Below, piece after piece: positions 1 to 64,000 of a stretch of 64,000 bases of DNA. The DNA is from Pelagomonas calceolata (lineage: Eukaryota): NCBI GenBank assembly GCA_918797485.1, contig CAKKNE010000005.1:1178001-1242000 (forward strand). The letters are read 5' to 3'. Each line of letters begins with the position of its first letter. Position 1 is the stretch's first letter. The position numbers and the translations under genes are program-made. The notes under the pieces were generated by a model. That model was not told where the DNA came from, did no database searches, and worked only from the letters and a program-made list of their open reading frames with translations.

Positions 1-1
1 A

Positions 2-3000
2 CTAAAGGAGCTGACGTATACGCCCTGCGCCGAGTGCTGGGGGCGCGACGAGGTTCAACTGGAATTAGTGACGGAGGAAGGTACAGTATTTAACGCCACG
101 CTATCTATCGAAATCGAGCCCGTCGACGACGTCCCGGAGCTAGAAGCCCCGGACTTACTCGAGGTCGAATCTAGAGTTTCGTTGCGAGGCATCTCCGTTT
201 CGGATGTGGACAGCGAAGATGAAGCGTACAAGCTGACCTTATTCGCGCTGGGTGGCGTCTTCGAGGGCTGTCGCAACGCCACGGCGACGTCCGTCCTGGA
301 ATATGAGATGACATTGGACGCGATGAATTTATGTTTACAGGAAAGCTACTACCGGCCGCTCGAAGGCTTCGCCGAGGCCTTCGTCGACAACGTCACTTTG
401 ACCCTAGAAGACCCCGGTCCGTCGAAGCACCGCCTGACGGAGCATATACAAATCCACGCTGCTGTAGCACAGAGTGGTCCTCGCATCGAGCTGCCGCCCT
501 ACTACGAGTTGGGGTTGGAGGGCTTTATCGTGGAAGGCGACGATGCGAACACGACTGTCTCATTGACCACCGATGCGCTCGATGCCCTACTACGACTAGA
601 TAGCCTCGAGCAAGGAGTGTCGATTGATCAAACGGAGCACGGCATCATCCTAAGGGGTTCAGCTAAAGCTATCTCGACGACGCTGCAGTCGCTGACGTAC
701 GTCCGCGAGCCCTCGTTCGAGGGCAGTGATACGATCACGGCCGTCATAAGAACGAGTAACGCGTCGCGCACGGCGAAAGTAGCCATCGACGTGCGGGGCG
801 GCGACGCGACGGAATTGTCATTAGTTGATCTCAAGCCTCGGCGGGGCTTCGGGGGCACTCGAGTACGGGTGACAGTGTTGCATGCCGACGAGTTTCCTCT
901 ACAGTGCCAGTTCGGGGAGCGAGGCGCGGCCAAAGCTCGTAAAGTGGACAACGAGACCTTTGAGTGTGTGGCACCTCAAGGTAGAGCGGGCTACGCTTCT
1001 CTTAGAGTGCACAACAGACGGTTCTGGTCGGACCCTATACAATTTCTGTATGAAGAACCTGTTCGAGTGGTACGAATAACGCCGCCCGTCGGTAGCGTCA
1101 ATACGCCCCTTTTGCTGCATGTTGACAGCGTCATGCCCTCGCCCGACCTAGCTTGCCACTTTGGTGATGTAATTGTAAAGGCGACTAGACTGGATTCCAC
1201 AACAGTAGCTTGTACGGCGCCGGATCTGAATGGAACTGTGGAGGTCGCAGTGTCGACGAACGGTGTGGATCACGGACCGTCATCGCTCTTCGAGTTTGTG
1301 GACGTGCCCTCGTCACTCACATTGGAACCAGCTTCGGGCGGTCTAGCTCCCCAACTCATTCGCGTGACGACGGATGTTCCATTAAAACGGTTGCCGCACT
1401 TCTGCCGCTTTGGTTTATATGAGACGCCGGCCGCCGTTTTGGATGACTATACGCTAGCCTGCGAGGCACCGAGATCAACAGAGAACCAGGCGGTGCGCGT
1501 CTCCATTGATGGCGGGGCGTCCTACGGCGAGGCTTTTGCAATCTATCGACGCGTCGACAGTGCCATAGCCTGGATCGCGCCAGCAATGGGGTCGCATGGC
1601 ACCCTAGTTACCATAGGGGGCCGCGGCTTCGATGCCTCGACGACGTGTCGCTTCGGTTCTACAGAAGTGGAGGCCGCCGTCGTCTCGGCCGAGGAGCTCG
1701 TATGTCGCGCGCCGGTCGGAAATGGCACCGTTGCGATCGGACTGCTTGTTGACGAGGTCGAGATTTCTTCAAGGCACAGTTACACGTACGTGGAGCCGAC
1801 GCTGCTCGGGTCGCTCTCTCCGAATACGGGGCCGACGACGGGGGGCACTTTGGTCACGATCCACGGCCTGCGCCTGGCCGACGACGCTTCTTGCAACTTT
1901 GGCAACGCGTCGGTGCCGGCGCGCTGGGTCTCCGCCGAGCAGATCGAGTGCGCGGCGCCGCCTCATAAAGAGGGTGTAGTGGACGTGACCGTCGCCGGCG
2001 AGGTCCTCCGCTTCCAGTACGCGGCGCCGCTCGTCCCGCGAGCGGCTTATCCGAGTTCCGGGCCCGCCGGCGGCGGGACCGTCGTCGCCATTGAAGGCTC
2101 GGGCTTTGCCTTCTCGCCACGCCTCAAGTGCCGCTTCGGCTGGACCGAGGTCCCGGCGACGTTCGTGAGCGAAGCGGAGGTCCGGTGCGCGGCGCCGCCG
2201 GGCGACGCGGGACCCAGGGCCCTCGCGGTGAGCGGCAACGGCCAGGACTTCGTCGACGTCCCGGCGGGCTTCGCCTACGAGGCCGCGCCCGTCGTACACG
2301 GCGTCGCGCCGCCGCTCGGCTTCGCCGGCACGCTCGTCACGCTGACGGGCGCGGGACTCGGCGGCGTGTCGGCGTGCCTCTTCGGCGACGCCTCGACGCC
2401 GGCGACGGTCGTCTCCGACACGGAGGTCCGGTGCGCGGCGCCGGCGGGCGCGGGCTCGCTGGCCGTCGGCGCGAGCGTCAACGGCGTCGACGCCTACGCG
2501 AGCGCGGCGCGCTTCCGGTACGTGGCGCGGCCCGAGGTGCTGTCGCTGGAGCCCGCGAGCGCGGGCGTCGAGGGCGGCGCCACCGTCGTGGTCCGGGGCC
2601 TCCGGTTCCCCGACTCGAGCCTCCTGGCGTGCCGCTTCGGCGCGACGACCGCGGCGGCGCGCTGGGTGAACGCGACGGAGCTCGAGTGCGAGGCGCCGCC
2701 CGCCGACGCGAGCGGACCCGTGACCGTCGAGGTGAGCGCGAACGGCGCCGACTTCACGGCCGACGGCGCGGCGTTCTCGTACGCGGCGACGGCGACGGTG
2801 ACGGGCGCGGGTCCGCTGTCGGGCCCGGCGACGGGCGGCACGGAGGTGGTCGTGCGCGGCGCGAACCTGGTGTTCTCGCCGTCGCTGGCGTGCCGGTTCG
2901 CGTTCTTCGACGTGCCGGCGAGCTTCGTCGGCCCGACGGAGCTGCGGTGCGCGGCGCCGGCGCAGAGCGCCGGCGCCGCGGCGTTCGCCGTCGTCGACGA

Positions 3001-6000
3001 CCGGCGCGTGCTCTACGAGGCCAGCTTCGAGTACACGCCGCTCATGGCCGTGCGCGGCGCGAGCCCGCCGCGCGGCGCGGCCGGCACGTCCGTCAAGGTG
3101 GCGGGGTCGGGCTTCGCGGCCTACGCGACGGCCGAGTGCGTCTTCGGCGATATTAGAGTCGAGGCCGTCGTCACGTCGGACACGGAGGTCGCCTGCGCCG
3201 CGCCGCCCGGCGAGGGCGACGTCACGGTGCGCGTCGTCTCCGGCGCCACGACCGCGGCGGGCGAGGCGGTGTTCGCCTACGCGCGCGCGCCGAGCGTATC
3301 AAACCTACGGCCGAGCACGGCCGCCGCGGGCGAGCCCGTCACCGTCCACGGCGCGGACTTTGTGGACGCGAGCGAGCTCGCCTGCGCCTTCGGCGACGTA
3401 ACGACACAAGCGCGCTACGTGTCGAGCACGGAGCTTGTTTGTATAGCGCCGGCGGGTGCCGGCGTCGTCGACGTCGCGGTCACGGCGAACGGCGTTGAGT
3501 TCGGCGAAGCGACCGCGTTTACGTACGCGGCGACGCGCGCGCGCTTCGCCCCCGGCAGCGGGCCCGCCCGGGGCGGCACGGACGTCGTCATTAAGGGCGC
3601 GGACTTCGCGCCCGCCGCGCGCCTCGCCTGCCGCTTCGGCTCCACAAGCGTGCCGGCCGCGTTCGTCGACGACACGACCGTGGCCTGCGCGAGCCCGCGG
3701 GGCGCTGGCATTGTATCATTGAGCTTTAGTCGGGACGGCGTCGCCTTCTCATTGATGGGCGAGTTCGTCTATGACGAGGACGTCGTGTTGGAAGGTCTAG
3801 TGCCGCCGCTCGGCTCCGTCGGAGGCGCGACCGTGGAACTCGTAGGCAAGGACCTGCCGTCGTCGTGTTTGTTTGGAGACGTTGTGGTTGAGGGCACGCG
3901 CACGGACGCCGGCGTTATTTGTAGAGCGCCGCCCGGCGAAGGCATCGTCGGCGTCGCCGCGACGCGCAATTTGATAGATCCGGCCTCTTCGAGACTCCCG
4001 TTCCGCTACGTGGCCGACCCCGTTTTGACAGATGTGACGCCGGCGCGCGCCTCGGTCGGCCGCACGGTCACCATCCGGGGCGTGCGCTTCGCGGACTCTG
4101 ACTTATTAGCGTGCCGCTTCGGTGACGTAGAAGCCAGGGCCCAGTACCTCGACGCCACACGCATCAGTTGCGCCGTGCCCGCCGGGGCCGGTTCTACGAT
4201 AGCGCTCGCGATCAACGGCCGGGACTTCTTTGGTGAATTGGCCTTCCATGTGCTCGAGGACGCGAGCGTCACAAAGGTGTCGCCCGTGCAAGCACCGGTC
4301 GGCGGCGACGTCGACGTGCGCGTCTACGGCCAGGGCTTCGCGTTTTCATCGAATGCCGCCTGCCGCTTCGGCTCTTCCATCGTTCCGGCCCGGGTGCACA
4401 ACGGGACGGTGCTCACGTGCGTCGCTCCATCAAACGAAGTCGGAAAAACGTCGCTCTCCATTAGTTTGAACGGCGCGGACTTCGTGGAGGCCTCTCCGTT
4501 CAACTACTACGCGGCCCCTCTGATCCGAGAAGCCCGCAACACGCGAGGGCCTCTCGGCGGCGGTTCTTCAGTACAACTGGCGGGCGACTTCCCGTCTGGT
4601 ACAAAAACGGCGTGCCGCTTCGGTTCTACGATCGTGGACGCCGCGCTCAACGGCTCCGTCGCTACCTGTGAAGCGCCGCCGGCCGCCGCGCCGGGCGCCG
4701 TGCCTCTACAATTGCTCCTCGACGGCGCGGCCGCGCGGTCCGCGGTCGACCTCACGTATAAGTACGAGGGCGCCGTCGTGCTCGGGTCGCTCTCTCCGAA
4801 TACGGGGCCGACGACGGGAGGCACTTTGGTCACAATCCACGGCCTGCGCCTGGCCGACGACGCTTCTTGCAAATTTGGCAACACGTCGGTGCCGGCGCGC
4901 TGGGTCTCCGCCGAGCAGATCGAGTGCGCGGCGCCGCCTCATGCAAAAGGCGCCGTGGACGTGACCGTCGCCGGCGAGGTCCTCCGCTTCCAGTACGCGG
5001 CGCCGCTCGTCCCGCGAGCGGCTTATCCTAGTTCCGGGCCCGCCGGCGGCGGGACCGTCGTCGCCATTGAAGGATCGGGCTTTGCCTTCTCGCCACGCCT
5101 CAAGTGCCGCTTCGGCTGGACCGAGGTCCCGGCGACGTTCGTGAGCGAAGCGGAGGTCCGGTGCGCGGCGCCGCCGGGCGACGCGGGACCCAGGGCCCTC
5201 GCGGTGAGCGGCAACGGCCAGGACTTCGTCGACGTCCCGGCGGGCTTCGCCTACGAGGCCGCGCCCGTCGTACACGGCGTCGCGCCGCCGCTCGGCTTCG
5301 CCGGCACGCTCGTCACGCTGACGGGCGCGGGACTCGGCGGCGTGTCGGCGTGCCTCTTCGGCGACGCCTCGACGCCGGCGACGGTCGTCTCCGACACGGA
5401 GGTCCGGTGCGCGGCGCCGGCGGGCGCGGGCTCGCTGGCCGTCGGCGCGAGCGTCAACGGCGTCGACGCCTACGCGAGCGCGGCGCGCTTCCGGTACGTG
5501 GCGCGGCCCGAGGTGCTGTCGCTGGAGCCCGCGAGCGCGGGCGTCGAGGGCGGCGCCACCGTCGTGGTCCGGGGCCTCCGGTTCCCCGACTCGAGCCTCC
5601 TGGCGTGCCGCTTCGGCGCGACGACCGCGGCGGCGCGCTGGGTGAACGCGACGGAGCTCGAGTGCGAGGCGCCGCCCGCCGACGCGAGCGGACCCGTGAC
5701 CGTCGAGGTGAGCGCGAACGGCGCCGACTTCACGGCCGACGGCGCGGCGTTCTCGTACGCGGCGACGGCGACGGTGACGGGCGCGGGCCCGCTGTCGGGC
5801 CCGGCGACGGGCGGCACGGAGGTGGTCGTGCGCGGCGCGAAACTGGTCTTCTCGCCGTCGCTGGCGTGCCGGTTCGCGTTCTTCGACGTGCCGGCGAGCT
5901 TCGTCGGGCCGACGGAGCTGCGGTGCGCGGCGCCGGCGCAGAGCGCCGGCGCCGCGGCGTTCGCCGTCGTCGACGACCGGCGCGTGCTCTACGAGGCGAC

Positions 6001-9000
6001 CTTCGAGTACACGCCGCTCATGGCCGTGCGCGGCGCGAGCCCGCCGCGCGGCGCGGCCGGCACGTCCGTCACAGTGGCGGGGTCGGGCTTCGCGGCCTAC
6101 GCGACGGCCGAGTGCGTGTTCGGCGATATTAGGGTGGAGGCCGTCGTCACGTCGGACACGGAGGTTACGTGTGAAGCGCCGCCCGGCGAGGGCGACGTCA
6201 CGGTGCGCGTCGTCTCCGGCGCGACGACCGCGGCGGGCGAAGCCATTTTTACCTATGCGCGCGCGCCGAGCGTATCAAACTTGCGGCCGAGCACGGCCGC
6301 CGCGGGCGAGCCCGTCACCGTCTACGGCGCGGACTTTGTCGACGCGAGCGAGCTCGCCTGTGTTTTTGGAGACGCAACGACGCAAGCGCGCTACGTGTCT
6401 TCTACAGAACTCGTTTGCGTCGCGCCTGTTAATGAAGGCGTCGTCGACGTCGCGGTCACGGTCAATGGCGTGGCGTTCGGCGCCTCGGCGGCGACGTTCA
6501 CCTACGCAGCAACCAACGCGACCTACGAGCTGCGCCCCCGCCGCCTCGCCACAAAGGGCGGCACCATCGTCCAAGTGCGCGGGCCCCACCTCGAGCTCGC
6601 GCCTTCCTTAGCTTGTAGATTTGGCGTCTACGAGGTGCTCGCTTCTGTCAAGGAGGGCGCCCTGGCTTGTAGAGCGCCGCCGCTCGAGGTCGGTTCGGTT
6701 GCCTTCCGCGTGATGAGCGACGGCCGCGTTGTGTATGATACGCAGCTGGACGTAGCATCGATTCCCTTCGAGGCTTCGCCAACGCTCGGCGCGAACGGCA
6801 CGCTCGTGCATGTAGATGCTGAAAAGGCGCCGTACCGCCAGTGCTGCGTCTTCGGCGATCACATCGTATCCATTGAAGATGATATTTGCAGAGCGCCTCC
6901 GGGACGGGGCCGTGTTGTGCTGAGAGTGGCGCCCTGCGACGCTCCAGATTCGGAGCAAGACGGCCTGTCGTGGACATATGTACAAACGCCCATTTTGTAC
7001 GCCGTGGCTCCCTCCGTCTTGTCGCCGTCCCTGGACGGCTCCGCGTCTGTCATCGGCGCTCATTTTGTCGACGCTGTCGAATTGACCTGCTACGCCAATT
7101 CAGTAAAAGTGCCGGCGCGCTTCGTCTCCGAATCTGAAATTGTGTGCGACTTGTCTGAGGAAGAAGGGCCGAGCGTCTCCTTATCCATCAGTGTGAACGG
7201 CCAAGACCGGAGCAATGCATTGAAAGTAGAAATCGCGCCTCAATTCATAATACACGACGCGACACCTTCAACGATACGGCCCTCCACCAAATTCATCGAA
7301 GTGAGAGGCGCCGGCTTTATTGATAGTCGAGCGCATGCCTTAGTGTGTGTGACGGGCGACCACGTCACGGCCGCGCGGCACGTGTCGGCTTCGGTCGTGC
7401 GCTGCCCTGTTGTTGGTCTTCAGACATCAATCAAGCTGTGCTACGAGGGCCTGGGCTGCTCGAATGCCCTCGCATTGTCCAGGAAGGACGCACCTGTTAT
7501 TGATAGCGTGGAGCCGGCGGTCTTATCCGTCGAAGGCGGTGCGGTCAAGTTTTACGGTTCCGGGTTTATGGAAGATGCCTCCTGCCAGTTCGGCGACGTT
7601 ACTGTTGTGGCATTAACACATGAAGATGATCTGGTGGAATGTGTCATGCCTGCTATGGCACCGGGCGCGTACGCCAGTCGCGTCGTCTTCGAGGACGTCT
7701 CAAGTTCACCAGAAACGCTTAGAGTCGTAGCAAAACCGGCCGTAGCTTCCATCAAACCAGCCATCGTCGGGTTAACTGGTGGAATGGTTACGGTCCAGGG
7801 CGGCGCCTTCCCGGCGGATTTGGAGGTGGTGTGCGCCTTCGACGGAACAATATCTCAAGGGAGACGGCTCTCTTCCACAAGTGTAAGCTGCGCCGCGCCG
7901 CCGACGGGCCTCGCTGATACAGTGCAAGTGCGCGTCGGCTTTTCTCCTCATACATTGTCGGCCACGTCTACATCCCTAAACTACGCCCCCGCGGGCCGCG
8001 TCGTCGACGTCGCCCCGACGGTCGTCGCTTCGGGCCAAGCCACGGAGCTCACGCTCATCGGCACGAACCTTCGTGATGTAGCGTGCCGCTTCGACGGCGT
8101 CGTCGTGGAGGCCCAAGTCATTGACGCTAATGAAGCGCGGTGTGCGGTGACGGGGCGAACCGCAAAGGCTACAGTCCTCGAAGTGTCCCTCGACGGCGCT
8201 TTGTATGAAGAAGTTGAATCGATCAGTGTCGTCGACCGCTTCGCACTAAGCAGCGCAGAAGTTTTAGGAGACGAGCTCGTGGTCCGAGGGTCTTTTACTG
8301 ATTCAATAACGAGCTGCATCTTTGATGGACGCGACTTCGTCGACGCGACGGTGCACAACGCTTCCACGATCACGTGTCCCGCGACTACTGCAACGAGTGT
8401 CCAGGTCGGTAACAGGAGAGAGGCCCTCTCGGAGTCGATGCGCATCGATACTATCAAACAATTCGTCATTGCGAAGATAGCGGTCGTCGACCGCGGCGCT
8501 ACTTTACGACTGGGTGGTGCGAACCTTGTAGAAAGGGAGCATCTGGCGTGCGACTTTGGTGCTCTTCAGACATCTGTAACCAAGCAAGGCTCACATCTCG
8601 AGTGCGCGCTGCCCGACGCCGTCGCGCAGAAAGGTGGTGGTTTTGAATTGATAAACGCCGGTCGGCCGCCCATCTATCTCGTGGAACCATTGATCCCAAA
8701 ACAAGCGCCTCGACCGACGGTCTTCGATGTTGTTAGAGTAGACGCCTCCTTACGTGTGAGAGGCGCCAACTTCATCAGAGAAGACGTCGTCGAGTGCCTC
8801 GTAAGGCACACCACACTAATCGGGACGCACGTCTCACCTCGAGAAAGGGCCTGCCTGGATGTTGTGGATGACGATTTGAGTGAGGGCGTCACGATCCGTC
8901 TGAATGGTGTGGAGGTGCTCACGACTCCGGTGGCCTCCTCGGAAAGCATCGAGGAAGATACTCCGATCGGCTTCCGCACGTTATCCGTCCGTCCTTCGCT

Positions 9001-12000
9001 AGTGAGCGCGGACCAGGGCGGTATCCTTACTGTTGCAGGTGTGAACTATCCTTTAGAGAGAAAGCTCTTCTGCCGCATCGACGATCTTGTGGTGGAGGGC
9101 GAGGCGCTCAACACTACTGCTGTATTGTGCCGCATCCCTCAATTGGATCGGATCGGGACCTTTAATCTTACGATAGAGGGCGATGCTGGAGGCACGTCGA
9201 TCCGAGTGTTGCGGGACCCTTCCATAGCGCAAGTGACTCCCACAGCTATTGCAAGGGGCGACGTCGTACGAGTAGAGGGCGCGAATTTTGTGGAGGGCGC
9301 TACTTTTTGCAAATTCGATTCCCATATCGTGCCGGCGGCTTTTGTGAATACAAGATCCATCTCGTGCGTCGCGCCGTCGTCCGCATCGACGCTACGCGTG
9401 TCGAACGACGGGAGGGCCTTTTCTTCTCATGTCAACTTGACGGCGAAAAGGGCGCTCGTCTTCGGCGCTGTCGTGAGTGAAAGACGCGTTTCAGTAAAAG
9501 ATACGACGTTCTCCGTCGAGGCGGACAACGTGACGTGCGCGCCGCGCTGCACATGCTCCGATAACGTCTGCCGAACTTCAGAAGATAGAGTGTGTGTCAT
9601 TATCGATGGCGTGAAATCAGCCCAGATGTGCGGCTCCTTACAGAATATACCTATCGTAAGCGCGCCGCCGAACGCCGATCGAGCGTCGCCGTCCGTCGTC
9701 CACGGCCCGACGGACGTCGTCGTCCGTGGCGGCGCCTTCGCCCTCCACCACCAATGCCTCGTCAACGGCAGTGCCGTGGCAACGACGTGGCTGTCTCCGA
9801 CGCAACTAAGTTGTTTGATTGACGCCGCCCCGGGTTCCTACGACCTAAGCGTCAATGGAGGCGTCTCGACTCGCATCGAAGTCACGTCGCGGGTCTTGGT
9901 GGAGACGCTCTCTGATGTGACACATGTCGACGATGTTGTGGAGGCTTCATTATCCAATACGATAGACGTCGGCGGCGCGTCGTGTACGTTCGACGGTCAC
10001 ACGCATTCAGCTGATGTTGTGGACGGGACGCATGTCTACTGCCACGCTCCCTCGGAGGAGACGCGGGCGGATGTTTCCCTGTCAGTCGGCGCGTTGCCAC
10101 TGCACGGCTCTAGGGAGGTGTCCATCAAGGAGCCGCCCCGCATCCATAGTGTCGAGCCGCCGCTGGCGCCCGTCGGCATTTCTACAGAAATTACGGTGCG
10201 AGGAAACTTCCCGTCCCAAAAACTATACTGCCGCTTCGGCTCCGTGAACACGGAGGCGTCCGTCCTTTCCGCATCGGAGCTGCGGTGCCCCGTACCTCCC
10301 ACGGATACGGTACGCACGGTGCCCTTCGACGTGGGCTATTCGAGAGGTCAAGCTACACATATGGCCCACGCCTTCGCCTTTTACCGCCAGGCGCGCCTTG
10401 CTTCTGTCAAACCACGATCCGCGTCCATTGGATCCTCCATCTCTGTACAGATAGCGGCGCCCGACAACTTACGTTATCCGGCCTTCGCGTCCTGCAAATT
10501 TGGCGATAGAATAGTCGAGGCCGCGCGGCCGTCGTCGTCGGAATTTGTTTGTCAAGTGCCTCCCCTACAACCTGGTGCTTACGAGTTAGCGGTGGCGCTC
10601 GACGGCTCGACCTTCTCGCAATCTATGCCGTTCTACGTCGTCGAAGCGCCGTCAGTTCTGAAGGTCGAGCCGTCGTCCGCTTCTGTGAGAGGAGGCGCTT
10701 TCATCGAAGTGAGCGGCACCGTCGGCTCGTTGCTGCATACGGCCTGCGTGTTTGACGGTGTTGTGTCGCGAGCTCTGTCGGAGACGAACGGCAGCGTGAC
10801 GTGCGTCGCACCGCGAGTCCAGGCTCCTCAAACCATCCAAGTTCGATTGGCCGTCCACGGTTTAGTGAGTGAGACCTCGGCTCCCTTCACCTACGTAAGG
10901 CCACTCTATTTACAGAGTGTCACACCAGTGCGCGCGCCGCCGCGGGCTCTCATTCATTTGGAGGTGGACCACGCTGTTGATGGAAAGTGCCTCTTCGGCG
11001 ACGTGGAGACGGCCTTTAACGGACTGGAGTGCGCCGTACCTAGCATACAAGGTGTGGTGGACTTACGAGTGAAGACGGGAAGTGACGTCTCGAACGCGAT
11101 CCATTTCGAAATTCTCGAAGCTGTTTCATTGGAGAGCGTCCTGCCGCACACGGGGCCGACGACCGGTAATACGGCACTGGTCATACGAGGCACGGGCTTT
11201 GCGAGGCACCATGCTGTCGAGTGTCGCTGGAGGAGGGACGGCGCTCTCAGCAGAACGAACGCCACGGTCTCCACAGATGTAAGGTGTCTGACGCCTGCCT
11301 TCGCGCAGGGGCCCGGGGTCTACGACCTCTCCTTGACTGTCGATGGCGTCGAGAGCGAATCTTTGTTTTTTGAGGTGCGAGATACTCTAGAGCTGCTAGA
11401 CATGGACCTCGACGTGTCGACGGCGCTGGGCGGCGCTTCTACCTTGATTCGAGTGAGGCATTTGGAGCTGCCCACATCAGACGCGGAGTGTCGCTTCGGC
11501 GGTGCGACGGTGCCGGCGACGTATTGGGCCGCGAACGTCGTCCAGTGTCGAGTGCCGGCGCATGCCGCTGGAAAGGTGAATGTGAGCGTCTCGCCCGACG
11601 GCGTGCATTTCTACGGGAATTTACAGATAGTTTACGTGCCGGAGCCGCCTTCAATTATTGAAATCGTCCCTTCGACAATTTACGACTCGAACGCGTCGAT
11701 AGCATTGGTCGGGAGCGGGTTTACTCGTTCAAAGCGGTTAACGTGCCGCTTCACGGGAGACGAGGTCACGGAGACGCCAGCGTCTTATACTGGTGAAGGC
11801 GCTACTTGTCAAGTACCATCATCCTCGTCCCTTGTGCAAGCATCTGTGGACGGGATACATTGGGGACCCGGCGTGCGATTGATTGTATCAAAACCGCCCG
11901 TCGTATCAATGATGGGGCCGGAGGGCGGGCCGGAGAGTGGCTCAACTATTTATTTGGAGGGCGTTAATCTAGCGGAGGCAGCAACAGAGTCTGCAAAGTG

Positions 12001-15000
12001 CCGCGTCGGCTCTACGGAGGTAGACGCTGATATCAATGAAGACGGCGTGGCGTGCCGCGTGCCGGCGATGGCGCCCGGGACGGTTCCCGTGCTCATCTTG
12101 CCGAACGGCCGGGACGTCATACATACGTCGTCGTACACCGTAAAGCCGCGCCCAGCCCTACTAAGAGCGGAACCCATGATAGGAACGATGACCGGCGGCC
12201 ATCTGATAACGGTCCATGGGTCGCGGCTGGCGTCCCTCAAAAGCGCGCGGTGCTCGTTTTCCGGCGTTTTATCCGCGGCCGAAGTGATTAATGGCGGCCT
12301 GCGGTGCGTCCAGCCCCCGCTGGACGAGGGGACGTATTCATTGACAATCGACTCGGCGCTCGGTCTACTCGAGCCTGTACTAAGGTATGAGGTCCTTTCT
12401 TCGGTCAGAGTTGATTCGCTTGCACCTTCATATGGATACGCTTCAACAATTGTCGAAGTCGCGGGCCGCTTCAGTGACTTAGAAGCGCCGCTGACCTGCC
12501 TCTTCGGTTCGAATGAAGCGAACGCGTCCCTCGTGTCTGACACGTTACTTAAGTGTACTGCGCCAGAATCTTCACCAAAACGCGTCTCTCTACGAATCCG
12601 GGACGCGCGGGGCCGCCTGTCCGAGGGAAAGACGTACCACTACTTATCACCGATACAAATCCACGCCGTGGCGCGGGGCGAAGCTGTTGAGGCAGGTAAA
12701 GATGGCGCGCTCACGATTACTGGCCTCGGCTTCCCGGACACGCCCCAACTCGCGTGTCGAGTCGACGACATGCTCTACGACGCGACGTGGATGGCCTCCC
12801 ACTTGTTAGTGTGCGCCATGCCTCCCTTGGCCGCGCAGCAAACAAATTACACCGTTTTCGTCACAAGTAACGGCGTCGACTTCGTACCTTATCAGGGTAT
12901 TATCGAGGCGGCGGGCATGGGACCGATCATGCAGGAAGATACTGTAGAGGACGCAGAGGATCCTGTCCAAGAGACGGGTGTCGTCGTCCTCGCCGTCGCG
13001 CCCCCGAGCGCGCCGGCGTCCGGCGGCCATTCTGTGAAGATACACCTCTCGGCACCGCTCCAAGGTGTCGTCGCGTGCCGCTTCGGTGCCATCACGCGAC
13101 CGGCGCGCTTCATTTCCGACGACGTGGCCACTTGTGCTACTCCTTCACTTAGTGGAGACGTACTGTTCAGTTTTGAAGAGGACGATACGGTTATCCCCTT
13201 CGCCAACAGCGATGACATGCTGTTCACGTTGCGAGGGCGGAGCCACGCCATGCGCCTCTCGCCTTCACAGGGTGACGAGGGCACTCTCGTCGAAATCGAC
13301 GTCGCTTCTGCAAACACGGGCCCGGGCCGGTGGCGCTGTAGGTTTGGCGATATTGTGGTAAGAGGCCGAGTCGTCTCGACCAACAGAGTCGCGTGTCCCG
13401 CGCCGGCTGGTCATGGCACAGTAAAGGTGACGGTGGCCGGTCCGTTACGAGATGATGCCTTTGGCACCTCCGACGCGGCCTTCACGTTCGTGGCGGCGCC
13501 TCGTGTACTCTCCCTCTCTCCTATCATGGGCTGGACGGCGGGGGGCTACGTCGTCGACGTGCGTTTGAGTCAAAACGTTCAGAGCTGTATGTGCCGTTTC
13601 GACGACCTATCTGTGGAAGGCACAGTTAGCGATGACACGGTGCGGTGCCGCGCGCCTCCATTAAAAGAGGGCACTACGTCGGTACGAGTGACCTGCGGGA
13701 CCGGCGTGCACGAGCTACGAGTGAGGCGGCCGGCCGAGGCGTTCTCCACTCAACCAGCGAGGGGCTCGGAGCGCGGCGGCAGCCTTATTTCGATAAAGGG
13801 CAGGAACTTCCCCAACGTCGCTTCTCTACATTGTGTCTTCGGCGGCGTTTCGGTCCCAGCTAGATGGGAGTCTGACGGAAGAGTGACGTGCGCGGCGCCC
13901 TCCCGGGGCTATCCTGGTTCTGTGGATGTCACATTAGTAAGTGACGGTCTACCTGCTCATACGACGACAGCTACGTACACCTACACGCAACACAGCGTCG
14001 TGGACTCCATCACTCCTGGGCGTTCCTCGCATCTCGGCGGCGAGCTCGTATCTGTGAGAGGCGCCTTCTTCGACGCGTCCGCGAAGCTGCGGTGCGCCTT
14101 CGGCGGCCTCCAGGTGCCCGCTTCACTGATTAACTCTACTCTGTTGAAGTGCGCGGCACCGGCGAGGCCGCCCGGTCTTGTATCACTACAGATCCTCGTG
14201 GACGGTCTAGTAGCAAACGCCTTCGATTTTGTGTACGAACTGACGGCGACGGCTTATGGTATTGTACCGACGCTAGGGCCCGCGCTCGGCGGCGGCACTA
14301 TTTCACTGATAGGCGCCAATTTCGACGGTAAAACGAGATGCTGTATTAACGAAGTCGAAGTCGCGACGACATACGTCTCATCGACTCAATTGCGTTGCGA
14401 GGCGCCCCCGCGCGCGCCTGCCACGATCGTACGGATCCATGTCTGTGGGGACGTCTCGAAATTCGACTACGAGTACTTTCGACCGGCACTGGCCCTGGGC
14501 GCCTCACCAGCCATGGGCGCCGAGGAGGGCGGCACCATTGTCGAAGTGAAGGCGGCCTTCGACGCCAACGACCAAGGGATTGATGTTATGTGTCGGTTTG
14601 GTAGTACGGCAGTGAACGCGTCGCGGCTCGACGACGTCGTACGGTGCGTGGCGCCGCCGCGTCGAGCGATGGACGAAGTCGTACGACTGGCGGTCGTCTA
14701 CGACGCTAATGAGTACGTGGAGGAAGCTACTTCATTCAGATACGTGAAGAACCTGCGAATTACCTCTATGAGCCCCTTGAATGCATCCCTACGAGGCGGT
14801 TCGGTGGTCAGGGTCGAGGGCAGCGGCTTCGACGTCAACAGCGATGTCGTGTGCTCCTTCGGCGGCGTCGAGGTGGATGCTATCATTTTAGATGCCTCGT
14901 CACTCGGTTGCGTCGCGCCACCATTTGGCTTTGCTACAACGACGTGGCTGAGTGTCGAGTCGCGGTTCCAACCTGCGGCGAACAACCGAGTCGTCTTTGC

Positions 15001-18000
15001 GTATGTCGACGATGCTATTGATCCAGAGCCACCTCTGGAACGCCTCCCCGTGGTCCATGGCGCTTCACCGGTGATTTTTGGCTCGTACTCTAGAGCTTCC
15101 ATCAGAATTACTGGCGAGCACTTCCTGCCTGAGACGCTATGTCGTTTTGGGGATCAAGACGTCGATGCCACATATGTATCTGATACAGTCTTACTGTGCG
15201 AGGCGCCTCCTCGTATTCCCTCTGATGTTGAGCTGAGAGTTTCTGTTGACTCTATACATTGGTCTCATACAAGTGTGAGATTGACCTACGCGCGCGACGC
15301 GTCGATCATCGACTTTGCGCCGTCGTCAGGACCGCTGCGAGGCGGTACTAGAGTTATGATAACAGGAAGGCACTTCCACGGGCCCGCCACATGTGTTTTT
15401 GGCGAGATTGAAGTGTACGCCTCGATCAGATCGGATACTGAACTAGTATGTGTGGCTCCCGCCGTGGCGCGACCAATGAAGGCAGCCTTGTCTGTTGAGA
15501 TGGGCGGCGTCGCCGTCCACGCGCCTTCGCCGTTTGCCTACGACTACCCACCGGAGATCGAGTCGATCGCGCCGCCGTCGGGACCCTCCGGTACTCGAGT
15601 GATTCTGCGAGGGAGGCGCTTCGGTGATCGTATCTGGTGCCGCTTCGGTTCCAGTGAAACGAGAGGCGCCGTGCTCACGCGTTCAAGGGCCTATTGCGTG
15701 ACACCGCCCCACACGAGCGGCGACGTCTCTCTAGAAATTTCATTAAATGGAAATGACTACTACGGGACGCACGCGAGATTCACATATGAACCAGACCTAC
15801 TGATAACAAGTGTCTGGCCGGAGATGGCCATGGGGACGCTGGGAGGTACTACATTAACTGTGAGAGGCACCGGGTTCCGGGAAACGCTCGGGTTGTCGTG
15901 CGACCTCGACGGGACACGTTCTAGAGCCGAAGTCGTTAGTCCAACATCTATTGTCTGCATGGCGCCGCCCCATAAAGCTGGATTGGTGTCGTTGCGAGTC
16001 TCGCTACACGGCAACGACCACGTCTCGAATACTCTACAAGTACTCTATGTTGATGAACCGCGGGTCATCGAGGTCTTCCCCGACCGCGGCCTGGCGACGG
16101 GCGGCTACGCGCTCTTCGTCGAAGGGACGAATTTCTGGAACACCAGTTCTATTAAATGTGATTTGGACGGCTACAAGGTCAAGGGCCGCTTCGTGAATCC
16201 CAGGATTATTGTTTGTAAAGCACCTAGCTTCGAGACGTTAACATCCTCGAGGTCACGAAGACACGTGCCTACGACGGCATTCAGTCGGAGAGAGCTGCGG
16301 ACGGGCGATCCTTCCGAAGATTCGGAACTGTTTGAATTCGGCAGCAAGCTCCCGTACGTGGCGCGCGTGCGCATCACGATCAATGGCCTCGACTACGGTA
16401 CTACTTCGGGTCTGTTCGAGTACTACGACGACGACTTACCTTGGGGGCATTACGTACAAGATGATCATGTGCAGCCCTGCCCGCCCGGCACGTACTGCCC
16501 ACAAGGTCGAAATACGAACTTCACGCTCTGTGCTCCGGGGACCTTCCAGCCGAGGCAAGCGCAAAGGTCATGTGTGGACTGTCCCATCGGCGCGCGGTGC
16601 CCGGACCACGGCATGCGGTGGTTCCGGAAATGCCCCGCGGGCTTCGCCTGTGTGTCTTGGGGCACGAAGGAGGCCACGACTCTCTGCCCGGCCGGCCATT
16701 ACTGCCGGGAGGGCGTTCTTACGACGAATCCGCGCCTCTACGACAATGATACAAGGTGGCGTCGCGACAACGAGACCGGCGTGGTCGTCGCGTCGCCCCA
16801 GATGTCTGCTTGGGTATTGCAACAGCGACAGTCGAAGGCTTTCAAAGTGAGAACTCAAACACCGTTTTCGTGGAATGAATCGGGCACGCAAGGCTATCGG
16901 CCGCCTTCGTCCTTCTCCGAGTCTCCATACTCGTCACAGCAAGTAGTGTATGCGCCGGTACCGTTTCCTTGCCCCATCGGCCACTACTGCAAGCAGGGGG
17001 CGTCTTCACATATCCCGATTCCGTCGAACTTCTCGACGCCGCAACGATGTTATGACGGGTACTTCTGCCCCGCTGGTTCAGCGACGCCCGAGGGTTCCGG
17101 AGCATGTCCTACGGGCCACTTCTGTCCGACGCCGGTCATGGCCGCGCGGTGTCCGCGCGGCCACCACTGCCCCGGCGTGGCCAATGTGTTCCCGCGCGAA
17201 TGCGCGCCCGGGACCTTTAACGGCCTCGAGGGGATGTCGAATTGTACCCTATGCCCGACCGGTCATGTGTGCCCGGGCTGGTCTAGGACACAGCCAGAAA
17301 GGTGCCCCGCGGGCTACGTCTGCAACGCGCTCGGCCAGTCGCAACCGGTGCTCACGTGTCCGGAAGGTTATTTCTGTGGAGAAGGCACGTTAACTCTCGA
17401 CCCGGCCGACCCGACACCTCTCAGACCCCAGCCCTGCCCGCCGGGCACGTTCTGCCTCGGCGGTGTGGCGCACAACCTCACGACGCCGTGGATCCCCGTC
17501 GAGCCTTCGGGCGTGTCCGCGCCGCAGCGCTGCACGGAGGGAACTTTTTGTAGAGAAGGTTCTCCGACGGCGATCGGTTCGCAGACGTGTTATGCGGGCC
17601 ATTATTGTCCGCCGGGGTCTACTTATCCAGTGCAGGCACCTTTAGGGTCTTTTAGTGATGTGGAAGGAGCAGTAGCACCAACGACGTGCTTCCCGGGCAC
17701 GTATGCCGCTTTGACGGCGGCCCACGCTTGTGTGGTGTGTCCCGCCGGTTATAGTTGCCAGGGCTACGGGACGTACGAACCGAAGATCTGCGAGGCGGGC
17801 ACTTACCGATCGCTGGCCGACAGTGTCACGTGTCGCCTATGTCCTCCGGGCACCTATTCGACCGTAAACGGTTCCACAGACATCTCCTCATGCCTCCCAT
17901 GCCCCGAGGGTCGAGTCTGCGGGGACCAGGGGATGTTCAATTTGACAGCTTCCGATAGATGTCCCGAGGGCCATTCCTGTGGAGTAGGAACAGAAAGAGG

Positions 18001-21000
18001 TACGATGTTCCGGCACAAGTGCCCCGGGGGCACGTATTGTGGCTGGGAGACCTTGCCCCAATATCAATACGAGCTACCTTGCCTCGAGGGGTTCTACTGC
18101 CAGCGAGGCACGACGGCGCAGATGAGACAGAGGGATAGATGTAGGGTCGGCTACTACTGCCCCCCAGCAACCGCCGCAGCCAGTCACCCCGAGACGCGGT
18201 GCCCCTACTTCACGACAAGCACGGCGGCCGTCGGCCAGTCGCACATCTACGACTGTTTAATTGATGTGCAGCACGTGTGCGACAAGAAATTGGCTTCTGA
18301 GTTTGACCCCTTCGACGAGCAGCGCTACTACCGGGAACTTACCTACTCCATTTTAGACGGTTCGGGCGAGCAGACGACGGTCGGCGGGACGGGCGAGGGC
18401 GAGGTGACGGTCGTCGCGAAAGTCAGTGACTCAGCGTCCGTTTCCTTCAATTTCTCAACTTGAACTTCGCGTCGATGGCGTCAACGCGACGCTGTGCCAC
18501 CGTGACGCCGTCGACGCGGCCGTGCGAGCGTCTACACGTCGCGTGAGGGAGCCGCGGCAGTTTCGCGACGCCGTCGATCGACACAGGTCATGCCCGTCAA
18601 TATCTCGGCGTTGCAGCCCAATTATACGGCCCCGAACTACGTCAATGACACGGTCGAGGTCTTCCGGACGTGCCCCGAATACATTGACCAAAGGGGCGGG
18701 CAGGACATCACCGTAATTGGTCGCAATTTCTTCGACACCGACTTACTGCAGTGCAAGTTCACGGCCTGTAGAAGCAATTCATCGGTAGCGACGCATCGCG
18801 AAGAGCCCCAGATCTGCGCCGTGCCGAACCAACACACGGATAGCGAAGGGACGCCGTCCGCGACGCGGTGCGGCGACACGTTCGTGCGGGAAAACTCCGA
18901 GGAAATTCAAGCTATTTGGGAAAAATTACCGTCCGCGAAGGACAAGGACAACAACTGGGTCTGGCCGCGCACGAACCAGGGGGCAAGCAGCCCGCGGTGT
19001 CCGGACGGCCGGACCGCGGAACAGGGCGAGGGCCAGGTGTCCGGCGAGGACCAGCCGACGGGGCCCGGCCACGCTAGAAGGCAGTGCTCGGAGAAGGAGC
19101 AGTTCTTGATGTTCGGGGATAAGGACGTGGAGTGCGACTTGCTGCCGGGCGTTTCTCCGAATGCCTTTGGTGGTCAGTGACTCAGCGTGAAAAATGAGCT
19201 TCAACTTGACGCGGTCGGCGCGACGGCGTCGGCGCGATGCCGCACCGCCTCGACGCCGTCGATGCGGCCGCATGAGGGAGTCGCGGCCGTGTCGTGACGG
19301 CGTCCGTGCCACACAGGCGAGCCGAGACCTTATACCACATCAGAGACCGGTCGTAGATATGTGCCGCAGAAATATTCCTGGATCGAGAACAACTGGGTCG
19401 ACGGCGGCAATCCCCTTAGGGTTGTGGCGGATCGTAGCATTGTGGTCGAAGCGACGTATGTGTCCAAAACTCGTTTAACATGTAAAGCACCGTCCTTCGA
19501 CTTTCCGACGCACGAGGAAGTCGCCCACAAGTTCCGCACGAGTTGTTTATTTGACCGGTTTCGACCGGGGCCCTGGCCCCTGAAAGCGCCCATTGATGCC
19601 AATGGAGACGAGTGCCGCGGGCCCGTCGACGATTGGCACCCGACGTGCAAAGCGGAGTATCCTTCCGGAAACCCGACGAGTGGCAGTCGCACGTCCGCCT
19701 CGGGCATGGAATGGCTGGGCCCGGACGAGGGCGGCAACCTGGCCTCGGCGCCGGGCGAGGGCGTCCGCGTCGTCAAAAACGACCCCTTTCCGAATCCCCA
19801 GCAACTAGAAAATCCCGAATTATTTTGTGAGGAGGGCCAGGTCTGCTGGGATCCTTCGCCAGCTTTTGAGGGGAACGGGCTGGCCTATCTGCAGGCGTGC
19901 GCGGAGCCGTCGCAGGACTGTCGGGTCTTCTGCGCGGACCAGTCGGCGACCTTTACGACGCTCTGTAAATTGGGCGAGAGAGGAGAAGTCAACAACCACT
20001 GCATGCAGATCCCCTGCCCGGACCTGCTGAAGACGCAGCCCGAGGCGAAGTACGGTTTTAGATTAGTGCTGACTCGGCGTCTTTTCTCGCGTTTTCCGAA
20101 CTTCAACTTTGGGACGAGGGCGTCGTCGTGGTCTCACGTCACCGTGGGGCCGTCTTCATGATCATACGAGGGTCTACGCGCCTCCCGCGGCCGTGTCGTG
20201 ACGGCGTCGGTGCCACACAGGTGCACGATTTAGTGTTTGCGGTGACGGCCAACGAACTGGCCCAGGAGAACAAGTACAAGGAGTTGTTGCGGGGCCCCGA
20301 CCACCAGGAGCGGACGATCAATTCGAACTACAACCGATGGAACCCGTGCGTCACTGCCGAAGTTTCTGTCGACGTGACGAATGATGGCACGCACTGGTGC
20401 GCGCGCGGCGTCCCTTCACTTCACTGATACGACTCGTCTCCATGAGACAAGGTCTCTTGTCCAATTTTGAGCCGATTCGGACCGCGTCGGGGCCGCGCGG
20501 CGTGCCAGAGAGTACGCATTCATGAAGATGGCGTCGTCGCGAGACCATGGTTTCCACGCAGGTCTTCCGACCTGACGAGCGCCTACGCCTTGCTCGTGGA
20601 ACCGACGGAGAAGTACATCAACCAGAAGACGCACCCGCAAAAACATTTTGTTCCCGGGACGTGGTCAGTGACTCAGAGCAGAAAATGAACTTGAACTTGA
20701 CGCGGTCGCGGCGATCGCGACGCCGCGTCGCCTCGACGCCGTCGATGCGACCGCATGAGCGCCTACGCGCCTCGTGAGAGAGTCGCGGTCGTCTCGCGAC
20801 GGTGTCGTTCCCACACAGGGCGGTGCTCACGTACGTGCGCCAGGACCGCTGGGTCGCGGACCAAGGGTCGTTAGACATGGACATCAAGCGCTGCTCCCAC
20901 TTCCTCGTGCGGGAGGAGGGTAATCATACAAGAGAGGAGGGCTGGTACTTATTAAGAGGCCTCGAGTCGGCGATGCTCAGTTTCGATTTCCGCCACCTCC

Positions 21001-24000
21001 CGAACGAACTGATCTATGACGAGCACTACCGCTTAGCTATATTTGTGAGACCGTCTAGGTGCGTGGAAGAAGAATGCGATGCAGCTAGAAACTTCCTGGG
21101 CCCGAAGGAGCGGTACCCCTGCCGCCAGCCGATCCACCTGTCGAACTGGTGCTGACTCAGTGTTGAAGTTGAACTTGAACTTGACGTGGTCTTCATGATC
21201 ACCAGGGCGCCCACGCGGCTCGTGAGAGAGTCGTTCCCGCGCAGGTTCCAGGATTCGAAAACGCCGAAAAACGTTTTATTTAACATGACATTGATAGCCC
21301 TCGACGACGTCATTTTTAAAATAGAAGTCCACGTCCTGAACGGCATGTGGCTCCCGGCCGTCGACTTCTTTCGCAATTCGGCGACGGTGCAAATCACATC
21401 TCCCAAGAGGGCGAGGCACCTCGACGAGTACACGCAGAACGTCCTCGAGGAGGAGACGCGCTACGACGACGTGCGATCTCGGCGTCCCGTCGTGTTGTGG
21501 TGCCTTCACGCCGTCGACGCGACTCGTCTCCGTCAGCTGAGGTCGTGGGTCGTTTTTTTGTCGATTTTGAGTCTCTGGAAGACGTCGGGGCCGTCGCGGG
21601 GTGTCGGAGAGACCGCGGTCGCGGCGACGCCGTCTCCGTGATCGTCGGAGCGTGAAGAGTCTCGCGACGGCGTCCGTGCCACGCAGGTCGACTGGCTGAC
21701 GTTGATGATGATTTATAGTGGCACGGGGTCGTTCTTCAATTTAAATGATAAGGTCCGTGACGCGGCGTCTTCATTGACCTTGAACTTGCCGGGGTCGTCA
21801 TGATCCCAGGAGAGTCTATCCGTGCCACGCAGGACAAGAACAATCGGCCCGGGCCCGACGCGGCGGAGCTCTATAAAACGCCCGTGAAGGATAAACTAAG
21901 ACGTAAATTGTCGCCCTACGTCAGTTTTGAAGAAAGGGACACGGACCTGTTCCACATGTGCCGAGTCAGCGTCGTGAATGAACTTGAACTTGTGACGTGG
22001 TCGCTGCGATGGCGTCGCTGCGATGGCGTGGTGCCTCGACGCCGTCGATGCGGCCGTCAGAGAGCCTTCGTGAGAGCGGCGGCGCCCGACGCGGTCCGAA
22101 TCGGCGGCCTCGTCTGACGAAGACGAGTCGCGTCGACGGCGTGAAGACCGCTCGTGACGCCGTCGTCGTGATCATGAGAGAGTCTGCGCGCCTCACGAGC
22201 GTCACGCGCAGGATCGGCATCTTCTACAACGACGACACGCAGTGGCACGGTCGCGGCGTCCCGTGATTCGTCTCGAGGAGTGATGGCCGGGGGTGGTCTC
22301 TTTTTTGCTGAAGAGGCCGTTCGGACCGAATCGCGTCCGAATGCACTCGAAATCACGAAAGAAACGACCCACGGCCTCCTCGCCCCCCGACGCCGTCGAC
22401 GCGACGCGTGAGAGGAGACGAAGACACGAAATGCGCCGCGCAGGCACCACTCGATGCCGCCCCTCAACATGCCCCCCACATATAAAGATTATGAACGGGG
22501 ACGGGTCTTGGTCGCCTTCAACAGCACGTGGGAGAGCCAGCAGACCGTGCCTTCCGTTGCGGAGCCCGAACCTTCGCTGCTCGTCGAGCCGGCGTGGTTC
22601 GAGGCTGTGTGGAAATCAAATTTCACGGCGCCTTCGTGCTGCATCGTCGCGTCGACCTCCACGCCATCTTCATGATATCTGCTCGATGGCGTGGAGGCTC
22701 ACAAATCCACCTGGAGGGCCGGGGAGACCTCCGCGGAGCGTCGCGGTCGCTCGACGCGGTCCGAACGGCCCCAAACTCGAAAAAGAAACCACTCTCATGG
22801 AAGTGAGATGGACACGAGTCGCGTCGACGGCGTGAAGGCGCCGCAGCACTCACTGGTTGATTTCCACACAGGTTCGAGGCGACGCACACGGACTTCGATC
22901 TGTACGAGCAGGGCTGCGAGGGCATGGTCGGCGAGTGCACGGGCTTGTACGAGCAGGCCATGGACCCGACGATGTATATCGATGTCAGTAAAATTGCGGA
23001 CGCGAATAGGTGCTGACTCAGCGCCAATTTCCTTGAATTTCTCAACTTGAACTTTGGGAAGATGGCGTCTTCGTGGTCTCCCGGCACCGTGACGCCGTCT
23101 TCATGATCATGAGAGCGTCTGCGCGTCGCGTGAGGGAGCCGCGGCCGTGTCGCGACGGTGTCGATCGACACAGGGACGTCTACTTCGAGACGTTCTTCAT
23201 GGCCGGCATCCTCTCTTCCCAAAGTTACCTGCAGATGAAGACGCTGTCGGCGGCGCTGGAGCAGAGCGAGGAGATCATGCAGTGGATCAACGTCATTTGC
23301 AGTGTGCCAAACTTCAAGTTGTGCTTCAATTTGAGGTCTCTCGCGGTCGGAGTGACGTTCCGCTCGCTCAACTCGGTCGATTGTATCAGAGAGACGTCGT
23401 GTCCGAGTTTGGGCCGAAAACATGGCCGCGGTGCCGAGATAGCGAGACGCGACCGCTCTCACTCGGCGAGAAGTGAGGAACGCGTCGCGTCGATGGCGTG
23501 GAGGCCTCGACGACGCTCTCCGACGCCGTCGACGCGAAGATAAGCTTGACTCACGGGTCGATTCCCACACAGGTCATTAGTGCGCGGCCCATTAGCGTGC
23601 CTTATTTACCGTACTTTTCGAACTGCCGCGAGTGGGACTCGTACGTCGTCTTCCACAATTTGGTGGAGAGCGATCGGTGCGAGTTACCGCCCGAAACTAC
23701 AAGAGAGGGCGCTTTTTCGGACCCGACGGCTCCGAAGCTGACGCCGTTGCGGCGCTACGCCTATCCCCCTTTACCGCACTACGACGACGTGCAAGCGGTC
23801 AAGTTCCTGGACATCGCGTTAGGCTTCGACAAGGTGCCGCTGGCGGACTGGTGCGAGCGGCGGGTCACGTGCAGCTACGAGGAGGTCACGACGGGCGGCT
23901 ACCTACCGCTCTGGTGCGGTCCCGGCGTCCCTTCACGCCATCGACGCGTCGTGGGTGGCTTTTCGAGAGATTTTGAGCCAATTCATTCGTGTCGAGACCG

Positions 24001-27000
24001 CGACGCGCGCAGGTTCAACCAGCCCGACGGCGCCATGTTGTTTCAATTTTTGAAGCAGCCGATCAGCTACCACCAGTACACGGGGCGGAAGCGGGAACGG
24101 ATCGGCGTGAACGATAGGATGCAGTGGGAGGACCTGGGGGGCGGGACCGTGCGTAGCTCGGCGTCTTGAGGTGCCCTTCACGCCATCGACGCGACTCGGG
24201 ACCGCGATGCGGTCCGAACGGCCTCGAAATCACGAAAGAAACCACGCTCATGGACGTGAGGTGGCCACGATTCATGAAGACCGTCGTACGCCGCCGCGCA
24301 GGTGTTCTTAGTAAGAGCGCAGGACATGGACAATATAATAAACGTGGAGGTCGCGTCCGAGTTCCCGGGCGGCCTCGGGTACTCGTACTTTCCGTCGGCG
24401 TTCGTCCTCGAGATCGGCTACAAGCAGGTGCTGACTCAGCGTCCGTTTCTGTCGATGGCGTCGACGCGACCGCCGTCGAGTCGCGATGCGGTCCGAACCG
24501 GACCCATCGCCGTCTCTGATGGCCACGAGTCGTATCAATGGAGCGAGAGCCACGCGCAGGTCACGATGGCGCGCTGGAAGTACAAGGAGATCATCTTTGC
24601 GGTGCTCCACGTCCAGGAGATGCAAAATGAAAGGAGAAATGAGGACGGCTCGCCGGTGGGACCGCCGGACTACGAGTACACTTTAGATGTCTCCTACCAC
24701 CCGCGCTGACTCAGCGTCTGTTACTAAACATGACCCGAAGTTGAACTTTGGGAACACGCAGGCTGGACTACATCGAGTTAATTGTGTGGTTCGCGTTCGA
24801 AGAAAAGGTTTTCTTAATTATTTTTTTCATCGCGGGTTTTCTGACGATTCTGATCAGTGTCATTCTGTGGACGTCCGTTCGTTTAACGACCATGTTGGAG
24901 AACCCGCCTCGCGTGAGGATCTGGTCGACACTGTTATTAATTATAGTGCCGCCCTTCCAGGGCGTGCTGCTGGGCTTCATTCCCATCTTCGTGGCGCAGA
25001 TGAGTATGAGTTTGCTCATCAAGCGCGGACCCGCGTCCCGCGATCTCGGCGCCGCGTCGACGGCGTCTGGGGGCGTCGTCGAGCCCTCCACGCCGTCGAC
25101 GCGACGCTATCCTCGCTTCTCGCCGAGTGAGAGCGGTCTCGGCACCGATGTTTTCGGCCCAAACTCGGACACGACGTCCCTCTCATACAATCGACCGCGT
25201 AGCGCGAACCACACCCCACGCACACCCCGAGAGACCACGAACCTTGATTTCCACGCAGGCCGATCATGGCGGAGGACGCGCTCTTCGCGTTCATCCCGGG
25301 CTACCCCGTGCGCTCGCGGCGTCCCTTCACGCCGTCGACGCGACTCGTGGCCATCAGACGAGGTCTCTCGTCCAATTTTGAGTGAATTCGGACGCGATGC
25401 GAGCGACGTCGACCGAATCGCCTCAAAATTCACCCACCGCCATGATTCCCGGACACGACCACGCCACGACCGCCATACCCCGACGCAGGTGCGCTACGTC
25501 GTCAAGAACATCCCCATGGAGATGGTCGTCGCGGGCACTGACGCAGCGTCTGTTTCCTTCAATTTCTCAACTTGAACTTTGGGAAGATGGCGTTCTCGCG
25601 GTCTCACGTCACCGTGACGTGCGGCAGTTTCGTGACAGTTTCGCACGCAGGCATCTTCCACAACATCTTCGGAAGTGGCAGTCTCATCGGTTTGTACATC
25701 ATGCAGACGGACGCGAACAACGCGGTCATGGGGCTGCAGCCCGTGGAGTGGCAAGATCCCGTCAGTGACTCAGTGTTGAAGTTGAAGTTGAACTTGAACT
25801 TGAACTTGACGTGGTCGCGGCGGTGTCGCGACGGTGTCCGTTCCACGCAGGTGATCGACGAACCTAAGTTAAGAGCTGCGAGAAGCGGCCGCCTCGGCTT
25901 CACGTTCGTCGTCATCGCGATGCGGTGCTGGCAGGCGGCCTGCCAGATGTTTTTACCCAATAGAACTACTCAACGAGAGTTGGATATTCAAAAAAGACGC
26001 GACCCCGCGGCGGAGAAGGAGGATATATGGAATCCCAACGCGTGGAAGCGGTCCGCGGTCCCGCGTCCGGGATGGGGGTGCTGCGGTGCCTTCGTCTCCA
26101 TCGCACGATGCCGTGGGTGGTTTCTTTTTCGATTCTGAGGCCATTCGGACCGTTTCCAGTGAATCGAGTCGCGTCGATGGCGTGGAGGCGCCTGTACACG
26201 TCAAAACGCGGAGATCACACCCGGGTCGCGCGCAGGTCGAACCTCATCTTCACGAGCTTCACGATGGGCCTCTTCTGCTGCGTCGTCGCCGAGTTCTCGT
26301 ACTGGCAGTACTTCGGGACGTACATCTGGTTCGTGATCATTGGACTCAGGCCGCTGGGGCAGTTCCTCTGCGCCATCGTGGAAGAGCAGCTCCAGGAGGC
26401 GCTGCTGGTCATGCCGGTGATGACGGCGTTCGACATGACCTGTGGTGTCATTACGCTGTCGTGTGACGACTTCGTCGACTTCATGGTGCTGACTCGGTGT
26501 GTTGAACTTCAACTTGAACTTGCCGGGGTCGCGGCGATGGCGTGCCGGCGAGAGCTACACTACCGCCACGCCGTCGCCGCGTCGCCTCGACGCCGTCGGC
26601 GTGGCCGTCAGGGAGTCTACGCGTCTCGCGCGAGAGCCGCGGCGGTTTCGCGATTGTATATGTGCCACGCAGGGCGGGTATTTTATTGAATTGGGCATGG
26701 GCCTCTGCGAGCAGGTCTACTTCGACCCGGCCCTCGTCGATATTATTGATGGGGCCTTTTATTACTGGAACGAGCTCAAGGCGAAGACATTAAAATTGTT
26801 GCCGAAGTGGATTATTGGCGCTGACTCAGCGTGATTTCCTTCAATTTCTCAACTTGAACTTCGCGTCGATGGCGTCGACGCACCGCTTCGACGCCCTCTT
26901 CATGATCGTCAGAGCGTCGACGCCTCTCGCGTGGCAGTTTCGCGACGGTGTCCGTGCCACACAGGTTCTTCCGCAGAACAGGCGGCGGAGAAGAGCGAGG

Positions 27001-29484
27001 AGCAGAAGACCGCGAAGAGGGATCTCGAAGGAGCAGTGGCCGAGGGCGGCGAGACCGTCGAGCCGATCCTCGACGCGTTCGGCGCCTACAGCACGTGCGC
27101 GATGTTCACGGTCTACAACGTGCGGCTCGCGGCGTCTTGAGGTGTCGCGGTGCCTTCACGCCATCGACGCGCGTCGTCTCCGTCAGACGAGGCCGTTCGC
27201 AGGTCTTCGTCCTCCTCATCCTGATCGGTTTCCGGGAAGAGGTCCAGATGACGAAGCTCTACAACATCAAAAATAATGACATGCTGTATTTCCTACTGTT
27301 TTCCGTGGTTTTGATCCCGTTCCAGTTCATCGCGGACGTGTTCACTTTGAGTGCTGACTCAGTGTCTTTTCTCTCGTTTTCCGAACTTCAACTTTGTGAA
27401 AATGGCGTCTGCGTGGTCTCACGGCACCGCGACGCCGTCGATGTGGCCGTGAGAGAGTCTACGCGTCTCGCGAGGGCCGTTTCGTGACGCGATCGTTCGA
27501 CGCAGGCGTGTTGGAGCTCTTCCACGGCTGGAAGATCTACGACTACCTGATTTATACGCGCTATCGCTTCCTGCAGCGCGAGACGCGGTGGAAGGGTCTC
27601 GAGGATAGTTTAGATGAGTGCATCGACGAGTCCGTGCGCACGCTCGACCAGATGTGCTTCTCGTCGCAGTACTACATGATGATGACGGTGCTGACTCAGC
27701 GTCAAAAGTGAGAGCTGTCGCGCCCGCCACGTCTTCGTGGAGACGCGTCCGTCGCGTCTCGTCGCGCGAGCGTCGCGTCGCGACGCGTCTCGACGCAGGT
27801 GCAAGTGAACGGCATCATGATGTTCATCTTCGGCATGCAGATGATGGTCCAGGCCCAGTACAACGTCCGCGGCCGTGTCGACTCAGAATCGAAAAAGAAA
27901 CGAGCCACGACCTCGTCTGATACACACGACGCGTCTCGACGCCCTGGAACCGCGAAAACACCGCGTTCCGCGCAGGTTTTTGGGGACCAGATGATGCCGT
28001 TCATCTACATGATGACGATCAACAACTGCCAGGCGCGGCCCCGGCGTCGTATCTCGCCCTTCACTTCATTAATACGACTCGTGTCCATCGCACGATGCCG
28101 TGAGTGGCTTCTTTTTCGGTTTCGCGTGAATTCGGACTTTGACGGAAATGCTCCACACAGATCATCAACGCGATCATCATGAAGCTCGCGATCTACATGA
28201 AGCTGTGGCGCGTCAAGCACGAGAACACGGCGTGGCACACGGCGCTGCAGGAGAGCGACGAGTTCGAGGTCCGTGACTCGGTGTTGAACTTCAACTTCTC
28301 AACTTGAAGTTGCGTGATTGTGTGTCGTGTTCCGCAGGTCCCCGGATGGGAGGACCTCAAGGGCGGCAGCCACGACGCGTTCATGATGAATCAAAGGATT
28401 ACGTCCGAGACGTTTCGGTTCAAGTTCCTGAACTACAACCGCGCGTGGCTTATTAATCAGCTGCCGTCCATCCTCACGCCTCGGACGTTGAGGAGGAGTA
28501 GGCCCTACCTCATTAATCAATTTACACGTATCCTGAACCAGCTGAACCAGGACATTTCTTCCGATTCCGAAGACGATGGTCGTAAATTTGGCCCTGTAGC
28601 TTTAAAAGCGAACAGCCGGCAGATCATCCGGTGGTGGCTCGCGCAAGCTCGAAGGCGCATGCGCCTGCGGGAGGTCGTCCAACCCCTCATAAGCAAAGCG
28701 AGAGGCACGCAGTGCGAGAACTGCCTCAGTCGCAGGCAGTTACAAGTAACTTGTGTCATTCCGCTCGAAGTGCTCGCGGCGCAGTTCGACGCGGAGAACG
28801 CGGATCAAGAGTTCGACCAGGTGCTGCCTCGGCGTCCTTGATACGAGAATGGTTTCTTTGTCGACTTTGAGCGAATTCGGGCGATCGCGACGCGATGCGG
28901 CCCAAATTCGGACCCGAGACCACCCACGTCATGCTGAGATGGCCACGAGTCGCGTCTTCATGAAGAGAGCGCCCGAACACCGCGGCAACGCGCGAAACCG
29001 TCGTTTCTCGCAGGTCGCGTGGAAGACGTTCTGGATCAAGAGCCAGCGGTACCGGACGATCTGCATGGCCTGCGTGGCCAAGCAGCGCGACGAGGAGCGG
29101 GCGGGGGGTGTTAAACAACAAGAAGAGTTATCTGACGATGAACCGGACGGTCCGCAGTGGGGCCCCGTGTTTTTGTCGCCCGCCGCGCGGGCTATTTTGA
29201 TTGGATGGCACCGGAGGGCCGCCGAGCGGTTGTTCGGGAAGGGCGGCAAAAGGAGACAAGCGGCGGCGGCCGAATTATCAGATGACGACGACGCCCCGGA
29301 GTTCGGGCGGCGGTTCGGGGAAGTTGCTTTAGATGCGGCGTCGCGGGCGATTGCCGTCTACTGGTTGCGGTCGGCGCGCGCGAACCTACAGAACCAGGGC
29401 GATGCGGGGAAGCCCGCCGTCAAAAGAAAGCGGCCCAAAAAGGGCGAAGGTAGGGAGGCGAAGAGTCGCAAGGCGAAGAAGTAG
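2..29484 (+). CDS. Giant (>8,200 aa, 5'-partial) multi-exon membrane protein: IPT/TIG-like repeats + Cys-rich GCC2/GCC3-type repeats + multi-pass TM C-terminus
   Basis: The frame is open from position 2 (LKELTYTPCAECW...) to 18421. Predicted introns: 18422-18586, 19173-19316, 20066-20220, 20397-20561, 20664-20818, 21149-21244, 21471-21686, 21753-21832, 21958-22211, 22245-22443(GC), 22597-22871, 23010-23173, 23292-23572, 23914-24012, 24149-24301, 24428-24559, 24703-24761(GC), 25023-25258(GC), 25308-25488, 25535-25650(GC), 25761-25850, 26051-26235, 26486-26672, 26818-26964(GC), 27120-27202, 27351-27505, 27688-27798, 27865-27975, 28033-28160(GC), 28269-28337, 28821-29013. Removing them leaves 6279 nt after 18421, in frame to TAG at 29484. 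Repeats of the form 'P..G...GGT.V.I.G..F.....C.FG...V.A.......C.AP' run to ~16400, and 'CP.G.YC' repeats lie at ~16480-18200. Hydrophobic helices occur in exons from ~24760 to 28200. Confidence 0.85.
1803..3490 (+). repeat. Copy 1 of a ~1.7-kb in-frame internal duplication of several IPT/TIG units
   Basis: Near-identical to ~4779-6466 at an offset of 2976 nt (ctcgggtcgctctctccgaatacggggccgacgac at 1805 and 4781). Matching off-frame ORFs sit at 2128 and 5104. Confidence 0.95.
4779..6466 (+). repeat. Copy 2 of the ~1.7-kb internal duplication
   Basis: See copy 1. The core appears essentially identical and the edges have diverged. Confidence 0.95.
18422..29013 (+). mobile_element. Cluster of 31 introner-like repetitive spliceosomal introns (59-281 bp)
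   Basis: Shared 5' motifs: class A is GY-N2-3-TGACTCAG...TTTCTCAACTTGAACTT, class B is GY-N7-9-C(G/C)GCGTC...CCTTCACGCC. Shared internal CGCC(A/G)TCGACGCGAC motif and its inverse. Shared 3' ends (CCACACAG/CCACGCAG). Introns 18422-18586 and 23010-23173 are colinear over their full length. Confidence 0.9.
22597..22879 (+). mobile_element. Intact introner/MITE with 15-bp TIRs and 8-bp TSD, forming GT-AG intron 22597-22871
   Basis: TSD gttcgagg at 22597-22604 and 22872-22879. TIRs ctgtgtggaaatcaa (22605-22619) and ttgatttccacacag (22857-22871). Splicing restores ...EPAW-FEATH... Confidence 0.93.
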
Positions 29485-29678
29485 CGCGCGTGGCGGTTCG
29501 GGATCACGCCGTGGCGCCAGCAGGAGGAGGCAGCCAACGGTCGCGAGCACGACTATGGCTATATGATCGGTGCGCGAGTAGCATGATCAGTGTTTAAGAA
29601 CACATATTGTTATAACCCTAGTTCCTAAGCCGAGAGTAGTCCACGCAGAAGGCAAGCCCCTGCGCCATCGGGCAGGCG

Positions 29679-30458
29679 CTATCGGGGCGCCGCCACGCCC
29701 AAGATGGACACGGGCGCGAGGGCGTTCGTCGCGTCTTCGTGCAATCGGTCGACGGCGAGGCCCATTTGATCCGCGGTTTCTAGGAAGTGGTCGAGCTGCG
29801 ACTCGCCGCTCAAGAACGAGGCGACGCGGCGGTGCTGGTGCGCTAATATAGCGGGCGCGCCCAGCGCCTTCAGCGTCGCACAGAGCCGGTCGTGCGCGTC
29901 GCGGTCGTAGGTCACGTCCGAGCCGACCACGAGCTCGGGCGCCCACTCCACGGGCTCGCCCCAGCCGTGGCGCTGTACAGAAACATCGCAATTCAAATGA
30001 AGACGGTTCGCATCGACGTTGCGCCGCGCGAGCTGCAGCAGGCCCTCGCTCCCTCCTTCGGTCAAGAGCACTGACGACGCGTTCAGCGCCGCGGCGCAGG
30101 TGAGGCCCGTCGCGCCGGTCCCGCAGCCTAGTTCGAGGACGGCTTTGCCACGCACCGTTCCCGTCCGGGCGAGGTAGCGGCAGAGCGCGGCGGACGCCGG
30201 CCAGACGCGGCCGCCCGTGCCGATGCCCCGCGTCCAGCCCGGCGCGTCCAGCGTCAAGTGGTCGCCTGATGGTAGTAAAGGTAGGCCGTGCGGACCATTT
30301 GACTGGAGCGGTGGCGCGAGCGCGGGCTTGAGCGCTGCTGCGCTGCTGCTGAGGCAGAGCAACCACACGTACAGTGGTGGCGCGAGTGTTGGTTTGAGCG
30401 CTGCTGTGCTGCTGAGGCAGAGCAACCACACGCACAGCGGTACGGCCGTGCTCGGCAT
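29679..30458 (-). CDS. METTL21/family-16-like SAM-dependent protein methyltransferase with signal-peptide-like N-terminus
   Basis: GTGGRVWPASAALCRYL, VLELGCGTGATGL (motif I), VVGSDVTY. Confidence 0.8.
   Translation of the reverse strand: MPSTAVPLCVWLLCLSSTAALKPTLAPPLYVWLLCLSSSAAALKPALAPPLQSNGPHGLPLLPSGDHLTLDAPGWTRGIGTGGRVWPASAALCRYLARTGTVRGKAVLELGCGTGATGLTCAAALNASSVLLTEGGSEGLLQLARRNVDANRLHLNCDVSVQRHGWGEPVEWAPELVVGSDVTYDRDAHDRLCATLKALGAPAILAHQHRRVASFLSGESQLDHFLETADQMGLAVDRLHEDATNALAPVSILGVAAPR
30307..30435. repeat. Tandem duplication (~63-66 bp x2) encoding a duplicated hydrophobic leader
   Basis: Encodes VWLLCLSSTAALKPTLAPPL and VWLLCLSSSAAALKPALAPPL on the minus strand. Confidence 0.85.
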
Positions 30459-30616
30459 CCTGAGAGGGGGCTGCAGGGCTGTGCTGTGGCAATACGCAGC
30501 GATGCTGGTCAGCGTTTCGGCATATCAAACGCTGGATTTGTTTGCAGCAATGCGGGTGCCAGGCAGCCCAGAGAGCACCGAAAAGGCCGAAATGCAACCA
30601 GCGCGAAAAAGTGCAG

Positions 30617-30640
30617 CTAGCGTCCTGTAAGGCACTAGCA
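30617..30640. promoter_or_regulatory. Recurrent intergenic CTAG..GTAA..CACTAGC motif
   Basis: ctagcgtcctgtaaggcactagca, between divergent genes. Confidence 0.55.
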
Positions 30641-30761
30641 TGCTCTCCCAATTACCTCGCAGCTCGCTGCAGCACCAAACGCTCGTGTTCAGGACTCGCT
30701 GCTGGACTCTGGACACATATCATCGCTGCCGGCTCGCTTTTGCCACCTCGCACTGCTCGCG

Positions 30762-32669
30762 ATGCCCTCGGCCCGCGATATCCTCGACGCCTTTCGAGCC
30801 GCCGGCACGAGTGATGCCGCCGTCGACGCGATCGCCTCCCTGGAGCTGTCCGCCGACGATTTGTTAGATCTCAATCCGGCCGAGGTCTGGGGCGTGGCCG
30901 ACGACGACGCCGAGCGCATCGCTGGCGCGATCGCGGCGTTCAACCGCCCGCCGCGCGTGCCCCAGCCGCCTGGACCGCCGCCGCCGCCGGGCGCGCTACC
31001 AGCGATGCCGGGCGCGACGCCTAGCGCAGCGACGCCGGCGACCGGAGCGCGCTGTCTCGTCGTCGCGGGCCCGCCCGGCTCCGGCAAGACGACGCTCGCG
31101 GCCCACGCCGCCCGGTCCATGAAGGCTTGTCTAGTAGATAAAGACGCGCTCGAGTGGCCGCTGGCCAACTGCGCCTTAACCGCAGCCGGAGCGGCCAAGG
31201 ACGACGCCTACTACAATTCTCAAATAAAGCCGAGCGCCTACGAGACGTGTTTCCGGGTCGCGGCCCAGAACTGCGCGGCGGGTCTCGATGTTGTCATCGT
31301 GGCGCCCTTCACGTCACTCGTCAAAGATTCTACTTTTCTCGAGGCGCTCGCTAAGCGCTTCGGCGCGCGCGTCGCGCTGCTTTGGGTTTGTGCCGATCCC
31401 GAGGCGTTGGCGAGGCGCCAGCGGCAACGACATGCCGACCAGGACACGTCTGTGAAAGTCACGCTGCCCGCGCGACCAGTATGTCCCCACGTGCTCGTGG
31501 ACACGTCTGCCATACGAGAAGCGGAGATGAGGAGTACAGCGGTCGATGCCGTTACGAGGGCCTTCTCTACTACCCAAACAACGGGACGGGTCCTCTGCGC
31601 GGGCCACGTCTGCGTGGATGTTGTGCTCGAGGGCTGCGGCGAACTTAGTAGTAGAGAGGGCTACTGCGAAGTCCAATCTACAAGACTGGCTGCTGGTGGA
31701 AGTGTAGCCAACTGCGCTTCTACTCTAGCGTCGTTGGAGGCGTACGGCGTCGACGCGCACTGTTGTGTGGGAGACGACGCGTTCGGGCGCTTTTTGCTCG
31801 ACTACTTCCGTGAGAACAGTGTCGGCACGGCCCACATCAATGTCAATGAAGAACACCCGACGTCGACGGCCTGCCTACCGGTCTACGGGAAGGACGGCAA
31901 GCGCGCCGTGTATTGTGCGCAGGGGTGGAATGCCCATTTCGTTCCGAATGTAGATGTGGCGACGTACGACGCCATTTTACTAGGTTATCCCCACGTCATG
32001 CCTGCGTTGCGGGGCGCGCCCCTGGCGCAGTTTGCATCAAGATGCGTCGAAGCGGGCACGTGTCTCTGTCTGGACGTGAACGAGGCGTCGGACGACTACG
32101 AAATGCCGCTCGGCGACGCCTCGGACGCCTACGAAAATATTGGTGTATTACACGGCAATTTGGACGAGGCCGCGGCGTGTGTTGGAAGGAAGAAGGAATT
32201 TCTAGAAAGATACAACATCAAGGATGGATTGGAGAACGTGCTGTCCAATGCCGAGATAGAATCGATTGCCCGTGCGTTGTTGAGGCGAGGCTGCGGCGTC
32301 GTGCTGTTCACGCTGGGCCCGTTGGGTGCTTTCGCGATGACCAACGACGAGCCCACCCTCAGAAGGACGCTGGGGCGGCTGAACCACGGTCTGCAGCCGT
32401 CGCACGTCTCTCGTCGGGCGGCCTTCAAGGCAGACGGCGCCATCGACACGGTCGGCGCCGGCGACGCGTTCCTCGCGGGCGCCGTGGCGTCGCTGCTGAG
32501 TGGCGGCGACCTCGACCGCGTCCTGGACGTGGGCCTGGCCGCGGCGCTCTGGCGCGTCGACGCCTCACGGAGCTCGCGGCCGCCGCGGCGGGGGGAGCTC
32601 GAGGAATTGATGGGGGGGCTCGAGCGGCTGCCCACGGTGGCGCGGACGGTATACGACTTCGTCGCGTAG
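30762..32669 (+). CDS. Fusion: SAM-like helical N-terminus + P-loop (AAA_33-like) kinase + PfkB/ribokinase-family carbohydrate kinase
   Basis: Walker A GPPGSGKTT. PfkB motifs GGSVAN, VGDDAFG and DTVGAGDAFLAG. Confidence 0.8.
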   Translation: MPSARDILDAFRAAGTSDAAVDAIASLELSADDLLDLNPAEVWGVADDDAERIAGAIAAFNRPPRVPQPPGPPPPPGALPAMPGATPSAATPATGARCLVVAGPPGSGKTTLAAHAARSMKACLVDKDALEWPLANCALTAAGAAKDDAYYNSQIKPSAYETCFRVAAQNCAAGLDVVIVAPFTSLVKDSTFLEALAKRFGARVALLWVCADPEALARRQRQRHADQDTSVKVTLPARPVCPHVLVDTSAIREAEMRSTAVDAVTRAFSTTQTTGRVLCAGHVCVDVVLEGCGELSSREGYCEVQSTRLAAGGSVANCASTLASLEAYGVDAHCCVGDDAFGRFLLDYFRENSVGTAHINVNEEHPTSTACLPVYGKDGKRAVYCAQGWNAHFVPNVDVATYDAILLGYPHVMPALRGAPLAQFASRCVEAGTCLCLDVNEASDDYEMPLGDASDAYENIGVLHGNLDEAAACVGRKKEFLERYNIKDGLENVLSNAEIESIARALLRRGCGVVLFTLGPLGAFAMTNDEPTLRRTLGRLNHGLQPSHVSRRAAFKADGAIDTVGAGDAFLAGAVASLLSGGDLDRVLDVGLAAALWRVDASRSSRPPRRGELEELMGGLERLPTVARTVYDFVA

Positions 32670-32841
32670 GAGGGTTTGTGTGTAAGTTTTATAACCTGGT
32701 ACGGGTTTTACAGGGCGATTTGCGTTGGATGCGGCGTCTCTGAGGCGGAATTGTGGTCGTCCGCGACCGCTTGACTACTGCTCCTGGGTGCGCTTTGGAC
32801 ACCACTGAAAATAGACAAGCAGACAACTGGTCTAGTGAGCA

Positions 32842-34018
32842 ATGAGCATGTACGGCTCGATGGAGGAGAGCAAGCCGGCCGCGGCGCCGGCGCTAGGCCC
32901 CGCGGAGATCAAGTTTGTCAGAAAAATGATGGCGACATCGACCGGCGACGACGACCGGCCCGCGGGCCTCTTGCATGAGCCGCAGGAGCTGTCGACGTCG
33001 ACGCTCGCGAAGCTCGATGAGTGAGGCCGGTCGGCGCGCGCGCGCCCTGTGCCCGGACATGTGCGGGTGCCAGTTTCCGTTTGCTGCAAACGCGCTCACT
33101 GATCCCAAAGATGGATGCTCAGTCGATGCGGCCCCGACGTATTTCGATCACCTCAGGCAGATTCCCTGCAAAGACGTTTCTGCCGAAGGCGATGCCTACG
33201 ACGCCTACATACAGTACGATATGGAGCAAGAAAGCGGTGTTCGGAGTAACGCGACTCGATGGTCCATGTTTCAAAGTTTCCTGGATATTTGGGAAGACGC
33301 CAACGCGGATTTACCGCTTGTAAAGCAGTTTGAGAATTATCAAGACATCAAGTACCTACGGATTTACGGCTGCCGCTACCTACGGGATCCCTCCCTCTGG
33401 GACTCGTTGGATTCGTACGAGGCGTGGCAGGCCGATGCTCGAAGCAACCTGACCGTGAGACCGCCCTACTGGCTTGGAAGGAATCTCTGTGTCCGGGGAA
33501 GCAGCCACAAGCAGTTGTCCCTATTTTGTCCGGAAGCTTGCGGCTGCCACCGCGGCGACCAGGACTGCCCGTTGACGTGCCCCGAGCGCGACGCGACGAC
33601 ACCGACCTGCCCTGCGCATCAGGAAAAGATTTTCGTGATGGAGGGCAAAGATGCGATGTGGGAGGGATATTCCTGTCCGCGCCGTCCTCAGGCGCATAGT
33701 TCTGATGTGGGCTTTTCGGCTCAAGATCTCCTGTCGCCGCGGCGGCTGCCGCCGACGAATTGCGCGGCGGCGAGCACGGGCGCCTGTCTCGAGAACGGTG
33801 GTGTCGACCCCGACTGCTGCGCTCCATGCGGCGAGGGGAGCTGCGCGCCCGGATATACCTACGCCGGTCAGTTCAGATTCGAAACCAAGATGCTCTGGTC
33901 GACGTATCCAGATTTTGACCCTGTGTGCAGCCACGGTAACGTCGAATGGGGTTGCGGCAACACGTGCTGCGTGCCGGTTGACACGAATGAGACCGCGCGG
34001 GCAGCCACCGGTGGTTAA
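32842..34018 (+). pseudogene. Cys-rich protein, possibly truncated or frameshifted (short 5' ORF 32842-33024 overlapping Cys-rich ORF ~33017-34018)
   Basis: CPDMCGC, CPEACGCHRGDQDCPLTCP and a C-terminal Cys cluster. There is no signal peptide on the long ORF, and no intron was found that joins the two frames. Confidence 0.35.
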
Positions 34019-34206
34019 ACTGTAATGTATCGTAATTCCCGTTCTCTCCGGAGAGGCATATCTAACACTGAATGGGCCCACCCCCGGCGCGGCCAATTTA
34101 CTCACGAGCGCGCGCGCGAAGATCTGCGCGAAGGCCCCAACGCCATCGACGCGACGCCGCGCCGGCATTAATAGTACTAGTGGGACTCAGATTTCACAAC
34201 CTAAAC

Positions 34207-35271
34207 TTAGAACGACGCCAGGTCCTCGGACACGACGGTCTCGAAGGCGCCCCCCGACGCCCCGCGTAATGAAACACCTCGCAAGGAGCAATGGAGAGCC
34301 GACGGGTCCTTTCTTCTGGGCGGCGAGTAGTTGGAAAACGTCGTCCCGTGGGGCTGGTTGTTGTTCCACGCCTTCACACCGCGAGGCGCCTGTCTAAAAG
34401 ACCCCTCCAAATCCGCCGCGGACTGATACGCTTCGGACACGGACATAGGTTTCAAATTCGGCAGGCCGCACATCTGCTCGGTGTCCATCAACGCGGTCCG
34501 GTGGTACTTGCGAAAATCGAACGGCTCCTGGAACTTCCGCTTGTCGGGGAAGCGCCACTTGGGGTATTGTATTTCTTGCATCGTTTTATCGGTAAACGGT
34601 CCCGGATCATTTAGTGTCTCTACGGTTAACTGGGCCGTGACGCGCTCCGGCTCCGTGCGCGTGTTATACACGAAGGGCGGGCCTAGTTCCTTGTGTCTCT
34701 GTCGCACCCTGAGAAAGTGGCCGGGGTTGAAGTAGGGGCCCTTGGCTAAACGTAAGCCAACGCCACCTAAGGATACTGTAGCTTCCCTCGGGTCCAGGGC
34801 GTCGACCGCCAGAGCACCACCGAGCGAAGCTTTTCTATCCAGCAATTCTGCGGTCTTTTCGTAGTCCTTTTGACCGCCACCCTTGAAATAGCTTCTAGCA
34901 ATATACCGCGACACGCCGAACCGCCCGCCGAGCTCCTTCGCCGGATATTCGTCCCGGAACTGCATGGAAGGCGGCGCGAGCTGCTTGCAAGGCGCCATGG
35001 CGTTCCAGGACGCGTAGGCGCCGCCCTTGACGGGGACTGTCGGTTCTCCGAACATCGACGTCTCCTCGGGGAACTGCAAGGCGTTTTGTATGTGCGCGTC
35101 TCTTCGCACGACGGACGCGGTGCTCAATCCCTCAAGGCCCTTGCCGTAGATGTTGGTGAGGAAGCGGTTGCGCTTCGCGGGCTTCCAATTCTTGCTCGTC
35201 GTCTTCTTCAGGCGGTCCGCCTCGGCCTTGCGTTTCCGTTCTTGCAGCTCGTAGGCGCCGAGGGAGTACAT
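34207..35271 (-). CDS. Hypothetical protein (354 aa)
   Basis: Long ATG-initiated ORF with natural composition; no motif recognised. Confidence 0.65.
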   Translation of the reverse strand: MYSLGAYELQERKRKAEADRLKKTTSKNWKPAKRNRFLTNIYGKGLEGLSTASVVRRDAHIQNALQFPEETSMFGEPTVPVKGGAYASWNAMAPCKQLAPPSMQFRDEYPAKELGGRFGVSRYIARSYFKGGGQKDYEKTAELLDRKASLGGALAVDALDPREATVSLGGVGLRLAKGPYFNPGHFLRVRQRHKELGPPFVYNTRTEPERVTAQLTVETLNDPGPFTDKTMQEIQYPKWRFPDKRKFQEPFDFRKYHRTALMDTEQMCGLPNLKPMSVSEAYQSAADLEGSFRQAPRGVKAWNNNQPHGTTFSNYSPPRRKDPSALHCSLRGVSLRGASGGAFETVVSEDLASF

Positions 35272-35868
35272 CGCGCGGCTCTGTTCTGCTCTGTAGGCGT
35301 CCGCTGCCCGGCTATTGCTGCCCTACGGCCCGGGCGCGGTTCTCGGAACTGGTCGTGCGCCGGAGGCAGCCTCGCGTCGTGCGCGCGCTCCTCGGCGGCA
35401 GAGAGCGGCTCTGGGTGCTGCCCAACTATGTGCAGAACTGTTGCGTCCGCTGCCGATGGTGCTGCCCCGAGGGAGGGGTCTGCGGCGCGGCGTCGGCCGC
35501 GCACGCCCTGCCGTCGCGTCGTGCGCACGTACCGCGCGAGGAGCGCCAGAGAGAGCGGCGCTGAGTTTTGCTGCCCCACAAGGTGCGGGCTCCCGCGACG
35601 GCTCGCTCCGGCCTCGTAGCCGTCTTCCGACTCCTCGCCGGACGGCAGCCCCCGCCCCCGGAGCGCTGGCGGGGCCGACGGGGGCTGCTAAAAAAGGTAA
35701 CTTTAGCGCCAGGCTGCTCCTGCCCCGGCCCCCGCAAAACGCACCGGAGGAGCTGCGCGCGCGTCGCCGGGACACGCCGAGAGCTCCTTAGGACTGTAGC
35801 AAAAACAAGCCACCGCCGAACCGCGCGGCTGTTAAGTGAAGAGGCAGCCCCACGGGCAGCCCGGAGCC

Positions 35869-37095
35869 ATGGCCGTCGACGCCGGCGCCCCGGCGCCCTC
35901 GCAACCAGCGGCGCCGACGGAGGAGTGGCCGCCCTACGCCGACCCGTCCTATAAAATGCCGGCGTCGATCGAAGTCACCGTGCAAAAACGGAACGAGGAC
36001 GACGTCACGCTCACCGTCAATATTGAAAAAGAAAATACGCGGAAGCCGTACCTCGGCGGCTACCGGCACAAGAAAACTGGACGTGTATACCACCACGCGT
36101 CGTCGCAATCTGTGGTACTAGGCTGCTTGCCTCGATACCCAGACCCGGACACTAGAAGGCATAGAGACAGTCAGACGGTGGTAGCAATCTCGAGAAGCCA
36201 GCAATCGCTGCGCGAGTACGGCACGCAGATGGCTCGCTTGGATGTGTTGATCGACGAGACGGATGATAGACACGTGAAGATCCGACGTTATTTCACGGCG
36301 GCTCAGTTGCTTGAATTGAAAAGACAGAAATGTGCTATCATACAAAGGTTCTATCGCGGATATTATGCTCGTAAAAGGGCCTGGGGCATCCGCCAACGAC
36401 TCTATGATGCCCAAGTGGCCAAGGACGAAGCGGATCGGGGCGGCGAGACGTTTAGAACCAAGACAAGAGCTAAGGAAGTGGAACGACGTACGAACCCTAG
36501 AACCGAGGCAGATTTTGAATTACTATACAACGAGCTCGAGCAGTGGCGCCAGAAGGAGCTCGCTGTTCTTGCGCAGCAGGGCGGGACCAAAGAACAGAGG
36601 ACCGATATATTGAATCAACAGACGCGAGCCTTAGCTACTATTGATAGACTGAGAGCTACTGCGGTCAAAGCCGGTCGCGAGAAGAAAATAAAACAGGTCA
36701 TGTCGCTCATGGGCCAGCCGAAGAAGTGGGAGGACAAGTATGGCGGTGTCCGCGAGGTCCATACGCAATTTACCGTAAGGGCCCAAGAGCTCAGGGATTT
36801 ATACGGGGGGTTATCGGATGAGATAGGCGACATCGATGAAAGACTAGAGGTTTTGACCAATGTCAAGTGGACGTGCGAGGAGTTCCCCTGTGCTCTGACG
36901 CGAGATATCGTGGAGCTCTGCGACCGGGAAGCCGATCTGTTAAATAGAGGAAGGTCCGTCGAGTCCATGGTCAACCTGCGGCGGCGGCTGACGTCTCTCT
37001 TTAGGCAGTTCGTCGATACCCCGGAGTTCAATCCCGAGGCGGACCGGTTCCTCAAGGTGCCGGGCGTGCGTTTGATGAACACGCTGCCCGAGTAA
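35869..37095 (+). CDS. IQUB: IQUB-like (IQ-motif flagellar radial-spoke protein)
   Basis: KPYLGGYRHKKTGRVYHHASSQ, IQ motif IIQRFYRGYYARKR, NPRTEADFELLYNELEQWR, LFRQFVDTPEFNPEA. Confidence 0.85.
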   Translation: MAVDAGAPAPSQPAAPTEEWPPYADPSYKMPASIEVTVQKRNEDDVTLTVNIEKENTRKPYLGGYRHKKTGRVYHHASSQSVVLGCLPRYPDPDTRRHRDSQTVVAISRSQQSLREYGTQMARLDVLIDETDDRHVKIRRYFTAAQLLELKRQKCAIIQRFYRGYYARKRAWGIRQRLYDAQVAKDEADRGGETFRTKTRAKEVERRTNPRTEADFELLYNELEQWRQKELAVLAQQGGTKEQRTDILNQQTRALATIDRLRATAVKAGREKKIKQVMSLMGQPKKWEDKYGGVREVHTQFTVRAQELRDLYGGLSDEIGDIDERLEVLTNVKWTCEEFPCALTRDIVELCDREADLLNRGRSVESMVNLRRRLTSLFRQFVDTPEFNPEADRFLKVPGVRLMNTLPE

Positions 37096-37280
37096 TATAT
37101 ATTCCTAAGTTGGGCCCGGGGCGCGCGCCGCCTATTCATCGGCGGCGGTGTCGGGTATACTACAAGTAGTTAACTATACAGGAGAGCGCGGCGCTCGTCG
37201 ACGCGAAGGAGACGGGTGTGATGTTCTAAATTTTGTGACTGTGACTGCCGCAGAGTGAGGTTCTACATTTCTGTGATCTG

Positions 37281-37865
37281 CTAATTCAGTAGATATCTCG
37301 CGGCGACGATTGTCGCAAGCGCGCTTGAGAGGTCCGCGCGGCGGGCGCCGTCGGCGGCTAATGATGATGACGTGGCGTTGGCTAATGATGACGACGTGGC
37401 GTTGGGGCACGATGGCGCGGCGGCACAGAGTGGGCCGTCGTCGGAGTGCCACGCGACGCGTACTGATATCGATCCGAGGGAGAGGCACTCTTCCCCGCAG
37501 CCGTCGTTGCAATCGACCTCCGCGGTCGCGGTCGCGGTGCCCGTAAACGAGGCGTCGGTCGTGTCGCTCCAAAGCGCGTCGGGCGCTCCGTCCGGGAAGT
37601 ACCCGAGCGTCAAGACGCCTTGGACGCATCGCGCGCAGACGTCGACGCCGCAGTTTAAGCTTTCGTAATTCATCGTCGTTCCGTACGAGATGAGGCTGCC
37701 TCCCGAGCTGCCGCAGGTTGTGTCGGAGTACTTTGCCGCGTAGAACGTCGCGTACGTGGCGCCGGCGGCGATGGTCATTTCCGTTTGGGCGGACCACGCT
37801 TGGCCGTCGCAGGCGCCGTCGTATTCTGCGGCGGCGATGGCTAGCAGGGGCAGCAGGCGTCGCAT
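37281..37865 (-). CDS. Small secreted Cys-containing protein, possibly GPI-anchored
   Basis: Signal peptide MRRLLPLLAIAAA, several Cys, a NATSSSLA x2 repeat and a hydrophobic C-terminal tail. Confidence 0.6.
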   Translation of the reverse strand: MRRLLPLLAIAAAEYDGACDGQAWSAQTEMTIAAGATYATFYAAKYSDTTCGSSGGSLISYGTTMNYESLNCGVDVCARCVQGVLTLGYFPDGAPDALWSDTTDASFTGTATATAEVDCNDGCGEECLSLGSISVRVAWHSDDGPLCAAAPSCPNATSSSLANATSSSLAADGARRADLSSALATIVAARYLLN

Positions 37866-37940
37866 CGTCCGGACGATGGGCTGCCCGCTCCAAAAGGGCA
37901 GCGCCGCCATGAGTAAAGTACTCCCCGCGCCCGCGGCTTG

Positions 37941-37962
37941 CTAGCGGCTGTAAGGCACTAGC
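37941..37962. promoter_or_regulatory. Recurrent intergenic motif
   Basis: ctagcggctgtaaggcactagc, between divergent genes. Confidence 0.6.
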
Positions 37963-38091
37963 CCAGCAAGCACCGAGCTACAACCGCAGCAAGCTAGCCC
38001 AGGCGCCGCTCCAGCAGTGAAGCAAAGACACGAAAGAGGGTCTCTGTGCCCATCGACAACACGCACCCAATTTGAGCATCTCTCAGAGACC

Positions 38092-38682
38092 ATGCGACGA
38101 CTGCTCGCCACCTGCTGCACTGCTGCAGCCCTCGTCGCGCCGACGACAAGACGACGAACCGGCCTGCGAGCAGTCAATGACGACGCCCCCCCGGCGCCCT
38201 GGGAGGGCCAGGGCGCCGACGCGAGGAAAGCGGCCATGGCCGCGGTCTTCGACGCGCAGGCGAATCTCGCGCAACAGTCCGAGGCCGACTTGGACCCCGA
38301 AGCGCTCAAAAGGCGGGAAACGGCGAAGTTCGAGCGGCGGCGCAACGAGGTCGTCGGGGACCATTTGTTTCTCGGGTCGCTGTTGATCGCGGCGGGCTGG
38401 CACTTTTTACCGATTAAGGTCCTTGAAAGCTACGGCGTGGGCGTGTTATTCGGCGGGGCCTACTTGTATCTGCTCGGGAGGTACGTCGGGTCATTGGGCG
38501 AGGCGACGCTGGACGGTGCGAAGGAAGGCGGCATCGGCCAAGCTCGCTTCGCGGTCGTCGGGTTGCTCATAGCCATCGCGGGCAAACAGAGAGAATACCT
38601 GGACTTCATCCCGCTGCTGCTGGGCTTCTTCTCCTACCAGGTGGCGACGCTGCTGCAGGCGGCGCGGCCGGTCGATGACTAA
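38092..38682 (+). CDS. Plastid-targeted Atp1/UncI (CGL160-like) ATP synthase assembly membrane protein
   Basis: Bipartite-type presequence MRRLLATCCTAAA-LV. Four TM segments, including SYGVGVLFGGAYLYLLGRYV and PLLLGFFSYQVA. Confidence 0.65.
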   Translation: MRRLLATCCTAAALVAPTTRRRTGLRAVNDDAPPAPWEGQGADARKAAMAAVFDAQANLAQQSEADLDPEALKRRETAKFERRRNEVVGDHLFLGSLLIAAGWHFLPIKVLESYGVGVLFGGAYLYLLGRYVGSLGEATLDGAKEGGIGQARFAVVGLLIAIAGKQREYLDFIPLLLGFFSYQVATLLQAARPVDD

Positions 38683-38747
38683 AAAAATCACATTGACTAC
38701 TAGTTAGGTATCGCGTCGACGGCGTCGCCGTGCCGCTCAGAAAACAA

Positions 38748-39998
38748 CTAGAGGAACCCGCGGATCGAGTCCGTCCCCAATACCTTCGCGAAGTCGGCGC
38801 AGACATCTGAGATGTCCTCCTCGGGTTTGGACCCGTCCGGCGTGTCTCGATCGGCATGGGCGAAGCCCTCGTGCGAGTTTAGTAATGAGAGCAGCGACGC
38901 GTCCTCGTCCAGCGGCGATAGAGCGTTCTGGCGAGGGGGGTCTAACAGTGAAGGATCAATACCGTCGAACGTCATCCTCTGGAGCACCATGTCCCGGTTC
39001 TTAAACTTCGCGAGCATCTCCTGGTACTTCAACGCCCTCTCATCAGTTTTCACAGTTAACGGCGGCCCGTCGCCGCCCGGCAGCACGTACAGATAGTAGC
39101 GCTGCCGCGCCGTCCACGAGTTCGGCAATACTACAACGTCTAGCTGCTTCCAGGCGGATAAACGCGAATCTTTAGGTAGAACGTCGTACGTGACCAGAAC
39201 GCAGCCCGGCTTTGCGGAGGATGTGGCCCCAGCCAGGCCCTCCGTCCTACCACCGTTCTCGGCACCATACCCGAGCGAGTCCCATATTAAGGCAGCATCC
39301 CTACATTGGTCTTCGGCTTGTTCGACCACGTCCCCCAGCACAAAACACACGTCCCGCACGCCGTTTAGGATCGAGGCCGCGACGTTCGCATGGTAAACGC
39401 GCGTCCCGAGGATCTCCAGGCCTATGGTCTGGGATGCCTTTGGTAGTAGTAGCGAGAGTCCAAATGCGACCCATCCGACCGAAGACCCTAGGACAATAAC
39501 TTCCGTTCCAACAGGTCGCGCGCCCCGCTCCCTCAAGGCGTCGAGCACTCTACTAATAGTTCTTGCTGGCGTGACACCGTAAGCACCGAACCGCGACTTG
39601 TCCCAGCCGTGTGCTTCGGCCAATTCGTCGTACTGGCGCACTTCATTCTCGTCCACCCAGGGCTGATACTGCTCGAGGTTGTCTAACAACAGTGCAGCCT
39701 TCTTGGCCGCTTCGGACGTGGCCAGCGTCCGGTCGAAGCGCGTGTAGCGCCGCTTTCGTTTCGGCCTCCTTCTGAGAAACTCGAGGCGCTTCTGGGCGTC
39801 GCTTGCGGCGTCGCTCGCGAGCGCGTCCTCGAATGAATCTGAACAAAACTTGTCGATTCTATCTAAAGCCTCCTTCGTGCGTCTTGCCGCGGCTGGTGGG
39901 GCCATGCGCAGCGGCTCTCGGGGCGGCCAGGCGGACTCCTCCGTTATTAATTCTTCCGCTGCTGGGGGGATGCGGCTCGCGTCGTAGTGGGCGGCCAT
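38748..39998 (-). CDS. Class I SAM-dependent methyltransferase-like protein
   Basis: YGVTP, VIVLGSSVGWVAF, IGLEIL, FVLGDV, KPGCVLVTY. Confidence 0.6.
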   Translation of the reverse strand: MAAHYDASRIPPAAEELITEESAWPPREPLRMAPPAAARRTKEALDRIDKFCSDSFEDALASDAASDAQKRLEFLRRRPKRKRRYTRFDRTLATSEAAKKAALLLDNLEQYQPWVDENEVRQYDELAEAHGWDKSRFGAYGVTPARTISRVLDALRERGARPVGTEVIVLGSSVGWVAFGLSLLLPKASQTIGLEILGTRVYHANVAASILNGVRDVCFVLGDVVEQAEDQCRDAALIWDSLGYGAENGGRTEGLAGATSSAKPGCVLVTYDVLPKDSRLSAWKQLDVVVLPNSWTARQRYYLYVLPGGDGPPLTVKTDERALKYQEMLAKFKNRDMVLQRMTFDGIDPSLLDPPRQNALSPLDEDASLLSLLNSHEGFAHADRDTPDGSKPEEDISDVCADFAKVLGTDSIRGFL

Positions 39999-40372
39999 TT
40001 TGCACTGGCACGCGGTCTGCTGGTCCGCAGCGATGCGCGCGCAGCGATGACGTAACAGTGCTGCACTGCTACGCAACGCACGACGTACAATATCGAGCAA
40101 TATCGAGCGATTTTTTGACCTTAGCGTAGCGTGACATACTAGCGTTTTTACCCGGCCTCTCGGCTAGACACCGCACAGATCACTTCTCGCGGGCTACGCG
40201 AGATCGACGGGCAGTTCAGACACGTGTTCAGCCCGCGCGCATGTTCTTTGGCCCGGAGCGTAGCGGTGCTGGGCTACACAAAGTCTCGATTTGAGGCGGC
40301 GGTGCTGCAGCTGCAGCGCGGCCCGTACAACCGAAGCCTCCGGTCTTCCCGGAGGCCGAGGAAGACTCGTCG

Positions 40373-40990
40373 ATGGCGAAAGCAGCCGCATTTCTAGCCG
40401 GAGCTGCCTCAGCACTGCTCGCAGTCTGGCTGCGCCAGCGCCAGCGACGCCACAGTGATGCTCCAGAGCCGATGAAGAAGTCGTTGCGCGACGGCCGCCA
40501 ATTAGTGCTGCGATGCGCGACGCGCGCGGACGTCGAGGCCGTCTTCGAGCTCTGCGTCCGCCGGCTCGCGATCGAGCACGACGCGCTCGACGAGCTGCAG
40601 ACATCCGTCGAGGCCTTTCGCACGAGCTTTGCCGCGGGCAAATTCCACCTGCTGGTCGCGGAGATCGATGGAGCGCTCGCGGGTGCGGCGACGTACCAGT
40701 ACTCGTACCGCACCTGGAGCGGCGAGAGCCTCTACTTGCAGGATCTATGCGTGGCGGCGGCGAACCGCGGCCAGGGCGTCGGGACGCAGATGATCCGTGG
40801 CCTCGCGGCCGTCGCGGTCGCCGGCGGCTGCGACCGCATGTTTTGGGAGTCGCACGTCGGGAACGCCCGGGCGAACGAGTTCTACGGCTCGACGGTCGGC
40901 GCGGACACGGTCCTTGGCGAGCACCAGCTCCTCACGTGGAAGCTCGTCGGTGTGGACCGCCTCATGCGCTGCGCGAGCGTCGCGGTGTAG
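40373..40990 (+). CDS. GNAT N-acetyltransferase (diamine/SSAT-like)
   Basis: YSYRTWSGESLYLQDLCV, acetyl-CoA motif RGQGVG, NARANEFY. Confidence 0.85.
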   Translation: MAKAAAFLAGAASALLAVWLRQRQRRHSDAPEPMKKSLRDGRQLVLRCATRADVEAVFELCVRRLAIEHDALDELQTSVEAFRTSFAAGKFHLLVAEIDGALAGAATYQYSYRTWSGESLYLQDLCVAAANRGQGVGTQMIRGLAAVAVAGGCDRMFWESHVGNARANEFYGSTVGADTVLGEHQLLTWKLVGVDRLMRCASVAV

Positions 40991-41423
40991 TCCACTATGT
41001 GTAGTCCGCCCTGTGTAAAGCCCTGTGGATAATTCAGCAACCCTCCGCATGGACCTCTCGCGCCTCCCACTGCGTGGCGAGACCCCTCAAGCAAGAGCAG
41101 TGCTGGTCGGGAGAGAAAACCCACGAACAGACGCATCACATTCCCCCTCAACGGCTATATCGGACCACGTCGTCCTGTTTTAGGTCGCAAACTGAGGCCA
41201 TAATCGCAGGTTGCTGTGCTCTGAACGCCAAAAGACCAACCATGATCCACCGCGGAGGCACGCACCAGCACCGACAACCCTTGTGGAGCTGCCCGGCACT
41301 GCACCGCGGCCGCTGAGGCGCGTTTTAGGCAGCCCCGGCATGGGCTAACAAGGACGAACAGCAGCAAGGTGCAATAAACGACAAGATCAGCACGGCGAAC
41401 CGCACTTGTGCAACAAACCAAGG

Positions 41424-42338
41424 ATGAACATCGTCGGCCGCTTCCTCCAGCACCTGCGGGGTTGCCCCTACGGCGACGACGCGACGAGCAGCGACGTCGG
41501 CCTCGATCTAGATCACCTGTATGGGGACGCGCTCTCGCCGGACAGCCCGCGCGCAAGTGCAAGCGGCCGGTGGCTCCAGGGCGGCCGGCGGACGCGGAAG
41601 CGGTCGCGGACGCCGCCGATGATGGTGACGGACGACGGCAGCGTCCTGCGCGACCCGGCTCCCAAGCGGCGCGTCTCGATCGCGCTCGAGCCCTGCCTGC
41701 GGGCGCCGTCGCCGCCGTCGGCGCGGCGCGTCGCCACGACATGGCCGCTCGAACCGTCCCCGCCATCCTCACCGCTGTCTCGAAGTTCCGGGAACACGTC
41801 GGACGGCGACTTATCGAGGAGCTGCTCGCGCCTGTGCCTCGATGGCGGCCGGCGCACGAGCGCTTCGGACCTCTACGCGCTCGAAGGCCGCACGAGCCTT
41901 GACGGCCGCAGACCGTCCGAGGGCCGCCTCAGCTCGCGCTACTCCGTGCTCGGCCTCGACGGTAGCCATCGGAGGAAAAACGAGCCGTCGCGCTACGACG
42001 CGGACCCCTACGCGCTCGCCTGCGACTTGGAGACCGTGCCCTGGCTCTCCAGTGGCGTGGGGCCGATCCGCGCCCGCCGGGCCGTGCGCTTCGCCTTCGG
42101 TACGAAGGCGCCCGGTCCTAGACCGTCCGGCGCGCGGCGCCTCTCCGACGCCGAACGCTGCGCGCTCATCGCGTCCCGGCCGGACCTCGATGTGAGAGGA
42201 GACGTATGGGCCAAGAGGCTAGATCTACGGCCCACGTGGACGACGACTGCTCCGACGCCGGAGCTCTTCCCGCCGATGCGCCGCCGCCCGTCGGAGGCCC
42301 GCAGCCTCTCGTCGCTCTCGGAGGACGACAACAAATAA
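41424..42338 (+). CDS. Hypothetical Ser/Pro/Arg-rich protein
   Basis: ATG-initiated ~304-aa low-complexity ORF; no family recognised. Confidence 0.5.
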   Translation: MNIVGRFLQHLRGCPYGDDATSSDVGLDLDHLYGDALSPDSPRASASGRWLQGGRRTRKRSRTPPMMVTDDGSVLRDPAPKRRVSIALEPCLRAPSPPSARRVATTWPLEPSPPSSPLSRSSGNTSDGDLSRSCSRLCLDGGRRTSASDLYALEGRTSLDGRRPSEGRLSSRYSVLGLDGSHRRKNEPSRYDADPYALACDLETVPWLSSGVGPIRARRAVRFAFGTKAPGPRPSGARRLSDAERCALIASRPDLDVRGDVWAKRLDLRPTWTTTAPTPELFPPMRRRPSEARSLSSLSEDDNK

Positions 42339-42520
42339 GCCAAGACCCGCCGCCTACCTGCGGCCCCCTGTGTGCAAATTGCACAATTCCCTATTCGTGT
42401 TGTAACAAACTATCGCCTCATCTTTGCGCCCCCGCCGCGGCCTTGGGATTCCGGCTCTAGATTCCGGCGTCCGGCCTGCTCCCCCCTCGCTGTCGTCGCC
42501 TCCGAGCTAACAACACTCGG

Positions 42521-45389
42521 CTAGGTTGCCATTAACCCCAGGGGTTATTAACCCCAATCGCGGCCCGGGGTTAGTAACCCGGGTAATTACCCGTTACTAC
42601 GGGTTATTAACCTCAGGACCTTATAGAGGGGTAGGGAGGGGTGGGCCACAGGCCACTGGCCCGTGAGGCGTCCCGCGGGCCCGGCCTACTCCCTGCTAAG
42701 GGAGCGGCCGGGGAGCAACGCAGTGGTGGGCATCGCCCAGTTAGGACTCGTCGATCATGTCGTCCGAATCCTCGTCTCCTGTAAGAATCGTCCGCGGCTG
42801 CTCGTCTCTCGGCGCTGCGAGGATCATGTCGTAGAGGTCGTCGTTAAACCAATACGACTCGAGCGTATCTTCGTGTCCTTCTTTATCTATCTTGTCCTGG
42901 TGATGCTTCGGGTCCAGCTCCGTCACTGCTTTCCACTGCTTCCAGTCCTGCGGCGTATTCGTCTTCCAGCCCCTCGGTTTCGTCTTGTTCCACTCCAGTT
43001 CGACAATGATGCGGTGCTCCTCGACGCCATCATCAGGATCATACAGGTGCATGCCCACGAACTTGGTCTTGAGCTGGTAGCGACCAGTAGCCCCTGAGAC
43101 TTCCGGCTCGAAGATCGCTTGCTCCTCCCACGACTCCGGCCAGGCATTGAACGGGTTCTCGCGGACCCGCTCGTTAGCCCCGCCCGCCACCAAAGGTTCT
43201 GGCGCCGCCGCTGGATCGACTAGTTCCTCCTCGCAGCCGTACAACAAAACCTCCTCGCGAGGGTCGATGTCGCCTGGATCCACAATTCCCGCCCGGAGCC
43301 GTAGAGCATTGTAGCGCGTAATCAGCATCTGCTGCTTCTTTGAGGACGTCCTGTTCCGCGCCTTATCGTATACAAACTTGTAGTCTTTCCAGTTCCGCTC
43401 GGCTTCGCCGGAACCGCAGACTTTGCTCGACAGATGCAGCGCCACCTTCGAGAACTCCGGCGAGGAGCCAGAGTACTTGTCCCAGAAGCGGTACGCGGCC
43501 ATGGTGCGCGCTTTCCCGAGCACCGCCTCGGTCGCGTAGACGCCCTCGTTGTTCAGGTACGACAACATCTGCTCCTCGGCCTTCTCCACAAAACCGTCGG
43601 GCTCCTCGTACTGCTCCGCAAATTTAGTGATGTAGTCGCTCAGCTTCTCCTTGCACTCGTTTACGTCCTCGAGGTTGCCCCTGGCCCAGGTGCCCACGTC
43701 GACGATTGAAGCAGCCTTCACGATGTCAGAACACAAGTGACGCTCGTAGTGCTCGAAGGCCTCGAGCACGTGCGCCGAGAGGTCGTCGTCCTTGGCCTCA
43801 GCGAGTCGACGCTTGGTCAATTTCGCATATTTGTAGACCCTGTGGAGCGTCGGCGTCTTGCGCTCGTCGCCGAGACGAACAAGCTGTAAAAGCGGCCACG
43901 TCGCCTTGACCACGAGCTCGTTGTAGTCCCAGAACGCCGAGTCATCAATGATCACCGCTTCTTCATCGTCCTCGTACTGCATCGCGCGGTACGCACTGCT
44001 GTGGATGACGGCCTTGAGCGTTCGTTTTAGGACTTGCAGGCGATGAAGCATCAAAAAGTAGAGGCCGAAGCGTGGCTCACAGTATCTAATAAGAGCAAGG
44101 TCGCGGCTCATTGCCTTGGACATCGTTCTAAACATAGCATGCTCGGAATGGTGATGAGTAAAACGGTCGACAATCTTCTTGGCCTTGTCAATGTGCTCTT
44201 GCAGTTTCGAGTGGCCTTCGGCGCTCTTCTTCAATATGCAATTGGATAGGTGTGAGACGCACCACTGTGTGTCAATCCAAGGGAAGGTGGCTGTTACGAG
44301 ACGGTGAAACTTCCTCATGTCACCAGCACCATCAGTAATAATGAGATCCACGAAGCGCGGGAACGGCAAACGCCTTATCCCCTTAATGATGACGTCGGCA
44401 ATGTACTCGGCGTCCTTACTTAAACCACTCGCGAGATGATCCGTGCAGTCCTCGCACGAAAGGAAGAGGGCGTCCCTCCAGACCGGGCACATCAATATAG
44501 TATTCAGCAGAGGCGTTTTCTGGATTGTGGCACCGTCCGTGAGGAGCGCCTTACCGAACTTCTTGATCAGCTTGTGCTGCAGATGCCTCGTACGATCGTC
44601 CACGTCGCACTGGTACTGATGCTCTAGTATCGACCCACCTAGGCTCGTCCGATGCGGCAATTTGTAGTCCGGGTGGGCGTTCCGTAACTTCTGCACCCCG
44701 CGCCGGAATAGAGGGTGGTCTACCTTATTGTGCGCTATACCTAAACCGTCGAACATGTCCGAGAGAGCGCCGTCCACTTCTAGGTCGGAGACCGACTTGC
44801 GTTTTGCGACCATCTTCTGCTGGATTTGATTCGCCCGGTTCTTACCGAACTCGTCGGCGATCTCCTCGTTCGCTGCTGTGCGTTTCGCCTTGCCGTCGGC
44901 CAGCGCCTGGCGGTCCGCGAGCGTCGCGGTCATTTCCTTGCGGACTTCTTCCGGGGCAGCAGAGCACGGCTTAATTTTGCAGCCGCGGCACAACTTCTCG
45001 TCGCCCGTGAGGTGTCTCCGCAAGCGGTCGAGGGCTTTGTTCCAGCTCTTTTCATTGCAGTAATTGCATTGCCAGCCGTGGACTGGTACCGTGAGGCCGC
45101 CGTCCTTTTCGACCTCTTTTTGCGCTGGCGTCGTATGTTTGTCCCACGCGGCGTCCGCCTTCGGCATATTGAACGCAAGGGGCAGCTCTTTATTGGCCGC
45201 TCCGCAAGACGAATTGATTTTGAGTCTAGTGTCTATCATCTAGGGCATGGGGGAGTCCTCGGAGTCCTCAGGAAGGCGTTTGACGGCGTTTAAAGTACCG
45301 GGTTATTGAGCGGGTTATTAACCCCGGATCCCCTCCGAGGGGTAATTATAGGTTAATAACGGGTAATTAACAGGTTAGTGGCAACCTAG
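42521..45389 (-). mobile_element. hAT DNA transposon, apparently complete (2869 bp)
   Basis: 17-bp TIRs ctaggttgccattaacc (42521-42537) and ggttagtggcaacctag (45373-45389), 16/17 match. Perfect 8-bp TSD acactcgg at 42513-42520 and 45390-45397. Subterminal ggttattaacc/gggtaatta repeats. Confidence 0.95.
42741..45239 (-). CDS. hAT transposase (BED-like Zn finger, DUF659-like core, C-terminal dimerisation domain)
   Basis: CNYC...LRRHL...C; putative catalytic LLTDG, ITDGA, WCVSH (CxxH) and EAERNW; FWDKY...PEFSKVALHL. Uninterrupted 832-aa ORF. Confidence 0.9.
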   Translation of the reverse strand: MIDTRLKINSSCGAANKELPLAFNMPKADAAWDKHTTPAQKEVEKDGGLTVPVHGWQCNYCNEKSWNKALDRLRRHLTGDEKLCRGCKIKPCSAAPEEVRKEMTATLADRQALADGKAKRTAANEEIADEFGKNRANQIQQKMVAKRKSVSDLEVDGALSDMFDGLGIAHNKVDHPLFRRGVQKLRNAHPDYKLPHRTSLGGSILEHQYQCDVDDRTRHLQHKLIKKFGKALLTDGATIQKTPLLNTILMCPVWRDALFLSCEDCTDHLASGLSKDAEYIADVIIKGIRRLPFPRFVDLIITDGAGDMRKFHRLVTATFPWIDTQWCVSHLSNCILKKSAEGHSKLQEHIDKAKKIVDRFTHHHSEHAMFRTMSKAMSRDLALIRYCEPRFGLYFLMLHRLQVLKRTLKAVIHSSAYRAMQYEDDEEAVIIDDSAFWDYNELVVKATWPLLQLVRLGDERKTPTLHRVYKYAKLTKRRLAEAKDDDLSAHVLEAFEHYERHLCSDIVKAASIVDVGTWARGNLEDVNECKEKLSDYITKFAEQYEEPDGFVEKAEEQMLSYLNNEGVYATEAVLGKARTMAAYRFWDKYSGSSPEFSKVALHLSSKVCGSGEAERNWKDYKFVYDKARNRTSSKKQQMLITRYNALRLRAGIVDPGDIDPREEVLLYGCEEELVDPAAAPEPLVAGGANERVRENPFNAWPESWEEQAIFEPEVSGATGRYQLKTKFVGMHLYDPDDGVEEHRIIVELEWNKTKPRGWKTNTPQDWKQWKAVTELDPKHHQDKIDKEGHEDTLESYWFNDDLYDMILAAPRDEQPRTILTGDEDSDDMIDES

Positions 45390-45496
45390 ACACTCGGGGC
45401 GACGGCGTACGAGGGCCGGGCGGGACGGCGTGCGGCCAAGCAGGTCCCACGGCTGCTTGGTGGCTAGGCGGCCTAGCTCTAAGCAGCACCCTTAAA

Positions 45497-46552
45497 TTAC
45501 GCTCGACAGGTCCGCACGCCCCGCGCGTGCGCCACCGCGGCACCTCGCGCAGCGCTACTTCGCGCGTCGAGCGGCTCGCCGCGCGCCGCTTTGACGGCGC
45601 ACGCCACGCGGTCGCGCCGCGGCGGCTCGAGCGCGTCGAGCGCCTCCCGGGCGCGCGCCGCTGCACTAGTGGAGGCGCCCGCGGCGGCGAGGCGCGCGCG
45701 CACGGCCGTCGCCGCGAGCTCGCGCTTCGAGGGACCCTGCGGCGGCGGCGGCGGCGGTCGAGGAGTTTCAGCGTCGCCGGCGGCCGCGCGCGCGGCCTCC
45801 GCCACCGCATTTCCTACATGGCCGCCCACCGCGGCGCACGCTTTTTCAATAGACGTCAATAATTCACCTCGATCGTCCACCGCAATAGCCTGGAAGGCCG
45901 CCCGCGCCGCCTCGACGGCGACTTGAGTCAGCTCGACTTCCGGCGACGGCGTACCTAAAGCCACTGACCGCTTCCGTAACCTATCGACATACGACAGCTC
46001 GAACGCGATGTAATGGGACCACAGCTCGTGCTTCTCGCCGTTGAAGCGCAAAGCGCGCTGCAGCAGCCGCCGCGCGGCCGTCGCGTTGCCCCTATCCTTG
46101 AGTTCCCACCTGGCTGCCGCGAGCCACGGTTCGAGGGACGTGGCGTTCGCGCGGCAGGCCCTTGCTAAAACGCGGCCGACGGCCTTTGGTTGGTTCGTCT
46201 TTTTTAGGTATGAAACGTAGTCGAGCCACAATCGGGAGTCGTCTGAAAACCGGCTCAGCGCCCGCTCGTAGAGCGCGGCAATTCTTCGAGCCTGGAAGTG
46301 GTCGCCCGGGCCTCTTTTGATTGAGACCTTCTTGGCCCGTCTCACAGATAATAAAGCGTCGCACTTCTCCTCGTAGGCGATGGCTCTTGCGTACGCGGCG
46401 CGCGTCGGCTGCGTCGCCGATAAATTGAGCTCGAGCCGTTCGCGCTTCTCGAGGACGGATCTTGCTTCGCCGTGCGTCAGGAGCTTGCGCTCCTCGAGGT
46501 CGGCGAGGGCGCTGCGGCCCAGCGGGTCGAGGACGTAGGACTCGCTCGTCAT
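45497..46552 (-). CDS. UTP6: U3 snoRNA-associated protein 6-like (HAT repeats)
   Basis: LADLEERKLLT...YARAIAYE...LLSVRR, YERALSRFSDDSRLWLDY, AARWEL...ARRLLQRALRFN. Confidence 0.8.
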   Translation of the reverse strand: MTSESYVLDPLGRSALADLEERKLLTHGEARSVLEKRERLELNLSATQPTRAAYARAIAYEEKCDALLSVRRAKKVSIKRGPGDHFQARRIAALYERALSRFSDDSRLWLDYVSYLKKTNQPKAVGRVLARACRANATSLEPWLAAARWELKDRGNATAARRLLQRALRFNGEKHELWSHYIAFELSYVDRLRKRSVALGTPSPEVELTQVAVEAARAAFQAIAVDDRGELLTSIEKACAAVGGHVGNAVAEAARAAAGDAETPRPPPPPPQGPSKRELAATAVRARLAAAGASTSAAARAREALDALEPPRRDRVACAVKAARGEPLDARSSAARGAAVAHARGVRTCRA

Positions 46553-46827
46553 TGTTCGTCGCGGCGGCGGCGTGCAGGCCCTCCGCTGTTTCGTTACTAC
46601 GACTGCACGCCCTCCGCCGAGCTCGGCGCCACGAATGCGGCTGGTTGCAGAGTACTGCGGAGCGATGAGCTGCTGCGTGCAGTCTCTGTAATCGCTCGGT
46701 GCGCAGCGGATAGCCTCGCTGTGTGTTCGCACACTGGCACCCGTTCGATGCGAGTCACTGCACCACGTTTTGTGCACTCCAACGTGTATAGCTAGCAAGC
46801 AAAAAGCAAAAGCAAAGACTCGAGCAA

Positions 46828-46848
46828 CTAGCGGTGTAAGACACTAGC
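46828..46848. promoter_or_regulatory. Recurrent intergenic motif
   Basis: ctagcggtgtaagacactagc, upstream of the UTP6-like gene. Confidence 0.6.
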
Positions 46849-46877
46849 AAAAAAATTCACAGGTCACATATTACACG

Positions 46878-48773
46878 CTACGGGGCCTTTTCGTCGGCGG
46901 TGCAGCCCGGACACGGCTCCCCCCCGAAGTCCTCCACGTCGGGGTCGAACCAGGACCCGTCCTCCCTGGCAAACCGCACGCGGAAGTTCGTGAGGTACCA
47001 CTCGGCGACTCCATTGTTTTTCTTGTCGGCGGCGCCGAGGGCCGTGCCGGGCGCGGTGAGGCGCTTCGCCTCCGGCAGGGGCTCGGGCTTTGTGGGAGGC
47101 GGCTGCGGATAGTAGGGCTTCCCGGGCGGCGTCACCGGCTTCGCGACAGATCGGTCGTCTCTAATACAAACGTGGTTCGCCTTGACCGGCCCCACCGCTT
47201 TATACCCTCGTTGCCCACAGAACTCCACCACATCAAATAAAGCTTCCGGTCGCACCGACTGCATGACCTTCGACTCGAAGGCTATTAGTCGTGGGCGGTG
47301 TCTCCCCAGATCCAAAGAGTACACCACGGAATCGTCGAAGCCCTCGACGTCAATCATCACATAATCGGCGCGACCGCCCGCAAACGCGTCCAATAACGAC
47401 GCAGCCTTAAAACAGGCAATTTCGTCATACGTTATGTCCGCGTCATTCTTGAAATTCTTTTTGAGGTTTTCTGGATCTAAAGAGTTGAGTTCGTAGAGCC
47501 ACTTCTGGCGCCAACTTCCATCAGGGGTATCGAAGGCCTTCGGGTGCTTCTCCGGATGATCGACGGCGTCTCGGTACCACTGCTCTATTATCGACCACTT
47601 GGGATGATAGATCTTGACTCGATCATTCACACAGCAGTCGTCACACACGGCCCCATGCACGAACTCGGCCTCGAAACCGGGACCTTGGAAGGCCGCCGTC
47701 GACGAGTAGACTTTTTTTAATCTCTCGAAATTGCGTTGTGTCGGTTCGACCAGCACCACTTTGATGGGTATTGATGAGTAGTGCCTCCGCGCGTATATGA
47801 GAGCTTCCCTCACGGCGTCGTCGCCGTCATTCGAACCGACTTGCACGACAACGAGTGGTGAGAGATCTTTTTTCGACAGCTTGTCTTCGAGTAAGCAAAG
47901 GACGTGGTAGATCTGCTCGTCCCGGAAGCGTCCCGGGTTTCCTTGCAGTGTTGTTTCCTTCCTGTGGACGCAGTTGGCGTACCACTCCGGTAGTGTAGCT
48001 AGATTCGGTGCGGTTTGCTCGGTGAAAAACTTGCTCCTTGAATTCCCGAGGGGCGGGATCGTTACACTTTCAGAAGGGTTGGCACCGGGCCAGGTCCAGG
48101 ACGGGGCGCTCTTCTTGACGGAAGGCAACGTAATCACACTAGAAAGTTTTTTGGATCGCTCCGGTAGTAAATCACCTCTAGCAGCTTTGACTTTCTGCGA
48201 CGCGAGCCAGGTGCCGAGCGGCTTGCCCTCGACCACTTCACTGCGACCCGGCTCCGTCTTGTGCTGGGCCACGTACCTTGCTAATAAGTCGAAATTGCGA
48301 GCCCACGTATCCTCTTTTCTTTCTGTTTTTGACCTCAGACCCGTCACGCCTAACTCCTCGAGCATCTTGACGCGGTTAGGTGCCATCAACCCCTCCAGGG
48401 CTTCGCGCTTCTGCCGCCGCAGCCACGCAGCGAGCGGCACGCCCCGCTCCCGGTGTGCGGGCGGCACGTCGGCGTGACCCTCCCTTCGGACAAACTCCGT
48501 CAATAACACGTGGGCGTCGTCCCAGCGCCCCTCCATGGGGTGCACCAAGCCGCCCGCGGCCCGGAACTCCGCCACCCTACCAGCATCAAGAGTACCTCGC
48601 CGGATCGACGCGCGCGTGGACGCGAGCCACTTGCCCAGCGGGTGGTCGAGCGGCACGTCGGGGTGGCCCCGCTCTCCCACAAAGACCGCGAGCTGCTCGA
48701 GGTTCTCCAGCCACTTCGCTTGGTCGTTTTGCGCGCGTGCGAGCGCCAGCAGCAGGAGGCCGAGGCGGCGCAT
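46878..48773 (-). CDS. Signal peptide + ~3 helicase-associated (HA) repeats + FkbM-family methyltransferase
   Basis: MRRLGLLLLALARA; three repeats of W...L..F....GH.DVP....LG.WL..Q...L; VQVGSNDG, LVEP, YVMIDVEGFD, RPRLIAFE. Confidence 0.75.
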   Translation of the reverse strand: MRRLGLLLLALARAQNDQAKWLENLEQLAVFVGERGHPDVPLDHPLGKWLASTRASIRRGTLDAGRVAEFRAAGGLVHPMEGRWDDAHVLLTEFVRREGHADVPPAHRERGVPLAAWLRRQKREALEGLMAPNRVKMLEELGVTGLRSKTERKEDTWARNFDLLARYVAQHKTEPGRSEVVEGKPLGTWLASQKVKAARGDLLPERSKKLSSVITLPSVKKSAPSWTWPGANPSESVTIPPLGNSRSKFFTEQTAPNLATLPEWYANCVHRKETTLQGNPGRFRDEQIYHVLCLLEDKLSKKDLSPLVVVQVGSNDGDDAVREALIYARRHYSSIPIKVVLVEPTQRNFERLKKVYSSTAAFQGPGFEAEFVHGAVCDDCCVNDRVKIYHPKWSIIEQWYRDAVDHPEKHPKAFDTPDGSWRQKWLYELNSLDPENLKKNFKNDADITYDEIACFKAASLLDAFAGGRADYVMIDVEGFDDSVVYSLDLGRHRPRLIAFESKVMQSVRPEALFDVVEFCGQRGYKAVGPVKANHVCIRDDRSVAKPVTPPGKPYYPQPPPTKPEPLPEAKRLTAPGTALGAADKKNNGVAEWYLTNFRVRFAREDGSWFDPDVEDFGGEPCPGCTADEKAP

Positions 48774-49272
48774 GGCCGCTCGTGCGATGCGACCGATCAA
48801 TTGTAATGCGCCGGCGCGTCGGTGGCGTCGCGCCGTTGCCGTGCAGATGCGGGCTGCCCTGTGCAGGCGAAGGCAATAATGCCACTCTCTGTCTCGCAAA
48901 ATTTGTGCGGGCTGCGGGAGGTTCGGGTTCGGCTGCCCGGCGACTCGTACGGCCCGTGCGGGGCGCGGGCACGCGTCGCGGACGGCTGGAGGAATAAAAT
49001 TATTTTAGACAGCAAAAAATAGAGACCAAAAGACGGCCGACGCCGCGGCCGAATTTGTCCGCATACGGCCGGCGCAGCGCAGCTCTCCGACGGTTCTACC
49101 CGCCGTTGTCGAGCAGCTAAGCAGCGCTAAGGCCTGCGCGTCGGCGCGAGGCCGCCGCCAGATTTTAGAGAGCTGCCAGCTCCCTCGACGCGTGCCGCCG
49201 CCGCCGCGCGAGGATACAAAGCCGCCCCGTCGTTGACAGCAGCGCTCAGACGCCACAGAAGCCGCCGCAAGA

Positions 49273-51186
49273 ATGAGGACCATCTTCACCGGCGCCGCGC
49301 GCGCGGCGCTCGTCCTCGCGACGTGCCGCGCGTTTTACTTACCTGGCGTGGCCCCCAGAACGTTTAGATATGGCGACAAAGTAGAACTCAAGGTGAACAA
49401 GCTCACGAGTGTCCATACGCAGATCCCCTACGACTACTACTCCCTCAAGTTCTGTCGACCGCGGGGCGGGATTAAGCAAGCGACGGAGAACCTGGGCGAG
49501 TTCCTGAGCGGCGACCTCATCGAGAACTCGCCCTACCACTTGTTTATGGAGCAGGACCAGTTCTGCAAGGTGCTCTGTCAGGTGGACCTGACGAAGTCGG
49601 ACGTCGCCGCGTTAAAGACGATCATTCGCGAGGAGTATCACCACAACTGGATTATTGATAATCTCCCGGCGGCGTCGATTGTGGACTCGGAGCAGTACAT
49701 CATCACGGCCTACGCGGGCGGCTTTCCGGTCGGGTATCAAGATCATAAGGCGTCTTACCTGTTCAACCACGTGAACATCATCGTGGAGTACCACCCTTTA
49801 GATGATGGTTCTCGCGTAGTAGGCTTCTACGTCGAGCCCTTCACGGTGAAGCACAAGTTCGCCAACGACGCGAAGTGGGACGGGTCTGGTGAGGCTCCTC
49901 CACTCTCAACCTGTGACAAGAGCGGCCCGATGGTCTACGAAGCGATTGCCGCCAAACAAGATGTGCAAACCGGTCCCGTCATCTTCACGTACGACGTGCT
50001 GTGGCGCGCGTCGAACGTCAAGTGGGCGTCGCGGTGGGACATCTACCTGTCGATGGACAACGCGGTCCCGGATAAAGTGCACTGGTTCTCGATAGTAAAT
50101 TCTCTACTCATAGTGTTATTTTTGACGGTCATGGTGGCCATGATCATGGTGCGCAATTTACACAGGGACATCGTCCGGTATAATCGCGTGTTGAGTGATG
50201 AAGAGAAGGCCGAGGATCGCGAGGAGTCGGGCTGGAAGCTCGTGCACGCCGACGTTTTCAGACCGCCCGACAAGCTGCCCATGTTGTTCTGCGTCTGCGT
50301 CGGTACGGGGGTTCAAGTACTCTTATGTGCTGCTATCGCACTCATCTTCGCGGCGGCGGGCTTCCTCTCACCAGCTAATAGAGGTAGTCTGGCGACCGCA
50401 GTACTCGTCCTCTTCGTGATGATGGGCATCTTCGCCGGGTATGCCTCCGCCACTCTATACAAAACATTTAAAGGTAGGCTCTGGCAGAAGTGCACGCTGT
50501 GCACGGCGTTCGCGTTCCCGGGCATTTGTTTTGGCACGTTCCTGACCTTCGACTCGTTACTGTACTACTACGGCTCGACGGGGGCCGTGCCCGTCGCTTC
50601 ATTGGTATCACTCTTGGCATTATGGTTCGGAGTCTCAGTACCTTTAGTATTTGTCGGAGCCTACCTCGGATACAAGCGCGAGCCGCTGGCCTACCCCACA
50701 ATCACCAGCAACATCCCGCGGGAAGTGCCGACGCCCCAGCCCTGGTACCTGTCCGTGTGGTTCACGACCACCGTAGGGGGTATCCTACCCTTTGGGGCGT
50801 GCTTCGTGGAGTTGTTCTTTATTCTCTCGAGCATGTGGATGGACCAGTACTACTACGTGTTTGGCTTCACGGGGTTGGTCTTCATCATCCTCGTAGCGAC
50901 GTGCTGCGAGATCACGATCGTGCTGTGCTACTTCCAGCTGTGCTCGGAGAACCACCGCTGGTGGTGGCGGTCGTTCTTGACCTCTGGGAGCACGGCCTTC
51001 TACGTGTTTGCGTATAGCGTCGACTACTTCCGGAGGCTCGGCGCCGACGAGTGGTTCACGTACGTGCTCTACTTCGGCTACATGGGCCTGATATGCGTGG
51101 GGCTGTTCCTGTTGACGGGCACGTGCGGCTTCCTGGCCTGCCTCTGGTTCACGAAGAAGATCTACGCGAGCATCAAGGTCGACTAG
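49273..51186 (+). CDS. TM9SF: Transmembrane 9 superfamily (EMP70/nonaspanin) protein
   Basis: FYLPGVAP, ENLGEFLSGD, HWFSIVNS, EESGWKLVHADVFRPP, GGILPFGA, WWWRSF, and C-terminal IKVD. Confidence 0.95.
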   Translation: MRTIFTGAARAALVLATCRAFYLPGVAPRTFRYGDKVELKVNKLTSVHTQIPYDYYSLKFCRPRGGIKQATENLGEFLSGDLIENSPYHLFMEQDQFCKVLCQVDLTKSDVAALKTIIREEYHHNWIIDNLPAASIVDSEQYIITAYAGGFPVGYQDHKASYLFNHVNIIVEYHPLDDGSRVVGFYVEPFTVKHKFANDAKWDGSGEAPPLSTCDKSGPMVYEAIAAKQDVQTGPVIFTYDVLWRASNVKWASRWDIYLSMDNAVPDKVHWFSIVNSLLIVLFLTVMVAMIMVRNLHRDIVRYNRVLSDEEKAEDREESGWKLVHADVFRPPDKLPMLFCVCVGTGVQVLLCAAIALIFAAAGFLSPANRGSLATAVLVLFVMMGIFAGYASATLYKTFKGRLWQKCTLCTAFAFPGICFGTFLTFDSLLYYYGSTGAVPVASLVSLLALWFGVSVPLVFVGAYLGYKREPLAYPTITSNIPREVPTPQPWYLSVWFTTTVGGILPFGACFVELFFILSSMWMDQYYYVFGFTGLVFIILVATCCEITIVLCYFQLCSENHRWWWRSFLTSGSTAFYVFAYSVDYFRRLGADEWFTYVLYFGYMGLICVGLFLLTGTCGFLACLWFTKKIYASIKVD

Positions 51187-51468
51187 GCGGTGTCGGCCTT
51201 ATCCCTCTCCCCCCGTTTAAACATCGGTTTGATTATATCTGTTCTCTCCAGGGGAAAACCCGTTTTGGCACTCGAGTCGAGTGTGCGGCTGCGTAGTCCG
51301 CACGCGCATTCGTGGCCTTTCGCGTGTCTGAATTAAGGCGAAGTGAGCCTGCGAGCGCTCGTGCACGATAAGCCTCGAGAGAGCTAGGCCTCTAGCGGCG
51401 CGAAGCCAGTAGACGGCCCCGCGCTGACTAGTACTCTGCAGGAACCGCTCAAAAAGTCAGTCAAGGAG

Positions 51469-51975
51469 TTGGACACGCTGCTGGGGTCCGGCTGGCAGGA
51501 AAAGTGTGGTCTCGTCAAGGAGGTTTCGAGCAAAGGTGAGACGGAGTGGGTCCTCGAAAAGCACGCGGCCGAGTTTAAAGATAAGGGCGCCGACTTTATC
51601 AAGACGACGTACGGTGTGAAAGAAGACGATCCGGTGCGAACAACTGCGAAGAAGGACGCGGTCGCGAACGCCGAGAGGGAACTTGAGGCCATAGAAGCTG
51701 ACGTTCGAGCCGACACGACAAACTTTGAGTCGACGTATAACAATTTAGGCGGCACGTCGCGGGCCGACTTGCAACAGCCCGACCCGTCGCCCAAGGTCAA
51801 GCAACAGCCGGACAGCCTGCATGGCAACCGCGCGGCTACCACGACGCAGCCCAGCTCTCAAGAACAAAGCGCCGACGTGAAGGAGGCGTTGATGAACGCG
51901 CAGGAGCTACTAGCAAAGGCCAACGGCGGCAATAGCGGCACGTGTAGCGGCTCGTGCAACTGCGTCATAGCCTGA
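51469..51975 (+). CDS. Hypothetical short protein with possible C-terminal CaaX (CVIA)
   Basis: Natural-looking ORF ending CSGSCNCVIA. No in-frame ATG near the 5' end, so the start is uncertain and it may be a fragment. Confidence 0.35.
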   Translation: MDTLLGSGWQEKCGLVKEVSSKGETEWVLEKHAAEFKDKGADFIKTTYGVKEDDPVRTTAKKDAVANAERELEAIEADVRADTTNFESTYNNLGGTSRADLQQPDPSPKVKQQPDSLHGNRAATTTQPSSQEQSADVKEALMNAQELLAKANGGNSGTCSGSCNCVIA

Positions 51976-52052
51976 ACATAACACCTGCCTGCGCGGCGAC
52001 GCCTCCCCGCGGGCCCCCCCACGAGTAAACACGACTAGCAAACTTACGCAGA

Positions 52053-52769
52053 CTAGTCGAACACCCGGAAGTGCAGGAACTTGAACGTGATGTACGCCGC
52101 CGTCGTCAGCGACAGGTACTGCGACGTGAACACGTCGAGCGCGTCGACGAATTGTCTAGCGAGCCCGATGGCCTCGCCCGCCGTCTTCGACACGGTAAAG
52201 GCGACGACGGCGGGCTTCGGCGACGCGTCGTCTTCGTCGCTCAATTGCTCAATAGCTTTCGTAGAAACGAACCGCGACGGCATGCCCAAAAAAAAGTCGA
52301 ACCACGTCACGACGACCTGTAAAATCTTCGTCGAGCCGACTAAAATAAAATTCAGGACCAACGCGAAGATCGTGCCCGCTAAAAAAGTTTCCACCGTTTC
52401 GTGAAAAGGTAGGACCCAGGACAGGCCATTCTTCTGAACGAAGGGCAACACGGCCTCGCCGAAGAAGGACTCGACGACGCACAGTTCTAATCTCACACGC
52501 AACAGACCGCCCGCGATCAAGGGAGCGTACTCCTCGAAGACTTTCGGTCCGACGATGATCGCGAGCGACTGCTGCGCGCCGCGGTAGATGGCGTCGCTCG
52601 CGGTACACACGGGCGCGAACTTCGACGGGTCGAAGGCGGCGACCGTCGCCGGGTCGAAAGCATGTAAAGCGGTTGGTCGGTGGAAGGCGGGCTGCTTGTG
52701 TAGCAGTGGTCGCCTCCGGGGCGTGACCAGCGCGGTGGCGCTGCAGGCGAGGTAGGCCAGTCGTCGCAT
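52053..52769 (-). CDS. Putative plastid-targeted membrane protein of unknown function
   Basis: Presequence MRRLAYLACSATA-LV; hydrophobic segments ETFLAGTIFALVLNFILVG and YITFKFLHF. Confidence 0.65.
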   Translation of the reverse strand: MRRLAYLACSATALVTPRRRPLLHKQPAFHRPTALHAFDPATVAAFDPSKFAPVCTASDAIYRGAQQSLAIIVGPKVFEEYAPLIAGGLLRVRLELCVVESFFGEAVLPFVQKNGLSWVLPFHETVETFLAGTIFALVLNFILVGSTKILQVVVTWFDFFLGMPSRFVSTKAIEQLSDEDDASPKPAVVAFTVSKTAGEAIGLARQFVDALDVFTSQYLSLTTAAYITFKFLHFRVFD

Positions 52770-52858
52770 CGTTGCAAGCGGTATTTCTGAGCTTGCTGGA
52801 GGATCGTTAAGGTGGCTATGGCTGCCTTTTCGACACCAGCTCTGTCTCGATCCCGAGG

Positions 52859-52884
52859 CTAGCGGGCCTGTAAACACACTAGCA
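52859..52884. promoter_or_regulatory. Recurrent intergenic motif
   Basis: ctagcgggcctgtaaacacactagca, between divergent genes. Confidence 0.55.
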
Positions 52885-53180
52885 TCGGTTTTGGGTTACC
52901 GTTCCTAGGTACCCGTCGTCGCGTAGGCGCTCGGCGGGGAGGCCGTGCGTCGCGCGCCGAGCGGTGCGACGAGACACTAGCACAGCGGCCTCTCTTTGGC
53001 ACAGCGCTTTGTTCGTCAGACGAGCGTCTCGCGCACAAATCCTGCACGCCGGGCTGCGCGACGACGCAGGCACGCTCGTCGCCGCACCTGGCTCCACTCT
53101 CGTCGGCTGCGCGACGCCGCGGCGCGCAACTGGGCAGCCAAACCAGCTGGGCAGCCTCGGAGAGCGTCGCAACGCGAACG

Positions 53181-53588
53181 ATGTCCATCAAGTCGCCGAG
53201 CAACGACGACTGGATCCGCTACGTCCCCGAGATCCATCCCTCGGGATTGCGGCAGTTCGGCGGCCCGAACAATACTGGCGACGCGTGGCGCCACGGCGCC
53301 TACAAGGGCGAGACCTCGGCCTCGAATCCGCTGCGGCGGCACGTCGCGACGGCGACGAACGTGTCGACGCGGCGCGACGCGAATTTGGACCGGGCCTGGA
53401 AGGGCTGCGGCAAGAGCAAGCGCGACGATGCGATCGCGAACGGCTTCGACGTGGGACCGCCTACGGAGCAGCCGGTCGTCGAGGGCTTCGGGGGCACGAA
53501 CTGGGGCGCGCACGGCCGGGCGATGAGCCCGTCGGTCGGCGAGCGGCCGCGGTTGGAAGGAGAGACGCACCGGATCCCTAAGCTTTGA
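53181..53588 (+). CDS. Hypothetical protein (135 aa)
   Basis: ATG-initiated ORF with natural composition, downstream of the recurrent intergenic motif. Confidence 0.5.
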   Translation: MSIKSPSNDDWIRYVPEIHPSGLRQFGGPNNTGDAWRHGAYKGETSASNPLRRHVATATNVSTRRDANLDRAWKGCGKSKRDDAIANGFDVGPPTEQPVVEGFGGTNWGAHGRAMSPSVGERPRLEGETHRIPKL

Positions 53589-53839
53589 AGTCTAGTTCTC
53601 GGTCCCTGCCTCTCCGTCTTGTGGCCGACGCGTCGGCGGCGCGCGAGGGCTCTCGCTTTTTTAGTGGGCGGAGTCCCTGGCCCAGGTGGGGGGAGACACC
53701 GCGCGTCGCCGATTCATCGGCGGCGGGCGCGTGCCGCGTCTTTCATAACAGCGTACCTCTTTCTAAGCTCCGCGTTCAATGATGTACCGTATTAGTATTG
53801 TTAAGGTGCCGGGACTAAGTGGGCATCCGCGTTTAGCAG

Positions 53840-53861
53840 CTAGCGGCGGTAAGACACTAGC
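53840..53861. promoter_or_regulatory. Recurrent intergenic motif
   Basis: ctagcggcggtaagacactagc, upstream of the gene at 54022. Confidence 0.6.
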
Positions 53862-54021
53862 AAGCAAAGCCGAGCCGCGGCCGGAGCGGCCTCTAAAAGG
53901 CGTCCCGCTGCAAAGCGTACGACTAGAACTTCTTAGGGTTCACTCCTCCAACACCAGCAGTCGCCTCTGAGCAGCGCTTTTGGCTGCCTTGACGCAAAAG
54001 CACCGGAGAGCCTCCTAGAGC

Positions 54022-54852
54022 ATGGAAGCGCCAGGCGACGACGCCCGCGGCGCGCGCATGCGGCGCACGCTGACGCGCGAACTCCCGAGCGCGAAAGCCA
54101 TAAGAGCCATGCTCGGCGCGGCGCCCGTGCAGTCGGACAAGCCACCCGCATTAGAACGCCGAGCCGCCGATAGAGACAGCATGCCCCACGAGTACGCGCG
54201 AGTGGTGGCCCTGTCTCGGGTCAAGGGCGGCCGCGTCGCTCATGTCTCGCAAGTAGTTGGTGACTTGGTACTGAGAGTCCCGAACGTCACGAACGAATCC
54301 GCGTTCGCTTTGGAGGTCATCGTCACGGGCCGGAGGTATCGCCTGGACGTCCTGAAGAGCGACTTGGAGTCGGTGCACACGAAGGAGGAGATCACGGAAC
54401 TTTCTAGGGATGCCGAGTCGGAATTGGAGTGCTCGGGGTGCGGACGGCGCTTCGGCTCCGAGATGCACTGGCTCGCGCACCAATCGGCTCCATGCTGCAC
54501 GAAGAAAAGGGGCGAGCCGGCGAAGAAGAAGCGGCGGTCGCGGAAGAAGGTGACGACGGCTCGCATCGCGTTTCGGGACGACGCTGATATATCTTGGCGC
54601 GTCGAGACGGCCGCTTCTCTGGTGCCACTACTTCGTACAGATGCCTTCTGGGGCGCGCCGGCGGACTGGGCGCCCTGCGCGCCGGCCGCGGACCCGCTCA
54701 AGGGCGAGACGTCTAGGGCTCGGGTCTTGACGCTGCGGCCGCGGAGCGGCGTGAACTTGGTTGAAGTGCTCGGGCCGCTGCGGCACCTGGTGACGCCCGC
54801 GCCGGTCGCGGAGGTTGAGAACGGCGCGGCGGCGGAAGGGGAGGGTGTATAG
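54022..54852 (+). CDS. Hypothetical protein with a C2H2-like zinc finger and basic NLS
   Basis: CSGCGRRFGSEMHWLAHQSAPC; KKKRRSRKK. Confidence 0.6.
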   Translation: MEAPGDDARGARMRRTLTRELPSAKAIRAMLGAAPVQSDKPPALERRAADRDSMPHEYARVVALSRVKGGRVAHVSQVVGDLVLRVPNVTNESAFALEVIVTGRRYRLDVLKSDLESVHTKEEITELSRDAESELECSGCGRRFGSEMHWLAHQSAPCCTKKRGEPAKKKRRSRKKVTTARIAFRDDADISWRVETAASLVPLLRTDAFWGAPADWAPCAPAADPLKGETSRARVLTLRPRSGVNLVEVLGPLRHLVTPAPVAEVENGAAAEGEGV

Positions 54853-54869
54853 GTTTTCTTATCCATTCA

Positions 54870-55217
54870 CTAGTAGTAGTGTCCCCTCGGGTTTTCTCTT
54901 ACCGTAGCAAGGTATTCCTCGCGCCGCGTCGCGTGCTGCTGCTTCGCCGCGCGGTACTCGTCGAGGTCGTCGAACTCGCGGCCGGGGAAGAGTTGGCTGG
55001 ACCACTTGCCGTTTTGTTTCTGGTGGGCTCCCTCAACACGTTTCTTCAGCGGCGTGCCGCCGGCCTTCCCTTTCGTAGGCCGCTTGCGCTTTTCCGGCGG
55101 CGGCGCGCGCGCAGGTCGTACCTCGAAAGAACCGCGCAACCGCGCCGCCAATGGATTGGTGATGAGGACATCAAGATCCCAGTCTGAGACACCAGGGCTT
55201 CGAGGCAGATCGAGCAT
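54870..55217 (-). CDS. Small basic hypothetical protein
   Basis: ATG at 55217; KRKRPTKGK...FPGREFDDLDEYRAAK. Confidence 0.4.
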   Translation of the reverse strand: MLDLPRSPGVSDWDLDVLITNPLAARLRGSFEVRPARAPPPEKRKRPTKGKAGGTPLKKRVEGAHQKQNGKWSSQLFPGREFDDLDEYRAAKQQHATRREEYLATVRENPRGHYY

Positions 55218-55429
55218 TCCTCCATGCTGGCGGCGCGAGGACACCGGAGGTATTTCAGACGTTGTCCGAGGCTCTAATCTTATCACCAGACGAACCCGCG
55301 GAGGGCACGGCGAGGCGCAACACACTCTCTCTCTCTCTCTTGCGCTGGAAAACCCGTTTTGTCGGCCGCATGCGCCGCCGTCCGCGACAACAAGTCCTAC
55401 AGAGAGCGAGCAAGTAGCCAAAACTAGGA

Positions 55430-56497
55430 TTACCGGCAGCACGTCGGCCGCCGCCGCGCGCGGTCGTAGAAGTCGTCGTCCGCGTCCGCGTCAGGCGTAG
55501 AAGTCGTAGAAGTCGTCCGCTTTACCAAATCGCCGGCGCGGCGCCAGGCGCGGTAGATTGACAAAGCAACCTCCTGCGCCATAGCGTCGCCGGCCGTCGT
55601 AGAAGAAACGTCGAGCGCCAAGCGATCCGCCGGGAAGACGCGCCGCGCCCTTTCCACGAGCTGCTCCGAAACGGGCGGCTCGCCGACGCCCGTCCACAGC
55701 AATAACTCTCCCCTACATTCGTCCAGCAACCGTCGCAACGGCTCTGAGTTACGCAGCGCCATTCGTAGGTTCGCCGAGATAGCTAGACGCGGATCACCTA
55801 AAAGCTTGTGCCGCTGCAAGAGTGAACGTAACGCCGCGACGTGGTCCACGGAATAGCTGTGGCCCAAGCCGACGTCCACGGTCCAGCCCAGCGACAGGGA
55901 AGAGAACGCCCGATGTCTCATACAACTTTGCACGAACGCATCCGCATCAAAATTACAGGAAGAGGAACCGGGGCCGATTAAGACGTCGGCGTTGAGCCAG
56001 ACGTGCTGGCCTCTAGCTTGCAACGCGCGGGCGTAGTATTTCTCGAGTCCCCAAACGACAGGCTGAACAACATCTTGACTCTTGAAGTCCAGTTTTATAT
56101 GTTTTCTTTGTGGAGACGTCGTGACGGCGTCCATGAAGGCGTCGAAGGGTAGATCCGATTCAGTTTGAGGGGGATGGGCATGAACTACTGCGGATTGGGT
56201 CGTGCTCCAGATCAAGTCCGTCTCGATGGCCGTTATGCTATCGTCCTGCAATGCCGCCTCTAATTCACTCTTGGAGCAGACGGAGTGGGCCCAGCGCTGG
56301 CGGCTCGAGACCAGTCTCGTTGGTTTTGGTGAGACGGAGCTGCTACGCGGCGACCGCGTGTCGAGGCCGACGACGCGCGCCGCCATCGGCGACATGTTGC
56401 GCGGTGCTTGCGGCTTCTTCTGGGACCAGTCGCGCTGGTGGCGTGCGGCGGTGGCCTTTGCCAGTGGTGAGCGGGAGGGGGCGGCGTCCGGCTGCAT
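55430..56497 (-). CDS. FAM151/menorin (DUF2181) PLC-like phosphodiesterase-fold protein
   Basis: WAHSVCS, AIETDL, HAHPP, HIKLDFK, VWLNADVL.GP, LSLGWT. Confidence 0.8.
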   Translation of the reverse strand: MQPDAAPSRSPLAKATAARHQRDWSQKKPQAPRNMSPMAARVVGLDTRSPRSSSVSPKPTRLVSSRQRWAHSVCSKSELEAALQDDSITAIETDLIWSTTQSAVVHAHPPQTESDLPFDAFMDAVTTSPQRKHIKLDFKSQDVVQPVVWGLEKYYARALQARGQHVWLNADVLIGPGSSSCNFDADAFVQSCMRHRAFSSLSLGWTVDVGLGHSYSVDHVAALRSLLQRHKLLGDPRLAISANLRMALRNSEPLRRLLDECRGELLLWTGVGEPPVSEQLVERARRVFPADRLALDVSSTTAGDAMAQEVALSIYRAWRRAGDLVKRTTSTTSTPDADADDDFYDRARRRPTCCR

Positions 56498-56661
56498 GGT
56501 TTCTTTTTAATTGTTATCACTGCTAATATCAGTGCTGGCGGCGTCCGAGCCGTCGCGCTGCGATGAATTACAGTCGTTGTGAATGAAATCAAGGTGTGTA
56601 TTATATGTAGAAGCTCCAGCTACACAATACCGCGAGGCATTCCGCGCCGGCGCGCAAGGCT

Positions 56662-56684
56662 TGCTAGTGTGTTACTACCGCTAG
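56662..56684 (-). promoter_or_regulatory. Recurrent intergenic motif (reverse orientation)
   Basis: Reverse complement ctagcggtagtaacacactagca, between divergent genes. Confidence 0.55.
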
Positions 56685-56855
56685 TTCGATCAAGAGCGCC
56701 GATCACATAAATAATAAATGCTGCGCTAGCCTACGTGTGTTTTTGTACTGCGCCAGCCACAACACATCGCTGCGTGCCCAAAATTGCGCTCGCGAAACCT
56801 GGATCTACCAGCTCTGCGCTCCCGACCTGATCCATCAGCTCTGCTCAGCTGCAGC

Positions 56856-57782
56856 ATGGTTTTACCTATTCTTGCCAGCGCTCACGCGCGCGACGGCAAC
56901 GTAGCCGGCGTGCAGCGCTACCTCGTCGGCGACCCGGTGAGCTATCCCGGGCAGGGCCCGGGCGACATACATGATGTCAACGGCGACGGCTGGGGCCTGT
57001 TGCGCCTCGCGGCCACCTGCGTTAATGAGACACGTGGTGTCCGACTCATGCGATTCCTGCTGAGCCGCGGCGTTGACGTGGACCAGTGCGCACGCCCGGG
57101 TACCGCGACGGCGCTCCATAACGCTTGCCTCGGTCATCGGAGCACGGCCGTCGAGTTATTAGTCAGCCACGGGGCCAACGTGCATAACAACATCTGGGCG
57201 CCGCCGGCTTTCATGGCAGCTGGGGCGCTCGATTCTGATTTACATGAGAGCCCCCCCGCGGAAGCACTCTGGCAGAGGTACAAGTGCGTGCTGCACCTTG
57301 TACGCGCGGGTGCAAGGCTCGACGGCACCGTTATAAATTTCGATGCGCAGGGCCCCGAGCCTCGAGACGTGCAGATGAGCCTCGAGCAGGTCTTCGAAAA
57401 GTTGATGGGCGAACGCGAGGACTCTGAGGAGCTCCGGTACCTCGAGCTCTCGCACGAGCTGGTGAGGGCCGTCCGCGCCGCCGGCGGCACGTGGCGCCAG
57501 TACGTGCGCCAGTACGTACTGGCGACGCCGAAGGAGCTGCTGCGGCTCCGGTCGCAAGTGGCGCGGGGCAAGGCGCGGGCCAAAGTGCGCGCGCGGGCGA
57601 AGACGCCGCGCGAACTCCAATGGCTCATGTCCCCCAATTTGCCGAACGAGCTCTGCTGGCGCGTGCTGGAGTACTGGAACCCGCGGTCGGGCGAGGCGCA
57701 CTTCGAGGGGCTCCTTCGGGGCAATCCCGACGCGCAGCGCGAGGTCGCGGTGGCCGCCGGCCCGGCCCCTGCGTTGCCGTAG
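56856..57782 (+). CDS. Ankyrin-repeat protein
   Basis: FLLSRGVDVD, TALHNAC...AVELLVSHGANV. Confidence 0.75.
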   Translation: MVLPILASAHARDGNVAGVQRYLVGDPVSYPGQGPGDIHDVNGDGWGLLRLAATCVNETRGVRLMRFLLSRGVDVDQCARPGTATALHNACLGHRSTAVELLVSHGANVHNNIWAPPAFMAAGALDSDLHESPPAEALWQRYKCVLHLVRAGARLDGTVINFDAQGPEPRDVQMSLEQVFEKLMGEREDSEELRYLELSHELVRAVRAAGGTWRQYVRQYVLATPKELLRLRSQVARGKARAKVRARAKTPRELQWLMSPNLPNELCWRVLEYWNPRSGEAHFEGLLRGNPDAQREVAVAAGPAPALP

Positions 57783-57878
57783 GCCTCAAGGAACCGCCGC
57801 TGTGTAAGAAACCTGTAAGACGACGACGACGAGATATGGAAACAGTTTTTTATAATAAGGGAGGGACCGCACGCCTAT

Positions 57879-60800
57879 TCATCGCGAGACCGCCATCTCC
57901 TCGACGGAATCAGCCACCACGGCGTGGTGCGGCTTGTCCTCTTCAGAGGGAGGCACGACCTGGCAGAAGTGCGACGCGTCAAAGTTCTCCAGGAGGTGCT
58001 TGGCGTGCTTCGACGCCGTCGCCTCGTGGTGCTCGCGCAGCAGCCGCTTGATCGTGTCCGCCGCCGGCGAGCCGTTCTGCACCCTTCTGGGTTTCACGTT
58101 CGTGAGCTTGAGGCGACCGGCGATCATGTCATCATTCACGGAAGGATCGTACAAGTACGCGACGCCGCCCGTCATGCCCGAGCCGACGTTGATGCCCGTC
58201 GGTCCCAGCACGAGCACGACGCCGTTCGTCATGTACTCGCAGCAGTGGTCGCCGGCGCCCTCAATCACGGCCTGGACACCGCTGTTGCGCACGCCGAAGC
58301 GATCGCCGGACTGGCCAGCGGCGAAGAACTTTCCGGAAGTGGCGCCGTACAAGCACGTGTTGCCGATGATGACACTGTTCTTGGCCTCAAACACCCCGTT
58401 CGCCTCGGCCTCGCGCGGCGGGAAGATGGAGACGTGCGCGCCGGACAAGCCCTTGCACACGTAGTCGTTCGCGTCGCCCTCGAGCGAGACCTTCATCTCG
58501 GACACGGCGAAGGCCATGAACGACTGGCCGGCCGCGCCCGTGTACTTGAGCTCGACGGGCTGGATCTTGCCTTCCGCGCGCTGGCGGCGCGCGATGTCGC
58601 CAGCTAACCTAGTACCAACAGCTCTATCGGTGTTCACGAGGTAGTAGGGCTCCTTGGAGATCGCCTTGCCCTCGCCGACGTACTGGTCGTCGAAATGAAT
58701 GCCCGCGGGGCACAGCAACGCGCGCGACGGCGCGGGCTCCGCCGGCGCGACGAAGTCCTGCGTGAAGAGGCCCTTCTCGATGGGCTTCAGGACCGTCGTG
58801 GCGACGTCGAACCTCGTAGTTTTTGATAGATTCATGTCATCTACTAGTTCTAACAAATCGATGCGGCCGACCGCTTCTCTGAGCGATTTGAGGCCGAGCT
58901 TCTTCAGGATGTCCGCGGTCTCCTCCGCGACACTTTCGAAATATCTCGTCACGTCTTCCGGCTCGCCGCGGACGCGCGCGCGGAGCTTCTCCTTCTGCGT
59001 GGCGACGCCCACCGGACAATTATTCGTGTGGCACACGCGCGCCATGACGCACCCGGCCGCGACCATGGCCACGGTCCCGAACCCAAACTCCTCGGCGCCT
59101 AGTAAAGCTAGTTTCACGACGTCCGCGCCCGTCCTTACGCCACCATCGGCCCGGACCGTCACGAGGCCTCGGAGACCGTTCTCCACGAGCGTGGTGTGAG
59201 ACTCAGCCAAGCCGAGTTCCACCGGAGCGCCGGCGTGCTTGATGGAACTAATAGCAGCAGCACCAGACCCGCCGTCGTGGCCCGAGATCTGGATCACGTC
59301 CGCGCCGGCCTTGGCCACGCCGCACGCGACCGTGCCGATGCCGATAATCGAGACCAGCTTTACGGAGATCCTAGCTTTCGGGTTGATGGCCTTGAGGTCG
59401 AAGATCAATTGCGCGAGATCTTCGATGGAGTAGATGTCATGATGCGGCGGAGGCGAGATGAGTGTCACTCCCTCCGTAGCGGCACGGACCGAAGCGATGT
59501 AGCTATCGACCTTCTGGCCCGGCAACTGCCCGCCCTCGCCGGGCTTCGCCCCCTGGGCGACCTTGATCTCGATCTGCGCGGCAGCGGCCAAGTACGGAGC
59601 AGTAACACCGAACCGTCCCGACGCGACCTGTCTTATTTGAGACTGCGCGATGTCGCCAGCCACGATAGATTTACCGCGAAGATGCTTCCAGGTCGTGTCG
59701 CGATTCTCGCCCACATGATCATTTCGCACTTTATCTTCCCCGCCCTCGCCGGAGTTCGACGCCGCGCCCAATCTATTCATGGCCATGGCCAGCGACTCGT
59801 GCGTCTCTCTGGACAGAGCGCCGAGCGACATGCCGCCCGTGACGAAGCGCTCCGTGATCTCTCGCAGCGAAATGTCCGCATCAGAAGGCGTGTCCGCATA
59901 CTTGAACTGGAGCAGATCGCGTAAACCGAACGGCGCCGTCTCCGTGAGCTCCTTGACGAAGTCGTTGTACTTGTTCTTGCGCTCGACGGGGTCGTCTTCT
60001 CGGACCGACGCGTGGAGGAGTTTCGCGACTCGCGGTGAATTCGCGTGTTCCTCGCCACCGCGCCCCTTCTGCAAGGCGTTGATGAAGCCATAATTCGACA
60101 GCTTGAAGACCTTGACGTCGTCTGCATCGAGGCCGCCGTAGGCCGAATCCTTCACCAATGACGCGGTTTCTTTTTGGAGCTCGGCAAAATCTAGACCGCC
60201 GACCCTCGAAGCGGTGCCCTTGAAGGCGACGTCGACGACTTCCGGGTGCAAACCGATGCACTCGAAGATCTGGGCGCCTGCGTCGCGTCGACGTTAGCTT
60301 CTCGTGATCATGAATACGGCGTCGCGGGCGCTGGAGGTGTGTGTGGGTCGCGTCGATGGCGTGTGGGGCGTCTCAGACTCGCTGGAGCGGCCCTCGGGGC
60401 CGACGGCCGCCGAGCGCGCTCGAGGCAGGACAGACTCTCGGGCGGCCACGTCGAGACGCCATCGACGCGACTTGAAGTTCGGAAACGTTCGGAAAAAGAC
60501 GCTGGGTCCGCACCGTGGTAGGAAGACAGCGTACTAATGCCGATCTTGCTCATGATCTTCAGCACGCCCGCCTTCAACGCGTTCCGCGCGTTCTCGATGC
60601 CGACGTTGCTCTCGACGGCGGCCTTGGCCTTCTTGCCTTCGGCTGGCGGGGTCGTTAATTGAGTGGCGACGCGGAAGAGCATGTACGGGTGGACCGCACT
60701 GGCACCATATCCTATTAATGTCGCGACATGGTGCGTCGACCAGACCTGGGCCGTCTCGACGACAAGCGAGGCGCTCATTCGTAAACCGGACGAGATCAGA

Positions 60801-63158
60801 GCATGATGACTAGCACCGACAGCGATCAGAGGCTGGACATACAACTTGTCACCAGTCGGCTCGAAGGTCTTGTCTGACAAAATAACTAACTTGGCACCAT
60901 CACGCACAGCATTAACAGCTTCCTCGGAGATCCTCTTCACGGCCTCCTCAAGACTTTCGGTAGCAGGATCATACACGGTAGACAACGTAGTCGTCGACAG
61001 GACCGAAGACACTTCATCTAATTCAGCTTGATGCATAATAGGAGTTTCTATACGTACAAGATCGGCACCCGCATCTAACTCAAGAGCAACATCGACACAA
61101 TTGGGCCTTTGACCTAACCACACATCAGTCGTCATGACGTGCCCCTCGCGGATGGGGTCGATGGGCGGGTTCGTCACCTGCGCGTGGCGCTGCTTGAAGT
61201 AGTCGTAGGCCGCGTGCGCGAAGGTCGACATCGCGGCTAAAGGCGCGTCGGCGCCCATGCAGTGCGTCGCCTCGCCGCCGGACGCGACCATGGCCAGGAC
61301 CTGCATGTCGACGTCCTCGCTGCCCCAGCCGAAGGCCGCCTGGATGCGCGTGTCGCTCTCGCCGTACGTGTAGGCCGGCGCGGGCTTGTTGTCGACGATC
61401 GTGCGCTTCTGTCTCGCGAGTTCCTGCTCCCATTTAGGATTAGCAGCGACCTGCGCCTTGACGGCGGCGTCGTCGTAGTAGCCGCCGTCGCTCTTCACCA
61501 GATCAATTTTGCACATCATGCCCGGGCCGAGGCGCGTCCGTTCGAGGATTTCCGAGTCCGGCGGCACGGCGTCGCAGCTGTTCTTGTGGCTGCCCGTCTC
61601 GGAGGACAAGGCCACGAAGCCGTCGCGGTACCGCGTGATGCGCGCCGGTCTCAGACCGTTCCTGTCCAATCTAGCACCCACAACATCACCATCCGAGTAG
61701 CACACGGCAGCGGGCCCGTCCCAGGCCTCCTGGAGCGGCGCGTGGAGGTCGAAGAACAATTTTTCTTCGGGTTTGGGAATCGCGGGCGGCATCATCAGCA
61801 GCAGAGACTCGTCTACCGTGCGTCCAGCTCTCGTGTACAACTCGAGGGAAGCGTCCAAGTTCGCGGAGTCGGACTTGGACGCGTCGACCACAGGTCCTAA
61901 CTGGTCGGGATCTACGAACTCGCAGGACCGGTCGGGATCGTCCGACGAACACCCGGCGGCGACGGCGCCCATGTCGGCCCCCGCCGCTAATGCGCGCGAC
62001 ACCATCCAGTTCACGTTCCCGCGGATCGTGTTGATCTCGCCGTTGTGCGCGATCTGCCGGAAGGGCTGCGCGAGCGACCAGCGCGGCATCGTGTTCGTGG
62101 AGAAGCGACGGTGGTAGATGGCGAACTGAGACACGTACCTGCGTTGATTGATACCGTCGCGAAACCGCCGCGGCGCCCGCGCGCGACGCGTAGGCTCTCA
62201 TGTGATCATGAAGATATCCGCAGGCTCGCCGTCGCGACACGGCCGGGGCTCCCTCACGAGACGTGTAGGCTCTCGTGCGACCGCGTCGACGGCGTCGCGG
62301 CGGCGTAGTCTCATGAAGACGCCGTCGACGCGACTTGAAGTTCGGAAACGTTCGGAAACGGACGCTGAGTCAGCACAGTTCGTTCGCGAGATCAAGGTAA
62401 AACTTCCTGAGCGCCGACGACTGGACCATGCCCTTGTAGACGACGGTCTTGTGCGAGCACGAGGCGATGTAGAACTCCTCTTCTCGGTCCCACAATCCGC
62501 TCAGAGTCCTTCTGTACAAGTAGAGAGCTCTCTCTAACGATCTAGGATCTCTTTCGGGAACATCAGCAGCCGTCGCTAAAATAACGTGAGCGAAGTCCGG
62601 CCGTCCCGCAGCGGCCGCCTCGCCGCAGATCGACGGATCAATCGGCAGGTCGCGCCAGGCGACCACTTCGAAGCCAGTCAATGAAGCGGCCTCATAGGCT
62701 AATTCCGAAGCTCTGGCCGCCGCTTCAGGATCTCTGGGAACAAATAAGGTAGCCACACCTAATTTCTCGTCCGGGTTCTGTTCCCTCCTCGCCTTCAATG
62801 CGGGCGTGTCCGATTCGTAGACGGCCCACGGGATCTGGGTCATGATACCAGCACCATCTCCCGAGACGCAGTCGGACGAGCAGCCGCCGCGGTGCTCGTT
62901 TGCGTCGCAGGCCGCCGTGGCGGCGATGATGACCCTACGAGAGGGACCCGCGGCGCTCTCCGCCACAAAACCGACGCCGCACGCGTCGCGCTCGGTCGCT
63001 AGGGTTCTCTCGATCGTAGAGAGGTCATAAGTGTTCTTCGTGCGCTGCGTGGCGCCGGGGACCTTGGCCGCGCTCAGCGACGACGCCGCGCGCGGCGGGC
63101 GAGCTGGTAGCAGTGCGCTTACGCATGAGAGCGCGAGCGCGAGCGCGACAGCCTTCAT
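57879..63158 (-). CDS. gltB: Ferredoxin-dependent glutamate synthase (Fd-GOGAT), plastid-targeted, 3 exons (~1601 aa)
   Basis: Presequence MKAVALALALSCVSA-L; Ntn-nucleophile ACGVGF; HRRFSTNT, HNGEINT, IEIKVAQGAKPGEGGQLPG, 3Fe-4S motif CVMARVCHTNNCP. Introns at 62139-62376 and 60278-60513; splicing restores YHGAQIFE. Confidence 0.95.
60278..60513 (-). mobile_element. Introner-type intron in glutamate synthase
   Basis: Minus strand gtgcggacccagcgtc...tttccgaacgtttccgaacttcaagtcgcgtcga...cgcag, sharing a block with 62139-62376. Confidence 0.85.
62139..62376 (-). mobile_element. Introner-type intron (class A) in glutamate synthase
   Basis: Minus strand gtgctgactcagcgtccgtttccgaacgtttccgaacttcaagtcgcgtcgacggcgtc...gcag, same family as the introns at 18422-29013. 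Confidence 0.88.
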
Positions 63159-63627
63159 CGTGCGTGCAAGGCTGGGTTGGCTTCGCAGCGATGCTTGTGA
63201 GCTGTGCTGGTCGCGGAGAGCGCTTATGACTTGTTTACACAGCACTGACGCCGGGCTAAAGTCCTTCACTCGTGATTGCTGTGGGCAGTCGCTAGTACCA
63301 AGCCACTAGCATTCGATTTTTGTGAGCCCTCAGTCGCGGTCATTTGCCTCCGCGGACTCGGTTTGGGGCAGGGCCCGCCATTGGGCGGCTTCTAGGCCGA
63401 TTGCCAAACCCGCGTGGTACCGTGACGGGCCCGACGCACCTCCAAGCCCGCCTCGGAGGGCCGAGACGCCGCCAGGGCGTCGGCGATGGTACCTTGGCCC
63501 CGGCCTCACGCCATCGCCGCGACGCGGCTCTGTGAATTTAAACGCCGCGTCTCTACGTTCAAACGACGCCGGAGTTATCTTTCAGAAAACAGGTTATTAC
63601 AGGAGGGGGGTCTTGGAGAGGTCCTAG

Positions 63628-63999
63628 CTAGGTGTCGCCGAACAGGCACTCGTCGGGCCCGTCGACCGTATCACTGGAACAGACCGGTAATTTGGGCGCG
63701 AGCATTTCAATGTCCGCGCTAGACCCGCCGAGCTTCCGCATCAGCGAGTGCCAGAGCGACGCGTCTCTTTCGTTCCCGAGGACCTGGGCCGACGAGCAGG
63801 CCGCGGGTTGATACAATCCACAGTCGACCGCGGTTCGTAATTCGCCCGGTGCGAACTCGTAGCGCCCCACAAAAAAGGCGAACTCCGCCGCATCGGCCTC
63901 GCCGTTGCATACTAATCTCGCGGCGTGCGCGGCGCCGCCTCGATAGATGCCGCAGCCCGGCGCGAGTTCCGTGCTCCCTTCGAGGTCCCGCGTATGCAG
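63628..63999 (-). CDS. 3' end of a YqgE/AlgH (DUF179)-like protein, partial
   Basis: The frame is open from the window end: LHTRDLEGSTELAPGCGIYRGG...FAFFVGRYEFAPGEL...LWHSLMRKLGG. Confidence 0.6.
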   Translation of the reverse strand: MHTRDLEGSTELAPGCGIYRGGAAHAARLVCNGEADAAEFAFFVGRYEFAPGELRTAVDCGLYQPAACSSAQVLGNERDASLWHSLMRKLGGSSADIEMLAPKLPVCSSDTVDGPDECLFGDT

Positions 64000-64000
64000 C

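Follow-up and report, generated by a model that had tools for sequence, protein, structure and literature searches.

Thirty-one related introns in one gene of Pelagomonas calceolata: a very probable introner origin, and indications that 5' ends are replaced or inherited in blocks

The change of an introner into an ordinary intron is usually pictured as neutral decay. One gene of Pelagomonas calceolata, lying in the window studied here (the whole 64-kb stretch of DNA that was analysed), carries 31 related introns, and the question raised by this locus is whether such a decay can be read from them. A first-pass annotation had proposed that it can: most of these introns would have arisen by insertion at G-Y sites, and the intronic copy of the target-site duplication (TSD) would have drifted toward a family splice motif, leaving a time series of intron maturation within one gene. 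The introner origin of introns in P. calceolata and the model of the host gene are already public.

Introns were rebuilt from acceptor motifs and the reading frame (first, 18422-18586; last, 28821-29013), and the 31 introns claimed earlier were recovered with one open frame; lengths were 59-281 nt (median 155), donors were GT (25) or GC (6), and the acceptor was AG in 31/31. Phases 0/1/2 of 16/4/11 were reproduced, as were the start of the downstream exon with G (30/31; p = 8e-15 vs chance) or with GT/GC (25/31; p = 1e-16), the split of a Trp codon as TG/G by six introns (6/11 phase-2 introns; p = 1.4e-5), and the matches between donor and exon start at 22597 (8/8), 23292 (7/8) and 25308 (7/8), together with five 4-nt runs. 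The phase split agrees with the prediction from GT sites of the host CDS (p = 0.39). Poly(A) reads and RNA contigs support at least 15/31 junctions (12 individually among the 15 of 127 joints listed, 3 as consecutive contig pieces); the reconstruction also accounts exactly for the skipped length added up over a single RNA contig, 4784 nt (sub-sums 2349 and 2051). The spliced host protein is identical to CAH0376140.1 (P. calceolata; P0122), 100% over 7218 aa without gaps, and splicing of the 31 introns is thus precise by RNA and by identity with the annotated protein. By BLAST (E<1e-3), each intron matches four or more of the 32 remaining family introns in the window; once the ends are trimmed, introns 14 and 17 drop below score 40 in the family comparison. 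The 31 are genuine spliceosomal introns and belong to one family of related repeats.

The host product is a giant IPT/TIG-repeat protein (Pfam matches: TIG and ephrin-receptor-like), whose C-terminal region is conserved across stramenopiles and apparently multi-membrane; after intron removal a single frame is open up to the stop codon at 29483-29485. Family matches inside the long exon ahead of the cluster (Table 1) are short and scattered only (16-47 nt). The 31 introns are all confined to the final 6.3 kb of the CDS (p ~4e-19 under uniform insertion). Protein P0135 (99.8% identity, 7616 aa, 26.8-kb contig) may represent a transcript or an intron-less allele; protein P0003 gave no match in Pfam and none in PDB.

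Table 1. Features of the host gene, its introns and two further family introns in the window (window coordinates; A-type, TGACTC(A/G)G-type leader).
Feature	Position	Strand	Phase	Remarks	Basis
Host gene	2..29485	+		5' end outside the 64-kb window; ORF open from base 2	
Exon ahead of intron cluster	2..18421	+		without introns, at least 18.4 kb	
Intron 1	18422..18586	+	0	A-type leader, 4-nt run	RNA
Intron 2	19173..19316	+	1	A-type	RNA
Intron 3	20066..20220	+	0	A-type, 4-nt run	reconstruction + protein match
Intron 4	20397..20561	+	2 (TG/G)	non-A	reconstruction + protein match
Intron 5	20664..20818	+	2 (TG/G)	A-type, GT donor, conserved GG target	
Intron 6	21149..21244	+	2 (TG/G)	A-type	reconstruction + protein match
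Intron 7	21471..21686	+	0	non-A	reconstruction
Intron 8	21753..21832	+	0	A-type, GT donor, conserved GA target	
Intron 9	21958..22211	+	2	A-like 5' part + inverted B 3' part, GA target	
Intron 10	22245..22443	+	2 (TG/G)	GC donor, non-A, 4-nt run	
Intron 11	22597..22871	+		intact introner; TSD 22597-22604 = 22872-22879	
Intron 11 TIRs	22605-22619 + 22857-22871			perfect 15 bp	
Intron 12	23010..23173	+	2	A-type, GT donor, GG target	
Intron 13	23292..23572	+	0	TSD 7/8, damaged 5' TIR (C subfamily); L088-L090 position	
Intron 14	23914..24012	+	2 (TG/G)	non-A	RNA
Intron 15	24149..24301	+	0	non-A	RNA
Intron 16	24428..24559	+	0	chimera: A leader, non-A body	RNA
Intron 17	24703..24761	+	2	GC donor, A-type, shortest (59 nt)	
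Intron 18	25023..25258	+	2	GC donor; body = inverted relative of intron 13	
Intron 19	25308..25488	+	0	non-A, 7/8 match, may be partly motif	
Intron 20	25535..25650	+	1	GC donor, A-type	
Intron 21	25761..25850	+	0	A-type	RNA
Intron 22	26051..26235	+	2	non-A	reconstruction + protein match
Intron 23	26486..26672	+	0	A-type, GT donor, conserved GG target; L123 position	RNA
Intron 24	26818..26964	+	1	GC donor, A-type	RNA
Intron 25	27120..27202	+	0	non-A; orthologous to L123 intron f	RNA
Intron 26	27351..27505	+	1	A-type	RNA
Intron 27	27688..27798	+	0	A leader, non-A body, 4-nt run	RNA
Intron 28	27865..27975	+	0	inverted B body	RNA
Intron 29	28033..28160	+	0	GC donor; sole downstream exon starting A	RNA
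Intron 30	28269..28337	+	0	A-type, 4-nt run; L115 position	RNA
Intron 31	28821..29013	+	0	non-A; L115 + L123 position	RNA
Glutamate synthase gene intron	62139..62376	-		same family, A leader	junction inferred from sequence
Glutamate synthase gene intron	60278..60513	-		same family, A body, different leader	junction inferred from sequence

Intron 11 is the only intact element among the 31. Its donor is a GT-starting 8-mer that recurs as the first eight bases of the next exon (8/8), followed by a TIR of 15/15 whose 3' partner ends in the acceptor CAG. In each of four DNA runs, position 22605 is the start of 23-34 contigs with unrelated flanks, so that many genomic copies with a common element boundary are seen, for intron 11 only; the summed depth of the 22605 bin, ~190x that of an exon-only bin, is not a copy number. 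The flank consensus before 22605 closes with GTC..GAC and is loosely palindromic (agreement 0.43); GTnnnnAC would be a target of the hAT type. A candidate autonomous partner, the hAT-like element at 42521-45389, carries an 8-bp TSD and CT...AG ends, with only 9/15 bases matching the intron-11 TIR. Elsewhere in the gene these features are reduced: pairing of the TIR from +9 to the acceptor CAG is 12/12 in intron 11, 8/12 in intron 13 and 4-8/12 in the others, and an 8-bp TSD supplying the donor is found in intron 11 (8/8) and intron 13 (7/8), is doubtful in intron 19 and is not traceable beyond +4 in any of the remaining 28. Introns arise from either orientation (intron 13 vs inverted intron 18, 80% over 202 nt; B bodies mutually inverted), the A leaders occurring in one orientation only. 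An origin of the set as Pelagomonas introner elements is held to be very probable.

A conserved stem from leader to 3' end was discarded as a general feature (46 introns folded; clean only in intron 11, z -5.6), and motif matches in viral contigs (two scans, 34 + 53 loci) were set aside as chance, no BLAST match to any intron being obtained. In the four DNA runs no exact intron-less joint was present among 15 of 430 joints listed; the pieces listed are essentially identical to the window, and presence/absence polymorphism was not seen among them.

A metagenome scan for relatives of the host gene gave 48 loci. Six of these (L088-L090, L092, L115, L123) are 92-99% identical in protein and 40-46% at 4-fold sites (L115, 64%), and L091 (80% protein identity) serves as outgroup; these seven contigs are genomic, with introns or neighbouring genes present. 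L091 is intron-free at 31/31 sites, L089 at 30/31, and L088 and L090 at 28 of 29 covered sites, the one intron that L088-L090 have in common with the window lying at the intron 13 position. Of the nine introns in L123, three are at the positions of 23, 25 and 31, and the other six, which belong to the same families, are at positions peculiar to it. In L115 introns 30 and 31 are present and 29 sites are uninformative; the intron 30 position is common to this close relative only. Twenty-seven of the 31 positions are without an intron in L123 (30 covered), L088-L090 and L091. Since the sister-lineage contigs are without nearly all of the introns, 27/31 positions look lineage-specific, as had been predicted for introner gain. 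Among 41 distant loci, some of which may be transcripts, one or more align across without insertion at 29/31 sites; for introns 2 and 7 no distant locus covers the site. Distant introns near sites 26, 28 and 31 (8 loci, judged by eye) are at other positions, and sharing of the site-31 intron was rejected on this ground, the distant introns being a few codons away.

Intron 25 and L123 intron f are identical at the ends (16/17 + 14/14, i.e., 30/31) with a diverged middle, against 44% at 4-fold sites. At the intron-31 position three lineages have three different 5' ends, the L123 version matching its neighbour. Intron 30 and its L115 counterpart are identical at 67/69 aligned bases, with a 24-nt indel. 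The L088 and L090 introns are 100% identical within a 1.2-kb near-identical block, and their identity is therefore uninformative on constraint; the close agreement between intron 30 and L115 may be explained in much the same way (8/110 differences in flanking bins vs 7-27 elsewhere).

Donor and next exon match at +2..+4 (permutation p = 5e-5; without introns 11, 13 and 19, p = 7.5e-4), and no excess of matches over shuffled pairs is found at +5..+8 (p = 0.36; without the same three, p = 0.88). When exon positions were restricted to those invariant across orthologues, by which exon drift is removed, 27/50 matches were counted at +2..+4 vs 19.2 expected (p = 2e-4), and 14/70 at +5..+8 outside the three introns vs 14.4 expected. 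In introns at window-specific positions 16/64 of the invariant +5..+8 positions match, whereas neutral decay since the lineages split, at 0.5-1.0 substitutions per site and with like rates assumed for introns and 4-fold sites, predicts 45-64% (shortfall, p between 9e-4 and 4e-10). A trace at +7/+8 is weak and non-significant (p = 0.09-0.12). Each of the two leader classes shows the +2..+4 memory (p = 0.002 and 0.0005), and match runs are 1-4 nt long in 27/31 introns. The TSD match showed no correlation with length (rho 0.03) or with coarse genomic relatedness (rho -0.01); with TIR integrity rho was 0.41 (p = 0.02; without introns 11 and 13, p = 0.16). The proposed correlation of TSD identity with age was consequently not borne out, the TIR value depending on two introns, and with no age gradient the set is best described by about two states, intact and mature.

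Intron 13 is at a position common to another lineage, and the L088-L090 intron at that site shows point decay toward GYRAGT with +6..+8 and the TIR start kept, the reverse of the bulk pattern, in which memory lies at +2..+4. L123 intron a has GT in place of GC with 8/9 bases matching. In intron 13 and L123a the TSD is kept and the TIR start is already altered as in mature leaders. The 18-nt start of intron 19 also opens an intron at an unrelated L123 site, and the 7/8 match at 25308 may for that reason be partly coincidence.

The TGACTC(A/G)G-type (A) leader is found in 17/31 introns, and it is tied to a body module, AACTTGAAC, which is present in 15/17 A-leader introns vs 1/14 others (p = 7e-6). 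In the window the A leaders are all sense-oriented and at intron starts; they are 9-10 nt long, about one TSD length, and stand ahead of a TIR-like remnant. Near-identical 5' tracts run well into the introns at unrelated sites: introns 1/20 (39/41 from +5), 6/21 (31/32 from +5), 3/26 (43/46 at the 5' tract) and L123 h/i (40/40 from +4), and the first 61 nt of intron 7 agree with L123 intron g, at another site in another lineage, at 59/61. At their 3' ends, introns 1 and 3 are closest to different introns (1/12, 2/3). No pair of A-type introns in the window is near-identical end to end, the best reaching ~80% over 140-166 nt. An RNA contig, from run X7 only, is nearly identical to intron 1 and has a foreign upstream flank. 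Local hopping or conversion between neighbours was tried as a source of the tracts and rejected, no distance effect being found (Mantel p 0.15-0.89). Leaders and tracts fit block copying and not independent convergence.

Introns 5, 8, 9, 12 and 23 have GT donors at targets that read GG or GA in every aligned orthologue. A TSD at such a target would start with GG or GA, so that a non-canonical donor would have been needed at first; introners of P. calceolata are reported with GT and GC donors only, which argues against a TSD origin at these sites. The class is confined to A leaders (5/17 vs 0/14 non-A, p = 0.048), a value that hinges on counting intron 29 as ancestral GT, the intron-less L123 having ATC there; with intron 29 counted as non-GY it becomes ~0.13 (one-sided, by hand) and is not significant. 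On the whole, the earlier proposal is supported as to mobile-element origin, insertion at G(Y) sites, unshared positions and a real, locus-specific +2..+4 match of donor and exon. Its graded time series is not supported: outside three introns there is no +5..+8 memory, no correlation with an age proxy remains without introns 11 and 13, intron 13 with its 7/8 match lies at a position common to another lineage, and drift toward a splice motif is at odds with a leader tied to one body type and with the GG/GA targets.

Slightly short of an even chance is given to the reading preferred here, insertion of introners with an 8-bp TSD and, in most of them, a later recombination with other copies that overwrote the 5' end from about +5; the overwriting step taken by itself is put at even. 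A cut-and-paste transposase would insert the element, and insertions would survive only at G(Y), preferably after G, since these would be cleanly spliced. Ectopic gene conversion or templated repair would then use the 5' end of an older, well-spliced copy to replace the damaged TIR together with the inner half of the 8-mer duplication; the first 2-4 bases would stay local, and selection would retain the new 5' end. Different 5' ends at one common position (intron 31) point to change after insertion. Against overwriting, similarity does not rise with physical closeness, and in eight introns outside the 31 the +2..+4 signal reaches only p = 0.07; conversion within one genome is also no explanation for the 59/61 agreement of intron 7 and L123g across lineages whose synonymous sites are near-saturated. 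That agreement sits better with second-generation elements, a possible though somewhat doubtful account in which mature introns with their own donor leader are copied whole into G-starting sites, by microhomology-guided repair, reverse splicing or a short-duplication transposase, with 1-4 nt duplicated and never an 8-bp TSD. GT donors at the five conserved GG/GA targets, all with A leaders, speak for such copying, as do the 1-4-nt match runs in 27/31 introns, the tie of leader to body, the uniform sense orientation of A leaders at intron starts, and the intron 1-like RNA contig with a foreign flank; other algae have introner families with 3-5-nt TSDs or none. It is weakened by the loss of p = 0.048 once intron 29 is non-GY and by the lack of an A-type pair in the window that is near-identical end to end, besides the intron-31 observation just given and the leader length of about one TSD ahead of a TIR-like remnant. 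Overwriting and second-generation copying can coexist. A full second round of multiplication, in which finished introns with a captured donor leader were copied to G-starting sites, including GG/GA sites unusable for a TSD-donor introner, with a 1-4-nt duplication and had their 5' and 3' halves constantly shuffled, is considered unlikely; if true, it would mean that introners give rise to introns whose further spread no longer needs the original TSD/TIR mechanism.

Point drift, i.e., 8-bp TSDs everywhere followed by mutation and selection for a preferred donor, would produce convergence and a time series. Memory at +2..+4, the move of the L088-L090 intron toward GYRAGT, GT for GC in L123a (8/9), the weak +7/+8 trace, the conservation of intron ends between lineages and a reported age-graded loss of TSD signatures in dinoflagellates all agree with it. 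Selection on donors should, however, erase +3..+6 and spare +7/+8, and the bulk memory is at +2..+4 only; leader type follows body type, the identical tracts of 30-60 nt extend well beyond snRNA pairing, no age-proxy correlation remains outside introns 11 and 13, and the GG/GA targets are left unexplained. As the sole process it is already largely refuted, and it is regarded as improbable. Less probable still is an account by ancestral introns, which the sister lineages would have lost and whose sequences introner insertions or conversion would have made alike. Four positions common to three lineages in conflicting combinations (13 with L088-L090; 23, 25 and 31 with L123) would suit it, and the protein tree of the three close lineages is an unresolved three-way split (supports 66/64, 24/46 and 46/51); these two observations together imply some loss, lineage sorting or parallel gain. 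Ancestry is opposed by the outgroup with 0/31, the 29/31 sites intron-free in at least one of 41 distant loci, the eight distant loci whose introns near sites 26, 28 and 31 are elsewhere, the six L123 introns of the same families and the exon-start G bias, which is a prediction of insertion. Because empty-site orthologues exist for 31 copies in one conserved gene, the insertion target can be read directly, and the comparison points to block-wise replacement or inheritance of the 5' end and away from erosion. The fate of introners, and with it the old idea of intron-to-intron transposition, can thereby be put to the test in an alga that is in culture and has a chromosome-scale genome.

The nearest known system is that of the same species: passages of Guerin et al. 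(10.1101/2021.10.25.465678; PMC9481584) count 956 putative introners, which have TIRs, GT or GC as donor and AG as acceptor, and whose lengths peak at ~210 bp. Intron 11 fits this description; those passages do not deal with short mosaic introns whose leaders go with a family, with clustering inside a single gene or with sister lineages. The open literature searched gave no description of pelagophyte leaders that go with a family and take the place of the TSD; Huff et al. 2016 or figure S3/table S3 of the genome paper may already show them. In Aureococcus anophagefferens, as summarised in part of 10.1101/2020.10.14.339549, the element brings the 3' splice site, an 8-nt TSD gives the 5' site, and introns are made in both orientations. 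The TSD/TIR pattern of intron 11, and intron 13 with inverted intron 18, resemble this; in contrast, 28/31 host-gene introns have no 8-nt TSD trace beyond +4 and no intact 5' TIR, and the donors of five cannot have come from the target. For dinoflagellate introner-like elements, sections of Roy et al. (10.1101/2020.10.14.339549) describe TSD/TIR signatures that fade with age, donor dinucleotides that convert over time, and a phase bias that follows the recruited exonic bases; their 4-nt TSD families have CT at +5/+6, where Pelagomonas has a non-TIR leader from +5, and within the host gene, unlike there, no age gradient was measurable. Fungal ILEs, sister stwintrons and merged Micromonas introners (parts of PMC8469720, PMC3879977 and PMC3609843) provide examples of copies that degenerate and shorten, of symmetric copies cropped by deletion, of nested or merged copies, and of parallel spread in sister taxa from one template. 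The fungal elements described there are without TSDs, whereas in the Pelagomonas gene an intact TSD/TIR member stands beside the mosaic ones.

The 31 probable introner introns of the host gene, which encodes a giant IPT/TIG-repeat protein, were packed in 6.3 kb of CDS (window 18422-29013). The exon ahead of them (2-18421) runs for at least 18.4 kb with no intron, although GT sites were abundant in it; in the orthologue on metagenome contig L123, 8 of 9 introns were located within the final 3.5 kb of the CDS. At the upstream exon ends, G was found at position -1 of 18 introns out of 31 (expected 27%; p = 3e-4) and TG at -2/-1 of 9/31 (p = 5e-5); the Trp bias of the introns results from this excess of G and TG. 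The orthologues on contigs L088 and L090, which share an intron at the intron-13 position, were near-identical over a 1.2-kb block around it, the genes differing by 8% otherwise; this suggests that haplotypes have recombined here or that sequences were merged during assembly.

Database isoforms P0123-P0125 of the host protein terminate within retained introns 29, 30 and 31, hinting that the last introns are incompletely spliced. One contig (depth 76) of RNA run X7 matched intron 1 with a 1-nt deletion; the match (window 18416-18586) starts 6 nt inside the exon, the upstream part of the contig being foreign sequence. A contig joining intron 1 to this foreign upstream flank was absent from the other three RNA runs, and the X7 contig may stem from a twin copy elsewhere or be chimeric.

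Further features of the window are collected in the table. The two IPT/TIG copies, near-identical by eye, are spaced by ~3 kb and have a GC content of 72-74%; the palindrome remnants apparently sit between genes; the non-family intron is probable, judged from the sequence.

Repeats, intron and transposon features in the window
Feature	Position	Remarks
IPT/TIG coding sequence, ~1.5 kb, two copies	~1790-3300; ~4760-6300	
Putative non-family intron	~33021-33159	GTGAG donor, by eye
Introner-family central palindrome, short remnants	34129-34159; 38711-38737; 63502-63527	outside introns studied
hAT-like DNA transposon, intact-looking	42521-45389 (42513-45397 with TSDs)	8-bp TSD each side, TIRs, ORF
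ORF of hAT-like element, 832 aa	42741-45239	minus strand

The DUF659 match of the transposon ORF was weak, under DUF659's own cut-off. The hAT-like element is a candidate for a related mobiliser, a lead noticed post hoc from comparison of the TIRs: those of the element end CT...AG, and 9/15 bases are identical with the TIR of intron 11, an intact introner.
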